NCBI GenBank assembly: GCA_965224465.1
Contig: OZ245049.1
Coordinates: forward strand, 3,390,001 to 3,422,000
Source of the DNA: Flavobacteriaceae bacterium
GTDB taxonomy: Bacteria; Bacteroidota; Bacteroidia; Flavobacteriales; Flavobacteriaceae
Length of the DNA stretch: 32,000 nucleotides
Direction: 5' to 3'
In this document: positions 1 to 32,000 of the stretch, piece by piece
How the letters are laid out: every line of letters starts with the position of its first letter
Numbering within the stretch: the first letter of the stretch is position 1
Notes under the pieces: generated by a model
Told to the model about the DNA's origin: nothing
The model's database searches: none
What the model saw: only the letters and a program-made list of their open reading frames with translations
Position numbers and translations under genes: made by a program

Positions 1-1
1 T

Positions 2-3000
2 AAATTTGAACGAGAGGAAGTGATGTGTTCTGGGTCTTTAGTCTTAACCGCAGGTAGTGGTTATGCTTCTTATGTTTGGAGAAATCCTTTAGGGCAAATA
101 ATACCAGGGGCAAATAGTCAGACTTATACAGTGAATAGTGTAGGGATTTATACCGTTGAGAAAACTGCCAATGCACCTTGTGTAGATGCAACAGAAATCA
201 TTACGGTTGTTCTTAATAATGCTGGTTTTGAAAATCCCTTAATTACTCAGGAAGTAAATGGAGATTTTAGGTATGTAGATGCCGTAAAAACATGTCCAAA
301 CAATGGAATACAATTAGCGGAAATCTATTTATGTGGAACAGAAAGCACTAAAGATATCGTGTTGAATGTTTTAGGTGCTGAAGAAATTAATTGGCAAAAG
401 TTAGACAGTAACTTGGAAGGAGATGCGTTTGCTGATTGTCCCAATGTTGGAGCATCGAATACTGAATGGACAACCGTTGGTACAGGAAATTCTTTTAGTG
501 TAAATGACGCTGGTGAATACCGACTCGAAATTGTCTTTCAAGGAGGGTGTTTTGTACGTTATTATTTCAATGTTTTCAAATCTACAGTGAAGCCTGATAT
601 TGTATCAAAAGATATGTTTTGTGGTGCAGATGGATCAATTACTATTAACAATATCGATACTAACTTATATGAATTCAGCGTTGTCCCAGATGGGCAATTG
701 CCAGGAACTTTTAGTTCCATAAATACCTATCCCATAAGTACACCTGGTGATTATACGGTGTATTACCGTCAAATCGGTGCTTCTCCATTGGCTTGTGTTC
801 CTAGCATTGATAAGATTCATATTTTTAAAAGAGATATTGATGTGGACGTATTTCCATCAGTTATACAATGTGAAGGAGCTAAAGGATCCATTCGAGTGCA
901 AGTAAACAATGTTTCTGGAAACTACTTTTTTGTATTAAAAGATAAGAATGGAGATGTTGTAGGTAAAATTGATGATTCAGAGGTTAATGACCAAAACTTC
1001 GATGGTTTAGATGCTGGTTTTTATCAAGTAATTGTGACCACGCCAGAATGTTCTCAAACAATAAACGATATTGAAATAATAGAACTAGCACCCTTAAAGC
1101 TTACTGCTGTTGTTTCACAGAATATTTCTTGTAAAAAAGGAAAAATTAAAATGAGCTCTACAGGTGGGAAACCACCATATAATTATGCCATACATAGTTA
1201 TATGTTAGAGGGTGATATAGGATGGACTGTTGTCAATCCGTTAGGTTATCAAACAAGTCAAATATTTGATATTCCCTTAAATGGAGCAGGTGTTTATAAA
1301 TTTATTATGGTTGATGATAATTTGTGTACCACTGTGTCCAATGAGGTTCAAATTATTTTGGAACCTAAGGTTGCGTATACAATTTCAAAAACTGATGTCA
1401 AATGTAAGGGGTCTTCTACGGGAACCATTACCATAAATCTCCCAAACAATCTAAAAGGAAATGCTTTATCCTATGCATTGGATGATGGGATTGTAGGGAA
1501 TGGAGAATATGACGCCATTCTTGCTGATGGATCCTATGATGATGCCGTTTTCTCACCTTCAAATACTTTCTTAAATATACCCGCAGGAGATTATGTTTTA
1601 ATTGTGCGTATTCAAAAAGGAAACGCTGTTTGTTATTTCCCGCAAGATATTCAGATTTTAGAGTCTGAAAATCCTATCGCAGGGAAACTTAATTTACAGA
1701 AAGACCTTTTATGTGGTGAGCTAGGAGAGCTTGTTATTATGGATTTTGTTGGTGATACCGTACCAGGAGGAAAAACACCCTATACGTATTCGATTGATGG
1801 TGTGCTATTTGTTTCTTCAAGTTTGTTTTCTAACCTTACAGAAGGAACGTATTACGGATATATTAAAGATGCGAGTGGTTGTATTTTTAAAACCAATCCA
1901 ATTACTTTACAAAAATTAGATCCTCCGACGGAGCTTTCGTTTAACAATACTGCAATTACCTGTCCTTCGCTAACAACCAATCTTACGGTGAATGTAACGG
2001 GGGGTATAGGAAATCTTGTCTACGAAATTATTGCACCTGCTGCTGCTGTTACCAATAATGGAAACAACAATGTGTTTACAGGATTATTGGGAGGAACTAC
2101 GTATACTATAAAGGTAACGGATGAAAAAAATTGTTCGTTCGATGATGATTATACGCCTAAAGAGATTACAGAAATTTCTGTTACTGGAACTGTTGATAAT
2201 GATGTAAAATGTAAAGGAACAGCATCAGGAAAGGCGACATTTACTGTTACTGGTTTTAATGGAACCTATAGCTATTCTATGGATGCGGGTATTTCAGTTA
2301 CGGGACAAAGTACTCCTAGCATTGTATTTAATGCACTTACAGATGGGGATCATATCTTAACGGTGACCGATGAAACTACGAATTGTGCCGATTCCTATAC
2401 TGTTTCCATTTCCGAATCAGTACTTGCGAGTACGATGTCTTTAAAATTGACACCTATTACTTGTAACAAAAATGCAACGATTACAACAACCGCTTCTGGT
2501 GGTTGGGGAGGATTTCAATATCAATTAGAAACCTCTACAGGGACCATTATAACTGCTTATAATAATAACCCTACATTTATAAATGTAAGCCAGAACTCTT
2601 ATAAAGTGTTTGTGAGAGACTTCTCTGGATGTGTTATAACTAAGGATGTTACTATTGCGTCTGCAATTGTGCCTACAGTTAGTATAACAGCAGATACGGA
2701 ATGTTATACTCCAACGGGGAAAATTACGATTACTGCTGTGGGAACAGGAACTGGGCCATTGCGCTATTCATTAGATGGAGGGAATTTTCAAAATACGCCA
2801 ATATTTGCTAATGTGAATCCCGGAAATCACAGCGTTAGGATTGCCGATAAAAATGGTTGTGAGGCAGTTTCAAATGTGTTAAATGTTTCACCTGAACTTT
2901 CTTTGAGTGTTCAGTACCTCAGTATTCGAGCTTGTGATAATACCACAAACGTTACTGTTACTCCTACTGGAGGTGATGGTACATATAGGTATGCTATTGT

Positions 3001-6000
3001 AGCTACTGGTGTAATTCCTGTAACTGCGGATTTTAGTACTACCAATCCAATAGTTACTGGTATAGGCGATTTTGATGTCTATGTAAAAGACGGTAAAGAA
3101 TGTGCTGTTTTTAAAACAATTAATGTAATCAAAGATCCGGTATTAACTGTATTTGTCAATATAAGCCCTATTTTATGTAGTGGAGACGTAGCAACACTTA
3201 CAGCAACAGGCGCTGGGGGTGAAGGTCCATATACATACCGTTTACTAAATGCGGTCTTGTCTTCTATTAGACCTACGCAAAATAGTCCTGTTTTTAATGG
3301 TGTTTCTGCAGGGAATTATATTGTTCGTGTTACAGATAATAGATCATGTACGGCTGTTTCAACAATGGTGGTTGTTACAGAACCAGAATTTTTATCAGCT
3401 GCGGCTGGAGTTATTGATCTTGTATCCTGTAGTAGTAATGCTACTGCAGAAGTACGGATTGCAAATGCTACAGGAGGAACTCCTTTTCCATCTCCATCGC
3501 CATATCGTTATAGTTTTGATGGTGGATTAACTTATGGTACATCCAATGCTCAGCAATTACCTGTTGGTAGCCATACAGTATTTGTAAAAGATATAAATGG
3601 GTGTAGATTCCCGATGGAAGTAGAAGTAGCTGCTGCTCTTACACCTCCCGATTTTACTACGGGTGCTGGTATGTCATACAATTGCTCTGGCTCAGGTATT
3701 TTTACAGTTAGCCCTATAGATCCAACTCCTTTGTTTAGTTATACCTATTCTATAGACAATGGGCCTGAATTGATTCCATCTCCAGGAATTAACTATACTT
3801 TTACGGGGCTTACACCAGGGAATCACATCGTGCAAATGAACTATACTTCTTTGGTAACTCCTACAAAAAGTGTGTTGCTAAAAGAATCTTTTGGTTCTGG
3901 GGTGAATACTGCGATTCCTAATATCGATTCTAAATATTGTTATGAACCTCAAGATGGTACTGGGGCGTGCCCTGGCATATCTATTAATGATGGAGAATAT
4001 TGCGTAACACAGCGTGTTGTGGCTCCATTTGGATCTTGGCTTAGTCCCAATGATCATACAGGAACTCCAAATGGAAGGTTTTTGGTGATTAATGTAGGTG
4101 GAACTGCGGGGCTTAATGGTGTTATTTACCAACAAGCGGTTACCAATGTTATTCCAAATAAAAATATTACGATTCAATTATCTGCTTTTAATCTTTTAAG
4201 GACTGGAACATCGGGAGGTGATCCTAGTATCACTATAGAATTAGCGGATGCTTCAGGAACAGTTTTGTTAGATGCATCTAACAATCCTATTAAAGTAGGT
4301 ACTGGATTTATTCCTAAAAATACAGGGGTAGATGATTGGATTGATTATACCTTAAATTTAAATCCTGGTTCATACACCGCTTTTAATATTGTAATCCGTA
4401 CAAAATCCACAGTGATAAATGGGAATGACATTGCCATAGATGATATAACTGCTTTTCAAGAACCTAACCAGTGTTCTACTACTACCGAAATTCCTTTTAC
4501 GGTCGAAGTAGGTAAAGCTTTTAATGTGTCTACCAGTAGTTTTACAGATGTTATTTGTAATGGTGGAAATACGGGAAGCATCACTGTTCAAGTGAATAAT
4601 TTTGATGCATTTGGAAATGGGTATAGATATAAGGTGGATGCTGGTACTTGGAGTACTGCTCAGTTCTCAAGCCCTTTGACAGTGTCTGGCTTAGATGCTG
4701 GTTCGCACACCGTGTATTTTGAGTATATAAATATAGATAACACTACGGATTGCGCAACATCCATTACAGAAATTATAAATCAACCTACGGCGGTGGTTGC
4801 GAGTGCAAGCATTACAGGAAACAAAACCTGTACCAATACTGGTGCTACCATTACTGCAAGTGCAGTAGGTGGTGCGGGGTCTTATCAATATCAATTAGAA
4901 AATTCTACAGGAGGTGTAATTACCGCTTATCAAAGCTCAAATATATTTACCAATGTAGCTATTGGTACTTATAATGTGCATGTAAAAGACACCTATAATT
5001 GTGATGACGTAACAGATACACAAATAAACATTCTTGATCCAGCTACCATCGTATTTGATTTGGTGGAAACCAATTGTTACGCGGGTGATAATAATGGAAG
5101 TATTGCTGTTACGGTAACTGCCGGAAATGGTACTTATGAGTTCAGTAGGAATGGTACTTCTTTTTATAGTCCAAGTCCATCTACTGCTGTAACATATACT
5201 TTTGAAAATTTAGTTTCAGGAACTTATACTATATATGTTCGTGATCAATATGGGTGTTCAACCTCTAAGGATGTTACTATCGAATCTTCACTATCCGCAT
5301 CGGCATTATTAGTCAAGGATATTGAATGTACACTTCCAATTGAAGGTCAAGTTAATATTACTGCGAATGGAGGTGCTGGAACTAACACGTATGAATGGTC
5401 TAATGATAGTGGTGCAACATGGAATAATTCTAATATTTCTCTAGGAGGAAACTTTACGTATGCTACTGCTGGGACCTATATATTTAAGGTTACGGATGCT
5501 TCAGGATGTGAAGTAACCACCAATAGTATTGTCCTAGCTCCTGCAATTCAACCTGAATTTACACTAAGTCCTACGGATGTGCAGTGTAATGGGGCTACTT
5601 CTGGTGCTATTGATGTTTCAATTGACCCATCTAAAGGATTGGCACCGTTCTTAATTAATGTGTATAACACCACTTTAAGTCAAGATTTCGGAACTCAGAC
5701 AATTAACTTACCTGCGGGTATCTATAATGTTACCGTGACAGATAAGAAAGGTTGTTCTAATACTAACAACATAACTATTAATCAGCCGAACGTGTTATCT
5801 GCCACTATTGTTATAGTTCCAATAGCGTGTGTTACAGGGAGTGTGAATAGTACAGGTAGTATTGAGGTTAATAGTATTACGGGTGGAACTGCGCAATATA
5901 CAATTGATATTTCGAATACTTTTGGATATTCGGACTCTTATACCACTACAGCTAGTGAAAACCATATCTTTACTGATTTGAGTTTTGGACATTATACCAT

Positions 6001-9000
6001 TGTAATTACAGATGCAAATGATTGCGAACTTATAATAACAAATCAAAATATGTCTTCGCCTCCAAATGCGTTAGATATTGATGTTTCTTTGGCGACTGTA
6101 GATTGTGTGACAGGTGGTACGGCTATTGTTACTGTGGGAGCCACCATTCCAGGGCTTAATTATCGCTTTGGGATATTAACTCAAACTACCGTTCCTTATG
6201 CTACCGTTTTTCAACTTGCTGATGTTACAACTCCTAGGATATCTACATTTACGGGCTTAACGCCTGGAGTAATGTATACTTTTGTGGTACAGGATTTGAC
6301 GAATTTGTGTTATTACTTTAAACAGCTTACTGTTCCAATTGATTCTCCTTCAAATATTACTTCAACGGTTACTTCATACCCAGTAACATGTACAGGAAGT
6401 GATGATGGTACATTTGATTTTACAGTAAAAAATTATGCGATTGGAGCGACTTCTGTAGATTGGATTGTAAAAAATGTATTTACAAACACCAACTACACGC
6501 CAGCAATTAGTGGTATTCTTAACGTGAATGCTCCGGCTCCTGGAATAGGAGTTGCCGTTACAGGACAAGGTCTTTTACCTCCTGGGAAATATTATATATT
6601 ATTTACAGAAAATAATGGTGCTAATACTGGGTGTACCCAAGCATCTATAGATTTTGAAATAAAAGAATCACCAAAATCACTTGAAATTATAGCTTCTCTT
6701 GACAAAAATGCAAATTGTTTGGAACTAGGAACTGTGAAAGCACTTGCAAAGTTTGGGACTCCTCCTTATACCTATCAAATACAATTGAGTACGGATGTAA
6801 CTCCAACGCTTGCGACATGGACAGGAGTAAATACCAATGGTGTGTTTGATAAAACAGCTGGAACTTACAGGGTATTTGTAAAGGATGCTTTTAATTGTAT
6901 CCAAGGTTCGTTGGATGTGATTGTTGGCTTAGATCCTTCACCTGCCATTACGGCAACATCAGATTATACGGGCTGTCCTAGCGAAGGTAACTTTAAAGTA
7001 AGTATCAATTTGGATACTGCGGGAATACCACCTTATACCATTCAGATTAATGGAGGGGCTAAGCAAAACATTCCTGTTTCGTTTACTAGTGCAACGCCTT
7101 ATGTTATATCAGGACTCAGTTCAGGGAACAATACATTCCAAGTATTTGATGCCAATGGATGTAGTGAAGCTGTTGCGGAAAGTGTAACTATTGCACCGCC
7201 ACTTGAATTCAATGTGTCGATCTCTAAACTATTAGATTGTTTAGCGTCTCCTAATGCCGAAATAACAATTACTGGTTTAGTAGGATCTGGATCTTATACC
7301 TACGAAATTGTAGGTGTGGAAGCAGCGGCAAATAGTCAAGTTGCAGGTACGCCTTTAGGCTTACCAACTACAATTTGGACCCAAGCGAATATTAAAAGTG
7401 AATATAAAATTATTATTACGGATGTCAATACAACCTGTTCTGTTTCTAAATCCGTATTTGTACAGGATAAAATACAACCTGTTGTGGATCATTCCCAAGG
7501 AACAGATGTTACCTGTAGTGGGGCTGACAATGGAAGCATCAGTATTACAGCTCAGGACAATGGTATTACACCGTTTACCTTTGCAATTACGGCGCCTCTA
7601 CCAATTGCAGCTACTACTTCGAATGGTTTAACCGCTACTTTTGATAATTTACAAGGAAGTGTTACGGGAATAACTTATACGATTAGCATCACAGGTGCTA
7701 ACGGATGTGTGACTAATAAAACGATAACTATAAAAGAACCAAGTCCTGTTACTATCGATCAAATAGATATGATTCAGTTTGGATGTGCAACTGGAAATAC
7801 ACCTAATAAAGCTAGTATTACTGTAGCTACAGTAAGTGGCGGTAATGGAGGTGGTGTTGGCACGTATTCTAGAATAGTATTTGAGAATTCTGACGGACTT
7901 GTGGTGCAAGATGGTACCAGCAATACGTTGAATATACTGTACAATATGACGACCAATACCTATACTGTTGATATGGGAGCAACTACTCCTGGACAGTTTA
8001 CTATCAATGTATATGATAGCAAGGGGTGTATGGCTACAAGTACAAGAACAATTTTGCCTTTTGATGAGATTAATAATGTGACCGTTAGTGTTTTAGTGCC
8101 AGTCTCTTGTGTGAATGCAGGGGAGAATATTCAAATAAATGTGGATTCTTCTAATAGTGACCCTACAAGATTTGAGTACTCAGACGATAATGGAGCAAAT
8201 TATCAAGCTTTAAATCAGTTTACTGATTTAGCAATTGGAATCCATTATTTTCTAGTGAGACATAAGGATACAAAATGTGTATATCCTATAAGTCATCAGG
8301 TGAAAGAACCTAATATATTTACGGCTAAAGTTACTATTGTTAGTCAAGTAAATTGTAAGGGGACAGTGACAGGTGAAGTTACTTTTGAATTGGTTGATGC
8401 TTCGTATGTAGGAGGGTATAATTGGGAGATATTTGATGCCAAAGGCACCTTAACAACTGATGCAGATGATACTTCTGTAGACGTTGGGGCTGAAATTACA
8501 AATGTACCCACAGGAATTAGGAATATAGCCGCAGGGTCTTATTATGTGGTTCTGACACAAGCAAACATACCGACTTGTTATAATAGAGTCTATTTTACAA
8601 TTACCGAACCTATTTTAGGTGTGTCTGGAACGCGTACCAGCAATCCGGTCACCTGTGTTGGAAATGACGGTGCAATAGCAATTACGCCAAAAGGTGGATG
8701 GGGAGGTTATCAATACTATGTAGGGTCATTGGCTCCAGTTGCCGCAGGCTGGGTTTCAACGTCTTCTTTTACGGGCTTGAATACAGGTACGTACCAAGTA
8801 TGGCTTAGAGATGCATCAGGATGTGAGGTACAATTACCAGATGTTGATTTGAAAATCCCTACAGCCATTACCGCTACGTTAGTTGTTGCCAATCAAAATT
8901 GTTTAGGAGCAAATGGAGCCGTTGAGGTGACTGGAGTTGCTGGTGGAGACGGTGTTGGTTATGTATATCAATTGTTTAGAAATGGAATCCTGTTAGGTGC

Positions 9001-12000
9001 TTCACAATCAAGTCCTGTTTTTGGGAATTTGACTGCGGGTAATTATCATGTAGATATTACGGATTCTTGGGGATGTACTGGAACAACAGGTGCAGACATT
9101 CAATTATTTGAGGTATTAGTTCCTAGCATCACCATTGATAAAGGACTTGATTGTACAGCCAGTCCTGGGGGGTCATTTACGACTTCTGTAACAGGTGGTT
9201 CAGGTAGTTTTAACTACGTGATAACCTTCCCTGATACTTCAACACGTACTAATCCTACTGGTGTCTTTACAAACTTAGGACTTGCTGGAACATATACGAT
9301 TGTTATAAAGGATACTCAGACCAATTGTAGCACTATCGAGAAGGAAACTTTAGTTGTTCCATCTACGGTTGTGTTGCTCCCTTCTTCTGTAACAGATGTA
9401 AAATGTTTTGGAGGTAGTGATGGTGTAATTACTGTAAATATGAATGTGCCAACAGCGACTACGAATAACGAACCTGTTTATACCTACCAAATTATAGCGG
9501 GACCTCTACTTGTAGCGCTTCAAAATAATCCTGTTTTTGCGGATTTACCAAAAGGAACCTATACGATTCGTGTTGTTTCTTCTAAAGGATGTATAGCTAC
9601 CATAACGGAAGATGTTAATGAGCCTGTTGCTTTATCAGTAGCGGCATCAGCAACTACGTTTGCTTGTACTTCTAATAACTTAACAAATACGGTGCTTTTA
9701 ACTGCGGTTGCAGCGAATGGTACTGCGGACTATGTATACAGTATTAATGGAGTAGACTTTAAAAGTTCAAATACCTTTGATATTGTAGATACAGGAGTGA
9801 TTCAAAGCATTACGGTAACGGTAAAAGATGCCAATGGTTGTATTGCAACGACTTTGGCTCCTGTTGTTATCGATCCATTACCTACTCTTATAAGTGTTAC
9901 TGTAACTCAAGTGATAGCAATTACTTGTAGTAATCCAGAAAATGTGCTGGTGACTGTAGTTGGTGGTTCGGGTAATTTCACCTATGAATTACTACCTATA
10001 GGAACAAATACAAAGGTTATAGTTAGTCCAACACAAAATTTTGACCTTCCAAGCGTAGGTACTTATACGTTTAAAGTGATTGATAATGTTACGGGTTGTT
10101 CCATCGTATCAATTCCTTATATTGTAGATTCGTTTGATGTTATTTCCGTGGAGGCAGTTGCGACACAGGCTTCTCAATGTTTTGGAGACACCAATGGGGC
10201 ATTAGAATTTAAGGTACTTAATTACACGGGTAATTTCTCTTGGATTGTCACAAACACAGCAGGAACGGTGACTCTTACTGGAACTGGAAATACAGCGAGT
10301 AATCCGATAGCGGTACCTAATTTAATAGGTGGAAGCTTTAGTGTTTATGTGAAAGCTGATGACCCTGCTTTTTGTGATACTTTTAGCAATGTAATAACCA
10401 TTCTTTCTCCAAGTGATGCACTCTCTTTAAAATTGAATGTATCCCATAAGGAAACATGTGATCCTGGGAACGATGGAGAAATTACAGCCATAGGAGATTA
10501 CGGATGGGGAACTTACGAGTATCAGTTGGAATTGGGAGCTACCATTGTTGTTGCTTACAGTTCTGGAAGTGTATTTAGTAATCTTAATGCGGGAGTATAT
10601 ACAGTAAGAGTTAAAGATATAAATGATTGTTCTATTTCTAAAGATATAGAAATTAAGCCAGCACTTCCTATTGCTGCCACAGCAAGTGCAAACAGCCTGC
10701 TTTGTTATGGAGATTTAACAGGAGTAGTTACTGTAGTTGCCACAGGGGGACAAGGACCAGGGACATATGTCTATAGTTTGATTGATGCAGGTGGGAACCC
10801 GTCTGCTTACCAGTCGAGTCCAGTATTCTCTAATCTTGTAGCAGGGACTTATACGGTATTGGTTACGGACGATTTGTCCTGTGAGGTGACTACCTTACCA
10901 GTTACTATTGTTGCGCCGCCTATTGTGGTTGCATCCGTAAGATTGACAACAACACTTTCATGTACTGTTCCTGGTGTGATTCAGGTTTCAGCTTCTGGAG
11001 GAGATGGAGGTCCTTATACCTATAGTAACGATGGTGTTACCTTTGGTACTGTTAATTCATTTACAGTGTCTCCAGGAGTGCCTACCACGTATCAATATTT
11101 TGCAAAAGATGCCTCGGGGTGTATCTCGAATGTGTCAAATGGTATTACGGTGCATCCAATTACTCCTTTAAAAGTGATTATTGATGCAGTAAATGCAACC
11201 ATTAGTTGTAATGGAGGTACGACTGCTGTGATTTCTGCGATAACATCTGGTGGAATTGGGAATTATAGCTACGAATTATTAAACGCGAATGATGTTGTAT
11301 TAGACGGCCCTCAAAATTCTAGTATTTTTACGGGACTAGGAGCTGGGGTATACAAAGTACGTGTGAACAGCTTTGATTGTCAACAAGTATCTGATCCAAT
11401 TACTTTAAAGGATCCAAAAAAGTTACAATTAAATGAGAGAGCAGATTTCACAAATATAACTTGTTACGGAGAGGTTGATGGATCTATTACAGTACATGCC
11501 GTTGGAGGTACAGGGAATCTAGTTTATAGTATAGACCAGAGTAAATATGTGAACAGTAATATATTCAAGGGCTTAAAAGCAGGTATGTATACGGTAACGG
11601 TTCAGGATGAAAATGGGTGTTATATCAATCAAGATATAACGATTGTGGAACCGATACTATTAGAATTTGATTTCGGATTGATACAGCAAGAAAAATGTGC
11701 CAATGATAAAGACGGTAGCATAGAAGTTATTATTACTGGTGGTACTGCTCCTTATCGTACCAAGTTAAATGCTGATGGAGTATTTGTGGAAGGTAAGATG
11801 CTGTATGATAACCTGGAAGGCGGACATGTGTATGTTGTTTATTTGGAAGATAGTTCAGGCTGTGTTAAGAACTTAGTTGTTAAATTAAAAACGCCTGTAG
11901 ATTTGGAATTTGGAACCATTATAGATTATGGTTGTGATGGAAATACTAAGATTGTTGCTTCTGTAGCGCTACAATATAAAAATGAGGTTAGCTATATCAT

Positions 12001-12616
12001 GGTAAGTAATTCGAATACCTTTACCAATACGACGGGTATTTTTGAAAACGTAACACCAGGTACTTATTTGATAGAAGTGGAGCATAAAAATGGGTGTATT
12101 CCTTCTCAGACTTATGTAGATGTGAAGAGTGTACTTCCAATTGCAGCTACATTAGAAGAAACTTTTGTAAATACAATTACCGCCAAAGTGGAATATGGAT
12201 ACCCTCCTTATGAATACCGCTTAGATGAAGGTGACTTTGGAAATTCGAATCAATTTATTATTACCAAAACAGGTACTTACACAGTGGAAGTTCGAGATTC
12301 GAGAGGTTGTATTACCAGCGCTAAAATTGACATGGAATTTATCACAGTGTTTATTCCTAATTTCTTTACGCCGGATGGTGATGGGAAAAATGATTATTGG
12401 TATCCGCAAAAATTAATGGCATATCCAAATGTTAAAGTATCGATATACGATCGTTATTCTAGGCTGATAGAAGAGTTTAGAGGTCCTCAAATTGGTTGGG
12501 ATGGAAATCTAAAAGGAAAAGCATTGCCTTCTGGTGATTACTGGTATGTAATTGACTTGGACGGATTGCAAGGAGATAAACGAGAAATGATGGGTAATTT
12601 TACTCTTTACCGTTAA
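2..12616 (+). CDS. sprB: Giant cell-surface repeat adhesin, SprB-like. It is 5'-partial: the reading frame is open from the window edge and the gene almost certainly starts upstream.
   Basis: A single 12.6-kb ORF in frame 2 has no stop from nt 2. There is no signal peptide at the apparent N-terminus (MMCSGSLVLTAGSGY reads like the middle of a repeat). Roughly fifty ~75-85-aa Cys-bracketed repeats follow the pattern C.G...G.I.v...GG.gpY.Y......fq.s..F..L..G.Y.v.V.D..GC, which is typical of SprB repeats. The C-terminus FIPNFFTPDGDGKNDYW...GDYWYVI matches the gliding-motility/T9SS type-B CTD. A PorP/SprF-family gene lies immediately downstream, as in the sprB-sprF arrangement of Flavobacterium johnsoniae. 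Confidence 0.85.
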   Translation, partial: KFEREEVMCSGSLVLTAGSGYASYVWRNPLGQIIPGANSQTYTVNSVGIYTVEKTANAPCVDATEIITVVLNNAGFENPLITQEVNGDFRYVDAVKTCPNNGIQLAEIYLCGTESTKDIVLNVLGAEEINWQKLDSNLEGDAFADCPNVGASNTEWTTVGTGNSFSVNDAGEYRLEIVFQGGCFVRYYFNVFKSTVKPDIVSKDMFCGADGSITINNIDTNLYEFSVVPDGQLPGTFSSINTYPISTPGDYTVYYRQIGASPLACVPSIDKIHIFKRDIDVDVFPSVIQCEGAKGSIRVQVNNVSGNYFFVLKDKNGDVVGKIDDSEVNDQNFDGLDAGFYQVIVTTPECSQTINDIEIIELAPLKLTAVVSQNISCKKGKIKMSSTGGKPPYNYAIHSYMLEGDIGWTVVNPLGYQTSQIFDIPLNGAGVYKFIMVDDNLCTTVSNEVQIILEPKVAYTISKTDVKCKGSSTGTITINLPNNLKGNALSYALDDGIVGNGEYDAILADGSYDDAVFSPSNTFLNIPAGDYVLIVRIQKGNAVCYFPQDIQILESENPIAGKLNLQKDLLCGELGELVIMDFVGDTVPGGKTPYTYSIDGVLFVSSSLFSNLTEGTYYGYIKDASGCIFKTNPITLQKLDPPTELSFNNTAITCPSLTTNLTVNVTGGIGNLVYEIIAPAAAVTNNGNNNVFTGLLGGTTYTIKVTDEKNCSFDDDYTPKEITEISVTGTVDNDVKCKGTASGKATFTVTGFNGTYSYSMDAGISVTGQSTPSIVFNALTDGDHILTVTDETTNCADSYTVSISESVLASTMSLKLTPITCNKNATITTTASGGWGGFQYQLETSTGTIITAYNNNPTFINVSQNSYKVFVRDFSGCVITKDVTIASAIVPTVSITADTECYTPTGKITITAVGTGTGPLRYSLDGGNFQNTPIFANVNPGNHSVRIADKNGCEAVSNVLNVSPELSLSVQYLSIRACDNTTNVTVTPTGGDGTYRYAIVATGVIPVTADFSTTNPIVTGIGDFDVYVKDGKECAVFKTINVIKDPVLTVFVNISPILCSGDVATLTATGAGGEGPYTYRLLNAVLSSIRPTQNSPVFNGVSAGNYIVRVTDNRSCTAVSTMVVVTEPEFLSAAAGVIDLVSCSSNATAEVRIANATGGTPFPSPSPYRYSFDGGLTYGTSNAQQLPVGSHTVFVKDINGCRFPMEVEVAAALTPPDFTTGAGMSYNCSGSGIFTVSPIDPTPLFSYTYSIDNGPELIPSPGINYTFTGLTPGNHIVQMNYTSLVTPTKSVLLKESFGSGVNTAIPNIDSKYCYEPQDGTGACPGISINDGEYCVTQRVVAPFGSWLSPNDHTGTPNGRFLVINVGGTAGLNGVIYQQAVTNVIPNKNITIQLSAFNLLRTGTSGGDPSITIELADASGTVLLDASNNPIKVGTGFIPKNTGVDDWIDYTLNLNPGSYTAFNIVIRTKSTVINGNDIAIDDITAFQEPNQCSTTTEIPFTVEVGKAFNVSTSSFTDVICNGGNTGSITVQVNNFDAFGNGYRYKVDAGTWSTAQFSSPLTVSGLDAGSHTVYFEYINIDNTTDCATSITEIINQPTAVVASASITGNKTCTNTGATITASAVGGAGSYQYQLENSTGGVITAYQSSNIFTNVAIGTYNVHVKDTYNCDDVTDTQINILDPATIVFDLVETNCYAGDNNGSIAVTVTAGNGTYEFSRNGTSFYSPSPSTAVTYTFENLVSGTYTIYVRDQYGCSTSKDVTIESSLSASALLVKDIECTLPIEGQVNITANGGAGTNTYEWSNDSGATWNNSNISLGGNFTYATAGTYIFKVTDASGCEVTTNSIVLAPAIQPEFTLSPTDVQCNGATSGAIDVSIDPSKGLAPFLINVYNTTLSQDFGTQTINLPAGIYNVTVTDKKGCSNTNNITINQPNVLSATIVIVPIACVTGSVNSTGSIEVNSITGGTAQYTIDISNTFGYSDSYTTTASENHIFTDLSFGHYTIVITDANDCELIITNQNMSSPPNALDIDVSLATVDCVTGGTAIVTVGATIPGLNYRFGILTQTTVPYATVFQLADVTTPRISTFTGLTPGVMYTFVVQDLTNLCYYFKQLTVPIDSPSNITSTVTSYPVTCTGSDDGTFDFTVKNYAIGATSVDWIVKNVFTNTNYTPAISGILNVNAPAPGIGVAVTGQGLLPPGKYYILFTENNGANTGCTQASIDFEIKESPKSLEIIASLDKNANCLELGTVKALAKFGTPPYTYQIQLSTDVTPTLATWTGVNTNGVFDKTAGTYRVFVKDAFNCIQGSLDVIVGLDPSPAITATSDYTGCPSEGNFKVSINLDTAGIPPYTIQINGGAKQNIPVSFTSATPYVISGLSSGNNTFQVFDANGCSEAVAESVTIAPPLEFNVSISKLLDCLASPNAEITITGLVGSGSYTYEIVGVEAAANSQVAGTPLGLPTTIWTQANIKSEYKIIITDVNTTCSVSKSVFVQDKIQPVVDHSQGTDVTCSGADNGSISITAQDNGITPFTFAITAPLPIAATTSNGLTATFDNLQGSVTGITYTISITGANGCVTNKTITIKEPSPVTIDQIDMIQFGCATGNTPNKASITVATVSGGNGGGVGTYSRIVFENSDGLVVQDGTSNTLNILYNMTTNTYTVDMGATTPGQFTINVYDSKGCMATSTRTILPFDEINNVTVSVLVPVSCVNAGENIQINVDSSNSDPTRFEYSDDNGANYQALNQFTDLAIGIHYFLVRHKDTKCVYPISHQVKEPNIFTAKVTIVSQVNCKGTVTGEVTFELVDASYVGGYNWEIFDAKGTLTTDADDTSVDVGAEITNVPTGIRNIAAGSYYVVLTQANIPTCYNRVYFTITEPILGVSGTRTSNPVTCVGNDGAIAITPKGGWGGYQYYVGSLAPVAAGWVSTSSFTGLNTGTYQVWLRDASGCEVQLPDVDLKIPTAITATLVVANQNCLGANGAVEVTGVAGGDGVGYVYQLFRNGILLGASQSSPVFGNLTAGNYHVDITDSWGCTGTTGADIQLFEVLVPSITIDKGLDCTASPGGSFTTSVTGGSGSFNYVITFPDTSTRTNPTGVFTNLGLAGTYTIVIKDTQTNCSTIEKETLVVPSTVVLLPSSVTDVKCFGGSDGVITVNMNVPTATTNNEPVYTYQIIAGPLLVALQNNPVFADLPKGTYTIRVVSSKGCIATITEDVNEPVALSVAASATTFACTSNNLTNTVLLTAVAANGTADYVYSINGVDFKSSNTFDIVDTGVIQSITVTVKDANGCIATTLAPVVIDPLPTLISVTVTQVIAITCSNPENVLVTVVGGSGNFTYELLPIGTNTKVIVSPTQNFDLPSVGTYTFKVIDNVTGCSIVSIPYIVDSFDVISVEAVATQASQCFGDTNGALEFKVLNYTGNFSWIVTNTAGTVTLTGTGNTASNPIAVPNLIGGSFSVYVKADDPAFCDTFSNVITILSPSDALSLKLNVSHKETCDPGNDGEITAIGDYGWGTYEYQLELGATIVVAYSSGSVFSNLNAGVYTVRVKDINDCSISKDIEIKPALPIAATASANSLLCYGDLTGVVTVVATGGQGPGTYVYSLIDAGGNPSAYQSSPVFSNLVAGTYTVLVTDDLSCEVTTLPVTIVAPPIVVASVRLTTTLSCTVPGVIQVSASGGDGGPYTYSNDGVTFGTVNSFTVSPGVPTTYQYFAKDASGCISNVSNGITVHPITPLKVIIDAVNATISCNGGTTAVISAITSGGIGNYSYELLNANDVVLDGPQNSSIFTGLGAGVYKVRVNSFDCQQVSDPITLKDPKKLQLNERADFTNITCYGEVDGSITVHAVGGTGNLVYSIDQSKYVNSNIFKGLKAGMYTVTVQDENGCYINQDITIVEPILLEFDFGLIQQEKCANDKDGSIEVIITGGTAPYRTKLNADGVFVEGKMLYDNLEGGHVYVVYLEDSSGCVKNLVVKLKTPVDLEFGTIIDYGCDGNTKIVASVALQYKNEVSYIMVSNSNTFTNTTGIFENVTPGTYLIEVEHKNGCIPSQTYVDVKSVLPIAATLEETFVNTITAKVEYGYPPYEYRLDEGDFGNSNQFIITKTGTYTVEVRDSRGCITSAKIDMEFITVFIPNFFTPDGDGKNDYWYPQKLMAYPNVKVSIYDRYSRLIEEFRGPQIGWDGNLKGKALPSGDYWYVIDLDGLQGDKREMMGNFTLYR
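3881..4465 (+). other. Non-repeat module (~195 aa) embedded among the SprB-type repeats; probably a beta-sandwich, lectin/CBM-like fold.
   Basis: The repeat periodicity breaks at KESFGSGVNTAIPN...DGEYCVTQ...SPNDHTGTPNGRFLVINVGG...IQLSAFNLL...WIDYTLNL...NGNDIAIDDITAFQ. The DHTG / lvvN / GNDiaiDDI pattern resembles the sugar-binding jelly-roll inserts seen in other large Bacteroidota surface proteins. The fold assignment is from memory and has not been tested. Confidence 0.45.
12347..12613 (+). other. T9SS type-B (gliding motility-associated, CHU_C-like) C-terminal sorting domain of the giant adhesin.
   Basis: The motif string FIPNFFTPDGDGKNDYWYP...VSIYDRYSRLI...WDG...G..LPSGDYWYVI...GNFTLYR occupies the extreme C-terminus. 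Confidence 0.8.
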
Positions 12617-12632
12617 TTTTAATTAGAAAATT

Positions 12633-13568
12633 ATGATGAAGAAAATAGTGTTCTTTGTGTTAGTATCGGGTTCTCTATTGTGTAGAGCCCAGGAGTTTAG
12701 TATGCCTTTGTTGAGTCAGTATATGGCGGAAAATCCATTTGTTATTTCTCCAACATTTGCTGGAATAGGTCCCTATTTTCAACTCCGCGCAAGTGGATTG
12801 GAACAATGGGTTGGAGTGAAGGACGCTCCAAGTACCCAATCAGTTTCTCTAGATGGACGTTTTGGAGACGTGAATGGTTTTGGGATTCTTTTGTTTAATG
12901 ACAGAAATGGAAATACCCGACAATATGGTGGACATATTACCTATGCACATCACCTCACGTTAAATGAGTATCGAAATCAGTTTGTATCCTTTGGGATGTC
13001 CTACCGGTTTACCCAATTTAAAATAGATGTTTCTGATTTTAATGGGAATGACCCTTCTGTTCTCGGAGATAGATCAACACTTAATTCCAATTTTGATGTT
13101 GGGATGTTGTATCGATTTGAAAAGTTTTACATGAGTTTAAATGTTACTAATATTTTAGATAAAAGTGCCAGAGCCTTTGCGGATGGTGAACCTCTAAAAT
13201 TACGAAGTTATTCCATTTATACAGGTTTCAAATTTGATAGAAATCCATACCATAAATTTGAGGTTTCTTTATTTAGTCGTTACTTTGAAAGTGATGCACG
13301 TTCCAATACAGATCTTAATTTTAAGTATAGAAAGCTATATGGAGATGATTATTTTTGGTTAGGCGCCAGTCTCCGTATGATAAATGATTTGGATTTTCAA
13401 CCTGTTAGTGTAACACCAATGGCAGGGTTTAATCACAAACAATTTTATGTTTCTTATGGATTCGAAATGAATCTAGGAGAAATTATTCAGTACAATGTAG
13501 GGACTCATTTAATTACCCTTGGGGTAGATTTTCTATACAATCCTAGTAGTAAAAAATGTACGCGTTAA
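12633..13568 (+). CDS. sprF: Type IX secretion system membrane protein, PorP/SprF family.
   Basis: 311 aa with a signal peptide (MMKKIVFFVLVSGSLLCRAQE). The N-terminal LLSQYMAENPFVISPTFAG matches the family hallmark (SQY..NP...NPA.AG). The rest has beta-barrel-like alternating composition. It starts 16 nt after the adhesin with a type-B CTD. Confidence 0.85.
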   Translation: MMKKIVFFVLVSGSLLCRAQEFSMPLLSQYMAENPFVISPTFAGIGPYFQLRASGLEQWVGVKDAPSTQSVSLDGRFGDVNGFGILLFNDRNGNTRQYGGHITYAHHLTLNEYRNQFVSFGMSYRFTQFKIDVSDFNGNDPSVLGDRSTLNSNFDVGMLYRFEKFYMSLNVTNILDKSARAFADGEPLKLRSYSIYTGFKFDRNPYHKFEVSLFSRYFESDARSNTDLNFKYRKLYGDDYFWLGASLRMINDLDFQPVSVTPMAGFNHKQFYVSYGFEMNLGEIIQYNVGTHLITLGVDFLYNPSSKKCTR

Positions 13569-13617
13569 TACCTTTGGTATAAGACAATTCCTTAAAAGAG
13601 GCAAACGTTTGTTTATC

Positions 13618-13663
13618 GTTGCTGTTCTTCTTGTTTTGACAAGAAGAACAGCAACTTTTTTTT
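13618..13663 (+). terminator. Rho-independent terminator after sprF.
   Basis: A perfect 16-bp stem (gttgctgttcttcttg / caagaagaacagcaac) with a 6-nt loop is followed by T8. Confidence 0.85.
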
Positions 13664-13708
13664 GTAATTAAAATTTGAAGGGAGTTAGGATGTATCCTCG
13701 TACACGTA

Positions 13709-13744
13709 ATACCAAATACAGTTCCAAGTGACTGTTTAGAAATG
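13709..13744. repeat. Copy 1 of a ~36-nt intergenic repeat (ataccaaatacaNttccaagtgNNNgtttagaaatg); copy 2 is at 22911-22946.
   Basis: By direct comparison the two sites differ at only about 4 positions. Both are intergenic. Confidence 0.6.
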
Positions 13745-13790
13745 GAATCATTTTGGATTGTAATTGGTATATGTCTCTTGTTACGAATCA

Positions 13791-15008
13791 CTATTCATTT
13801 TCCAAATCATCATACTCCTGATATAGGAAGTCGTTGAAAGGGAAACGAGAGATGTGTATCTCTTTTACAGCATTAAAAACTTTGTCTTTGAATTCATCTA
13901 AATTTTCTTTGTTTAGAGCAGAGATAAATAGGCAGTTATTACCTAAGCTATTCATCCAAGTCTGTTCCCATTCCTTTAGGGTGAAATGTGCTTTTGTTTT
14001 CTCGGTTTCTAAATCATCTGAATCGATGGTTTCGTGAGTATAAGCATCTATTTTATTAAATACGACAATGGTTGGTTTATCGGCACTTTTTATTTCGGCT
14101 AAAATAATATTTACAGATTCCATATGGGCTTCAAAAGATTCGTGAGAAATATCTACAATATGTAACAGTAAATCGGCCTCTCTCACTTCATCTAAGGTAG
14201 ATTTAAAAGATTCTACTAGCTGAGTTGGTAGCTTTCTAATAAACCCAACAGTATCGGTCAGTAAGAAAGGGATGTTTTTGATCACTACTTTTCGAACAGT
14301 AGTATCTAGAGTTGCAAACAATTTGTTTTCTGCAAAAACCTGACTTTTACTCACTACATTCATCAAGGTAGATTTTCCTACGTTTGTATAGCCTACAAGT
14401 GCAACACGCACCATTTTTCCGCGGTTTTTGCGTTGTACTGCCATTTGTCTGTCTATGATAAGAAGCTTCTTTCTAAGCAGTGTTATTTTATCGCGAATAA
14501 TACGCCTGTCTGTTTCAATCTCGGTTTCTCCAGGTCCGCGCATTCCTATTCCTCCTTTTTGTTTGTCTAAGTGAGTCCACAATCGTGTTAATCTAGGGAG
14601 CATATATTGACATTGAGCCAATTCTACTTGCGTTCTTGCATAGGAGGTTTGAGCGCGTTGTGCAAAAATATCGAGAATTAAATTGGTCCGGTCTAATATT
14701 TTACAATCCAATATTTTTTCAATATTTCTCAATTGACCAGGGGATAGTTCATCATCAAAAATAGCGGTTTCAATATTGTGTTCGATCATATAGGCCGTTA
14801 CCTCCTCTAGTTTTCCAATTCCTAAAAAAGTTTTTGGATGTGGTTTCTCTAATTTTTGAGTAAAACGTTTTACAACTTTTGCTCCAGCTGTTAAGGTTAA
14901 AAACTCCAGTTCGTCCAAGTACTCTATGGATTGCTTTTCGTTTTGTTGTTGAGTAATTACACCAATTAATACTGCCTTTTCTGAACTAACTATTTTTTGA
15001 TCTATCAT
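13791..15008 (-). CDS. hflX: GTPase HflX.
   Basis: It has an HflX N-terminal domain plus the G motifs GYTNVGKST (G1), DTVGF (G3) and NKID (G4). The ORF-track start at 15023 is a TTG. The ATG at 15008 (MIDQKIV...) is the more likely start. Confidence 0.9.
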   Translation of the reverse strand: MIDQKIVSSEKAVLIGVITQQQNEKQSIEYLDELEFLTLTAGAKVVKRFTQKLEKPHPKTFLGIGKLEEVTAYMIEHNIETAIFDDELSPGQLRNIEKILDCKILDRTNLILDIFAQRAQTSYARTQVELAQCQYMLPRLTRLWTHLDKQKGGIGMRGPGETEIETDRRIIRDKITLLRKKLLIIDRQMAVQRKNRGKMVRVALVGYTNVGKSTLMNVVSKSQVFAENKLFATLDTTVRKVVIKNIPFLLTDTVGFIRKLPTQLVESFKSTLDEVREADLLLHIVDISHESFEAHMESVNIILAEIKSADKPTIVVFNKIDAYTHETIDSDDLETEKTKAHFTLKEWEQTWMNSLGNNCLFISALNKENLDEFKDKVFNAVKEIHISRFPFNDFLYQEYDDLENE

Positions 15009-15085
15009 ATTGCAAAGGTACAAATTGTGCTGATTTATAGGATTAATAAAAGAATTTTATACATTCGCTTTATAAGCTATTAATT

Positions 15086-16057
15086 ATGTCCGTATTATTC
15101 TCTAAGAAAAACAAGAAAAAGCCGCAAACCATTGCGTTTTACAACCTAGAAAACCTATTTGATACCATTGATGATAAAAACACATTTGATGATGATTTTA
15201 CGCCAGAGGGGAAAAAAAATTGGAATTATAAACGTTATCAAAAAAAAATCAAAAAATTAAGCAGTGTTATTTCTCAAATAGGAACTGATAAATCTAAATT
15301 ACCTCCTGTTTTAATTGGAGTGGTTGAGGTAGAAAACAAAGCTGTATTATCGGATTTGGTCAGTCATAAAAATTTAGCAGATTTCCATTATGGATATGCG
15401 CACTATGATTCGCCAGACGAACGAGGAATTGATGTAGCGCTGTTGTATCAAAAAAAACATTTTGAATTGTTAGCCTCTAAAACGTTCCCATTGTTGTTGA
15501 GTACCGATTCCGGGGGGCGTGATTATACAAGAGATGTTTTGTATGTAAAAGGACGATTAAAAGGGGAACTTATGTATATTTTGGTGAACCATTGGCCTTC
15601 AAGAAGAAGTGGTCTAGATACCTCTGAAGAAAAAAGGTTGTTGGCGGCAGAACTTGTGGGGTCTATTGTTGATGGAATTCAGTTAGAGGATCCTGAAGCT
15701 CATATTATAATTATGGGCGATTTTAATGATGATCCAACCAATATAAGTATCAAGCAAACATTGTTGTCTAATTCGAGTCTATACAATCCAATGGAAAGTT
15801 TGCTTGAAAAAGGAAAAGGGACCTTGTCTCATAAAAGAACCTGGCATTTGTTTGATCAGATTATTTTTACGAAAAACTTTTTTGAGAGGAGCAAAACGAC
15901 TTATTCTTTTCGTTATGCAGATGTTTTTAATAAAAAATTCCTAAAAACCTTCCGAGGAAAATATAAAGGAACTCCGTTTAGAACGTATGTTGGAAAATGG
16001 TATAAAGGTGGTTTTAGTGATCATTTTCCAGTCTATATTTATTTGAATAAAGGCTAG
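15086..16057 (+). CDS. Endonuclease/exonuclease/phosphatase (EEP) family protein.
   Basis: EEP catalytic motifs appear in order: IAFYNLENLFD, VVEVEN, NHWPSRR, GDFNDDP, SDHFPVY. I see no obvious signal peptide. Confidence 0.75.
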   Translation: MSVLFSKKNKKKPQTIAFYNLENLFDTIDDKNTFDDDFTPEGKKNWNYKRYQKKIKKLSSVISQIGTDKSKLPPVLIGVVEVENKAVLSDLVSHKNLADFHYGYAHYDSPDERGIDVALLYQKKHFELLASKTFPLLLSTDSGGRDYTRDVLYVKGRLKGELMYILVNHWPSRRSGLDTSEEKRLLAAELVGSIVDGIQLEDPEAHIIIMGDFNDDPTNISIKQTLLSNSSLYNPMESLLEKGKGTLSHKRTWHLFDQIIFTKNFFERSKTTYSFRYADVFNKKFLKTFRGKYKGTPFRTYVGKWYKGGFSDHFPVYIYLNKG

Positions 16058-16095
16058 TGATTGCTAACAAGAAACTATTTACTATAAATAGGTGA

Positions 16096-16130
16096 AAATC
16101 TCTCTGAAATTAATCAGGGAGATTTTTTTT
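16096..16130 (+). terminator. Rho-independent terminator after the EEP gene; it overlaps the last codons of the convergent CNNM gene.
   Basis: A 12-bp stem (aaatctctctga / tcagggagattt, with one G-U pair) has a 6-nt loop, and a T run follows through 16130. Confidence 0.7.
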
Positions 16131-17201
16131 GTCTTCTAGGATAATTCCTAGTTTTTTAGCGCGTTGGTTCCAGCCTTGTCTAGCAAGGTGTTGTAAGTCT
16201 GCATGGCTATCACTTTCGTCCATTATTTCTAGTCCTAAAAGTGTTTCTATAATGTCTTCTTGGCTAACAAGTCCACTGACAGAGCCATACTCGTCTACGA
16301 CAAGGGCTACATGTTCTCTCTTGTGAATCAAGGTGTCAAACAATGCGGGTATCGAGAGGTTTCTTTCTGTGACAAGGATGTCTCTTCTGATGGATTTTAG
16401 AGGTTGGTCTCCCTTTTTGTTGATAATAGCTTGGTATAAATTGTCTTTTAAAAAATAGCCTGTAATATTGTCGGAATTTTCTTTATATATTGGAATTCTA
16501 GAAAATTTTAATGCCAAGTTTTCATCAAAAAACTCTTGGATACTTTTTTCTTCGTTGGCTATTTTCATCACAGAGCGTGGCGTCATAATGCTCTTTACTT
16601 TTACTTCTTTAAAATTGATTAAATTTTTAATAATTCTGCTTTCCGATTCTAAAAATACGCCTTCTTCTGTTGCTATTTCAGCCATGGCACTAAAATCTTC
16701 TCTGCTCAATGCGCTTCCGTGCCCAGATTTCCCTATCAGTTTTGTTGTCAATTGAAGCAGCCATAACATTCCTGTCCATTTTAATATAAACACCATTCCT
16801 GTCAAAGTTTTGGCAGTAAAGCCAGCCAGTTGCTTCCAATAAGTAGCTCCAATGGTTTTAGGGATAATTTCGGATACCACCAAGATAAGCAACGTCATGA
16901 TTGCAGAGACAATCCCTACAATGTTTACGCCTAGGATATTGATGTCGTAATCCAAAGATTCTGCATGTACTCCCACTAATATGGCGCCCACAGTATGTGC
17001 CAACGTATTTAAAGTTAAGATGGCAATGATGGGTTTATCTATGTCGTTTTTTAAATGATCTAATGTTTTTGCATAGCCCAGTCCTTCTTTCTTTTTAATA
17101 TTGATAAAAGTGGGGTTGATACTCAGTAATACGGCTTCCAGTATGGAACATAAAAATGAAATAAAAATAGATGTGGCAGCTATGAGTAATAATGTAGTCA
17201 T
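16110..17201 (-). CDS. CNNM/DUF21 transmembrane domain plus CBS-pair protein (HlyC/CorC-type putative divalent-cation transporter, short form).
   Basis: The N-terminus has 4 hydrophobic helices with the SEIIPK motif. A CBS-pair region follows (IMTPR...; VVDEYGSVSGLVSQEDIIE). Confidence 0.8.
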   Translation of the reverse strand: MTTLLLIAATSIFISFLCSILEAVLLSINPTFINIKKKEGLGYAKTLDHLKNDIDKPIIAILTLNTLAHTVGAILVGVHAESLDYDINILGVNIVGIVSAIMTLLILVVSEIIPKTIGATYWKQLAGFTAKTLTGMVFILKWTGMLWLLQLTTKLIGKSGHGSALSREDFSAMAEIATEEGVFLESESRIIKNLINFKEVKVKSIMTPRSVMKIANEEKSIQEFFDENLALKFSRIPIYKENSDNITGYFLKDNLYQAIINKKGDQPLKSIRRDILVTERNLSIPALFDTLIHKREHVALVVDEYGSVSGLVSQEDIIETLLGLEIMDESDSHADLQHLARQGWNQRAKKLGIILEDKKNLPD

Positions 17202-17233
17202 AAAAATACGTGTATTTTGAACGTGAAAGATAC

Positions 17234-17267
17234 AAAAAAATCGCCTAGAAATAAGTTTCTAAGCGAT
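17234..17267 (-). terminator. Rho-independent terminator (minus strand) after the DUF3078-like gene.
   Basis: On the minus strand the stem atcgcttagaaa / tttctaggcgat (one mismatch) has a 4-nt loop and is followed by T7. Confidence 0.7.
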
Positions 17268-17293
17268 TCGGTAAAATTATTAAGTGCTTTTGT

Positions 17294-18181
17294 TTAGAAG
17301 GCGTAATTAACTCCAATTCCAAAAACCTCTCTAGTTTGAAATCCTTTATATGCATTGTCGTCATACACAGTCTGGAAGGTTAAATTTGCAGATAAATATT
17401 TGTTGATGGTCATCACCAAATTCATGGTGTAGTCCAAGTCTACATTTTTTGCTTCTTTTAAATAATTGGTGTATAAATTCAGGATGTTCTCCATCGATAC
17501 ATTATTCATCAGTTGTAATTTATAATAACCAGAGGCGTTTAATCCTATTTCATAACGGCTACTTTTTCCAGAGTCAACTCCAAAATAGCTATCATCTAGA
17601 ATCCCCATATTGTTTCTGAGTCCTTTGTCAATAAATGTAATTTTAGAAGTTAGAGGAGCGATATTAAATTTAAGATTATCGCTCTTTTTCCATAACATAC
17701 CTGGCCCAAAGGAGAGGTATCCTGGAGATAGTAGATTGGTAAATTCTTTTCTTTCTTCCTTTCCAAAAGCATTTTTTGAATATTTATATCCTTTAGAAAA
17801 CTGAGTTTTGAAATTCACAAAAGCAGAGTAATACCAATATCCAAATGCTTTTTTACCGTATAATGAATTGAATTCGAAACGGTCATCTGTTTTTTTCTCA
17901 AACTGACTATTTGCAGTTTTTGTCATGCCGTACGAGGCAATCAATTTATTATCCCATGTTACGTCTCCTTTTCTATAATTAAAGTCATAATTAATACCAA
18001 GAGTACCAGAAACATTATTTTCTCCTCCTGTTGTCCATTTTGAGAACGAAGATTGATTGAATAAAAAGGATAGATTCCCTCCTTTTGTCCAGCCTTCCTT
18101 TGGCTTTTCTGTTGTTTTATCTTGTGCAAATGAAATGGTGCACATGGCGGTAAGTGCTATTGAAAGCAATACTTTTTTCAT
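17294..18181 (-). CDS. Outer-membrane beta-barrel-like protein, DUF3078-like.
   Basis: It has a signal peptide (MKKVLLSIALTAMCTISFAQD), a WTKGGNLSFLFNQSSFSKWTTGGENN motif reminiscent of DUF3078, alternating aromatic beta-strand composition and a C-terminal F. The family call is from memory. Confidence 0.6.
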   Translation of the reverse strand: MKKVLLSIALTAMCTISFAQDKTTEKPKEGWTKGGNLSFLFNQSSFSKWTTGGENNVSGTLGINYDFNYRKGDVTWDNKLIASYGMTKTANSQFEKKTDDRFEFNSLYGKKAFGYWYYSAFVNFKTQFSKGYKYSKNAFGKEERKEFTNLLSPGYLSFGPGMLWKKSDNLKFNIAPLTSKITFIDKGLRNNMGILDDSYFGVDSGKSSRYEIGLNASGYYKLQLMNNVSMENILNLYTNYLKEAKNVDLDYTMNLVMTINKYLSANLTFQTVYDDNAYKGFQTREVFGIGVNYAF

Positions 18182-18406
18182 AATTAAGTGTGTTTACGGT
18201 TTTTATGTAAATATAGCTATATACTACTATTGTTAGACCTGATTTTTGTGAAAAGTCACTTTTTAAAAGCAGAAAGTTGTGTGTTTTATAAAGGTTTTTA
18301 ACCTTATAACATTACGTATTCTTGACGGAATACGATTTGAAATATAAGGTGTTATTAAAACAAGTCTGAATGTGTGTTTAGGTGGATTGACTTTGGGATA
18401 TAGGTA

Positions 18407-18907
18407 TTATCTTTTATACAGAGGCACCGTAGAACAGGCTTCTCCAAAAAAGAGGGATCTTACCACAGGTTGTAGTTTTTCTATCAAGCGAATATAAGCA
18501 GTTTCAGGAATTGCTTTTTTAGAGCAGCCTTTAATAATAACGGGCTTGTCTTTAAATTGTTCTATAGCTATTTGCGAGATAATAGTGTCAAATATAGATG
18601 TTTCCAATTGCTGTAAATCACCGATGATAATATGTCGGGCATGCTGCGTTAGCGAGGTGCTTATCAGTAAGTATGCCCATGAAGGGATAATGGCGTCAGA
18701 AGAACAGGTTAGTGCAACAAAACTATCCTTATAACGTGACCAATCATGATTTTTAACGTGTGCTCTAAAGTCTTTTTCCTTTAAGATTAGCTCTTGAAAC
18801 AACCAAGGTTTGATATCAAAAACAATGCGTTCACCGTTTGGATAATAATCTTCTAAATCCAAAGTGATTAACTTGCTATTTGCAACTCTGTTAACTATTT
18901 CTGACAT
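18407..18907 (-). CDS. Conserved hypothetical protein, DUF2480-like, linked to the SUF accessory genes.
   Basis: A 166-aa ORF lies 20 nt downstream of the DUF59 gene on the same strand. Its N-terminus (SKLITLDLEDYYP...) resembles the flavobacterial DUF2480 proteins that accompany suf genes. The family assignment is tentative. Confidence 0.55.
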   Translation of the reverse strand: MSEIVNRVANSKLITLDLEDYYPNGERIVFDIKPWLFQELILKEKDFRAHVKNHDWSRYKDSFVALTCSSDAIIPSWAYLLISTSLTQHARHIIIGDLQQLETSIFDTIISQIAIEQFKDKPVIIKGCSKKAIPETAYIRLIEKLQPVVRSLFFGEACSTVPLYKR

Positions 18908-18926
18908 ATGATGTGTTGTTAATAGC

Positions 18927-19247
18927 TTATAAAAAGCCCAATTCTAGCTTGGCTTCTTCACTCATTAAATCCTGTGTCCAAGTTGGATCAAAAGTAATTT
19001 CTACTTCACATCCTTTTACCTCTTCCAATTCCTTTACCTTTTCTTCTACTTCTACGGGAAGCGTTTCTGCTACCGGGCAGTTAGGAGACGTTAAGGTCAT
19101 TAAAATCTTTACGTCATTCTCATCACTGATCATAACATCATATATCAATCCTAATTCGTAGATGTCTACAGGTATTTCCGGGTCGAAAATAGCTTTGAGT
19201 TGACCTATAATTTTTGCTCCTAAATCTTGTACGTGTTCGCTGTTCAT
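18927..19247 (-). CDS. SUF-system Fe-S cluster assembly protein (DUF59/MIP18 family).
   Basis: 106 aa with DPEIPVDIYELGLIYDV and MTLTSPNCP motifs, which are characteristic of DUF59 proteins. Confidence 0.8.
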   Translation of the reverse strand: MNSEHVQDLGAKIIGQLKAIFDPEIPVDIYELGLIYDVMISDENDVKILMTLTSPNCPVAETLPVEVEEKVKELEEVKGCEVEITFDPTWTQDLMSEEAKLELGFL

Positions 19248-19289
19248 GTCTTTTTAATTCAATCTAAATAAGTGCAAAGATACAATTTC

Positions 19290-19712
19290 TTATCCTAACT
19301 TTGATTGGTAGGCTAATGCGTATAGTTTTAATTGTTTTACCATGGCTAATAATCCATTGGCACGCGTTGGTGATAAATGTTCTGTCAAACCTATTTTATT
19401 TATAAAAAATAGATCGGCTTCTAGGATTTTCATAGGAGATTGGTTGGATAATATACGTACAAGTAAGGCTACAATTCCCTTCGTAAGTATGGCATCACTA
19501 TCTGCGGTGAAATTTATTTTATCTTCCTTTATATCAGCGTGTAACCACACTTTTGATTGGCATCCAACAATAAGGTTATCTTTCGTTTTATAGGCGTCTT
19601 CAATGATCGGTAAATCCTTTCCTAGTTCAATAATATACTCATAGCGTTCCATCCAATCTTCGAACATCGAAAACTCATCTATAATCTCCTCTTGTATCTC
19701 TTTGATACTCAT
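19290..19712 (-). CDS. sufE: Cysteine desulfuration protein SufE.
   Basis: 140 aa, with the conserved active-site context VGCQSKVWL and a SufE-like length and architecture. Confidence 0.85.
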   Translation of the reverse strand: MSIKEIQEEIIDEFSMFEDWMERYEYIIELGKDLPIIEDAYKTKDNLIVGCQSKVWLHADIKEDKINFTADSDAILTKGIVALLVRILSNQSPMKILEADLFFINKIGLTEHLSPTRANGLLAMVKQLKLYALAYQSKLG

Positions 19713-19781
19713 TATTTTGTGTATTTATGGTTTACTAAATAAATTTCGTGGCAAATTAGGTAAAAAATAATGTGAAATACT

Positions 19782-19789
19782 TATTTTTG
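19782..19789 (+). promoter_or_regulatory. Candidate Bacteroidota -7 promoter element (TAnnTTTG) for the PfkB kinase gene.
   Basis: tatttttg lies 39 nt upstream of the ATG. It sits inside a perfect 16-nt palindrome (tatttttgcaaaaata), so the same motif also reads on the minus strand toward sufE. Confidence 0.3.
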
Positions 19790-19827
19790 CAAAAATATTT
19801 AAAAGTTCGTATTTAATATATAATTGT

Positions 19828-20748
19828 ATGAGTAAATTATTAGTAGTTGGCACCGTGGCATTTGATGCCATAGAAACACCCTTTGGGAAAACAGATAAAA
19901 TTTTAGGTGGAGCAGCCACATATATTGGTCTTTCTGCATCTCATTTTGGGGTAGATTCAGGGATTGTATCCGTAGTTGGAGGGGATTTTCCAGATGATTA
20001 CTTGCACATGTTAAATGCAAAAAACATTAATACAGATGGTGTTGAAGTAATCAAGTCTGGAAAAACATTTTTCTGGTCAGGAAAATATCACAACGATATG
20101 AATTCTAGAGATACCTTGGCTACGGAGTTGAATGTATTGGAACATTTTAAACCTGTGGTACCCGATAATTATAAGAACAGTGATATTGTTATGCTAGGGA
20201 ATTTACATCCATTGGTACAAGCATCTGTATTGGATCAAATGACAGTAAAACCTAAATTATCTATTTTGGATACGATGGATTTCTGGATGGATATAGCTTT
20301 GGATGATTTGTTAGCTGTAATTAAACGTGTAGACGTAATTACCATAAACGATGAAGAAGCAAGGCAATTGAGTGGTGAATATTCTTTGGTAAATGCAGCA
20401 AAGATAATTCATAAAATGGGGCCGAAATACGTGGTTATAAAAAAAGGAGAGCATGGCGCGTTACTTTTTAATGAAGGGAAAATGTTTTATGCACCAGCCA
20501 TGCCATTGGCTGAAGTTTTTGATCCAACGGGTGCAGGAGATACTTTTGCAGGTGGTTTTGCTGGTTACCTCGCAAAAACAGAAGATTTGTCTTTTGAAAA
20601 TTTAAAAAATGCTGTGATTTACGGTTCTAATCTCGCTTCGTTTTGCGTGGAGAAATTCGGAACAGAACGCATGCAAGAGCTTACGTTGGACGAAGTAAAA
20701 GAACGACTGGAACAATTTAAAGAATTGACACAATTTAATATCAAATAG
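19828..20748 (+). CDS. PfkB-family carbohydrate kinase (substrate unknown).
   Basis: 306 aa with the signature DPTGAGDTFAGGF near the C-terminus and an N-terminal GG dipeptide region (LGGAATY). Confidence 0.85.
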   Translation: MSKLLVVGTVAFDAIETPFGKTDKILGGAATYIGLSASHFGVDSGIVSVVGGDFPDDYLHMLNAKNINTDGVEVIKSGKTFFWSGKYHNDMNSRDTLATELNVLEHFKPVVPDNYKNSDIVMLGNLHPLVQASVLDQMTVKPKLSILDTMDFWMDIALDDLLAVIKRVDVITINDEEARQLSGEYSLVNAAKIIHKMGPKYVVIKKGEHGALLFNEGKMFYAPAMPLAEVFDPTGAGDTFAGGFAGYLAKTEDLSFENLKNAVIYGSNLASFCVEKFGTERMQELTLDEVKERLEQFKELTQFNIK

Positions 20749-20760
20749 TAAGCTATAAAT

Positions 20761-20790
20761 AATTCCGCATTTTTGCGGAATTATTATTTT
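20761..20790 (+). terminator. Rho-independent terminator after the PfkB kinase gene.
   Basis: A 9-bp stem (aattccgca / tgcggaatt) with a tttt loop is followed by the T-rich tail attatttt. It overlaps the TTG-extended version of the purF ORF, which argues against that start. Confidence 0.7.
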
Positions 20791-20823
20791 AATACAATCA
20801 CCAAAATACAACAAATCTACACT

Positions 20824-22722
20824 ATGAGTGATGCAATAAAACACGAATGTGGAATCGCAATGGTTCGTTTAAAAAAACCATTAGAATTTTATCAAAAAAA
20901 ATATGGAACTGCTTTTTATGGCTTAAATAAAATGTACTTGTTAATGGAAAAACAGCACAATCGTGGTCAAGATGGTGCGGGAATTGCAAGTATTAAATTT
21001 GATGTTGCTCCTGGTACACGGTATATTAGTAGAGTACGTTCCAACCAAGCGCAACCTATTCAGGATATCTTTGCTCAGATCAATACCCGTTTAGAAAAGG
21101 CATGGGAAGGCAATGAAGATAAGAAAGAGGATGTAGCATGGCAATTAAATAATCTGCCTTACTTAGGAAATTTGTTTCTAGGCCATGTTAGATATGGAAC
21201 TTTCGGTAATAATAGCATCGAAAGTGTACATCCATTTTTACGTCAAAGTAACTGGATGCATCGTAACTTATTGGTAGCGGGAAACTTTAATATGACCAAT
21301 TCAAATCGCATGTTTGACGATTTAGTAGAATTAGGGCAACATCCAAAAGAAATGACGGACACCGTGACGGTGATGGAAAAAATAGGTCATTTTATTGATG
21401 ATGAAGTATTGGATTTATACCATGAATTAAAGAAAGAAGGCTATAGTAAAAAAGATGCATCTCCAATTATAGGAGAACGTATGGATATAAAAAGCATCCT
21501 TCAAAAATCTTCAAAAAATTGGGATGGTGGTTATGCCATGGCAGGAGTACTTGGACATGGTGATGCTTTTGTGTTGAGAGATCCAGCAGGAATTAGACCT
21601 ACTTTTTATTTCGAGGATGATGAGGTGGTTGTCGTTGCTTCTGAACGCCCCGTAATACAAACAGTTTTCAACGTTGCTATTAATGATGTAAAAGAATTGG
21701 ATCGCGGTCATGCTTTAATTATCAAGCAAAACGGGAAGGTTACTGTAGATAAGATATTAGATCAATTGCCTAAAAAATCATGTTCTTTTGAACGTATCTA
21801 TTTCTCTCGTGGTAGCGATGCAGATATCCATACAGAACGTAAAAATTTAGGAAAATTAGTCTTTCCTCAAATCTTAGAAAAAATAGATGGAGATATGAAA
21901 AACACCGTTTTTTCATACATTCCTAATACCGCAGAAACTTCTTTTTATGGACTTAGAGAGGCAGCAGAAGATTATGTAAATACTCAAAAATTAGAGATTC
22001 TGTCTATAGAAAATAACAAACTGTCTGCAGAAGAATTGAAATCAATTTTGTTAGAGCGTCCACGTATCGAAAAATTGGCAATTAAAGATGCAAAATTGCG
22101 AACGTTTATTGCAGATGATAAAAGTCGTGACGATCTAGTTGCACATATTTATGATGTAACTTACGGAATTGTAAAACCCGACGATAATTTGGTGATTATT
22201 GATGATAGTATTGTTCGTGGGACTACGTTAAAGCAAAGTATCATTAAAATATTGGATCGTTTGTCTCCAAAGAAAATTGTAATTGTTTCTTCAGCTCCTC
22301 AAATTAGATATCCAGATTGTTATGGAATTGACATGGCTAGATTGGGTGATTTTATTGCTTTTAGAGCAGCCATCGAGCTATTAAAAGACCAAGGACAAGA
22401 GGCTGTTATAAAATCTGTATACGACAAATGTAAAGCGCAGCAAGGGAAACCAGATGTTGAAATTTCAAATTTTGTTAAAGAAATATATGTGTCATTTACC
22501 GATGCTCAAATTTCAGATAAAATAGCCGAAATGCTAAAAACTCATGAAATAAAAGCAGAAATTCAAATTATCTATCAATCTGTAGAAAATTTACATGTAG
22601 CCTGTCCAGATCATTTAGGTGATTGGTATTTTACGGGTGATTATCCTACTCCAGGAGGGATGCGAGTGGTAAACGATTCGTATATCAACTTCTTTGAAGG
22701 GAATAATAAAAGGGCTTATTAA
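20824..22722 (+). CDS. purF: Amidophosphoribosyltransferase (class-II glutamine amidotransferase plus PRTase domain), long Bacteroidota form.
   Basis: An N-terminal short propeptide precedes the catalytic Cys (MSDAIKHECGIAMV). The class-II GATase motifs NRGQDGAGI and GHVRYGT are present, as is a PRPP-binding loop (LVIIDDSIVRGTT). The start is set at ATG 20824 rather than TTG 20773. Confidence 0.85.
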   Translation: MSDAIKHECGIAMVRLKKPLEFYQKKYGTAFYGLNKMYLLMEKQHNRGQDGAGIASIKFDVAPGTRYISRVRSNQAQPIQDIFAQINTRLEKAWEGNEDKKEDVAWQLNNLPYLGNLFLGHVRYGTFGNNSIESVHPFLRQSNWMHRNLLVAGNFNMTNSNRMFDDLVELGQHPKEMTDTVTVMEKIGHFIDDEVLDLYHELKKEGYSKKDASPIIGERMDIKSILQKSSKNWDGGYAMAGVLGHGDAFVLRDPAGIRPTFYFEDDEVVVVASERPVIQTVFNVAINDVKELDRGHALIIKQNGKVTVDKILDQLPKKSCSFERIYFSRGSDADIHTERKNLGKLVFPQILEKIDGDMKNTVFSYIPNTAETSFYGLREAAEDYVNTQKLEILSIENNKLSAEELKSILLERPRIEKLAIKDAKLRTFIADDKSRDDLVAHIYDVTYGIVKPDDNLVIIDDSIVRGTTLKQSIIKILDRLSPKKIVIVSSAPQIRYPDCYGIDMARLGDFIAFRAAIELLKDQGQEAVIKSVYDKCKAQQGKPDVEISNFVKEIYVSFTDAQISDKIAEMLKTHEIKAEIQIIYQSVENLHVACPDHLGDWYFTGDYPTPGGMRVVNDSYINFFEGNNKRAY

Positions 22723-22751
22723 TAGAAATTAAGATTTTTCTATATTTAAAT

Positions 22752-22782
22752 AAACCTCTTGCTTCGGTAAGAGGTTTTTTTT
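22752..22782 (+). terminator. Rho-independent terminator after purF; it marks the end of the core block.
   Basis: The stem aaacctcttgc / gtaagaggttt has a ttcg loop and is followed by a T run. Confidence 0.85.
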
Positions 22783-22910
22783 GTCTAGGGAATACAAAGA
22801 TTGCGATCCGTTTTGTCTCGACAAAAATGGTGTATTTGCGATTTATATCGCTTAGTTGAATTCAGCCAGTATGGAAGTTTGTTTCTTTTTAAAGAGTGAA
22901 AACTTGAGTT

Positions 22911-22946
22911 ATACCAAATACATTTCCAAGTGGCGGTTTAGAAATG
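22911..22946. repeat. Copy 2 of the ~36-nt intergenic repeat seen at 13709-13744.
   Basis: ataccaaatacatttccaagtggcggtttagaaatg compared with ataccaaatacagttccaagtgactgtttagaaatg. Confidence 0.6.
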
Positions 22947-23055
22947 TAGGCTTCATACCAAAAAACGCAAAATTTCCGTTAGGATATTTAAATGAAATTA
23001 TATTGTAAGTTCTATAATCCTTTTAAGATTATAATTGGACACCTTGTTATTATAG

Positions 23056-24059
23056 AACTCTTTTTGAAGACATCCATTCCTCTAAAACAGTTACTTTCAG
23101 CTTTAATTTCAGTAAGTTTTTGTTAGGCAGCTGATTCTAGGTATAGCCCGTAAATACATGTTTTATGTACTCCTAACCGTTTCATAATAAGCGCACCGTA
23201 TCCATAGCAATTATTATTTATTTTGTTAGGTCAAAAAAAGACTGCCTAGTAAGAGCCTTGCTTCATTCATGCTTTTAAAATCAGTAGAATAGTAATCAAT
23301 CCTTTATAATAACTATGTAAACAAAGGTCAATAACCTCTGGGCAAGCCCACGAGGCATGATAAAGAAAAAAACCTTAATCATTTCGATGCAAGCATCGGG
23401 GAATTAAACCCACTAGTGGGATTAAAATACAGAAACACACGTGCGTATAACATTATTTTATATATTTGCCTTACGTTTTAAAAATAAATACGCCTTAATA
23501 TTAAGCCCACCCTGCATTGTGAACTAAATGGATATGCCATCATGTTTACAATTGCTATTGTGAGGATATGTGTATTACAAAGCATTGACACACGCAAACA
23601 CACAACATAGAATAACAAAACAACATGGTAAAAGCAATATTAATAATAGATGGAAAAGAAGTAAACGTACGTTGGTTTACCATCAATTTTAATCAAGGAG
23701 CAAACCCTAACGGGAGACCCTCACAGAAACCCATATTTATAGGTTTTAAACTAATTATAGAAACTAGAAAAGACCTAAATCTTACTGACTGGGCATTTTC
23801 CTCTAGACAAACAAAACAGATAGTATTACATCTTAATTCCGTTATTTTGGGAGGGAAAACAAGAAAAATATTTTTCTATGACTGTCATCTTGTAAACTGG
23901 AAAACCAATTTTTCTTCTACAGGCTCAGATCCAATGACGGAAACTTTAGAAATCACCTGTGCTGGTGTTGAAGATTCTAATTCGTCTGGTGTGTATTCTG
24001 CCTCTTGGAGGGTTACGTATCCAGAACTAGAAGTCGAACCAACAATTAGAGATGATAAT
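23056..24059 (+). repeat. Conserved 5' block, copy 1: ~570-bp upstream region plus Hcp-like codons 1-145. It is homologous to 28187-29120.
   Basis: Manual alignment of the coding part finds about 20 mismatches and no indels in 435 nt. The upstream part is clearly homologous but has indels, and copy 1 is about 70 bp longer. Homology stops abruptly after ...gatgataat (24059 / 29120). Confidence 0.85.
23461..23468 (+). promoter_or_regulatory. Candidate -7 promoter element (TATATTTG, consensus TAnnTTTG) for cassette 1.
   Basis: The motif lies about 157 nt upstream of the Hcp-like ATG. It is conserved at the equivalent position of cassette 2 (28516-28523). Confidence 0.4.
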
Positions 24060-24314
24060 ATAGAAAAAACTATTATAGAATCTTTTTTTGAAGATAAAAA
24101 AACGATGCAAAAGATTGATTTTTTAAAACCTAATATGAATGTTAATTTAGTCTTGAAGCTAAAAAACATGGAAAACACATCTATTGACATAGATTTATCA
24201 GAATATAAAGTAGGTTTTGAGCATAATGGCAATAAATTAGACGATGATATTTTAAAAGAGATAGATATTTCAAGTGATACTAAAAAAATAAATTTAAAAA
24301 CTACTAAAAAATAA
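23625..24314 (+). CDS. tssD: TssD/Hcp-like tube protein (Bacteroidota T6SSiii type) with an ~84-aa C-terminal extension, copy 1.
   Basis: The first ~140 aa follow the pattern I remember for Bacteroidota TssD. It runs: short N-terminus, L.IDGKE..V..f...F.Q....nGRPS, then ....E...D..L..W, then F.D...V.....F...G..PM...L.I. Canonical TssD is about 130-150 aa, whereas this protein is 229 aa. There is no signal peptide. Confidence 0.6.
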   Translation: MVKAILIIDGKEVNVRWFTINFNQGANPNGRPSQKPIFIGFKLIIETRKDLNLTDWAFSSRQTKQIVLHLNSVILGGKTRKIFFYDCHLVNWKTNFSSTGSDPMTETLEITCAGVEDSNSSGVYSASWRVTYPELEVEPTIRDDNIEKTIIESFFEDKKTMQKIDFLKPNMNVNLVLKLKNMENTSIDIDLSEYKVGFEHNGNKLDDDILKEIDISSDTKKINLKTTKK

Positions 24315-24319
24315 TAATT

Positions 24320-25549
24320 ATGGCTATTATAACAGAAGTAGGAAACCCAAGTAACTCTTATTCTTTTAAACCATTAGAAGTATGGGAATTTACTCCAATT
24401 GTACTTTTAAATAAAGAACCTACGGATTACGATAGAATAGAAGACATAATACTTCTTTACAATGTAGATGAAAAGGTTGAATTATCTGATAAACTAAGTA
24501 CTTCTATAAGTAGTAAATATACACTTATGGAGTTTACAACAGAATTAGATACACTAACATTAAGTTTTATTGTAAAGAATGGAACTACTGACCAATTTTA
24601 CGACGAAGACGGATATATTAAGCCTCAATTAACGTTAATTGATAATAATAATAATAATAAAGACACTAAAAATACGATTGAAATCACTAAAAATGAAAGT
24701 TTTTTAATAGATTACGATAAAAAAGAAACAACAGAAATTGAAGTCGATATTTCTATAAAATCAAAAAATGATATATCTTTTTATGTAGATTTTTATGCTA
24801 ATGATGATAAAAAGTATTTTGATGTTGAGGGAGCTTATAAAAATGTATTTTGTGGTAGAGTAAAAATAATTTACAATACTGATAATGAATGGCAGTTTTC
24901 TTTAAATGAAATTGAAAAGATTAAAACTTATGCTATTACTAATAATGTAGATTATAGAAATTCTTTTAAGAAAGATCGTAAAGATAGAAAATACACTGAT
25001 TACCACCATTGTACCGATACTCATAAAAATATTGTGTACCAACTATTAAATAATCCTACCGATTTATATCTTGGAGAAAATCAAACAAAAAACAGAAAGA
25101 CTCCCAGAGATTATGAAAAAGCAGGGGAATCAACAACTCATGGAGTTAGGAATAGACTAATAGCATCAACTTATGCTGAATCTTCAAAAAACTTTACTGT
25201 TATTGATATTAATAATAACGAAGTTTTAAATAGTGGACAAGCAGGGAATACAGATGTGAAATTAAGTAAGTTTAAAGAAAGCCCTGTTGTATATATGAAA
25301 AATAAATGCCCTAAAGATGGCTATTATATATTTATTGGAGCATATAATGATGATTATCATTCTTTTACTATTGTAGCTAATAAGCGTGGGGAGAATATTA
25401 ATTTCATCTTTATAGACCAAGTAGTTGGAATAAGTAGTTTCACTGAAAGTAATTTTGAAAAATCTAAGTTATTAAGGAACATTGATAGTTATTCTTTTGA
25501 CTACCCTATGAAATTAGAATTATTTCAATTAAGAAATAAAAAGAAATAA
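24320..25549 (+). CDS. Hypothetical protein; candidate T6SS cargo toxin (effector 1).
   Basis: A 409-aa ORF starts 5 nt after the Hcp-like stop. It has no signal peptide or T9SS CTD and is Asn/Lys-rich. I recognise no catalytic motif. A lipoprotein gene follows after 2 nt, which is typical effector-immunity coupling. Confidence 0.75.
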   Translation: MAIITEVGNPSNSYSFKPLEVWEFTPIVLLNKEPTDYDRIEDIILLYNVDEKVELSDKLSTSISSKYTLMEFTTELDTLTLSFIVKNGTTDQFYDEDGYIKPQLTLIDNNNNNKDTKNTIEITKNESFLIDYDKKETTEIEVDISIKSKNDISFYVDFYANDDKKYFDVEGAYKNVFCGRVKIIYNTDNEWQFSLNEIEKIKTYAITNNVDYRNSFKKDRKDRKYTDYHHCTDTHKNIVYQLLNNPTDLYLGENQTKNRKTPRDYEKAGESTTHGVRNRLIASTYAESSKNFTVIDINNNEVLNSGQAGNTDVKLSKFKESPVVYMKNKCPKDGYYIFIGAYNDDYHSFTIVANKRGENINFIFIDQVVGISSFTESNFEKSKLLRNIDSYSFDYPMKLELFQLRNKKK

Positions 25550-25551
25550 AA

Positions 25552-26175
25552 ATGAAAAAATATTTTTTAATATTACTCGTCCTATTATTTATATTTAATT
25601 GTAATGGTTCTAAACAAGATAGTAAAGTAAACCTTGATAAGGTTAATTCTAAAATCACTTTAAATAAAGTGATTTTAGATACGTTAAAAGTTAAAAAGAA
25701 ACTATTAACAATAAATAATTTTAACCTTTTATTGTCTAAAATAAAAAACGTAAAAAATGTAGGAGAAAAGCATAAAGACTGGATGTCTAATAAAGCAAGG
25801 ACTTTAGATTCACTTTTTCTACTTGATAATCGAGAATTTTCTGTAAAAACAATAAGTTATGAGTACAAAAAAAATGTAATATTTTATGTTCATGATTTAA
25901 AACATATAAACGATACTATAAGTATAAAGCCTTTTTTAGAAAATGCACAAGGAAAAACTAGTGAAGGTTACTTAGGGGAACGTGTATTAATTTTTGCAAT
26001 GAAAAACAATAAAGATGCAAATTTTATTGATATACCTGTAAATTGGAACTATGGCGAGTTAGAGGATGAGCTTCTTGAAATATTATATAAAAATATAGAT
26101 AGTGATGTAATAATTTGTAGAAATATAGACACCTGTATATATATTAGGGATTTACGAAAAATGAAGTCTGAATAA
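25552..26175 (+). CDS. Lipoprotein; candidate cognate immunity protein for effector 1.
   Basis: 207 aa with an SPII-type signal and lipobox (MKKYFLILLVLLFIFN-C). It is translationally coupled to the upstream ORF through a 2-nt gap. Confidence 0.75.
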   Translation: MKKYFLILLVLLFIFNCNGSKQDSKVNLDKVNSKITLNKVILDTLKVKKKLLTINNFNLLLSKIKNVKNVGEKHKDWMSNKARTLDSLFLLDNREFSVKTISYEYKKNVIFYVHDLKHINDTISIKPFLENAQGKTSEGYLGERVLIFAMKNNKDANFIDIPVNWNYGELEDELLEILYKNIDSDVIICRNIDTCIYIRDLRKMKSE

Positions 26176-26303
26176 AAAATATAGGTCAGTTACCAAATAC
26201 CTAGCTAAAATTACGTGGGTCGGTGGGGTCCCAATAATTTTATTGTTGCACTGAAAAAAAATGTAATATTTTATGTTTTAAAACATCTTAAATTTTATAC
26301 AAA

Positions 26304-26930
26304 ATGAAAAAAATCATAACATTATTAGTAGGTTTTTGGGTTGCTATATCTTTTTCTCAAGAAAAAAAAATCCCATACCCAAAAATTATTAAACCGATTA
26401 TTTCTTATAACTATAAAGTAAGCATATTAAATGGACTTGAGTTTTGTACATATAACGATGGGGATTATTTAAGAGGTCATTATAATGTTGAAGTTTACAT
26501 TTTAGATAAGACCATTTCAGATACTACGATTATTGATAATGGACTAGAAAGAAGCACTTTACGGTATGATTTAGCATATAGTAGATACAAAGGAACTAAT
26601 ATATCTTTACAAGGCAAGTTTTTTAAAGGCTACAAAAACGGTTTCTGGAAAACTACATATAAAAACAAATTAGTAAAAACCATAAATTATAATCATGGTT
26701 TAGTTATTGGTAGATACAGAGTTTACAATTTAAAAGGAAATATACTATATAAAACTACATTTGGTACTAAAGGTAATGGTAGGTTTGAAGATTATTATTA
26801 CAAAACTGGTCTTTTAAAACAAGAAGGCAATTACAAAAACGGAAAAAAACAAGGAGAATGGCGCGATTATGATGAACAGGGAAATACTAAAAAAATAACT
26901 TATTACGAAAATGGAACTCCAGTAAAATAA
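26304..26930 (+). CDS. YwqK-family/MORN-variant repeat protein with a signal peptide (immunity-type protein), copy 1.
   Basis: It has a signal peptide (MKKIITLLVGFWVAISFSQ). The C-terminal half carries MORN_2-like repeats (G.f..yY.tGlLkqEGnYkNGkkqGeW.dYdeqGn..k.tyYenG), as in proteins annotated as YwqK-family antitoxins. Confidence 0.7.
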   Translation: MKKIITLLVGFWVAISFSQEKKIPYPKIIKPIISYNYKVSILNGLEFCTYNDGDYLRGHYNVEVYILDKTISDTTIIDNGLERSTLRYDLAYSRYKGTNISLQGKFFKGYKNGFWKTTYKNKLVKTINYNHGLVIGRYRVYNLKGNILYKTTFGTKGNGRFEDYYYKTGLLKQEGNYKNGKKQGEWRDYDEQGNTKKITYYENGTPVK

Positions 26931-27064
26931 GGTCCTACAATTAATAACCAAGGGTTTATACGATACTTAGGTTTCAATGTGAACGCCTTAGTAATTAAAG
27001 GTTTAAGTTTGCGAAAAAAATAATTCTCCTAATAACTTTTTTAATCTATTGTGTTACGCTTAAA
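26592..27064 (+). repeat. Conserved 3' block, copy 1: the C-terminal ~112 codons of the YwqK-like gene plus ~130 bp downstream. It is homologous to 31009-31481.
   Basis: The offset is constant at 4417 nt and I saw no indels. There are 4 aa differences across the shared protein part. Homology ends at the left end of the IS30 element. Confidence 0.85.
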
Positions 27065-28179
27065 TTCAACTAATAAACGCAACTTTTCGATTTGATTCTA
27101 TGATGGTTATATTTTCAAAACAGAAAAGTAGGAAAACCTACCTTTCTTGTCTTGATGGATATGTATCTTACGGTCTCAAATCTCGAAAAAAGAAGTTGTA
27201 TGAAACACATCACCCAAGCGCAAAGATACACAATTTGTTGCATGTTAAAACAAGGTTATAAACAGGTTGAGATAGCAGCTGCTATAGGAAAAGACAAGTC
27301 TGTTATTAGCAAAGAGATTAAGCGTAATTCAGACAAAAGAAATGGAGTTTACAAGCATGAATTAGCCCAAAAAAAGTATGCTAAACGTCATAAAGAAAAG
27401 CCTAAAAGAAAACGCTTTACAGAAGATATTCAACAAGCAATAGAGTTGTTATTGCGAGACGATTATAGTCCTGAGCAAGTAGTTGGTGTCCTAAAAAAAC
27501 AAGGTAAAGAAACGGTGTCTATTGAGCGTATATATCAGCATATTAGGGAAGACAAGAGGAATGATGGTGATTTACATACACACCTTCGCAGACAGGGAAG
27601 GAGATATAGAAAACGTGGCTCATCAAAGGATTCTAGAGGGGTTATAAAGAATCGTATTAGTATAGAACAACGCCCTGAAGTTGTTGAACAAAGAAATCGA
27701 TTTGGAGATTTAGAGGTCGATTTAATCATAGGTAAAAACCATAATCAAGCCATACTTACCGTAAATGATAGAGCTTCTGGAATGCTTAAAATGAAAAAAG
27801 TAAGCTCTAAAGAAGCAGTTGTTGTCACTAAAGCTATCAATGAAATATTAGAAGACTGGAAGCCTTATCTACATACTATAACAGCTGATAATGGAAAAGA
27901 ATTTGCAGGCCATGAGCAGGTTGCAGAAAATTTATGTATTGATTACTTTTTTGCGCATCCATATCACTCTTGGGAAAGAGGATCTAACGAAAATTTAAAT
28001 GGTTTGATTAGACAATATTTTGCCAAAGGAAGTGACTTTACAAACCTAACAGATCAAAGAATCAAAGAGGTAGAAACAAAATTAAATAACAGACCTAGGA
28101 AGAGACATAAATATCAAAACCCTATATTTGTAATGGAACAATTATTATTTAACTAAAAGTTGCGTTTGTGACTTGAATT
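27063..28179 (+). mobile_element. IS30-family insertion sequence (~1.1 kb) with imperfect ~25-bp terminal inverted repeats.
   Basis: IR-L at 27063-27087 is aattcaactaataaacgcaactttt. IR-R at 28155-28179 has the reverse complement aattcaagtcacaaacgcaactttt, giving 22/25 matches. A single transposase ORF lies between them. I see no matching target-site duplication. Confidence 0.8.
27200..28156 (+). CDS. IS30-family DDE transposase.
   Basis: The N-terminal HTH (MKHITQAQRYTICCMLKQGY...) is typical of IS30 transposases. The DDE region includes DLEVDLIIG, ITADNGKEF and SWERGSNENLNGLIRQYF. The ATG at 27200 is preferred over the upstream TTG/ATG at 27152-27157. Confidence 0.9.
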   Translation: MKHITQAQRYTICCMLKQGYKQVEIAAAIGKDKSVISKEIKRNSDKRNGVYKHELAQKKYAKRHKEKPKRKRFTEDIQQAIELLLRDDYSPEQVVGVLKKQGKETVSIERIYQHIREDKRNDGDLHTHLRRQGRRYRKRGSSKDSRGVIKNRISIEQRPEVVEQRNRFGDLEVDLIIGKNHNQAILTVNDRASGMLKMKKVSSKEAVVVTKAINEILEDWKPYLHTITADNGKEFAGHEQVAENLCIDYFFAHPYHSWERGSNENLNGLIRQYFAKGSDFTNLTDQRIKEVETKLNNRPRKRHKYQNPIFVMEQLLFN

Positions 28180-28186
28180 CAGCTAA

Positions 28187-29120
28187 AACTCTTTTTGATG
28201 ACATCCATTACTCTAGAATATTCAGTTTTATCTTTAATTTCAGTAAGTTTTTGTTGTTTTGGCATGAAGCTCATTCTAGGTAGCCCCAAAAATACATCTA
28301 TTAAGTACTCATAACCGTTGTGTCATAAGCGCGCTATATCCATAGCAATTATTGTTTATTTTATTAGGTTAGAAAAGGACTACCTAGTTTATAGCCTTGT
28401 TCAATTCTTTCTTTTGAAAAACAGAAGAACAGGAATCTACCCTTTAGGACAAGCATATAAACAAAATTAATCAGAATAAAAACACAATAACACGTGTGCG
28501 TATAACATTTTTATATATATTTGACCTACGCTTAAAAACGGACACACTCTATCAACAAGCCCCCACCTACATTGTAAACTAAATGGATATGCCTTCTAGT
28601 TTAGAGTTGCTATTGTGAGAATATTACTATTACAAAGCATTGACAGACTCAAACAACTTAATACAACATAGAATAAAAGAACAATATGGTAAAAGCAACA
28701 TTAATAATAGATGGAAAAGAAGTAAACGTACGTTGGTTTACCATCAATTTTAATCAAGGAGCAAATCCTAACGGCAGACCCTCACAAATCCCCGTATTTA
28801 TAGGCTTTAAGCTAATTATAGAAGCTAGAAAAGACCTAAACCTAACTGACTGGGCCTTTTCCTCCAGACAAACAAAAGAGATAGTATTACATCTTAATTC
28901 CGTTATTTTGGGAGGCAAAACAAGAAAAATATTTTTCTATGACTGTCATCTTGTAAACTGGAAAACCAATTTTTCTTCTACAGGCTCAGATCCAATGACG
29001 GAAACTTTAGAAATTACTTGTGCTGGTGTTGAAGATTCTAATTCGTCTGGTGTGTATTCTGCATCTTGGAGAGTTACGTATCCAGAACTAGAAGTCGAAC
29101 CAACAATTAGAGATGATAAT
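28187..29120 (+). repeat. Conserved 5' block, copy 2 (homologous to 23056-24059).
   Basis: See copy 1. This copy begins within a few nt of the IS30 right end. Confidence 0.85.
28516..28523 (+). promoter_or_regulatory. Candidate -7 promoter element (TATATTTG) for cassette 2.
   Basis: It is the positional homologue of 23461-23468 and lies about 163 nt upstream of the ATG. Confidence 0.4.
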
Positions 29121-29375
29121 GAACCGAATTTTCTAGGATACTTTTTTGAAAATAAAAACGGAGAACCTATAGAACAAGAAAAAATAGAACCCAACCAAAA
29201 AGTAACTTTAGTTATAAAAACTGAAAATTCTGATATTGAAGTAATAACCATAAATTTGAATGACGATAGATTAAATTTTAAACACAATAATAAGGTGTTA
29301 GAAAACGACACTTTAGTAGGCGTAAGAATAACAGGAGAAGAAACAAGAATTGATTTAATTAGTATAATGGAATAA
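28686..29375 (+). CDS. tssD: TssD/Hcp-like tube protein with an ~84-aa C-terminal extension, copy 2.
   Basis: Residues 1-145 differ from copy 1 at only 5 positions. Residues 146-229 are alignable with copy 1 but highly diverged. Both proteins are 229 aa. Confidence 0.6.
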   Translation: MVKATLIIDGKEVNVRWFTINFNQGANPNGRPSQIPVFIGFKLIIEARKDLNLTDWAFSSRQTKEIVLHLNSVILGGKTRKIFFYDCHLVNWKTNFSSTGSDPMTETLEITCAGVEDSNSSGVYSASWRVTYPELEVEPTIRDDNEPNFLGYFFENKNGEPIEQEKIEPNQKVTLVIKTENSDIEVITINLNDDRLNFKHNNKVLENDTLVGVRITGEETRIDLISIME

Positions 29376-29376
29376 T

Positions 29377-30717
29377 ATGGCTGGTAAAACAAATAGAGGA
29401 ATAGCCCGTTTTGAGTCTGGAAGAGGAAATACCATGGAAATAATTTTTCCAACAGTAGTAAGTGATTTAAAATTTAACGTTCAATTTAGAAGACTAGACA
29501 GTTATAAAGGCGAGTTCGGTTTCGATTGGATGCGAGATAATTATAAAATAATATCTAAAGATTATGATAAATTAAAAAAGGAATACACACCGACTAAAAT
29601 TCATGAAGAAGATTATTTTGTGCCTTGGTTAAGTATGTTTCCTAACCAAGAGGGGGTAAAATTAAAGTTAGTGATTACAGAAATAGAAGGTACTGTAAAA
29701 GATAACGACATTATAAAACTCTCATCTAAAGACGGCATACATTTTGAACCTAACGAGCTAAAAGTATCTGAAGCCAATGGTAAAGAAATAACTATAATTT
29801 GTGAATCGCTTTTAAGCAATGATATTACCATTTCATTACTAGATAAAAACGATGAAGAGGTTGGTAAACTAAATATTTTTAAAAATGCAAATCACGAGCA
29901 ACTACATTTTAACATTACTCCTGTTCGAATTTTGAGAGGAGTATCACAACAAAGTGATAAAGATGTTATTGAGAATATGATAGATCACTCTCAAGGTTTT
30001 GGAGATAAAAGCAAAGATATAAATGGTGACTTACAAAACCTACAAGACTATTTAAATACTCAATCTTTAAATCAAGCTTTATTACAATGTAGTATTGGTA
30101 AGGTTTATGATGTTATTATAGATGAAGATAAATGGATAACTAATGACTTAATTATAGATGAAGGGTGTATATTTAAAGATGTAGAAATTTTAGAGAAATT
30201 GGATAAGGAATTTAAAAAACAACACCCTAAACAAGCTAAAAAAAGAGGTTTAGTTTTATTCTTATCTCCTTTAAGAAAAGAAGGTGCTGGAGGAGAAGGA
30301 GAAATTAGTGAGATAGATGCAAAAAGGTTAGTGATTTATCAATCAAATTTATGGGATAAAGAAAGTTTTGCCCACGAAATCTCACACGTTTTAGGATTGA
30401 CACATTCATTTCAGAAAAAGATGTCTACAGAGGATGTTTTTATTATGAATAGATTTATTAAGAAAGTAGACGATGATCTTAATTATATGATTAAAAATAA
30501 TGACCCTCAAAATCAAATTGCAGATGAATGGAGTACACGTAAAGATAGATATAAAGAATATAGAGTGTATTTAAACACCTATTATAAAAACCCTTATCTT
30601 TTTGAAAAAACAAAAACTGAAAATATCATGGATTATGAAAATATCAGAAAATCTTTTTGGAAATACCAATGGGAATCAATGCAAGATGATATAGTTAAGT
30701 TTTATAATGTTAAATAA
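29377..30717 (+). CDS. Zinc metallopeptidase-like protein (metzincin-type HExxHxxGxxH); candidate T6SS cargo toxin (effector 2).
   Basis: A 446-aa ORF starts 1 nt after the Hcp-like stop and has no signal peptide. The motif FAHEISHVLGLTHSF (H-E-x-x-H-x-x-G-x-x-H) lies at nt 30373-30405. A possible Met-turn, ENIMDY, has its Met at 30628-30630, reminiscent of M43/reprolysin-like metzincins. Confidence 0.7.
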   Translation: MAGKTNRGIARFESGRGNTMEIIFPTVVSDLKFNVQFRRLDSYKGEFGFDWMRDNYKIISKDYDKLKKEYTPTKIHEEDYFVPWLSMFPNQEGVKLKLVITEIEGTVKDNDIIKLSSKDGIHFEPNELKVSEANGKEITIICESLLSNDITISLLDKNDEEVGKLNIFKNANHEQLHFNITPVRILRGVSQQSDKDVIENMIDHSQGFGDKSKDINGDLQNLQDYLNTQSLNQALLQCSIGKVYDVIIDEDKWITNDLIIDEGCIFKDVEILEKLDKEFKKQHPKQAKKRGLVLFLSPLRKEGAGGEGEISEIDAKRLVIYQSNLWDKESFAHEISHVLGLTHSFQKKMSTEDVFIMNRFIKKVDDDLNYMIKNNDPQNQIADEWSTRKDRYKEYRVYLNTYYKNPYLFEKTKTENIMDYENIRKSFWKYQWESMQDDIVKFYNVK

Positions 30718-30720
30718 GCA

Positions 30721-31347
30721 ATGAAAAAAACAATAACCTTAATACTATTAGCACTTTATATTAATTCCTTTGGTCAAAAACTAATGGTAAAACCGCCTAT
30801 TCCTATTACTCCAATAAGTTCTTTAGAATTAAAAACAAGTATTAAATTAGGTAAAGAGTTATCTTTTTTAATTAAAGAAAAGAAAACAATTAGAAATGGA
30901 GAGTATATAGTAATGGTTAGGAAAAAAAAAGAAAAAAAATCCATCCCTTATAAGTATATAAAGAATAATGAGGGAAATGACACTCCAAATTATGGACTTA
31001 AAGGAATAGGAACTAATATATATTTACAAGGCAAGTTTTTTAAAGGCTATAAAAATGGTTTCTGGAAAACTACATATAAAAACAAATTAGTAAAAACCAT
31101 AAATTATAATCATGGTTTAGTTATTGGTAGATACAGAGTTTACAATTTAAAAGGAAATATACTATATAAAACTACATTTGGTACTAAAGGTAATGGTAGG
31201 TTTGAAGATTATTATTACAAAACTGGTCTTTTAAAACAAGAAGGTAATTTCAGAAACGGAAAAAAACAAGGAGAATGGTGCGATTATGATGAACAGGGAA
31301 ATACTAAAAAAATAACTTATTACGAAAATGGAACTCCAGTAAAATAA
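30721..31347 (+). CDS. YwqK-family/MORN-variant repeat protein with a signal peptide, copy 2; candidate immunity protein for effector 2.
   Basis: It starts 3 nt after the effector 2 stop and has a signal peptide (MKKTITLILLALYINSFGQ). The N-terminal ~96 aa are unrelated in detail to copy 1. The C-terminal ~112 aa are nearly identical to copy 1. Confidence 0.7.
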   Translation: MKKTITLILLALYINSFGQKLMVKPPIPITPISSLELKTSIKLGKELSFLIKEKKTIRNGEYIVMVRKKKEKKSIPYKYIKNNEGNDTPNYGLKGIGTNIYLQGKFFKGYKNGFWKTTYKNKLVKTINYNHGLVIGRYRVYNLKGNILYKTTFGTKGNGRFEDYYYKTGLLKQEGNFRNGKKQGEWCDYDEQGNTKKITYYENGTPVK

Positions 31348-31481
31348 GGTCCTGCAGCTAATAACCAATGGTATATACGACGCTTAGGTTTAAATGTGAA
31401 CGCCTTAGTAATTAAAGGTTTAAGTTTATGGAGAAAATAACTCTCCTAATAACTTTTTTAATCTATTGTGTTATGATTAAA
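31009..31481 (+). repeat. Conserved 3' block, copy 2 (homologous to 26592-27064).
   Basis: See copy 1. Confidence 0.85.
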
Positions 31482-31800
31482 GCGCAGAGTACTGATACAA
31501 TAAAATCAGAAGACAATATAGTAAGCGCTAAACGTTATCAACTCTATGTTGTTTAAAAGGGCTCTTTAAAAAGGGAAATAGCTGTTTTTTGGAATAGTAA
31601 AAAAGAAGATTACAGTTATGTAAGCAGTGGATTAATTATATGTTATAGAAATCTTCATAAGTTTAAACAAAGAGGAATGGAAAATTTCATGGATTACACA
31701 AGTGGTAAGAAAAGGACTTGAAGCAACAAGAAAAGTAATCAACAGATGGAATAACAGCAAAGATTATCAATGGGAATTATTACCTATTTCGGTTGTGTAA
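31428..31800 (+). pseudogene. Possible degraded gene for a small signal-peptide protein.
   Basis: ATG 31428 opens MEKITLLITFLIYCVMIKAQS... (signal-peptide-like) and hits an in-frame TAA at 31554. The same frame stays open for about 54 more codons to a TGA at 31719. A +1 frame then continues from about 31714 to a TAA at 31800. The cassette 1 counterpart lacks the ATG and is cut by IS30. Confidence 0.35.
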
Positions 31801-31831
31801 TTTAAACTCTGTCTGCTTGTTTTTTTCTACG

Positions 31832-31891
31832 TTTTAAAATAGTTCGATTTTCTCTTCATAAGGCTGCTTTAAAAATCGAACTATTTTAAAA
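31832..31891. repeat. Perfect 20-bp inverted repeat with a 20-nt spacer.
   Basis: ttttaaaatagttcgatttt (31832-31851) and its exact reverse complement aaaatcgaactattttaaaa (31872-31891). Confidence 0.8.
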
Positions 31892-32000
31892 TGAGCCCCA
31901 GCGGCTAGCGTCACGAACTGCTTCCGTTTTTATGTAAATCCAACGTTATTCGATCTTCAAATTTAATATATAATTGTTGAATTGTCAAGCACCAATTATG

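Follow-up and report, generated by a model that had tools for sequence, protein, structure and literature searches.

The window, the whole 32-kb stretch of DNA from a marine flavobacterium that was analyzed, harbors two tandem cassettes at 23053-27062 and 28184-31556, separated by an insertion sequence of the IS30 family (27063-28179). Both copies follow one plan: a leader, a 229-aa TssD/Hcp protein, a large protein without signal peptide, and a signal-peptide protein. All cassette ORFs lie on the + strand, and seven are intact and tightly spaced, with 1-5 nt between the Hcp and the large protein and 2-3 nt between the latter and the signal-peptide protein. The remainder of the window encodes an SprB-like adhesin, PorP/SprF, and housekeeping proteins. 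The features are:

23053-23624, + strand: leader 1, conserved and non-coding, 5′ of hcpA, with TATATTTG at 23461-23468
23625-24314, + strand: HcpA, 229 aa; N-terminal TssD/Hcp domain (aa 1 to ~131), disordered linker, and 92-aa C-terminal domain (CTD)
24320-25549, + strand: A2, 409 aa, putative effector, 5 nt past the HcpA stop
25552-26175, + strand: A3, 207 aa, putative cognate immunity lipoprotein for A2, 2-nt gap after A2
26304-26930, + strand: A4, 208 aa, signal-peptide protein with MORN-like repeats, 128-nt gap after A3
26931-27062, + strand: tail module 1, non-coding sequence and the start of a small signal-peptide ORF, interrupted by IS30
27063-28179, + strand: IS30-family insertion sequence; transposase at 27152-28156 (NF033563, 290.7 bits)
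28184-28685, + strand: leader 2, 5′ of the HcpB gene, with TATATTTG at 28516-28523
28686-29375, + strand: HcpB, 229 aa; TssD N-terminal domain and CTD (nt 29097-29372)
29377-30717, + strand: B2, 446 aa, putative metzincin-type zinc metallopeptidase effector, 1-nt gap after HcpB
30721-31347, + strand: B3, 208 aa, putative cognate periplasmic immunity protein with MORN-like repeats, 3-nt gap after B2
31348-31556, + strand: tail module 2, homologous to 26931-27062, read directly from the sequence
31560-31800, + strand: effector remnant, the degraded, frameshifted C-terminus of a B2-like effector (…MENFMDY…)

Within the first 32 residues, the maximal 12-aa Kyte-Doolittle value is 1.3-1.4 for the non-hydrophobic N-termini of A2 and B2, and 2.0-3.3 for the hydrophobic N-termini of A3, A4, and B3. 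An earlier, sequence-only reading had described two cassettes of the same grammar, with tightly coupled effector-like and immunity-like proteins. The ORF layout bears out the first point, the short gaps and the hydrophobicity pattern the second. Its statement that T6SS structural genes are missing is confirmed by the gene content of the 32-kb window, in which none were found. The two leaders share ~78% identity, and the TAnnTTTG element pointed out in that reading is present in both, 164 or 170 nt 5′ of the ATG. As a family feature it did not hold: only 4 of 21 related Hcp genes have TATATTTG upstream, which makes it weak evidence for anything. Leader 1 matched no Rfam family and, by blastx, no protein of the related loci.

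Both 229-aa proteins are TssD/Hcp by HMM and by fold, as had been proposed. The TssD model PF17642 matches aa 2-128 of HcpA and HcpB with 85.4 and 84.8 bits, respectively (cut-off 25.8 bits). In Foldseek searches with an AF2 model, the best matches of the N-terminal domain were the T6SSiii/Bacteroidota Hcps 8gra_B, 6bdc, and 7yw0 (TM 0.82-0.84). NCBI already names these 229-aa proteins TssD. The N-terminal domains of HcpA and HcpB are ~97% identical at the protein level, the CTDs only 35%. The HcpA CTD (nt 24036-24311) is modeled as a beta-sandwich with a pLDDT of ~90. None of the top 50 Foldseek matches, all covering the N-terminal domain, matched the CTD itself. A CTD profile also matches a few non-TssD proteins; hence the domain is not an exclusive T6SS module.

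In the AF2 model of A2 (pLDDT 80.5), an Ig-like beta-sandwich at the N-terminus (aa 1-185) is followed by a C-terminal alpha/beta domain. The Ig-like fold has structural matches. No Pfam or PDB sequence match was obtained for A2, and the C-terminal domain matched no family or PDB entry. All 27 homologues are unannotated Flavobacteriaceae proteins. C231, H347, and D366 are conserved in the C-terminal domain, and from these residues and the predicted structure A2 is probably a Cys-His-Asp hydrolase. A3 resembles a lipoprotein, with a hydrophobic N-terminus (…LLFIFNC) followed by Cys17. Its homologues come after A2 homologues, in locus L005 as four tandem copies. In L014, one A3 homologue lies beside a C-terminal fragment of A2.

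B2 carries the metzincin motif HEISHVLGLTH (aa 333-343) and IMDY, the Met-turn, at aa 418. Matches to the Reprolysin, M10, and M43 families all stayed below the Pfam cut-offs. The N-terminal ~28 aa read GIARFESGRGNTMEIIFP. B2 has 171 homologues, some of which are named 'EcxA zinc-binding domain' containing in UniRef. They occur as stand-alone proteins or, among the 120 listed, fused to TssD (about 25) or to the PAAR-like DUF4280 (9). One intact TssD-fused homologue, P0096, is encoded in the same genome as the cassettes. B2 thus appears to be a polymorphic T6SS toxin with a predicted peptidase activity. B3 has a signal-like N-terminus, and genes of its family come after B2 homologues in L023, L032, and L041; in L047, the gene 3′ of the B2 homologue has a faint MORN_2 match. 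A4 shows weak matches to the LIC20035 family and MORN_2. It is 64% identical to B3 overall, and the C-terminal halves reach ~98% at the nucleotide level. A4 is a B3 paralogue and probably an orphan immunity gene.

Elsewhere, 22 cassettes from about 15 Flavobacteriaceae genomes have their three genes in this order, which is far beyond chance. The gap between Hcp and effector ranges from -11 to +12 nt, and a hydrophobic N-terminus was present in none of the 22 effectors and in 20 of the 22 third genes. The A3 and B3 families follow their respective effector families in other genomes, often in tandem arrays. Orphan cassettes are dispersed over the chromosome, and there are up to 11 matches per genome. 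The source genome has at least 10 TssD-family genes; truncated paralogues are P0064 (126 aa), P0400 (154 aa), and P0067 (57 aa). In three genomes (Ulvibacter, Tamlana, and a Flavobacteriaceae MAG; loci L031, L035, and L014), cassettes adjoin ClpV, TssB, TssC (PF17541, 804 bits), TssF, and TssE; L014 also encodes a canonical 129-aa TssD (163 bits). This linkage and the B2 homologues fused to TssD or PAAR-like domains support the assignment of the cassette family to T6SSiii, as in the sequence-only reading. That reading had added that the Hcp-like proteins would belong to something genuinely new if the genome had no T6SSiii at all, a case which is unlikely given the evidence from relatives.

The fused B2 homologues were compared with the split form. 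In 28 fusions to TssD or PAAR-like domains, the effector body starts at a position equivalent to B2 residue 18-38, mostly 28-31, and none has a CTD match. The fused forms thus do without both the 92-aa CTD and the first ~28 effector residues, termed the tag, as would be predicted if the two together stood in for a covalent link. The CTDs of Hcps preceding effectors of the same family are 60.6% identical, against 33.2% otherwise (0 of 5000 permutations), while the N-terminal domains do not differ (67.1 and 66.5%). Across effectors that are otherwise unrelated, similarity of the first 32 residues correlates with CTD identity (rho 0.20; 17 of 2000 permutations) and not with N-terminal-domain identity. 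The tag GIA[RS]FE[SC]GRGNTM is common to B2 and the unrelated toxin L001_6, with 52% identity between the CTDs of the two Hcps. Where B2-family effectors bear tag type 1 (P0097, P0129), the CTDs encoded upstream most resemble those of HcpB and L001_5. With tag type 2 (P0145, P0111), they most resemble one another and L007_6, whose gene comes before that of an unrelated toxin with tag 2. The B2 family has at least five alternative tags, and it is the tag and not the toxin body that the CTD cluster tracks. Unrelated toxins, too, show the boundary of shared sequence at effector residue ~28. With tag type 4 (P0147), the top match was a CTD other than the predicted one, and for the 'NPSNS'-type tag of A2, CTD similarity was not raised (35% to L009_9, background 33%). 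These patterns suggest that CTD and tag may form a non-covalent docking pair, in which the tail domain would select the toxin loaded.

Traces of recombination surround the cassettes. A 5′ arm (23601-24050) and a 3′ arm (26590-27062), with 91-100% identity to the partner arms, flank a core of ~55% identity. Near-identical arms around a divergent core explain cassette swapping and uphold the earlier description of the cassettes as swappable. Tail module 1 is 89% identical to 31348-31481; in tail module 2 the small ORF is intact (31428-31556, 42 aa) with a signal-like N-terminus. By blastx, the effector remnant corresponds to aa ~433-556 of the TssD-fused B2 homologues L041_9, L032_9, and L023_2 (E-values 7e-9 to 3e-5). 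The effector fragment beside the immunity gene in L014 and 5′-truncated Hcp-CTD ORFs are further recombination remnants. The IS30 element between the cassettes, which the earlier reading did not mention, has inverted repeats of 25 nt (88% complementary).

The locus is very probably an auxiliary ('orphan') T6SSiii cargo island of two paralogous cassettes, each of which encodes a specialized Hcp/TssD, an effector against bacteria, and an immunity protein directed to the periplasm. The overall interpretation of the sequence-only reading is supported. The conserved Hcp N-terminal domain presumably lets the protein take part in an Hcp ring at the tip of a tube or close to it; the tube would be built by core machinery encoded elsewhere in the genome. 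The variable CTD is proposed as a cargo adaptor, which would bind the first ~25-30 residues of the effector encoded directly downstream; where homologues have Hcp and effector fused covalently, the two would here be linked non-covalently. A2 and B2 would be made in the cytoplasm, be secreted, and most likely act in the periplasm of the target. In kin cells, A3 would neutralize A2 and B3 would neutralize B2. New cassettes may be installed by homologous recombination, with one crossover in the 5′ arm, the coding sequence of the Hcp N-terminal domain, and another in the 3′ arm, made up of the MORN-like immunity gene's C-terminal half and downstream sequence.

It is possible, though doubtful, that the island delivers T6SSiii effectors with a CTD that is not an adaptor. 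The domain could be a decoration affecting ring stacking, stability, or target-surface contact, and the effector would be loaded classically, in the Hcp lumen or via VgrG/PAAR. The co-variation of CTD and tag would then reflect physical linkage within one recombination block only. Both are contiguous DNA and are co-inherited, so they may co-vary without physical interaction. The modest correlation among unrelated effectors, the lack of clearly raised CTD similarity for tag type 4 and the NPSNS tag, and the matches of the CTD profile to non-TssD proteins are in line with this. In Pseudomonas aeruginosa, the lumen of two stacked Hcp rings can house a two-domain effector of ~310 aa (PMC13323088), and the modeled layout of A2, a beta-sandwich followed by an alpha/beta domain, is comparable. 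The adaptor role is favored by the tagless fusions without CTD match, by the common boundary at residue ~28 in unrelated toxins, and by the one effector family in which the CTD cluster changes with the tag.

The large proteins might serve as T6SS cargo against eukaryotes or for nutrient acquisition, and the signal-peptide proteins as accessory factors instead of immunity proteins. A2 belongs to no recognizable toxin family, metzincins are common in host-directed virulence, and the EcxA names in UniRef point the same way. This is unlikely in view of the third genes, which are strictly coupled to the effector family across genomes and occur in tandem paralogue arrays and orphan fragment-plus-immunity pairs, hallmarks of interbacterial effector-immunity systems. 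For 20 of the 22 third genes, the product is exported or sits in the membrane, as suits a site of self-protection. It is quite improbable that the cassettes are relics, i.e., immunity islands or decaying mobile DNA after the T6SSiii core was lost or had never been present. All seven cassette ORFs are intact and tightly spaced, and N-terminal Hcp domains of 97% identity beside leaders of only ~78% point to selection or gene conversion that is still going on. Without a machine, a set of at least 10 TssD-family genes with the intact fusion P0096 among them would be hard to maintain, and related genomes with the cassette family do carry the core. Core genes are nevertheless absent within the 32 kb, the genome has the truncated TssD paralogues, and the IS30 element, a small ORF in truncated form, and the effector remnant all lie in the island. 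A tube of another contractile injection system (eCIS, tailocin, or prophage tail) with the downstream proteins as payloads is highly improbable. The fold is common to Hcp and phage or eCIS tube proteins, and NCBI calls some canonical TssDs of the clade 'phage tail protein'. However, AFP, PVC, and phage tubes appeared only at Foldseek ranks 39-50, and eCIS tubes reached a TM of about 0.5, against 0.82-0.84 for T6SSiii Hcps. The Pfam match is to a Bacteroidota-specific TssD model, the same toxin is fused to the PAAR-like DUF4280, and relatives' cassettes adjoin ClpV and Tss genes, with no phage structural genes among the proteins scanned.

For Bacteroidales, the idea that Hcp genes co-segregate with, and specify, effectors has already been published; the minor Hcps of the Bacteroides fragilis Hcp1-Hcp2-Bte1 system are read as effector recognition particles (San-Miguel et al., J Biol Chem 2026, PMC13213661). 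This precedent and the NCBI name TssD make the novelty of Hcp-headed cassettes narrower than the earlier reading implied. What is new is the absence of CTD and tag from the fusions and the CTD type that tracks the tag. The Bacteroidales modules share the T6SSiii subtype, a specialized Hcp paralogue just 5′ of an effector-immunity pair, and phylogenetic co-segregation of Hcp with effector type. Their minor Hcps are single-domain proteins of ~15-16 kDa, form heterohexamers, and are encoded in variable regions of the main T6SS locus (PMC13213661). Here, orphan cassettes encode a single ~229-aa Hcp with an extra 92-aa beta-sandwich, and the specificity signal lies in this domain, not in the Hcp barrel.

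Hcp-ET, or 'evolved' (specialized), Hcps carry C-terminal toxin domains (Ma et al., Virulence 2017, cited in PMC13213661); there, too, an immunity gene comes after an Hcp with a C-terminal extension. True fusions of this kind occur among B2 homologues of the clade (L023_2, L032_9, L041_9, and P0096). The extension of HcpA and HcpB is a non-toxin domain, and the toxin has its own ORF; relative to the fusions, the split architecture gained the CTD and an effector tag of ~28 aa. Orphan hcp or hcp-vgrG modules of Proteobacteria, e.g. the auxiliary clusters of Vibrio, likewise form islands remote from the core in the order hcp, effector, immunity. There, the adjacent effector is chaperoned and carried by Hcp, with Tse2 and Tce1 as examples of lumen cargo (PMC13323088). 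These modules belong to the T6SSi subtype, their Hcps have no extra domain, recognition occurs via the inner surface of the ring lumen and not via an appended domain (PMC13323088), and no exchangeable N-terminal tag is described. Polymorphic toxin systems (MIX, FIX, WHIX, PAAR/Rhs, and CdiA-CT orphan arrays) also combine one toxin body with alternative N-terminal delivery modules, show displaced orphan toxin fragments and downstream immunity arrays, and recombine at conserved boundaries. Their marker domains were not detected in profile searches; the delivery module here is only ~25-30 residues long and exists in several types, each tied to an Hcp CTD type.

The island directly follows a purF-like gene and has a G+C content of 25-30%, against 33-40% upstream. 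Its two cassettes and the insertion element between them are laid out as follows.

Features of the island (cassette genes from the ORF map)
23625-24314, forward strand: hcpA, 229 aa, cassette 1
24320-25549, forward strand: A2, 409 aa, starting 5 nt past the hcpA stop
25552-26175, forward strand: A3, 207 aa, 2-nt gap after A2
26304-26930, forward strand: A4, 208 aa, 128-nt gap after A3
27063-28179, between the cassettes: IS30 element, transposase 290.7 bits to NF033563 (cut-off 80)
28686-29375, forward strand: hcpB, 229 aa, cassette 2
29377-30717, forward strand: B2, 446 aa, 1-nt gap after hcpB
30721-31347, forward strand: B3, 208 aa, 3-nt gap after B2
31428-31556, forward strand: signal-like small ORF, 42 aa, cassette 2

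The ORF map agrees closely with the sequence-only reading of two tandem cassettes of one grammar: the gaps between Hcp and effector genes are 1-5 nt, the next gaps 2-3 nt. The cassettes had been called consecutive; the tandem order holds, but the IS30 element between them was absent from that reading. The element belongs to the IS30 family, with a DDE transposase and 25-nt terminal inverted repeats at 27063-27087 and 28155-28179. It is intact and sits inside a small ORF after the MORN-like gene, in the part coding for the signal peptide. The insertion point is the exact junction of tail module 1 (26931-27062, after A4) and leader 2 (28184-28685, upstream of hcpB). Near 22850, about 200 nt upstream of leader 1 (23053-23624, upstream of hcpA), there may be a solo IS30-end-like sequence (…AGTTGAATTCAGCC).

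As stated earlier, T6SS structural genes are lacking nearby: none was found in the window, which outside the island encodes a T9SS adhesin of the SprB type, PorP/SprF and housekeeping functions. The stretch 20-13568 comprises the gene for a protein of 4198 aa, with SprB repeats and a type-B T9SS sorting domain (CHU_C), and the PorP/SprF gene after it. Such pairs, for gliding motility or adhesion, are typical of Flavobacteriia. The source genome carries PorP/SprF in three paralogous copies (≥90% identity). A 39-nt intergenic repeat (90% identical) occurs at 22908-22946, upstream of leader 1, and at 13706-13744, downstream of PorP/SprF.

The two leaders are about 78% identical to each other. A conserved leader with a TAnnTTTG element had been proposed, and the motif TATATTTG is indeed present in both, preceding the ATG by 164 or 170 nt. 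As a family feature it failed: only 4 of 21 related hcp genes have the motif upstream, and for this reason it was given no weight and rejected as a family-wide promoter element. An Rfam scan of 22700-32000 yielded no leader RNA family, only sub-threshold hairpin matches representing terminator-like stems. A sigma-70 promoter scan gave no enrichment (49 sites vs 51.5 expected), the sigma-70 model being unsuited to Bacteroidota. By blastn the leaders showed no conservation in other genomes, and blastx gave no match. Reading the sequence had raised the possibility of a decayed gene on the reverse strand, for which no support was found.

HcpA and HcpB are TssD/Hcp proteins, as had been suspected. 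They match PF17642, the Bacteroidota TssD family, with 85.4 and 84.8 bits, respectively (curated cut-off 25.8). The match spans residues 2-128, corresponding to model positions 3-127 of 128, and scores below that of the canonical 129-aa TssD of Tamlana (163 bits). The AlphaFold2 model of HcpA (mean pLDDT 75.7) consists of three parts: an N-terminal beta-barrel (residues 1-128) with a pLDDT of only 61-82, a disordered linker (129-145), and a C-terminal six- to seven-stranded beta-sandwich (149-229) with a pLDDT of about 90. In Foldseek, residues 1-128 of the single-chain model matched 8gra_B (TM 0.83), Hcp1 of F. johnsoniae (6bdc, 0.82) and Hcp5 of B. fragilis (7yw0, 0.84), with E-values of 1e-7 to 1e-6. 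The best PDB matches of the barrel are thus T6SSiii Hcps; eCIS and phage tube proteins ranked far lower. The earlier expectation of an Hcp-like fold thereby agrees with the predicted structure.

The two proteins share about 97% identity over residues 1-145, while their C-terminal domains (CTDs) share only 35%. This extension of 92 aa is devoid of a catalytic motif and has no Pfam match, nor any PDB match beyond the Hcp domain among the matches listed. The 64 homologues found are nearly all about 228-237 aa long. Those with a named source all belong to Flavobacteriaceae (Olleya, Tenacibaculum, Tamlana, Psychroserpens, Mesonia and Gangjinia), and the homologues that have a protein name are mostly listed by NCBI as 'type VI secretion system tube protein TssD'. 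Aquimarina and Ulvibacter are also represented among the related loci. A profile of the CTD alone retrieved 198 representative clusters among 1.84 billion proteins. The matches lie mostly at the C-terminus of proteins of about 230 aa, a few elsewhere, e.g. in proteins with OmpA and PG_binding domains.

The gene order was followed in other species in a scan of one genome per species, which gave 42 loci from about 15 genomes; ORFs were called and clustered. The best identity was 66% over a short match and ≤58% over longer matches, with up to 11 matches in one genome. After 22 of 23 full-length TssD-CTD genes, a large protein begins at -11 to +12 nt, followed by a small one. The large proteins are very diverse (268-694 aa), and none of the 22 has a hydrophobic N-terminus, compared with 20 of the 22 third genes, which encode a signal peptide, a lipoprotein signal or multiple membrane spans. 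Tandem arrays are frequent among the third-gene families. The toxin/immunity grammar proposed for the island thus recurs in 22 cassettes elsewhere. A signal-less effector followed by a targeted small protein, with the pairing kept across genomes, is the arrangement of putative effector-immunity pairs.

Cassettes directly adjoin genes for ClpV, TssB, TssC, TssF and TssE in Ulvibacter (L031), a Flavobacteriaceae MAG (L035) and Tamlana (L014). The TssC matches PF17541 with 804 bits, and the TssE is gp25-like. L014 in addition encodes the canonical 129-aa TssD (163 bits). Because of this adjacency and the canonical TssD in L014, the extended Hcps are regarded as specialised paralogues of the T6SSiii tube protein. 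TssD identity, gene order and the core genes beside the relatives' cassettes also support the suggestion that the island is an auxiliary Hcp-dependent T6SSiii cargo island. In L014 (Tamlana sp. 2_MG-2023), two TssB/TssC pairs, at 197-2063 and 15695-17450 and thus within 17 kb, flank the effector cassettes; the TssC proteins have 450 and 431 aa. The locus may thus hold two sets of T6SSiii sheath genes, or one set in duplicate.

That the source genome is missing a T6SSiii core altogether is considered unlikely, since it carries at least ten TssD-family genes, including an intact fused effector (P0096), and the relatives carry the core. Truncated TssD copies also occur in it. The 90%-identity clusters of the relatives' TssC, TssB, ClpV and TssD contain no source-genome member; the housekeeping proteins of the window are singletons at 90%.

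The cassette 2 effector, B2, has the zinc-binding motif HEISHVLGLTH (HEXXHXXGXXH) at residues 333-343 and a Met-turn, ENIMDY, with M418. Curated models stayed below threshold: Reprolysin_5 (20.3 bits, cut-off 27), Peptidase_M10 (18.8, cut-off 24), Peptidase_M43 (17.3, cut-off 23) and TIGR03952 (17.3, cut-off 208). A sequence comparison with the PDB gave no match. By its motif, B2 would be a metzincin-like protein that belongs to no curated peptidase family. Of the 120 homologues listed, about 25 have an N-terminal TssD fusion and 9 a fusion to a PAAR-like DUF4280 domain; all others stand alone. Occurrence in these three forms is the pattern classically seen in polymorphic T6SS toxins. One fused copy in the source genome, P0096, is 75% identical to B2. 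In other genomes, too, B2 homologues are followed by B3-family proteins, which combine a signal peptide with MORN-like repeats. Large TssD-fused proteins, or evolved Hcps, of 628-674 aa were seen in Bizionia and another Flavobacteriaceae genome (L013_1, L015_10, L017_13, L028_15), followed by arrays of a family of about 200 aa (cluster C2, 13 members). B2 residues 27-346 correspond to a region also present in L015_10 and L017_13.

The cassette 1 effector, A2, has 27 homologues, all unannotated. Its AlphaFold2 model (pLDDT 80.5) has two parts. Residues 1-185 are predicted to form an Ig-like beta-sandwich, with PapD/FimC-like and complement-like Foldseek matches, and the C-terminal part an alpha/beta domain. 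In the model, C231 stands at the start of helix 230-242, H347 on strand 347-356 and D366 on strand 359-366. All three residues are conserved in every A2 homologue with the C-terminal domain, and their placement and conservation suggest a Cys-His-Asp hydrolase, papain-like or NlpC/P60-type enzymes being the class compared. No Pfam, NCBIfam or PDB match to this domain was obtained with the full protein, a profile or a domain-only profile, and a Foldseek search with the full model returned a list filled by Ig-like matches to the N-terminal domain. Lipoproteins of the A3 family follow A2 homologues elsewhere: four tandem copies in L005, and one copy in L014 beside an orphan A2 C-terminal fragment. 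In P0094 (Tenacibaculum sp. SDUM215027, 367 aa), the Ig-like N-terminal domain is 56% identical to that of A2 and the C-terminal domain is unrelated, an example of toxin-domain swapping in this family.

A comparison of fused and split forms indicates what the CTD accompanies. In all 28 fused B2 homologues examined (TssD or DUF4280), the toxin body begins at B2 residue 18-38, mostly 28-31, and none of the 28 has a CTD match. Relative to these fused forms, the split form hence has two additional pieces, the Hcp CTD and the first ~28 effector residues. Stand-alone B2 homologues combine the same body with at least five alternative N-terminal tags of about 25 aa. When the 22 cassettes are compared in pairs, the CTDs are 60.6% identical where the effectors are of one family and 33.2% identical otherwise, a difference reached by none of 5000 permutations; for the N-terminal domains the values are 67.1% and 66.5%. 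The Hcp therefore co-segregates with the effector type in its CTD only, not in its barrel.

Co-variation extends to pairs of otherwise unrelated effectors. Here CTD identity rises with resemblance over the effectors' first 32 residues (rho 0.20; 17 of 2000 permutations), and N-terminal-domain identity shows no such correlation. The clearest case is B2 and the unrelated toxin L001_6, whose immunity gene encodes a membrane protein: they have the tag N[RY]GIA[RS]FE[SC]GRGNTM.I.FP in common, and their Hcp CTDs are 52% identical. Four further look-ups were made as predictions of the pairing. Ahead of the B2-family effectors P0097 and P0129, with tag type 1, are CTDs that most resemble HcpB (59%) and L001_5 (47%). 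The CTDs ahead of P0145 and P0111, B2-family effectors with tag type 2, most resemble each other and L007_6, which has an unrelated effector bearing tag 2. A fifth case, P0147 with tag type 4, was ambiguous, the Hcp CTD lacking a clear match to the predicted partners.

From the fused/split comparison, the co-variation and the tag look-ups it follows that the CTD type goes with the tag, not with the toxin body. Linkage alone could contribute to the co-variation, since CTD and tag are contiguous DNA. Taken together, the results may reflect a non-covalent docking pair of CTD and tag, a reading put at a little below an even chance. In the wider form of this docking reading, the CTD of Flavobacteriaceae TssD would be, quite possibly if not probably, a dedicated cargo-docking adaptor for a short (about 25-30 aa), exchangeable N-terminal tag on unrelated effectors. 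If so, the tag would act in Hcp-dependent T6SSiii export as a type-coded and portable secretion signal, large toxins (270-690 aa) would ride the tube without covalent fusion, and bacteria could re-address a toxin by a tag swap.

How a T6SS chooses its cargo effectors and loads them onto Hcp is, to our knowledge, still unsettled, and for the Bacteroidota-type system there is hardly any information outside gut Bacteroidales. Hcp-ET proteins are covalent fusions. The cassettes of HcpA and HcpB, by contrast, keep the toxin in an ORF of its own, 1-5 nt after the Hcp gene, although fused homologues exist elsewhere. In gut Bacteroidales, specialised Hcps are encoded beside particular effectors, co-segregate with them and recognise them; these minor Hcps are single-domain proteins that form heterohexamers and are encoded in the main locus (PMC13213661). 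The present cassettes resemble that module in that the Hcp co-segregates with the adjacent effector type, here in the CTD only. They differ in that each cassette has a single Hcp and the window lacks core genes. Proteobacterial orphan hcp modules load cargo in the lumen and have no appended domain (PMC13323088), unlike HcpA and HcpB with their CTD. A full-text literature search found no description of a Flavobacteriaceae TssD-CTD family or of the effector tag. The novelty is narrower than suggested earlier, the principle of Hcp-effector pairing being published for Bacteroidales (PMC13213661). The evidence supports a T6SS auxiliary effector-immunity island of an ordinary kind in a little-studied lineage. 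Its twist would be an adaptor domain appended to Hcp and paired with a short exchangeable effector tag.

The B2-type toxin, existing in Hcp-fused, PAAR-like-fused and split forms, the last with CTD and tag, amounts to a natural experiment. Should CTD and tag be a docking pair, a short, transferable T6SSiii secretion signal would be defined. Effectors of marine Flavobacteriaceae could then be found by a simple rule, as the ORF starting within about 12 nt after a TssD of about 230 aa, and recombination at two conserved arms would explain how dozens of unrelated toxins come to use one machine. Two uncharacterised putative toxin families are flagged, the A2 family without a known domain and the divergent metzincin family.

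The arms were delimited by a sliding identity profile of cassette 1 vs cassette 2. The 5' arm codes for the Hcp N-terminal domain (23601-24050 vs 28662-29110) and is 91-100% identical, except for a short dip to 86% around 23691-23780. The variable core, about 55% identical, takes in the CTD, the effector and immunity genes, and the part of the MORN-like gene that encodes its N-terminal half. The 3' arm (26590-27062 vs 31007-31480) is 93-100% identical inside the gene and drops to 83-91% over the ~130 nt that follow it. The arms are less diverged than the leaders, which implies selection or gene conversion on the arms.

Debris of exchange is found in several forms. Downstream of cassette 2, 31560-31800 is a frameshifted remnant of the C-terminus of a B2-like metallopeptidase (…MENFMDYTSGKK…), resembling a toxin end that was displaced and orphaned. 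Cassette 1 has in A4 one more immunity gene of the B3 family. Truncated TssDs in the source genome and 5'-truncated Hcp-CTD ORFs, recurrent in databases, belong to the same debris. The latter ORFs, of about 125-130 aa, consist of the last TssD barrel strand and the CTD and lie directly upstream of an effector (L046 140-523; P0239, P0245, P0250, P0262 and P0278). They could be stand-alone adaptors; probably they are hcp remnants of recombination. In Aquimarina latercula (L044, 5846-6733 and 1797-3047), a cassette is flanked by a Rep_1 replication gene and a gene matching Peptidase_M78 and Mrr_cat, a hint that some cassettes ride on mobile elements.

Follow-up and report, generated by a model that had tools for sequence, protein, structure and literature searches.

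Tandem Hcp-effector-immunity cassettes in a Flavobacteriaceae genome form a recombination mosaic

Organization of the two cassettes

The window, by which we mean the whole 32-kb stretch of DNA that was analyzed, contains two tandem units: cassette 1 (23053-27062) and cassette 2 (28184-31478/31479), with only an IS30 element between them. All of the features described here are on the plus strand. The source genome is that of a marine member of the Flavobacteriaceae related to Lutibacter.

Each cassette begins with a leader. The leader of cassette 1 (23053-23624) is non-coding, with ORFs of no more than 48 codons in all frames, and contains blocks that are conserved in four cassettes from two genomes. 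A motif resembling the Bacteroidota -7 element, TATATATTTG, is present at 23459-23468, and it recurs at 28514-28523 in the leader of cassette 2 (28184-28685). Compared to leader 2, leader 1 (23053-23600) is 80-86% identical with indels, and an insertion of ~93 nt (about 23328-23420) is found in leader 1 only. No Rfam match was obtained for the leader.

The leaders are followed by genes encoding Hcp proteins, both of 229 aa, that match PF17642 (TssD) over residues 2-128 in Pfam (85.4 and 84.8 bits, cutoff 25.8). In the AF2 model (mean pLDDT 83), a core comprising residues 1-131 is connected to a confident beta domain (residues 149-227) by a low-confidence linker, and codon 145 falls within this linker. 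The best Foldseek matches to the core were 8gra, 6bdc (Hcp1 of F. johnsoniae), and 7yw0 (Hcp5 of B. fragilis), with target TM values of 0.80-0.82; the fold also matches Hcp2-Hcp3 of B. fragilis. The C-terminal extension of Hcp1 (24060-24314) is an 84-aa all-beta domain with pLDDT >90. It has ~32% aa identity to the extension of Hcp2 (29121-29375), and dS between the two is saturated.

We infer the toxin and immunity roles of the next genes from their context. Both effector ORFs are separate from Hcp: after the Hcp stop codon each starts at its own ATG in a different frame, 5 nt downstream for Tox1 (409 aa, 24320-25549) and 1 nt downstream for Tox2 (446 aa, 29377-30717). The two putative toxins are unrelated to each other. 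Tox1 belongs to no known family and has no structural match in our searches of Pfam, NCBIfam, and structures. It is modular, as its N-terminal ~200 aa are common to proteins with other C-termini, and its C-terminal domain (~aa 299-409) is found elsewhere as a headless fragment beside a homologue of Imm1. Imm1 itself (207 aa, 25552-26175), the one extra gene of cassette 1, has a lipoprotein-like signal sequence and occurs with the Tox1 C-terminal domain in a Tamlana locus (L013); it is the putative cognate immunity protein of Tox1. The C-terminal domain of Tox2 contains HEISHVLGLTHSF...NIMDY, a metzincin-like motif with a downstream Met-turn candidate. Its Pfam scores are below the gathering thresholds (17.2 versus 23 bits for M43 and 20.3 versus 27 bits for Reprolysin_5), and Tox2 has no sequence relative in the PDB.

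The last gene of each cassette encodes a 208-aa YwqK/MORN-like protein. The “YwqK-like” label comes from the annotation of relatives only: homologues with 42-54% identity are listed either as YwqK family antitoxin or as MORN repeat protein, and PF07661 is present in four of these, while the two proteins in the window gave no Pfam match at E < 0.1 and only a sub-threshold match to NCBIfam LIC20035. Their N-terminal halves, at 26304-26591 and 30721-31008, are variable (~31% aa identity). The gene directly after each of the Tox2 homologues in L023, L044, and L046 is always YwqK-like, and the copy in cassette 2 is the putative cognate immunity gene of Tox2. The whole YwqK1 protein of cassette 1 is 92% identical to its homologue in L046, which follows a Tox2-family toxin. 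Because its partner in this relative is a Tox2-family toxin, YwqK1 is a putative orphan immunity gene.

The IS30-family insertion sequence (27063-28181) is found at the junction of the tandem units. Its transposase ORF (27152-28156) scores 290.7 bits against NF033563 (cutoff 80), and its 25-nt inverted repeats (27063-27087 and 28155-28179) are 88% complementary. No target-site duplication was obvious. The outer end of the homologous region in cassette 1 is the left inverted repeat, and leader 2 begins 3 nt past the right one; the two units are therefore directly tandem. The element may explain the tandem arrangement or may have entered this intergenic site later.

Downstream of cassette 2, at 31566-31791, is debris of earlier cassettes. 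It consists of a headless, stop-interrupted Tox2-family toxin tip (31566-31712, ...YRNLHKFKQRGMENFMDY), most similar to the L046/L044 type, and of part of a further cassette gene (31693-31791). The other neighbors of the cassettes are housekeeping and T9SS genes. There is no T6SS core gene in the 32-kb window, and dependence on a T6SS in the source genome is therefore an assumption. In one related locus (L031), two cassettes of this kind lie next to ClpV, TssB, and TssC (PF17541, E = 5e-242).

Conserved arms and a divergent core

A first, sequence-only reading of this DNA had proposed that the leader and Hcp codons 1-145 of the two cassettes are ~95% identical, without indels, at an offset of 5061 nt. 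For the Hcp codons (23625-24059, paired with 28686-29120), which encode the tube domain and most of the linker, this holds: 415 of 435 nt are identical (95.4%). The indel-free match at this offset pairs 23600-24059 with 28661-29120 and so takes in no more of the leader than its final ~25 nt. We refer to the Hcp segment as the left arm.

The same reading had identity collapsing at a single point, 24059/29120, and returning abruptly inside the YwqK-like gene, and both claims were borne out. Identity drops within ~10 nt after GATGATAAT and is regained at 26591/31008 with an offset of 4417. From there, a right arm (26592-27062 and 31009-31479) covers the C-terminal half of the YwqK-like gene, to 26930 and 31347 respectively (332/339 nt, 98% identity). 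It continues past the stop codon through a ~132-nt trailer (112/125, 90%) that ends at 27062/31479, in agreement with the ~130 bp first described. A maximum chi-square test of cassette 1 against cassette 2 placed change points at 24059 (chi2 176.5) and 26590 (chi2 207.2). The permuted maximum was ~21, and none of 5000 permutations equaled or exceeded the observed value at either breakpoint. The transition is thus a step and not a gradual decay. Within the core, the toxins and the 207-aa ORF alone have no counterparts; the Hcp extensions and the YwqK N-terminal halves are homologues that have diverged.

The same step is seen at synonymous sites. Between the cassettes, dS is 0.17 (dN 0.016) in the Hcp core and 0.048 in the YwqK C-terminal half, while in the neighboring variable parts of the same two genes it is saturated (~1.9 for Hcp and ~1.0 for YwqK). 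Selection at the protein level alone is therefore insufficient to account for the pattern. Synonymous divergence, as estimated from these alignments, shows that the arms and the core had different histories. The arms themselves differ slightly in age (dS 0.17 versus 0.048, p ~0.04; leader versus trailer, p ~0.03; Fisher tests), and more than one event is thus required.

Similar boundaries are found across the family. DNA homology stopped at nt 360-450 of the Hcp gene in ~78% of 756 Hcp-anchored locus pairs, and near-identical paralogue pairs elsewhere (L027/L029, 98.6%; L033/L034, 97.8%) end at the same place in Hcp. No repeat or att-like motif common to the two core breakpoints was found. The breakpoints are domain boundaries common to the family, at which homology stops, and need not be the sites of crossover.

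The same arms are joined to other payloads in a close relative, the metagenome assembly ERZ25073217. Its contigs have apparent frameshifts that make the gene calls unreliable, although the DNA identities are unaffected. L047 matches the leader and Hcp core of cassette 1 at 96.9%, with homology that stops precisely at 24059, beyond which the extension and payload are different. L048 has the left arm at 93% and then a third payload that is also found in other genera. In L046, a YwqK1-type N-terminal half and another Tox2-family toxin are combined with the right arm and the downstream flank of cassette 2 (97%). Arms and payload therefore do not always co-vary as one unit. The earlier suggestion that the arms serve as homology handles is supported by these combinations, although L047 and L048 have no right arm, which thus does not serve as a handle throughout. 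Left arm 1 has 97.7% identity to L047 and 95.4% to cassette 2, and the two copies in the window were thus not recent exchange partners on the left side.

Explanations for the mosaic

The cassette pair is a true recombination mosaic, and mosaics of this type are known from T6SS toxin loci of other bacteria. It is very probable that it arose by exchange of T6SS-iii effector-immunity modules through homologous recombination between conserved arms. The scheme that we infer for this recombination, including its mechanism, direction, and donor, is as follows. Each cassette consists of a leader with a promoter, a two-domain Hcp (tube core, flexible linker, and 84-aa beta domain), a putative effector whose gene begins 1-5 nt further on, and one or more putative periplasmic immunity genes. 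The leader and Hcp core would be kept constant to fit a common secretion machine. Together with the MORN-like YwqK C-terminal half and the trailer, they could provide the homology for RecA-type recombination with paralogous cassettes, of which the genome has at least nine, or with incoming DNA. An event spanning the heterologous middle would replace, in one block, the Hcp adaptor domain, the effector matched to it, and the region that sets immunity specificity, and the sharp breakpoints would be the ends of homology at two interdomain boundaries. In cassette 1, a Tox1-Imm1 module may have displaced a Tox2-family toxin whose immunity gene, YwqK1, stayed behind as an orphan.

One alternative is that the tandem cassettes are anciently distinct and that gene conversion homogenized only their conserved segments (the leader and Hcp core, and the YwqK C-terminal half and trailer), stopping where similarity is low. 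We consider such concerted evolution possible but rather unlikely as the main explanation. The differing ages of the arms are consistent with it, as is the strong similarity of all paralogous Hcp cores in the source genome. Further, the right arm of L046 alternates between matches to the first and second window copies (8 runs versus 12 expected, p = 0.04), and the tandem YwqK genes of L044 are 33% identical in the N-terminal half and 81% identical in the C-terminal half with a near-identical tail. However, the greater similarity of left arm 1 to L047, in another genome, than to its neighbor is the opposite of what homogenization within a genome would produce, and the orphan immunity gene and headless toxin fragments are footprints of replacement rather than conversion. 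Concerted evolution also needs homologous recombination at the same boundaries and so differs from module exchange only in what moved. Probably both processes occur.

A dedicated mobile-element mechanism, whether IS30 transposition, a composite transposon, or integron-like site-specific recombination, is improbable. An IS30 element without an obvious target-site duplication is located exactly at the unit junction, the L047 cassette has an IS30 relative 3.6 kb downstream and RadC and ParA-like genes nearby, and a DDE transposase gene ends the L048 array. However, the core breakpoints fall within coding sequence at distances of 3 kb and 0.5 kb from the IS, and no repeat or att-like motif is common to them. 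The window contains no integrase and no second IS copy flanking a cassette, and in most of the 45 related loci the left boundary is the same, with no transposase consistently present. An integron-like cassette system was rejected, as there is no integrase in the window and no motif common to the two breakpoints.

Finally, an old tandem duplication without recombination, in which purifying selection on the Hcp core and MORN-like half flanked diversifying selection in between, would suit breakpoints that coincide with conserved/variable domain boundaries family-wide, even between genera, and extensions and YwqK N-terminal halves that are equal-length diverged homologues; it is nevertheless effectively refuted by the contrast in dS between arms (0.05-0.17) and saturated core, and conservation of the non-coding leader and trailer, the non-homologous Tox1 and Tox2 with the extra gene in cassette 1, and the joining of the same arm to other payloads in a relative all argue against it.

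Known systems and the Hcp extension

Module exchange of this kind can be compared with several known systems. The Rhs/CdiA-like layout that had been suggested for these cassettes is apt in some respects. In both cases, polymorphic C-terminal toxin domains are associated with immunity genes, recombination takes place in conserved sequence upstream of the tip, and headless tip and immunity modules occur downstream of a full-length gene. Toxin tips with immunity genes are arrayed in this way in L013 and L048; in the window there is only the degraded relic at 31566-31712. In contrast to Rhs/CdiA, the scaffold here is Hcp, and there are two complete cassettes in place of one full gene plus orphans. 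Searches of Pfam and NCBIfam revealed no Rhs/YD repeats, CdiA/FHA domains, or conserved pre-toxin motif in the cassette proteins. Judging from these comparisons, Rhs/CdiA is not as close an analogue as two other systems taken together, effector-immunity displacement in V. cholerae and the effector-cognate minor Hcps of the Bacteroidales, which are the closest.

Exchange of T6SS effector-immunity modules in Vibrio cholerae was reportedly described by Unterweger et al. in 2014. The auxiliary clusters of that species are mosaic: modules are exchanged by homologous recombination wherever homology exists, and downstream of the new pair the old immunity gene persists as an orphan (Kirchberger et al. 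2017, PMC5361080). As in the window, conserved structural or adaptor genes upstream and conserved sequence downstream enclose a heterologous effector-immunity core. The window also has comparable footprints in the YwqK1 orphan, the toxin-tip debris, and the same arms with different payloads. On the other hand, the present cassettes belong to a different phylum and to the T6SS-iii subtype, and no T6SS cluster accompanies them in the window, where they have housekeeping genes as neighbors. The upstream handle in V. cholerae is hcp-vgrG-tap while here it is the Hcp core, and the left boundary falls within the Hcp gene, in the linker between the two domains. On the right, the boundary is inside the immunity gene and gives rise to chimeric immunity proteins, natural chimeras that could be used to map the specificity-determining half. 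Since it is established that effector-immunity modules are swapped by recombination, with immunity genes left as orphans, the value of our observations is incremental and not conceptual. They provide base-level breakpoints, with comparative support, for how marine Flavobacteriaceae with T6SS-iii, which are poorly studied, diversify their antibacterial arsenal. The near-invariant Hcp tube domain and leader would provide nine or more cassettes per genome with a portable 5' homology handle.

In the Bacteroidales, the minor Hcps of GA3 and GA2 are cognate to variable-cassette effectors, with variants that co-segregate with effector type and the effector directly downstream (San-Miguel et al. 2026, PMC13213661; Coyne et al. 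2016, PMC4714493). The window resembles these T6SS-iii loci in having a specialized Hcp of the PF17642 family immediately followed by an effector. However, the minor Hcps are single-domain proteins of ~15-16 kDa that form heterohexamers and track the effector with their whole sequence. In the window, specificity appears to be delegated to the 84-aa C-terminal domain, while the core is near-invariant and independent of payload; similarity of the Hcp core and similarity of the extension were uncorrelated across 25 loci (rho -0.07). The two-domain Hcp is a modest new variant.

Several comparisons link the extension to the neighboring effector. Extension 2 has 52-54% aa identity to the extensions in L001 (Bizionia) and L041 (Mesonia), where the effector that follows Hcp has only the first ~35 residues in common with Tox2. 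In 12 of 12 locus pairs, similar effector N-termini were accompanied by similar extensions, and in two of these pairs the toxin C-terminal domains were completely different. By these alignments, the extension co-varies with the N-terminus of the downstream effector, and the mobile unit would include an Hcp-borne domain matched to its effector.

These data suggest an adaptor function for the Hcp beta domain. A more specific proposal, to which we would give not quite an even chance, is that the 84-aa domain is a dedicated, swappable cargo adaptor that recognizes the N-terminal ~30-120 residues of the effector next door. In that case, the T6SS-iii of marine Flavobacteriaceae would rely on a two-level, plug-and-play code: a universal tube domain, an adaptor with its effector loading region, and a toxin tip with its immunity gene. 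A crossover in the linker would re-arm the machine, a crossover within the effector would swap the toxin alone, and fused Hcp-toxin and split Hcp-plus-effector forms would be interconvertible. This is a testable hypothesis on cargo recognition by Hcp. It also offers a search rule for new Bacteroidota effectors and immunity genes: whatever comes after the linker of an extended Hcp.

Fused forms are known in other bacteria. “Evolved” Hcps with C-terminal toxin domains (Hcp-ET) were reportedly described in the Enterobacteriaceae by Ma et al. in 2017. Hcp-ET proteins are also mentioned in PMC6730261. They share with the present cassettes an Hcp core followed by variable toxin modules and immunity genes. 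In contrast to Hcp-ET, the toxin in the window is encoded by a separate gene, and Hcp retains only the beta domain that in fused forms is sited between core and toxin. Among relatives of the window cassettes there are fused Hcp-toxin ORFs of 530-650 aa, and in L014 and L023 the toxin fused to Hcp is of the Tox2 type.

Architecture and ages of the two cassettes

ORF listing and repeat finding identified two similar gene sets in the window. Cassette 1 comprises Hcp1 (23625-24314, 229 aa), the putative toxin Tox1 (ORF409, 24320-25549), its putative immunity protein Imm1 (ORF207, 25552-26175) and the YwqK-like protein YwqK1 (26304-26930, 208 aa), while cassette 2 comprises Hcp2 (28686-29375, 229 aa), Tox2 (ORF446, 29377-30717) and YwqK2 (30721-31347, 208 aa). 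The analysis supports reading this region as a pair of T6SS-iii Hcp-effector-immunity cassettes whose payloads are exchanged by homologous recombination in conserved arms.

In ungapped profiles at an offset of 5061, identity between the cassettes was 83-100% over about 23600-24059 and then dropped to 30-55% within about 10 nt. At an offset of 4417, it rose from <40% to >93% at 26590 and stayed high until about 27060. The arms thus delimited include Hcp codons 1-145 (415/435 nucleotides identical), the C-terminal half of the YwqK-like genes (332/339) and the 125 nt past their stop codons (112/125). A maximum chi-square test placed the change points at 24059 (chi2 = 176.5) and 26590 (chi2 = 207.2); none of 5000 permutations reached these values, the largest permuted chi2 being about 21. 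The mosaic described in the sequence-only reading is therefore confirmed, with breakpoints correct to 1-2 bases and a change of identity that is step-like on both sides. That reading had also put the leader at about 95% identity without indels, which holds over about 23600-24059; before that stretch, the two leaders are 80-86% identical and contain indels.

We obtained Nei-Gojobori estimates for each segment of cassette 1 against cassette 2. Both rates were low in the Hcp core (dS 0.17, dN 0.016) and the YwqK C-half (dS 0.048, dN 0.015) and high in the Hcp extension, the 84-aa C-terminal beta domain (dS about 1.9, dN 0.54), and the YwqK N-half (dS about 1.0, dN 0.90). The step at synonymous sites is the same as in the whole sequence, and conservation extends into the non-coding leader and trailer; arms and core therefore differ in age. 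Divergence by selection only was rejected on dS, as purifying selection on two protein domains cannot give them different ages. Inside the core, no homology was found between Tox1 and Tox2, and no counterpart of ORF207 was found in cassette 2. The two Hcp extensions, however divergent, align end to end (about 32% identity) and the YwqK N-halves are about 31% identical; judged by their sequences, both pairs are old alleles of the same domains.

An IS30-family element lies between the cassettes (27063-28181; transposase NF033563, 291 bits), bounded by 25-nt terminal inverted repeats (27063-27087 and 28155-28179). The right arm of cassette 1 stops at 27062, directly before the left repeat, and leader homology of cassette 2 begins at 28184, about 3 nt past the right repeat. 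The two units, 23053-27062 and 28184-31478, thus lie directly in tandem, and the IS occupies their junction. No obvious target-site duplication flanks this IS30, which may have created the tandem arrangement or inserted later. Its position raised the possibility of site-specific or IS-mediated cassette movement, which we rejected as the cause of the internal breakpoints. A diversity-generating retroelement acting on the hypervariable halves was likewise rejected, there being no reverse transcriptase or template repeat among the window's ORFs and repeats. An IS30 relative (72% identical) lies 3.6 kb downstream of the cassette of L047, a related locus.

A recurrent boundary in a two-domain Hcp

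Both Hcps match PF17642 (TssD, the Bacteroidota Hcp; 85 bits, residues 2-128). An AlphaFold model built with 33 homologues (mean pLDDT 83) predicts a beta-barrel core (residues 1-131), a low-confidence linker at about 131-148 (pLDDT 55-68) and a confident all-beta domain at 149-227 (pLDDT >90). The core superposes on the Bacteroidota T6SS Hcps 8gra, 6bdc and 7yw0 (target TM 0.80-0.82). Foldseek alignments obtained with the whole model cover the core only, and no Pfam or NCBIfam family was found for the extension. The left breakpoint, at codon 145, falls in the modelled linker.

The same boundary recurs across the family. The source genome (5.24 Mb) encodes at least nine extended-Hcp paralogues with near-invariant cores that diverge from about residue 129-146 onwards. 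An alignment scan of GTDB species representatives, among which the source species is not included, returned 45 loci from marine Flavobacteriaceae, a single genome having as many as 10. DNA homology stopped at Hcp nt 360-450 in about 78% of 756 Hcp-anchored locus pairs. Within single genomes, the near-identical pairs L027/L029 and L033/L034 match at 98.6% up to +471 and 97.8% up to +392, and L026/L038 at 90.9% up to +406. The YwqK-like family has a hypervariable N-half (16-34% identity) and a C-half that is 65-81% identical between genomes; the tandem copies in L044 are 33% identical in the N-half and 81% in the C-half. Both breakpoints thus coincide with conserved/variable domain boundaries that recur in the family.

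Three architectures were seen among the related loci: split, the arrangement in the window, in which an Hcp of about 230 aa is followed after 1-10 nt by a separate effector gene; fused, with single Hcp-toxin ORFs of 530-650 aa; and bare, with an Hcp of 135-155 aa and an effector. The fused ORFs (L014, L016, L023, L027-L030 and L034) join core, beta domain and toxin; in L014 and L023 there is a HExxHxxGxxH...NIMDY domain of the Tox2 type. This Hcp family thus contains the same weapon in both split and fused form. We rejected an Hcp-ET fusion identity for the window cassettes because their effectors are separate genes with their own ATG. The start codons of Tox1 and Tox2 follow the Hcp stops by 5 nt (TAATAATTATG, 24312-24322) and 1 nt (TAATATG, 29373-29379), and such short gaps, 1-10 nt in other loci, suggest translational coupling of each Hcp with its effector. 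The fused relatives raised the alternative that programmed readthrough or frameshifting joins Hcp to effector. Cassettes 1 and 2 differ in frame, however, and both effectors start at an ATG of their own, which makes separate genes, probably coupled in translation, the more likely arrangement.

About 200 nt before the Hcp starts are non-coding, with long blocks conserved in four cassettes (window 23421-23624 and 28476-28685; L047 5119-5323; L048 3163-3477). These blocks contain TATATATTTG, a fit to TAnnTTTG, the -7 promoter motif of Bacteroidota, about 155 nt ahead of the ATG; a promoter there, as predicted, implies a 5' UTR that is long and conserved. The leader had no match in an Rfam scan of 22700-32000. 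An insertion of about 93 nt (23328-23420) is unique to leader 1 (leader 2 and those of L047 and L048 lack it) and ends in a perfect 12-nt palindrome, CCCACTAGTGGG (23409-23420). In genome YR2-618, an intergenic element of about 240 nt recurs between gene units of cassette regions (-1917, +2530 and +4439 from the Hcp start in L002; -552 to -305 in L019; copies 94-95% identical). It may be a counterpart of the window leader that marks cassette boundaries.

Probable payload exchange and its footprints

Three contigs of the metagenome assembly ERZ25073217, from a close relative, carry the same arms with different payloads. L047 is 96.9% identical to window 23421-24059; homology stops precisely at 24059, past which the extension and payload differ. 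L048 matches 23578-24043 at 93%, while its extension and 473-aa effector are 70-86% identical at the amino acid level to those of L019 and L013, from other genera. L046 encodes a Tox2-family toxin (52% aa identity to Tox2, same HExxH...NFMDY motif), whose gene overlaps a YwqK1-type gene (92% aa and 94% nt identity to YwqK1); this is followed by the trailer and the window's cassette-2 downstream flank, at 97% through 31790. Arms and payload therefore do not co-vary. Consistent with this, core and extension similarity were uncorrelated over 25 split-type loci (rho = -0.07).

Extension and effector N-terminus, on the other hand, travel together. Similar effector N-termini (normalised score >0.3) were found in 12 locus pairs, and in every one of these the extensions were similar as well (>=0.68). 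In the pairs L006/L026 and L002/L017, extensions score 0.86-0.92 and effector N-termini 0.92-0.93, yet nothing is shared over the last 150 residues of the effectors. The extensions of L001 and L041 match extension 2 at 52-54% identity, and similarity of the L001 effector to Tox2 is confined to residues 6-35. Because extensions track effector N-termini while tips (toxin C-terminal domains) differ, the modules are nested: Hcp core, then extension plus effector N-terminus, then toxin tip plus immunity. This fits the minor Hcps of Bacteroides, in which the Hcp variant is tied to the downstream effector: they were shown experimentally to bind the effector encoded downstream and to be needed for its secretion, and they co-segregate with effector type (PMC13213661).

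Footprints of displacement are also present. In cassette 2, L023, L044 and L046, the Tox2-family toxin is followed by a YwqK-like gene; cassette 1 lacks such a toxin, and YwqK1 is therefore a putative orphan immunity gene downstream of incoming Tox1 and Imm1. In Tamlana L013 (12785-13757), a headless Tox1-type tip of about 110 aa with upstream stop codons directly precedes a homologue of Imm1 that is intact (210 aa, 45% identity), and a different cassette, itself complete with Hcp, effector and immunity gene, lies upstream of the two. L048 contains a repeat unit of about 1.67 kb (6252-9980; genes of 109, 109, 124 and 80 aa, each twice) in which headless C-terminal pieces of effectors are interspersed among immunity-gene homologues, with a DDE transposase at the end of the array. 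The window itself holds a stop-interrupted Tox2-family tip (31566-31712) and a fragment of another cassette gene (31693-31791).

In V. cholerae, homologous recombination can act wherever homology suffices, so that an incoming effector-immunity module takes the place of the effector while the old immunity genes persist (PMC5361080). The orphan YwqK1, the headless tips and the window debris are signatures described for that process. Together with the dS contrast and the payloads of L046-L048, these footprints support the earlier proposal that the arms could serve as homology handles for payload exchange. The accompanying comparison with Rhs/CdiA survives in part: this is not an Rhs or CdiA system, but relatives do carry headless tip/immunity arrays (L048). 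The closest working likeness is V. cholerae displacement combined with the cognate Hcps of Bacteroidales. What appears new is a two-domain Hcp in which the linker would be the recurrent exchange boundary and the C-terminal domain tracks the effector N-terminus; a limited search of the searchable literature found no description of such an Hcp.

The Hcp core of cassette 1 shares 97.7% identity with L047 but 95.4% with cassette 2, which places the divergence of the two copies before the split of these genomes. Of the two arms, the right is the younger (3/65 synonymous differences versus 15/96 in the left, p = 0.04), as is the trailer relative to the leader (p = 0.03), and the L046 right arm matches cassettes 1 and 2 in alternating runs (8 observed versus 12 expected, p = 0.04). 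A single event therefore does not suffice, and gene conversion among YwqK paralogues is a probable contributor.

Putative effectors and immunity proteins, and their neighborhood

Tox2 contains HEISHVLGLTHSF...NIMDY, with metzincin matches that are sub-threshold only (M43, E = 0.005). Tox1 had no family or structure match in Pfam, NCBIfam or PDB sequence searches, Imm1 matched no Pfam or NCBIfam family, and PDB sequence searches gave nothing meaningful for Tox2 or YwqK1. Tox1 is rare (41 matches among 1.84 billion representatives) and modular: many proteins have its N-terminal 200 or so residues only, and its C-terminal part occurs alone in others, including fragments of 61-124 aa. Proteins related to YwqK1 and YwqK2 bear the annotation YwqK family antitoxin or MORN repeat protein, some with PF07661; the two window proteins themselves fall below Pfam thresholds. 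Because ORF207, YwqK1 and YwqK2 have signal or lipoprotein-like N-termini, we infer that the immunity proteins are periplasmic and that the toxins would act in the periplasm.

The window contains no T6SS core genes; the cassettes' neighbors there are purF-like, pfkB, suf and hflX genes and a T9SS cargo/PorP pair. The HflX protein has 83-85% identity to that of Lutibacter. In Ulvibacter L031 (4612-12290 and 12980-17331), two tandem cassettes (an Hcp of 231 aa with proteins of 462 and 204 aa; an Hcp of 230 aa with one of 530 aa) lie directly upstream of ClpV, TssB and TssC (PF17541, E = 5e-242); tandem extended-Hcp cassettes are thus also found within a T6SS core locus. Past the cassette debris in the window, a long near-perfect hairpin (31827-31896) may be a terminator or repeat element. 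The sole Rfam match in 22700-32000, a sub-threshold mir-553 hit to both strands of this hairpin, was dismissed as spurious. The window's T9SS pair, a 4198-aa ORF (20-12616) and a PorP/SprF gene (12633-13568), precedes the cassettes by about 10 kb. In L046, a 2542-aa FG-GAP/CHU_C protein and PorP (2729-11260) are encoded just downstream of the YwqK1-type gene. T6SS cassettes and T9SS adhesin pairs are thus neighbors in both the window and its relative, in differing arrangements.

Follow-up and report, generated by a model that had tools for sequence, protein, structure and literature searches.

A C-terminal domain of flavobacterial Hcp proteins co-varies with the N-terminal tag of the adjacent effector and may dock it to the T6SS tube

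How the T6SS chooses its cargo has yet to be settled, and to our knowledge there is no known general secretion signal. The 32,000-nucleotide stretch of Flavobacteriaceae DNA analyzed here (the window) carries two cassettes, each with an Hcp-like protein encoded directly upstream of a putative toxin. An earlier note on this DNA held that the two Hcp-like proteins share a nearly identical core, differ in a C-terminal extension, and change at the point where the downstream toxin changes, and it proposed that the extension is a specificity domain that recruits the adjacent effector. The locus therefore raises the question of what this extension recognizes, if anything, and whether it ties the neighboring protein to the secretion machine.

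The two ORFs (23625-24314 for Hcp1 and 28686-29375 for Hcp2, both on the + strand) encode 229 aa each, as had been noted, and the proteins are 73% identical over their whole length (BLASTP). Both match the Pfam TssD family (PF17642) over residues 2-128, with E values of 3.7e-24 and 5.8e-24 and scores of 85.4 and 84.8 bits for Hcp1 and Hcp2, respectively, against a gathering cut-off of 25.8. Codons 1-145 of the two genes are separated by 5 non-synonymous and 14 synonymous differences (95.4% nucleotide identity; dN 0.016, dS 0.168), in agreement with the earlier count of 5 changes in 145 residues. A core dS of 0.17 points to purifying selection or older homogenization and not to very recent copying; very recent gene conversion is thus disfavored as the source of core identity. 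In Foldseek searches, the top matches of the Hcp1 core were 8gra, 6bdc and 7yw0, all of them Bacteroidota Hcp proteins, with target-normalized TM-scores of 0.82-0.84 for the AF2 core, and a search with the whole Hcp1 model returned matches to the Hcp core only. Each cassette, in the window and in related loci, has one hcp gene. No T6SS core genes were found in the window or in those flanking regions that were inspected, and none adjoined a 156-aa extension-less Hcp. The features of the two cassettes are collected in Table 1.

Table 1. Features of the two cassettes, in order along the window
Feature	Position	Strand	Basis or remark
Upstream non-coding region common to both cassettes	23053..23624 (counterpart 28184-28685)	+	blastn: two blocks, 78% and 88%; sliding identity
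Hcp1 (TssD) core, residues 1-128	23625..24008	+	PF17642; AF2 Hcp fold, pLDDT ~88
Hcp1 linker, residues 129-145, predicted disordered	24009..24059	+	pLDDT <50 at 129-143; identity break just after
Hcp1 extension (class A), residues 146-229 and stop, predicted six-strand beta-sandwich	24060..24314	+	AF2
Effector 1 N-terminal tag, ~30 residues (MAIITEVGNPSNSYSFKPLEVWEFTPIVLL)	24320..24409	+	Type recurs in L054, L055, L059
Effector 1 (putative toxin), 409 aa	24320..25549	+	5 nt past Hcp1 stop
Putative immunity lipoprotein for effector 1, 207 aa	25552..26175	+	Position after effector; signal-peptide/lipobox-like N-terminus (MKKYFLILLVLLFIFNC)
208-aa protein of family following effector-2-type toxins	26304..26930	+	47-52% identical to L025_d1, L048_d2, L048_d3
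Hcp2 core and linker, residues 1-145	28686..29120	+	PF17642; 5/145 residues differ from Hcp1
Hcp2 extension (class B), residues 146-229 and stop	29121..29375	+	Extension profile E 6e-26
Effector 2 N-terminal tag, residues 1-29 (MAGKTNRGIARFESGRGNTMEIIFPTVVS)	29377..29463	+	Missing in Hcp-fused homologue L025
Effector 2, 446 aa, HExxH metallopeptidase-like C-terminal part	29377..30717	+	1 nt past Hcp2 stop
Putative immunity protein for effector 2, 208 aa	30721..31347	+	54% identical to L025_d1; signal-peptide-like N-terminus

In the AF2 model of Hcp1, a disordered linker (residues 129-143) leads into a sandwich (residues 149-227) that is predicted to fold independently, and the extension modeled alone gave six strands, with a pLDDT of 93 and a pTM of 0.80, which fits the beta-rich character previously ascribed to it. 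The last 82 residues of Hcp1 and Hcp2 are 30% identical, close to the one-third identity given earlier for residues 146-229, and the BLASTP alignment contains all of the common strings that had been listed (FFE.K,.PN..V.LV.K..N, I.I.L and F.HN...L..D.L). Because both extensions match a profile built from 44 relatives (E values of 6e-25 and 6e-26), their homology is not a matter of chance. The class A extension is ~50% identical to those of P0007 (L054) and P0022 (L055), and the class B extension is 50-67% identical to those of P0036 (L056), P0013 (L057) and P0002; the near-invariant positions of the domain are L, F, I and L. The extension matched no Pfam or NCBIfam family, its sequence profile had no match in the PDB, and Foldseek searches with the extension alone against the PDB and BFVD gave nothing significant, the best PDB fold matches being generic sandwiches (Wzt CBD, MG domains, RhoGDI) at E values of at least 0.2. 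The extension is an unannotated domain family. The view that it is not a toxin was borne out, with no toxin match in Pfam, NCBIfam or the PDB and no conserved catalytic motif.

Comparison of the two cassettes at the DNA level places the switch precisely. Measured over 30-nt intervals, the two genes keep a nucleotide identity of 0.90-1.00 as far as 24033-24062. The value is only 0.70 at 24063 and 0.40 at 24093, and from there into the beginning of the following gene it ranges between 0.3 and 0.6; similarity between the cassettes returns only at 26591-27064 / 31008-31481. Thus, the switch point within the Hcp gene is the start of the variable effector cassette, and the collapse of DNA identity at 24063-24095 confirms the reported coincidence with the toxin switch. 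The distance from Hcp stop to effector start is 5 nt in cassette 1 and 1 nt in cassette 2, and elsewhere it is mostly -11 to +12 nt, with varying frames. Programmed readthrough or frameshifting that would join Hcp and effector was rejected because these gap lengths and relative frames differ among loci. An IS element lies between the two cassettes, and orphan immunity and toxin-end remnants are found downstream.

The N-terminal 170-210 residues of effector 1 are 33-36% identical to L054/L055 d1, the C-terminal part is unrelated to these, and the protein has no match in Pfam or the PDB. Effector 2 showed weak Reprolysin_5, Peptidase_M10 and TIGR03952 matches around AHEISHVLGLTH, all below threshold, and no PDB relative. 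The tag type of effector 1 also follows class A extensions in L054 and L055 as well as a protein combining DUF4280 with the extension in L059, and the tag of effector 2 is common to L056, L057 and L001, of which L001 and L057 have effector bodies unrelated to effector 2. As read from their sequences, the tags have strand-turn-strand patterns, for example FRLKFEDGETKTVKAKIK. The effectors are 270-770 aa long. The 208-aa gene of cassette 1 is probably an orphan immunity gene: its three listed relatives all come after effector-2-type toxins, L025_d1 being a ~190-aa immunity homologue encoded right after the fused homologue L025, and its 3′ half has 95-97% DNA identity to 31008-31481.

Co-variation of the cassette parts was analyzed in 32 related loci, using segment-wise normalized local scores with Mantel r and class-level ARI. 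A metagenome scan contributed just 3 loci. Global identity of the whole downstream proteins was weakly correlated and uninformative (Spearman 0.13). By segment, the extension correlated with effector residues 1-35 at a Mantel r of 0.74, and the values along the cassette then ran 0.67, 0.63 and 0.58, the last for the toxin end and likewise for the immunity gene. Correlation of the extension with the core was 0.00, and that of the core with any cassette part was at most 0.08 (0.04 with the tag). At the class level, the ARI was 0.71 for extension versus tag (p 0.0002), 0.45 for extension versus effector body and 0.05 for core versus tag. The extension class therefore tracks the first ~35 residues of the effector and not the toxin domain, and the Hcp core tracks neither.

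Pairs of loci with unrelated effector bodies make the same point. Among 471 such pairs, extension and tag class were both the same in 18, only the extension class in 18, only the tag class in 8 and neither in 427, which corresponds to an odds ratio of about 50. Indeed, one extension class serves unrelated toxins that have a common tag. The effectors of L002 and L019 are similar only over residues 1-257 and those of L006 and L028 only over residues 1-153, and the extensions in these pairs are 82-83% identical; conversely, the metallopeptidase parts of window cassette 2 and L011/L034 are homologous, with extensions just 25-28% identical. Extensions do, then, pair with unrelated downstream genes as far as toxin bodies go, a pattern that the earlier note would have counted against its proposal, but not as far as tags go, so that its expected tracking of effectors by extensions holds for the first ~35 residues and fails for the toxin domain. 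Under the thresholds used, two tag classes fall within one extension super-class, cluster 4, and one tag class covers two extension classes; thus, at that resolution the correspondence is not one-to-one.

Extension and core have different histories. In the source genome, where paralogous cassettes include P0002, P0004, P0006 and P0009 and the comparison was made on protein sequences, cores are 89-96% identical and extensions 22-51%. Across genomes, extensions of the same class are 80-95% identical and the cores of those proteins 70-74%, and in several pairs dS is higher in the core than in the extension. Within classes, dN/dS is ~0.06-0.17 for the extension and ~0.05-0.2 for the tag, which indicates purifying selection on both.

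Fused relatives of the same toxins provide a further comparison. Residues 30-446 of effector 2 align at 67% identity with residues 154-583 of L025, in which an Hcp core is joined via about 12 residues to an effector-2-type toxin, with an immunity homologue encoded directly downstream; likewise, L041 d1 is 54% identical to the L029 fusion from about residue 25. These Hcp-effector fusions have neither the extension nor the N-terminal ~25-30 residues of the effector. Extension and tag would thus take the place of a peptide bond. This Hcp family includes one and the same effector in fused as well as split form, and there is a further split type with no extension at all, a 155-aa Hcp and a separate ORF, to be compared with the L036 fusion.

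Since the extension varies together with the tag of the adjacent toxin, its most likely role is to keep this toxin attached to the secretion machine non-covalently. Specifically, we consider it probable that the extension is a docking domain for the N-terminal tag of the neighboring effector and tethers it to the Hcp ring. The tube protein would consist of three parts, a near-invariant, genome-typical Hcp core, a flexible linker of ~15 residues and an exchangeable 85-residue beta-sandwich, and the sandwich would bind the tag of an effector translated from the next, translationally coupled ORF, possibly through a hairpin or by strand augmentation. The tag is about 25-35 residues long and its sequence resembles that of a beta-hairpin. 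The tethered effector would exit the cell together with the tube. As six extensions and six effectors of 45-50 kDa cannot fit in a ring, the protein would presumably co-assemble with a major, extension-less Hcp. Extension, tag, toxin and immunity gene would travel as one cassette that recombines onto a resident core at the linker, and behind a given extension/tag pair the toxin and immunity modules could be swapped further. Compared with the earlier proposal of a domain that recruits the adjacent effector, the recruiting role thus gains support from the co-variation, the fusions, the selection and the carriers described below, and its partner would be the N-terminal tag or region rather than the toxin.

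The extension is also carried by proteins other than Hcp. Its profile matched 381 clusters (50% identity) at E ≤1e-3, and the domain almost always closes the protein, the median number of residues beyond it being 2. It is carried by several TssD subfamilies, a Tox-PAAR-like protein (P0070, E 9e-35) and DUF4280 proteins (P0165, P0201). In both PAAR-like/DUF4280 loci that were inspected (L058 and L059) an effector-like ORF follows. The ORF after the PAAR-like protein with two extensions in L058 resembles a Tle1-type lipase, as judged from its motif by eye, and the ORF after the DUF4280-extension protein in L059 has a class-A-like tag; by similarity to the L059 extension, class A ranks high but not first. 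The domain further occurs inside effectors that are single chains (P0123, P0091) and in a secreted LRR protein (P0072), where it cannot dock a separate downstream protein in the same way. Tentatively, extension and tag might be a self-contained, portable pair. An expelled T6SS part of any kind (Hcp, PAAR-like or DUF4280) would then carry an incomplete beta-sandwich that either is completed by the cargo's N-terminal beta-hairpin or clamps it, in the manner of donor-strand complementation.

Genetic linkage remains a confounder, as it alone predicts strong co-variation that decays with distance, and the Mantel series declines smoothly in just this way. The extension might then be a passive spacer or decoration that co-varies because recombination breakpoints fall in the linker, with recognition elsewhere, for instance in the Hcp lumen or by another adaptor. 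The distance of just 1-12 nt between extension and tag would suit such an account, as would the extension-like sandwiches that are internal modules of single-chain effectors. We nevertheless regard it as unlikely, for extension and tag are restricted to split forms and both absent from fused homologues, their classes still match in effectors that are otherwise unrelated, purifying selection acts on both, and the same type of tag stands behind the domain on a different carrier in L059. Recognition by the core is a poor substitute: the core is essentially invariant between the cassettes and so cannot encode specificity. The Hcp lumen, moreover, limits the size of classical cargo, and effectors of 270-770 aa exceed that size.

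The coexistence of fused and split effectors invites another explanation, in which gene fission split an ancestral Hcp-fused effector so that its first N-terminal beta-sandwich stayed on Hcp as the extension, with a role other than docking; such a remnant could label a ring for a special position at the tube tip or terminator, contact VgrG, stop Hcp stacking or bind the target-cell surface. The tube protein gpV of phage lambda, with its C-terminal Ig-like decoration, offers a parallel, the class D "extension" (P0009, L012), when the sequences are read by eye, looks similar to the sandwich that comes first in the L029/L031 fusions, and the extension-less split type set against the L036 fusion also suits gene fission. 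This account appears quite unlikely to us. The extension profile matches no fused Hcp, so the extension is not simply the first domain of the fusions; a position mark or surface binder need not change class with the effector tag; and presence on PAAR-like and DUF4280 tips as well as tube subunits speaks against a role tied to tube position. An extension that mainly keeps the effector stable or inactive in the producer, rather than giving loading specificity, would have counterparts in the Eag/DUF1795 effector chaperones. Tight translational coupling, suggestive of co-translational assembly, and the inhibition of VgrG-bound Tle1 (PMC10433429) agree with such a role. The element that co-varies is a short tag common to unrelated toxins and not a catalytic domain, and fused homologues manage without the extension, which leaves this as the main role very improbable. 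A chaperone or inhibitor function overlaps with docking and does not exclude it.

The nearest precedents for the docking that we propose are the TTR adaptor domains of VgrG and cargo recognition by Hcp2-Hcp3 of Bacteroides. In Bacteroides fragilis, what Hcp2-Hcp3 recognizes on its effectors is an antiparallel beta-pair at the N-terminus (PMC13035841); the minor Hcps form Hcp2-Hcp3 and Hcp1-Hcp2 heterohexamers that read the N-terminal loading region of V1 effectors (PMC13035841, PMC13213661), and 2026 cryo-EM work on gut Bacteroides has cargo chosen by the variable inner surfaces of paired minor Hcps. Common to both systems are a T6SSiii of Bacteroidota, presumed in our case, an hcp gene directly upstream of the effector, toxin domains exchangeable behind an N-terminal element, and Hcp variants that co-segregate with effectors, in our case through the extension only. 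Unlike the hypervariable inner-surface residues of the paired B. fragilis proteins, the core here is 96% identical between cassettes with unrelated effectors and bears no statistical relation to cargo, all variation lying in the appended C-terminal domain behind a flexible linker. Instead of an obligate heterohexamer of two adjacent hcp products there is a single hcp per cassette, whose product may still form heteromers with a distant major Hcp, and the domain also occurs on PAAR-like and DUF4280 proteins.

The C-terminal transthyretin-like (TTR) domain of EAEC VgrG1 binds Tle1, and some PAAR proteins also carry TTR (PMC10433429). The extension, too, is a small C-terminal beta-sandwich on an expelled T6SS part with the cargo gene adjacent, and we propose the same non-covalent recruitment for it. 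Here the carrier is a tube protein (also PAAR-like and DUF4280 proteins) in a presumed T6SSiii and the proposed partner a short N-terminal tag, and no similarity of the extension to TTR was found by sequence (Pfam) or Foldseek. Polymorphic toxin cassettes (Rhs, CDI, MAF) combine a conserved N-terminal delivery part with a variable C-terminal toxin and its immunity gene, along with orphan modules. The present cassettes similarly have a conserved 5′ part (upstream region and Hcp core), a variable 3′ part and orphan remnants downstream; they differ in that the variable part opens with a proposed docking domain and is split over two polypeptides. "Evolved" Hcp proteins (Hcp-ET) bear C-terminal toxin domains, according to the account of Ma et al. 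2017 (PMC5711352) as cited in PMC13213661. The Hcp proteins studied here likewise have a C-terminal extension inside a toxin-immunity cassette, and true fusions occur among their relatives (L025, L029 and others). Their extension, in contrast, is an 85-residue sandwich with no toxin signature, and the toxin is separate, a 409- or 446-aa effector with an extra N-terminal tag in the next ORF, followed by immunity-like ORFs. The distinction from Hcp-ET drawn in the earlier note therefore stands for the extension itself, although the boundary is not sharp, given that fused and split versions coexist.

Together, the family suggests that marine Flavobacteriaceae and their relatives have arrived at a different, simpler solution to cargo choice, a constant tube protein with an exchangeable docking domain that reads a short effector tag. 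If this is true, an unannotated domain family of at least 381 clusters (50% identity) flags T6SS carriers, and the adjacent tagged ORFs flag many unknown effectors. It would also explain how effectors far too large for the lumen travel with Hcp, and cargo loading could be engineered with a minimal set of two components. Should the more tentative portable pair prove correct as well, Bacteroidota would have a genuine, transplantable T6SS secretion signal, with specificity classes that let one machine sort many large effectors and with which foreign proteins could be loaded.

The right-hand 9 kb of the window consists of two parallel cassettes on the + strand, each headed by a TssD protein (Hcp1 or Hcp2) and its adjacent effector ORF (effector 1 or effector 2). 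G+C content falls from ~0.33-0.40 outside the cassettes to 0.25-0.30 within them, and an IS30-like transposase ORF that separates them may have mediated duplication or insertion of the cassettes. No T6SS core genes were found in the window, the remainder of which is ordinary Flavobacteriia chromosome encoding an SprB-repeat adhesin, SprF, an HflX-like GTPase, SufE and others, including sugar-kinase-like and amidophosphoribosyltransferase-like ORFs that were judged by eye. The SprB-repeat protein and PorP/SprF are ordinary gliding-motility and T9SS cargo.

Features of the window, in window positions
Feature	Positions	Strand	Remarks
SprB-repeat protein, 4198 aa	20-13568		start lies at the window edge or beyond it; type IX secretion signal of the CHU_C kind; PorP/SprF gene next
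Short palindromes (three)	13618-13655; 25648-25679; 31832-31891
39-nt direct repeat	13706-13744; 22908-22946		90% identical; two intergenic regions
Noncoding DNA 5′ of hcp genes, ~500 nt	23053-23624; 28184-28685		78-88% conserved; ~95-nt unalignable gap at 23326-23420
Hcp1	23625-24314	+	cassette 1
Effector 1, 409-aa ORF	24320-25549	+	cassette 1; starts 5 nt past Hcp1
207-aa lipoprotein-like ORF	25552-26175	+	candidate immunity gene of cassette 1
208-aa ORF	26304-26930	+	cassette 1; 3′ half, 26591-27064
IS30-like transposase ORF	27152-28156		between cassettes; HTH_38 and weak rve match
Hcp2	28686-29375	+	cassette 2
Effector 2, 446-aa ORF	29377-30717	+	cassette 2; starts 1 nt past Hcp2
208-aa ORF	30721-31347	+	cassette 2; 3′ half, 31008-31481
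Out-of-ORF fragment 3′ of cassette 2	31428-31538		similar to N terminus of immunity-like L038_d2
Out-of-ORF fragment 3′ of cassette 2	31566-31712		similar to C-terminal end of effector-2-type toxins
Out-of-ORF fragment 3′ of cassette 2	31693-31791		similar to C-terminal part of L029/L041-type toxin

The two 208-aa ORFs are paralogs whose 3′ halves share 95-97% DNA identity, and both resemble, at 43-54% identity, the ORFs located after effector-2-type toxins in two related loci, L025 and L048. Because of this paralogy and likeness, cassette 1 seems to carry an orphan immunity gene against a cassette-2-type toxin beside its own candidate. The fragments 3′ of cassette 2 look like displaced toxin/immunity remnants, as in polymorphic toxin loci. 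The conserved DNA upstream of the hcp genes may be a shared promoter/regulatory region or a recombination substrate.

Both Hcp-like ORFs encode 229 aa, as an earlier note on this DNA had stated, and match TssD (PF17642) over residues 2-128. The near-invariant core described there was evident, codons 1-145 having 5 nonsynonymous and 14 synonymous differences (dN 0.016, dS 0.168), and the C-terminal extensions (residues 146-229) are indeed homologous and about one-third identical: their last 82 residues are 30% identical and contain the shared strings quoted. DNA identity between the cassettes is 0.9-1.0 up to ~24060 and 0.4 by 24095, which places the switch at the extension start, and does not recover until the 3′ half of the 208-aa genes. 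The AlphaFold2 model, based on a 44-sequence alignment, contains an Hcp core (residues 1-128) that superposes on the Bacteroidota Hcp structures 8gra, 6bdc and 7yw0, a linker with pLDDT <50 (residues 129-143) and, in keeping with the beta-rich extension anticipated, a separate six-strand β-sandwich (residues 149-227, pLDDT >90); modeled alone, the extension gave a pLDDT of 93 and a pTM of 0.80. Fold searches of the PDB and BFVD with the extension returned nothing significant (best E 0.2, generic sandwiches), and sequence searches of the PDB, Pfam and NCBIfam found no relative. The extension is an undescribed domain family.

Core and extension differ in their histories. Paralogs in the source genome have cores that are 89-96% identical and extensions that are 22-51% identical, while in comparisons across genomes identity within one extension class is 80-95% and that of the cores only 70-74% (e.g., proteins P0009/P0030/P0038 and P0004/P0025/P0028). 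In several pairs the core has diverged at synonymous sites about twice as far (1.1-1.4) as the extension (0.58-0.78). Therefore, the core goes with the genome and the extension with a mobile cassette, their junction being the disordered linker. A further C-terminal domain, class D (PKILK.EWKDEEGNSIKEAEISSNSQLFLKVKD...), is carried by P0009, P0030, P0038 (locus L012) and P0057, is similar to the first sandwich of the L029/L031 fusions, and is missed by the extension profile (L012 is not among its matches). Among P0009, P0030 and P0038 this domain has 94-99% identity, against 71-87% for their cores, and it is 62% identical to that of P0057, with a core identity of 47%. Its transfer has crossed orders, since one of its carriers comes from an Ancylomarina MAG.

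Protein searches identified 64 relatives, mostly TssD proteins of 227-237 aa carrying the same extension, from Olleya, Tenacibaculum, Tamlana, Psychroserpens and others; several paralogs share the 5.24-Mb contig of Hcp2. Scanning one genome for each species gave 50 loci, mainly from marine Flavobacteriaceae plus one Ancylomarina MAG, and further look-ups added 11. One core family occurs in three architectures: core plus extension, with a separate 268-767-aa ORF beginning within a few nt (27 loci from the genome scan); an in-frame fusion of the core to a C-terminal part of 400-550 residues, with ~190-aa ORFs next (11 loci, none matched by the extension profile); and an Hcp of ~155 aa that has no extension, followed by a separate ORF. 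Weak, mostly subthreshold signatures in the downstream ORFs (CHAP plus LysM, GIY-YIG, lipase-like alpha/beta hydrolase, HExxH peptidase and OmpA-like) form the diverse antibacterial pattern that would be expected of T6SS effectors.

The earlier note suggested testing whether the extension tracks the downstream effector across genomes. Mantel tests on segment-wise similarity matrices from 27 loci correlated the extension with effector residues 1-35 (r 0.74), 36-150 (r 0.67) and 151-260 (r 0.63), with the last 150 effector residues (r 0.58) and with the next, immunity gene (r 0.58; p ≤0.0005 in each case). Its correlation with the Hcp core was 0.00, and the core correlated with no cassette segment in these loci (r ≤0.08). 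In the enlarged class-level set of 32 core-plus-extension loci, the adjusted Rand index was 0.71 for the extension and the tag (the effector's first ~25-35 residues), 0.45 for extension and effector body, 0.05 for core and tag and −0.03 for core and extension. Among 471 locus pairs with unrelated effector bodies, 18 shared both extension and tag class, 18 the extension class only, 8 the tag class only and 427 neither; all 18 extension-only pairs come from one super-class, split into two sub-branches.

Individual comparisons locate the relationship more closely. L002 and L019 have extensions that are 82% identical and effectors that are 82% identical but only over residues 1-257; the corresponding values for L006 and L028 are 83% and 86%, the latter only over residues 1-153. 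The tag G[IV]A[RS]F[ED][SC]G[RK]GNTM.I.FP is common to cassette 2, L056, L057 and L001, yet the effector bodies of L001 and L057 are unrelated to effector 2. FRhxFEDGET-type tags and related extensions accompany three unrelated bodies in L011, L034 and the L017 family. Conversely, the metallopeptidase part of effector 2 is 24-26% identical to that of the L011/L034 effectors, yet the accompanying extensions are only 25-28% identical. Effector 1 conforms to the pattern: class A extensions (the Hcp1 type) in L054 and L055, ~50% identical to that of Hcp1, precede effectors with the tag ITEVGN.SNSYSF, which are 33-36% identical to effector 1 over 170-210 N-terminal residues and differ in their C-terminal parts. 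From these comparisons, the partner that co-varies with the extension is the effector N terminus, not the toxin. Convergent comparative evidence supports the proposal of a specificity domain for the adjacent effector, with "toxin-specific" refined to "tag-specific."

Natural fusions of core and effector also exist. Residues 154-583 of the L025 "Hcp" correspond end to end to effector 2 residues 30-446 with 67% identity, leaving ~12 linker residues between core and toxin; L048 is a second Hcp fusion of an effector-2-type toxin, and the L041 effector is, from about residue 25, 54% identical to the L029 fusion. By the classical Rosetta-stone argument, core and effector would work as one unit. In split genes an 85-residue extension before the stop codon and a 25-30-residue tag after the new start sit at the exact junction of the fused homologs, which suggests that extension and tag take the place of the peptide bond. 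Isolate YR2-618 has both fused and split forms (L002-L005, L010, L021, L024, L025 and L048). A second kind of split involves Hcps of ~135-156 aa that have no extension; those of L013, L039 and L047 have a short strand-like tail at the end (e.g., QLKIKTKIS), and that of L040 stops soon after the core. The downstream ORF, called in L013, L040 and L047, starts MP.FIPLGIP.FNG, and in L036 this effector family forms an in-frame fusion with the core (FGITIKHVADKKTFVPLGIPAFSG). Hcp-toxin fusions have therefore split more than once, not always with an extension.

An extension-only profile searched against 1.84 billion representatives matched 381 clusters with E ≤1e-3, of which 286 reached E ≤1e-10. 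Among the best 147 new matches the domain is almost always at the extreme C terminus, a median of 2 residues following it and >15 in only 6. Carriers include other TssD subfamilies (P0065, with two copies, P0099, P0108, P0130 and P0142), the Tox-PAAR-like P0070 (two copies; PF13665, E 9e-35) and the DUF4280 proteins P0165 and P0201. The domain also lies near the N terminus of the single-chain effectors P0123 (M23 peptidase plus phage lysozyme) and P0091 (DUF6402); a distinct leader, VLL.K..LP.EP.YNG[SG]D, that precedes the first domain in P0071, P0078, P0080, P0091 and P0123, all with N-terminal extension-type domains, may be another loading motif. Carriers of unassigned type are the tandem-extension proteins P0066/67 and P0069, whose N-terminal parts (~300 and ~125 aa) had no Pfam match, and P0072, a signal-peptide LRR and Ig protein that also closes with tandem extensions; these either extend the set of carriers or show the domain in use outside T6SS. 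The ORF that overlaps the 3′ end of the DUF4280-plus-extension gene in L059 begins KIKIEQANNPENMVMIDSLNFYRFLPKIEI, a tag of the effector 1 type (IITEVGNPSNSYSFKPLEVWEFTPIVLL). The best matches of this tag are class A loci, and by extension similarity the class A loci rank near the top without being first. The ORF that follows a PAAR-like protein with two extensions in L058 contains a GVFFDGTMND motif and, read by eye, appears Tle1/DUF2235-like; the terminal extension and the tag are both closest to the lipase-like L017 family, with weak tag scores. The presence of the domain on three types of expelled T6SS component, next to a tagged ORF in each locus examined, is far more in line with a docking module than with a structural element specific to Hcp.

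We consider it rather probable, on comparative sequence grounds, that the extension is a cargo-docking domain and the tag its ligand. The extension would dock cargo by binding the N-terminal tag, and extension, tag, toxin and immunity gene would form a mobile cassette that recombines onto a resident core at the linker. As the putative binding mode we favor β-augmentation, because a strand-turn-strand pattern runs through the tag sequences and edge strands could be accommodated by the six-strand sandwich. The effectors have masses of 30-85 kDa, and one ring cannot hold six extensions and six effectors inside it; co-assembly with a major, extension-less Hcp seems likely, and such co-assembly with the major Hcp has been shown for Bacteroides fragilis minor Hcps (PMC13213661, PMC13035841).

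Alternatively, the extension could be a passive spacer, inherited with its effector by linkage. Extension and tag are adjacent in the DNA, and co-variation alone cannot part linkage from function; because of this confounding, the argument for docking rests on the fusions, the independence from any one carrier and the selection data, all of which oppose pure linkage and leave it unlikely. Specifically, both extension and tag are under purifying selection within classes (dN/dS about 0.06-0.17 and 0.05-0.2, respectively), and neither is a decaying remnant. That the extension is left from fission and has another role, such as ring positioning or surface binding, we regard as quite unlikely, and a role mainly as chaperone or inhibitor as very unlikely.

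The docking reading has parallels in known systems. In B. fragilis, minor Hcps were reported in 2026 to co-segregate with effectors, an N-terminal β-pair of which is recognized, and the specificity site is the inner surface of the core in paired Hcps (PMC13035841, PMC13213661); we looked for such a specificity-bearing variable core and found the core here to be invariant. The earlier note set the extension apart from the Hcp-ET toxin fusions. This stands insofar as the extension is not the toxin, as it is in Hcp-ET, but bona fide Hcp fusions to the same toxins exist in relatives. The closest functional analog is the TTR adaptor domain at the C terminus of VgrG and PAAR proteins, which binds Tle1 (PMC10433429), although a search for a TTR fold match to the extension found none. 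We found no description in the literature of a C-terminal docking domain on Hcp, PAAR-like or DUF4280 proteins in Bacteroidota. Given these comparisons and the literature, the extension would be a known sort of adaptor, appended to the carrier to receive cargo. The domain family is new, as is its carrier, and the short tag at the effector N terminus is the candidate loading signal.
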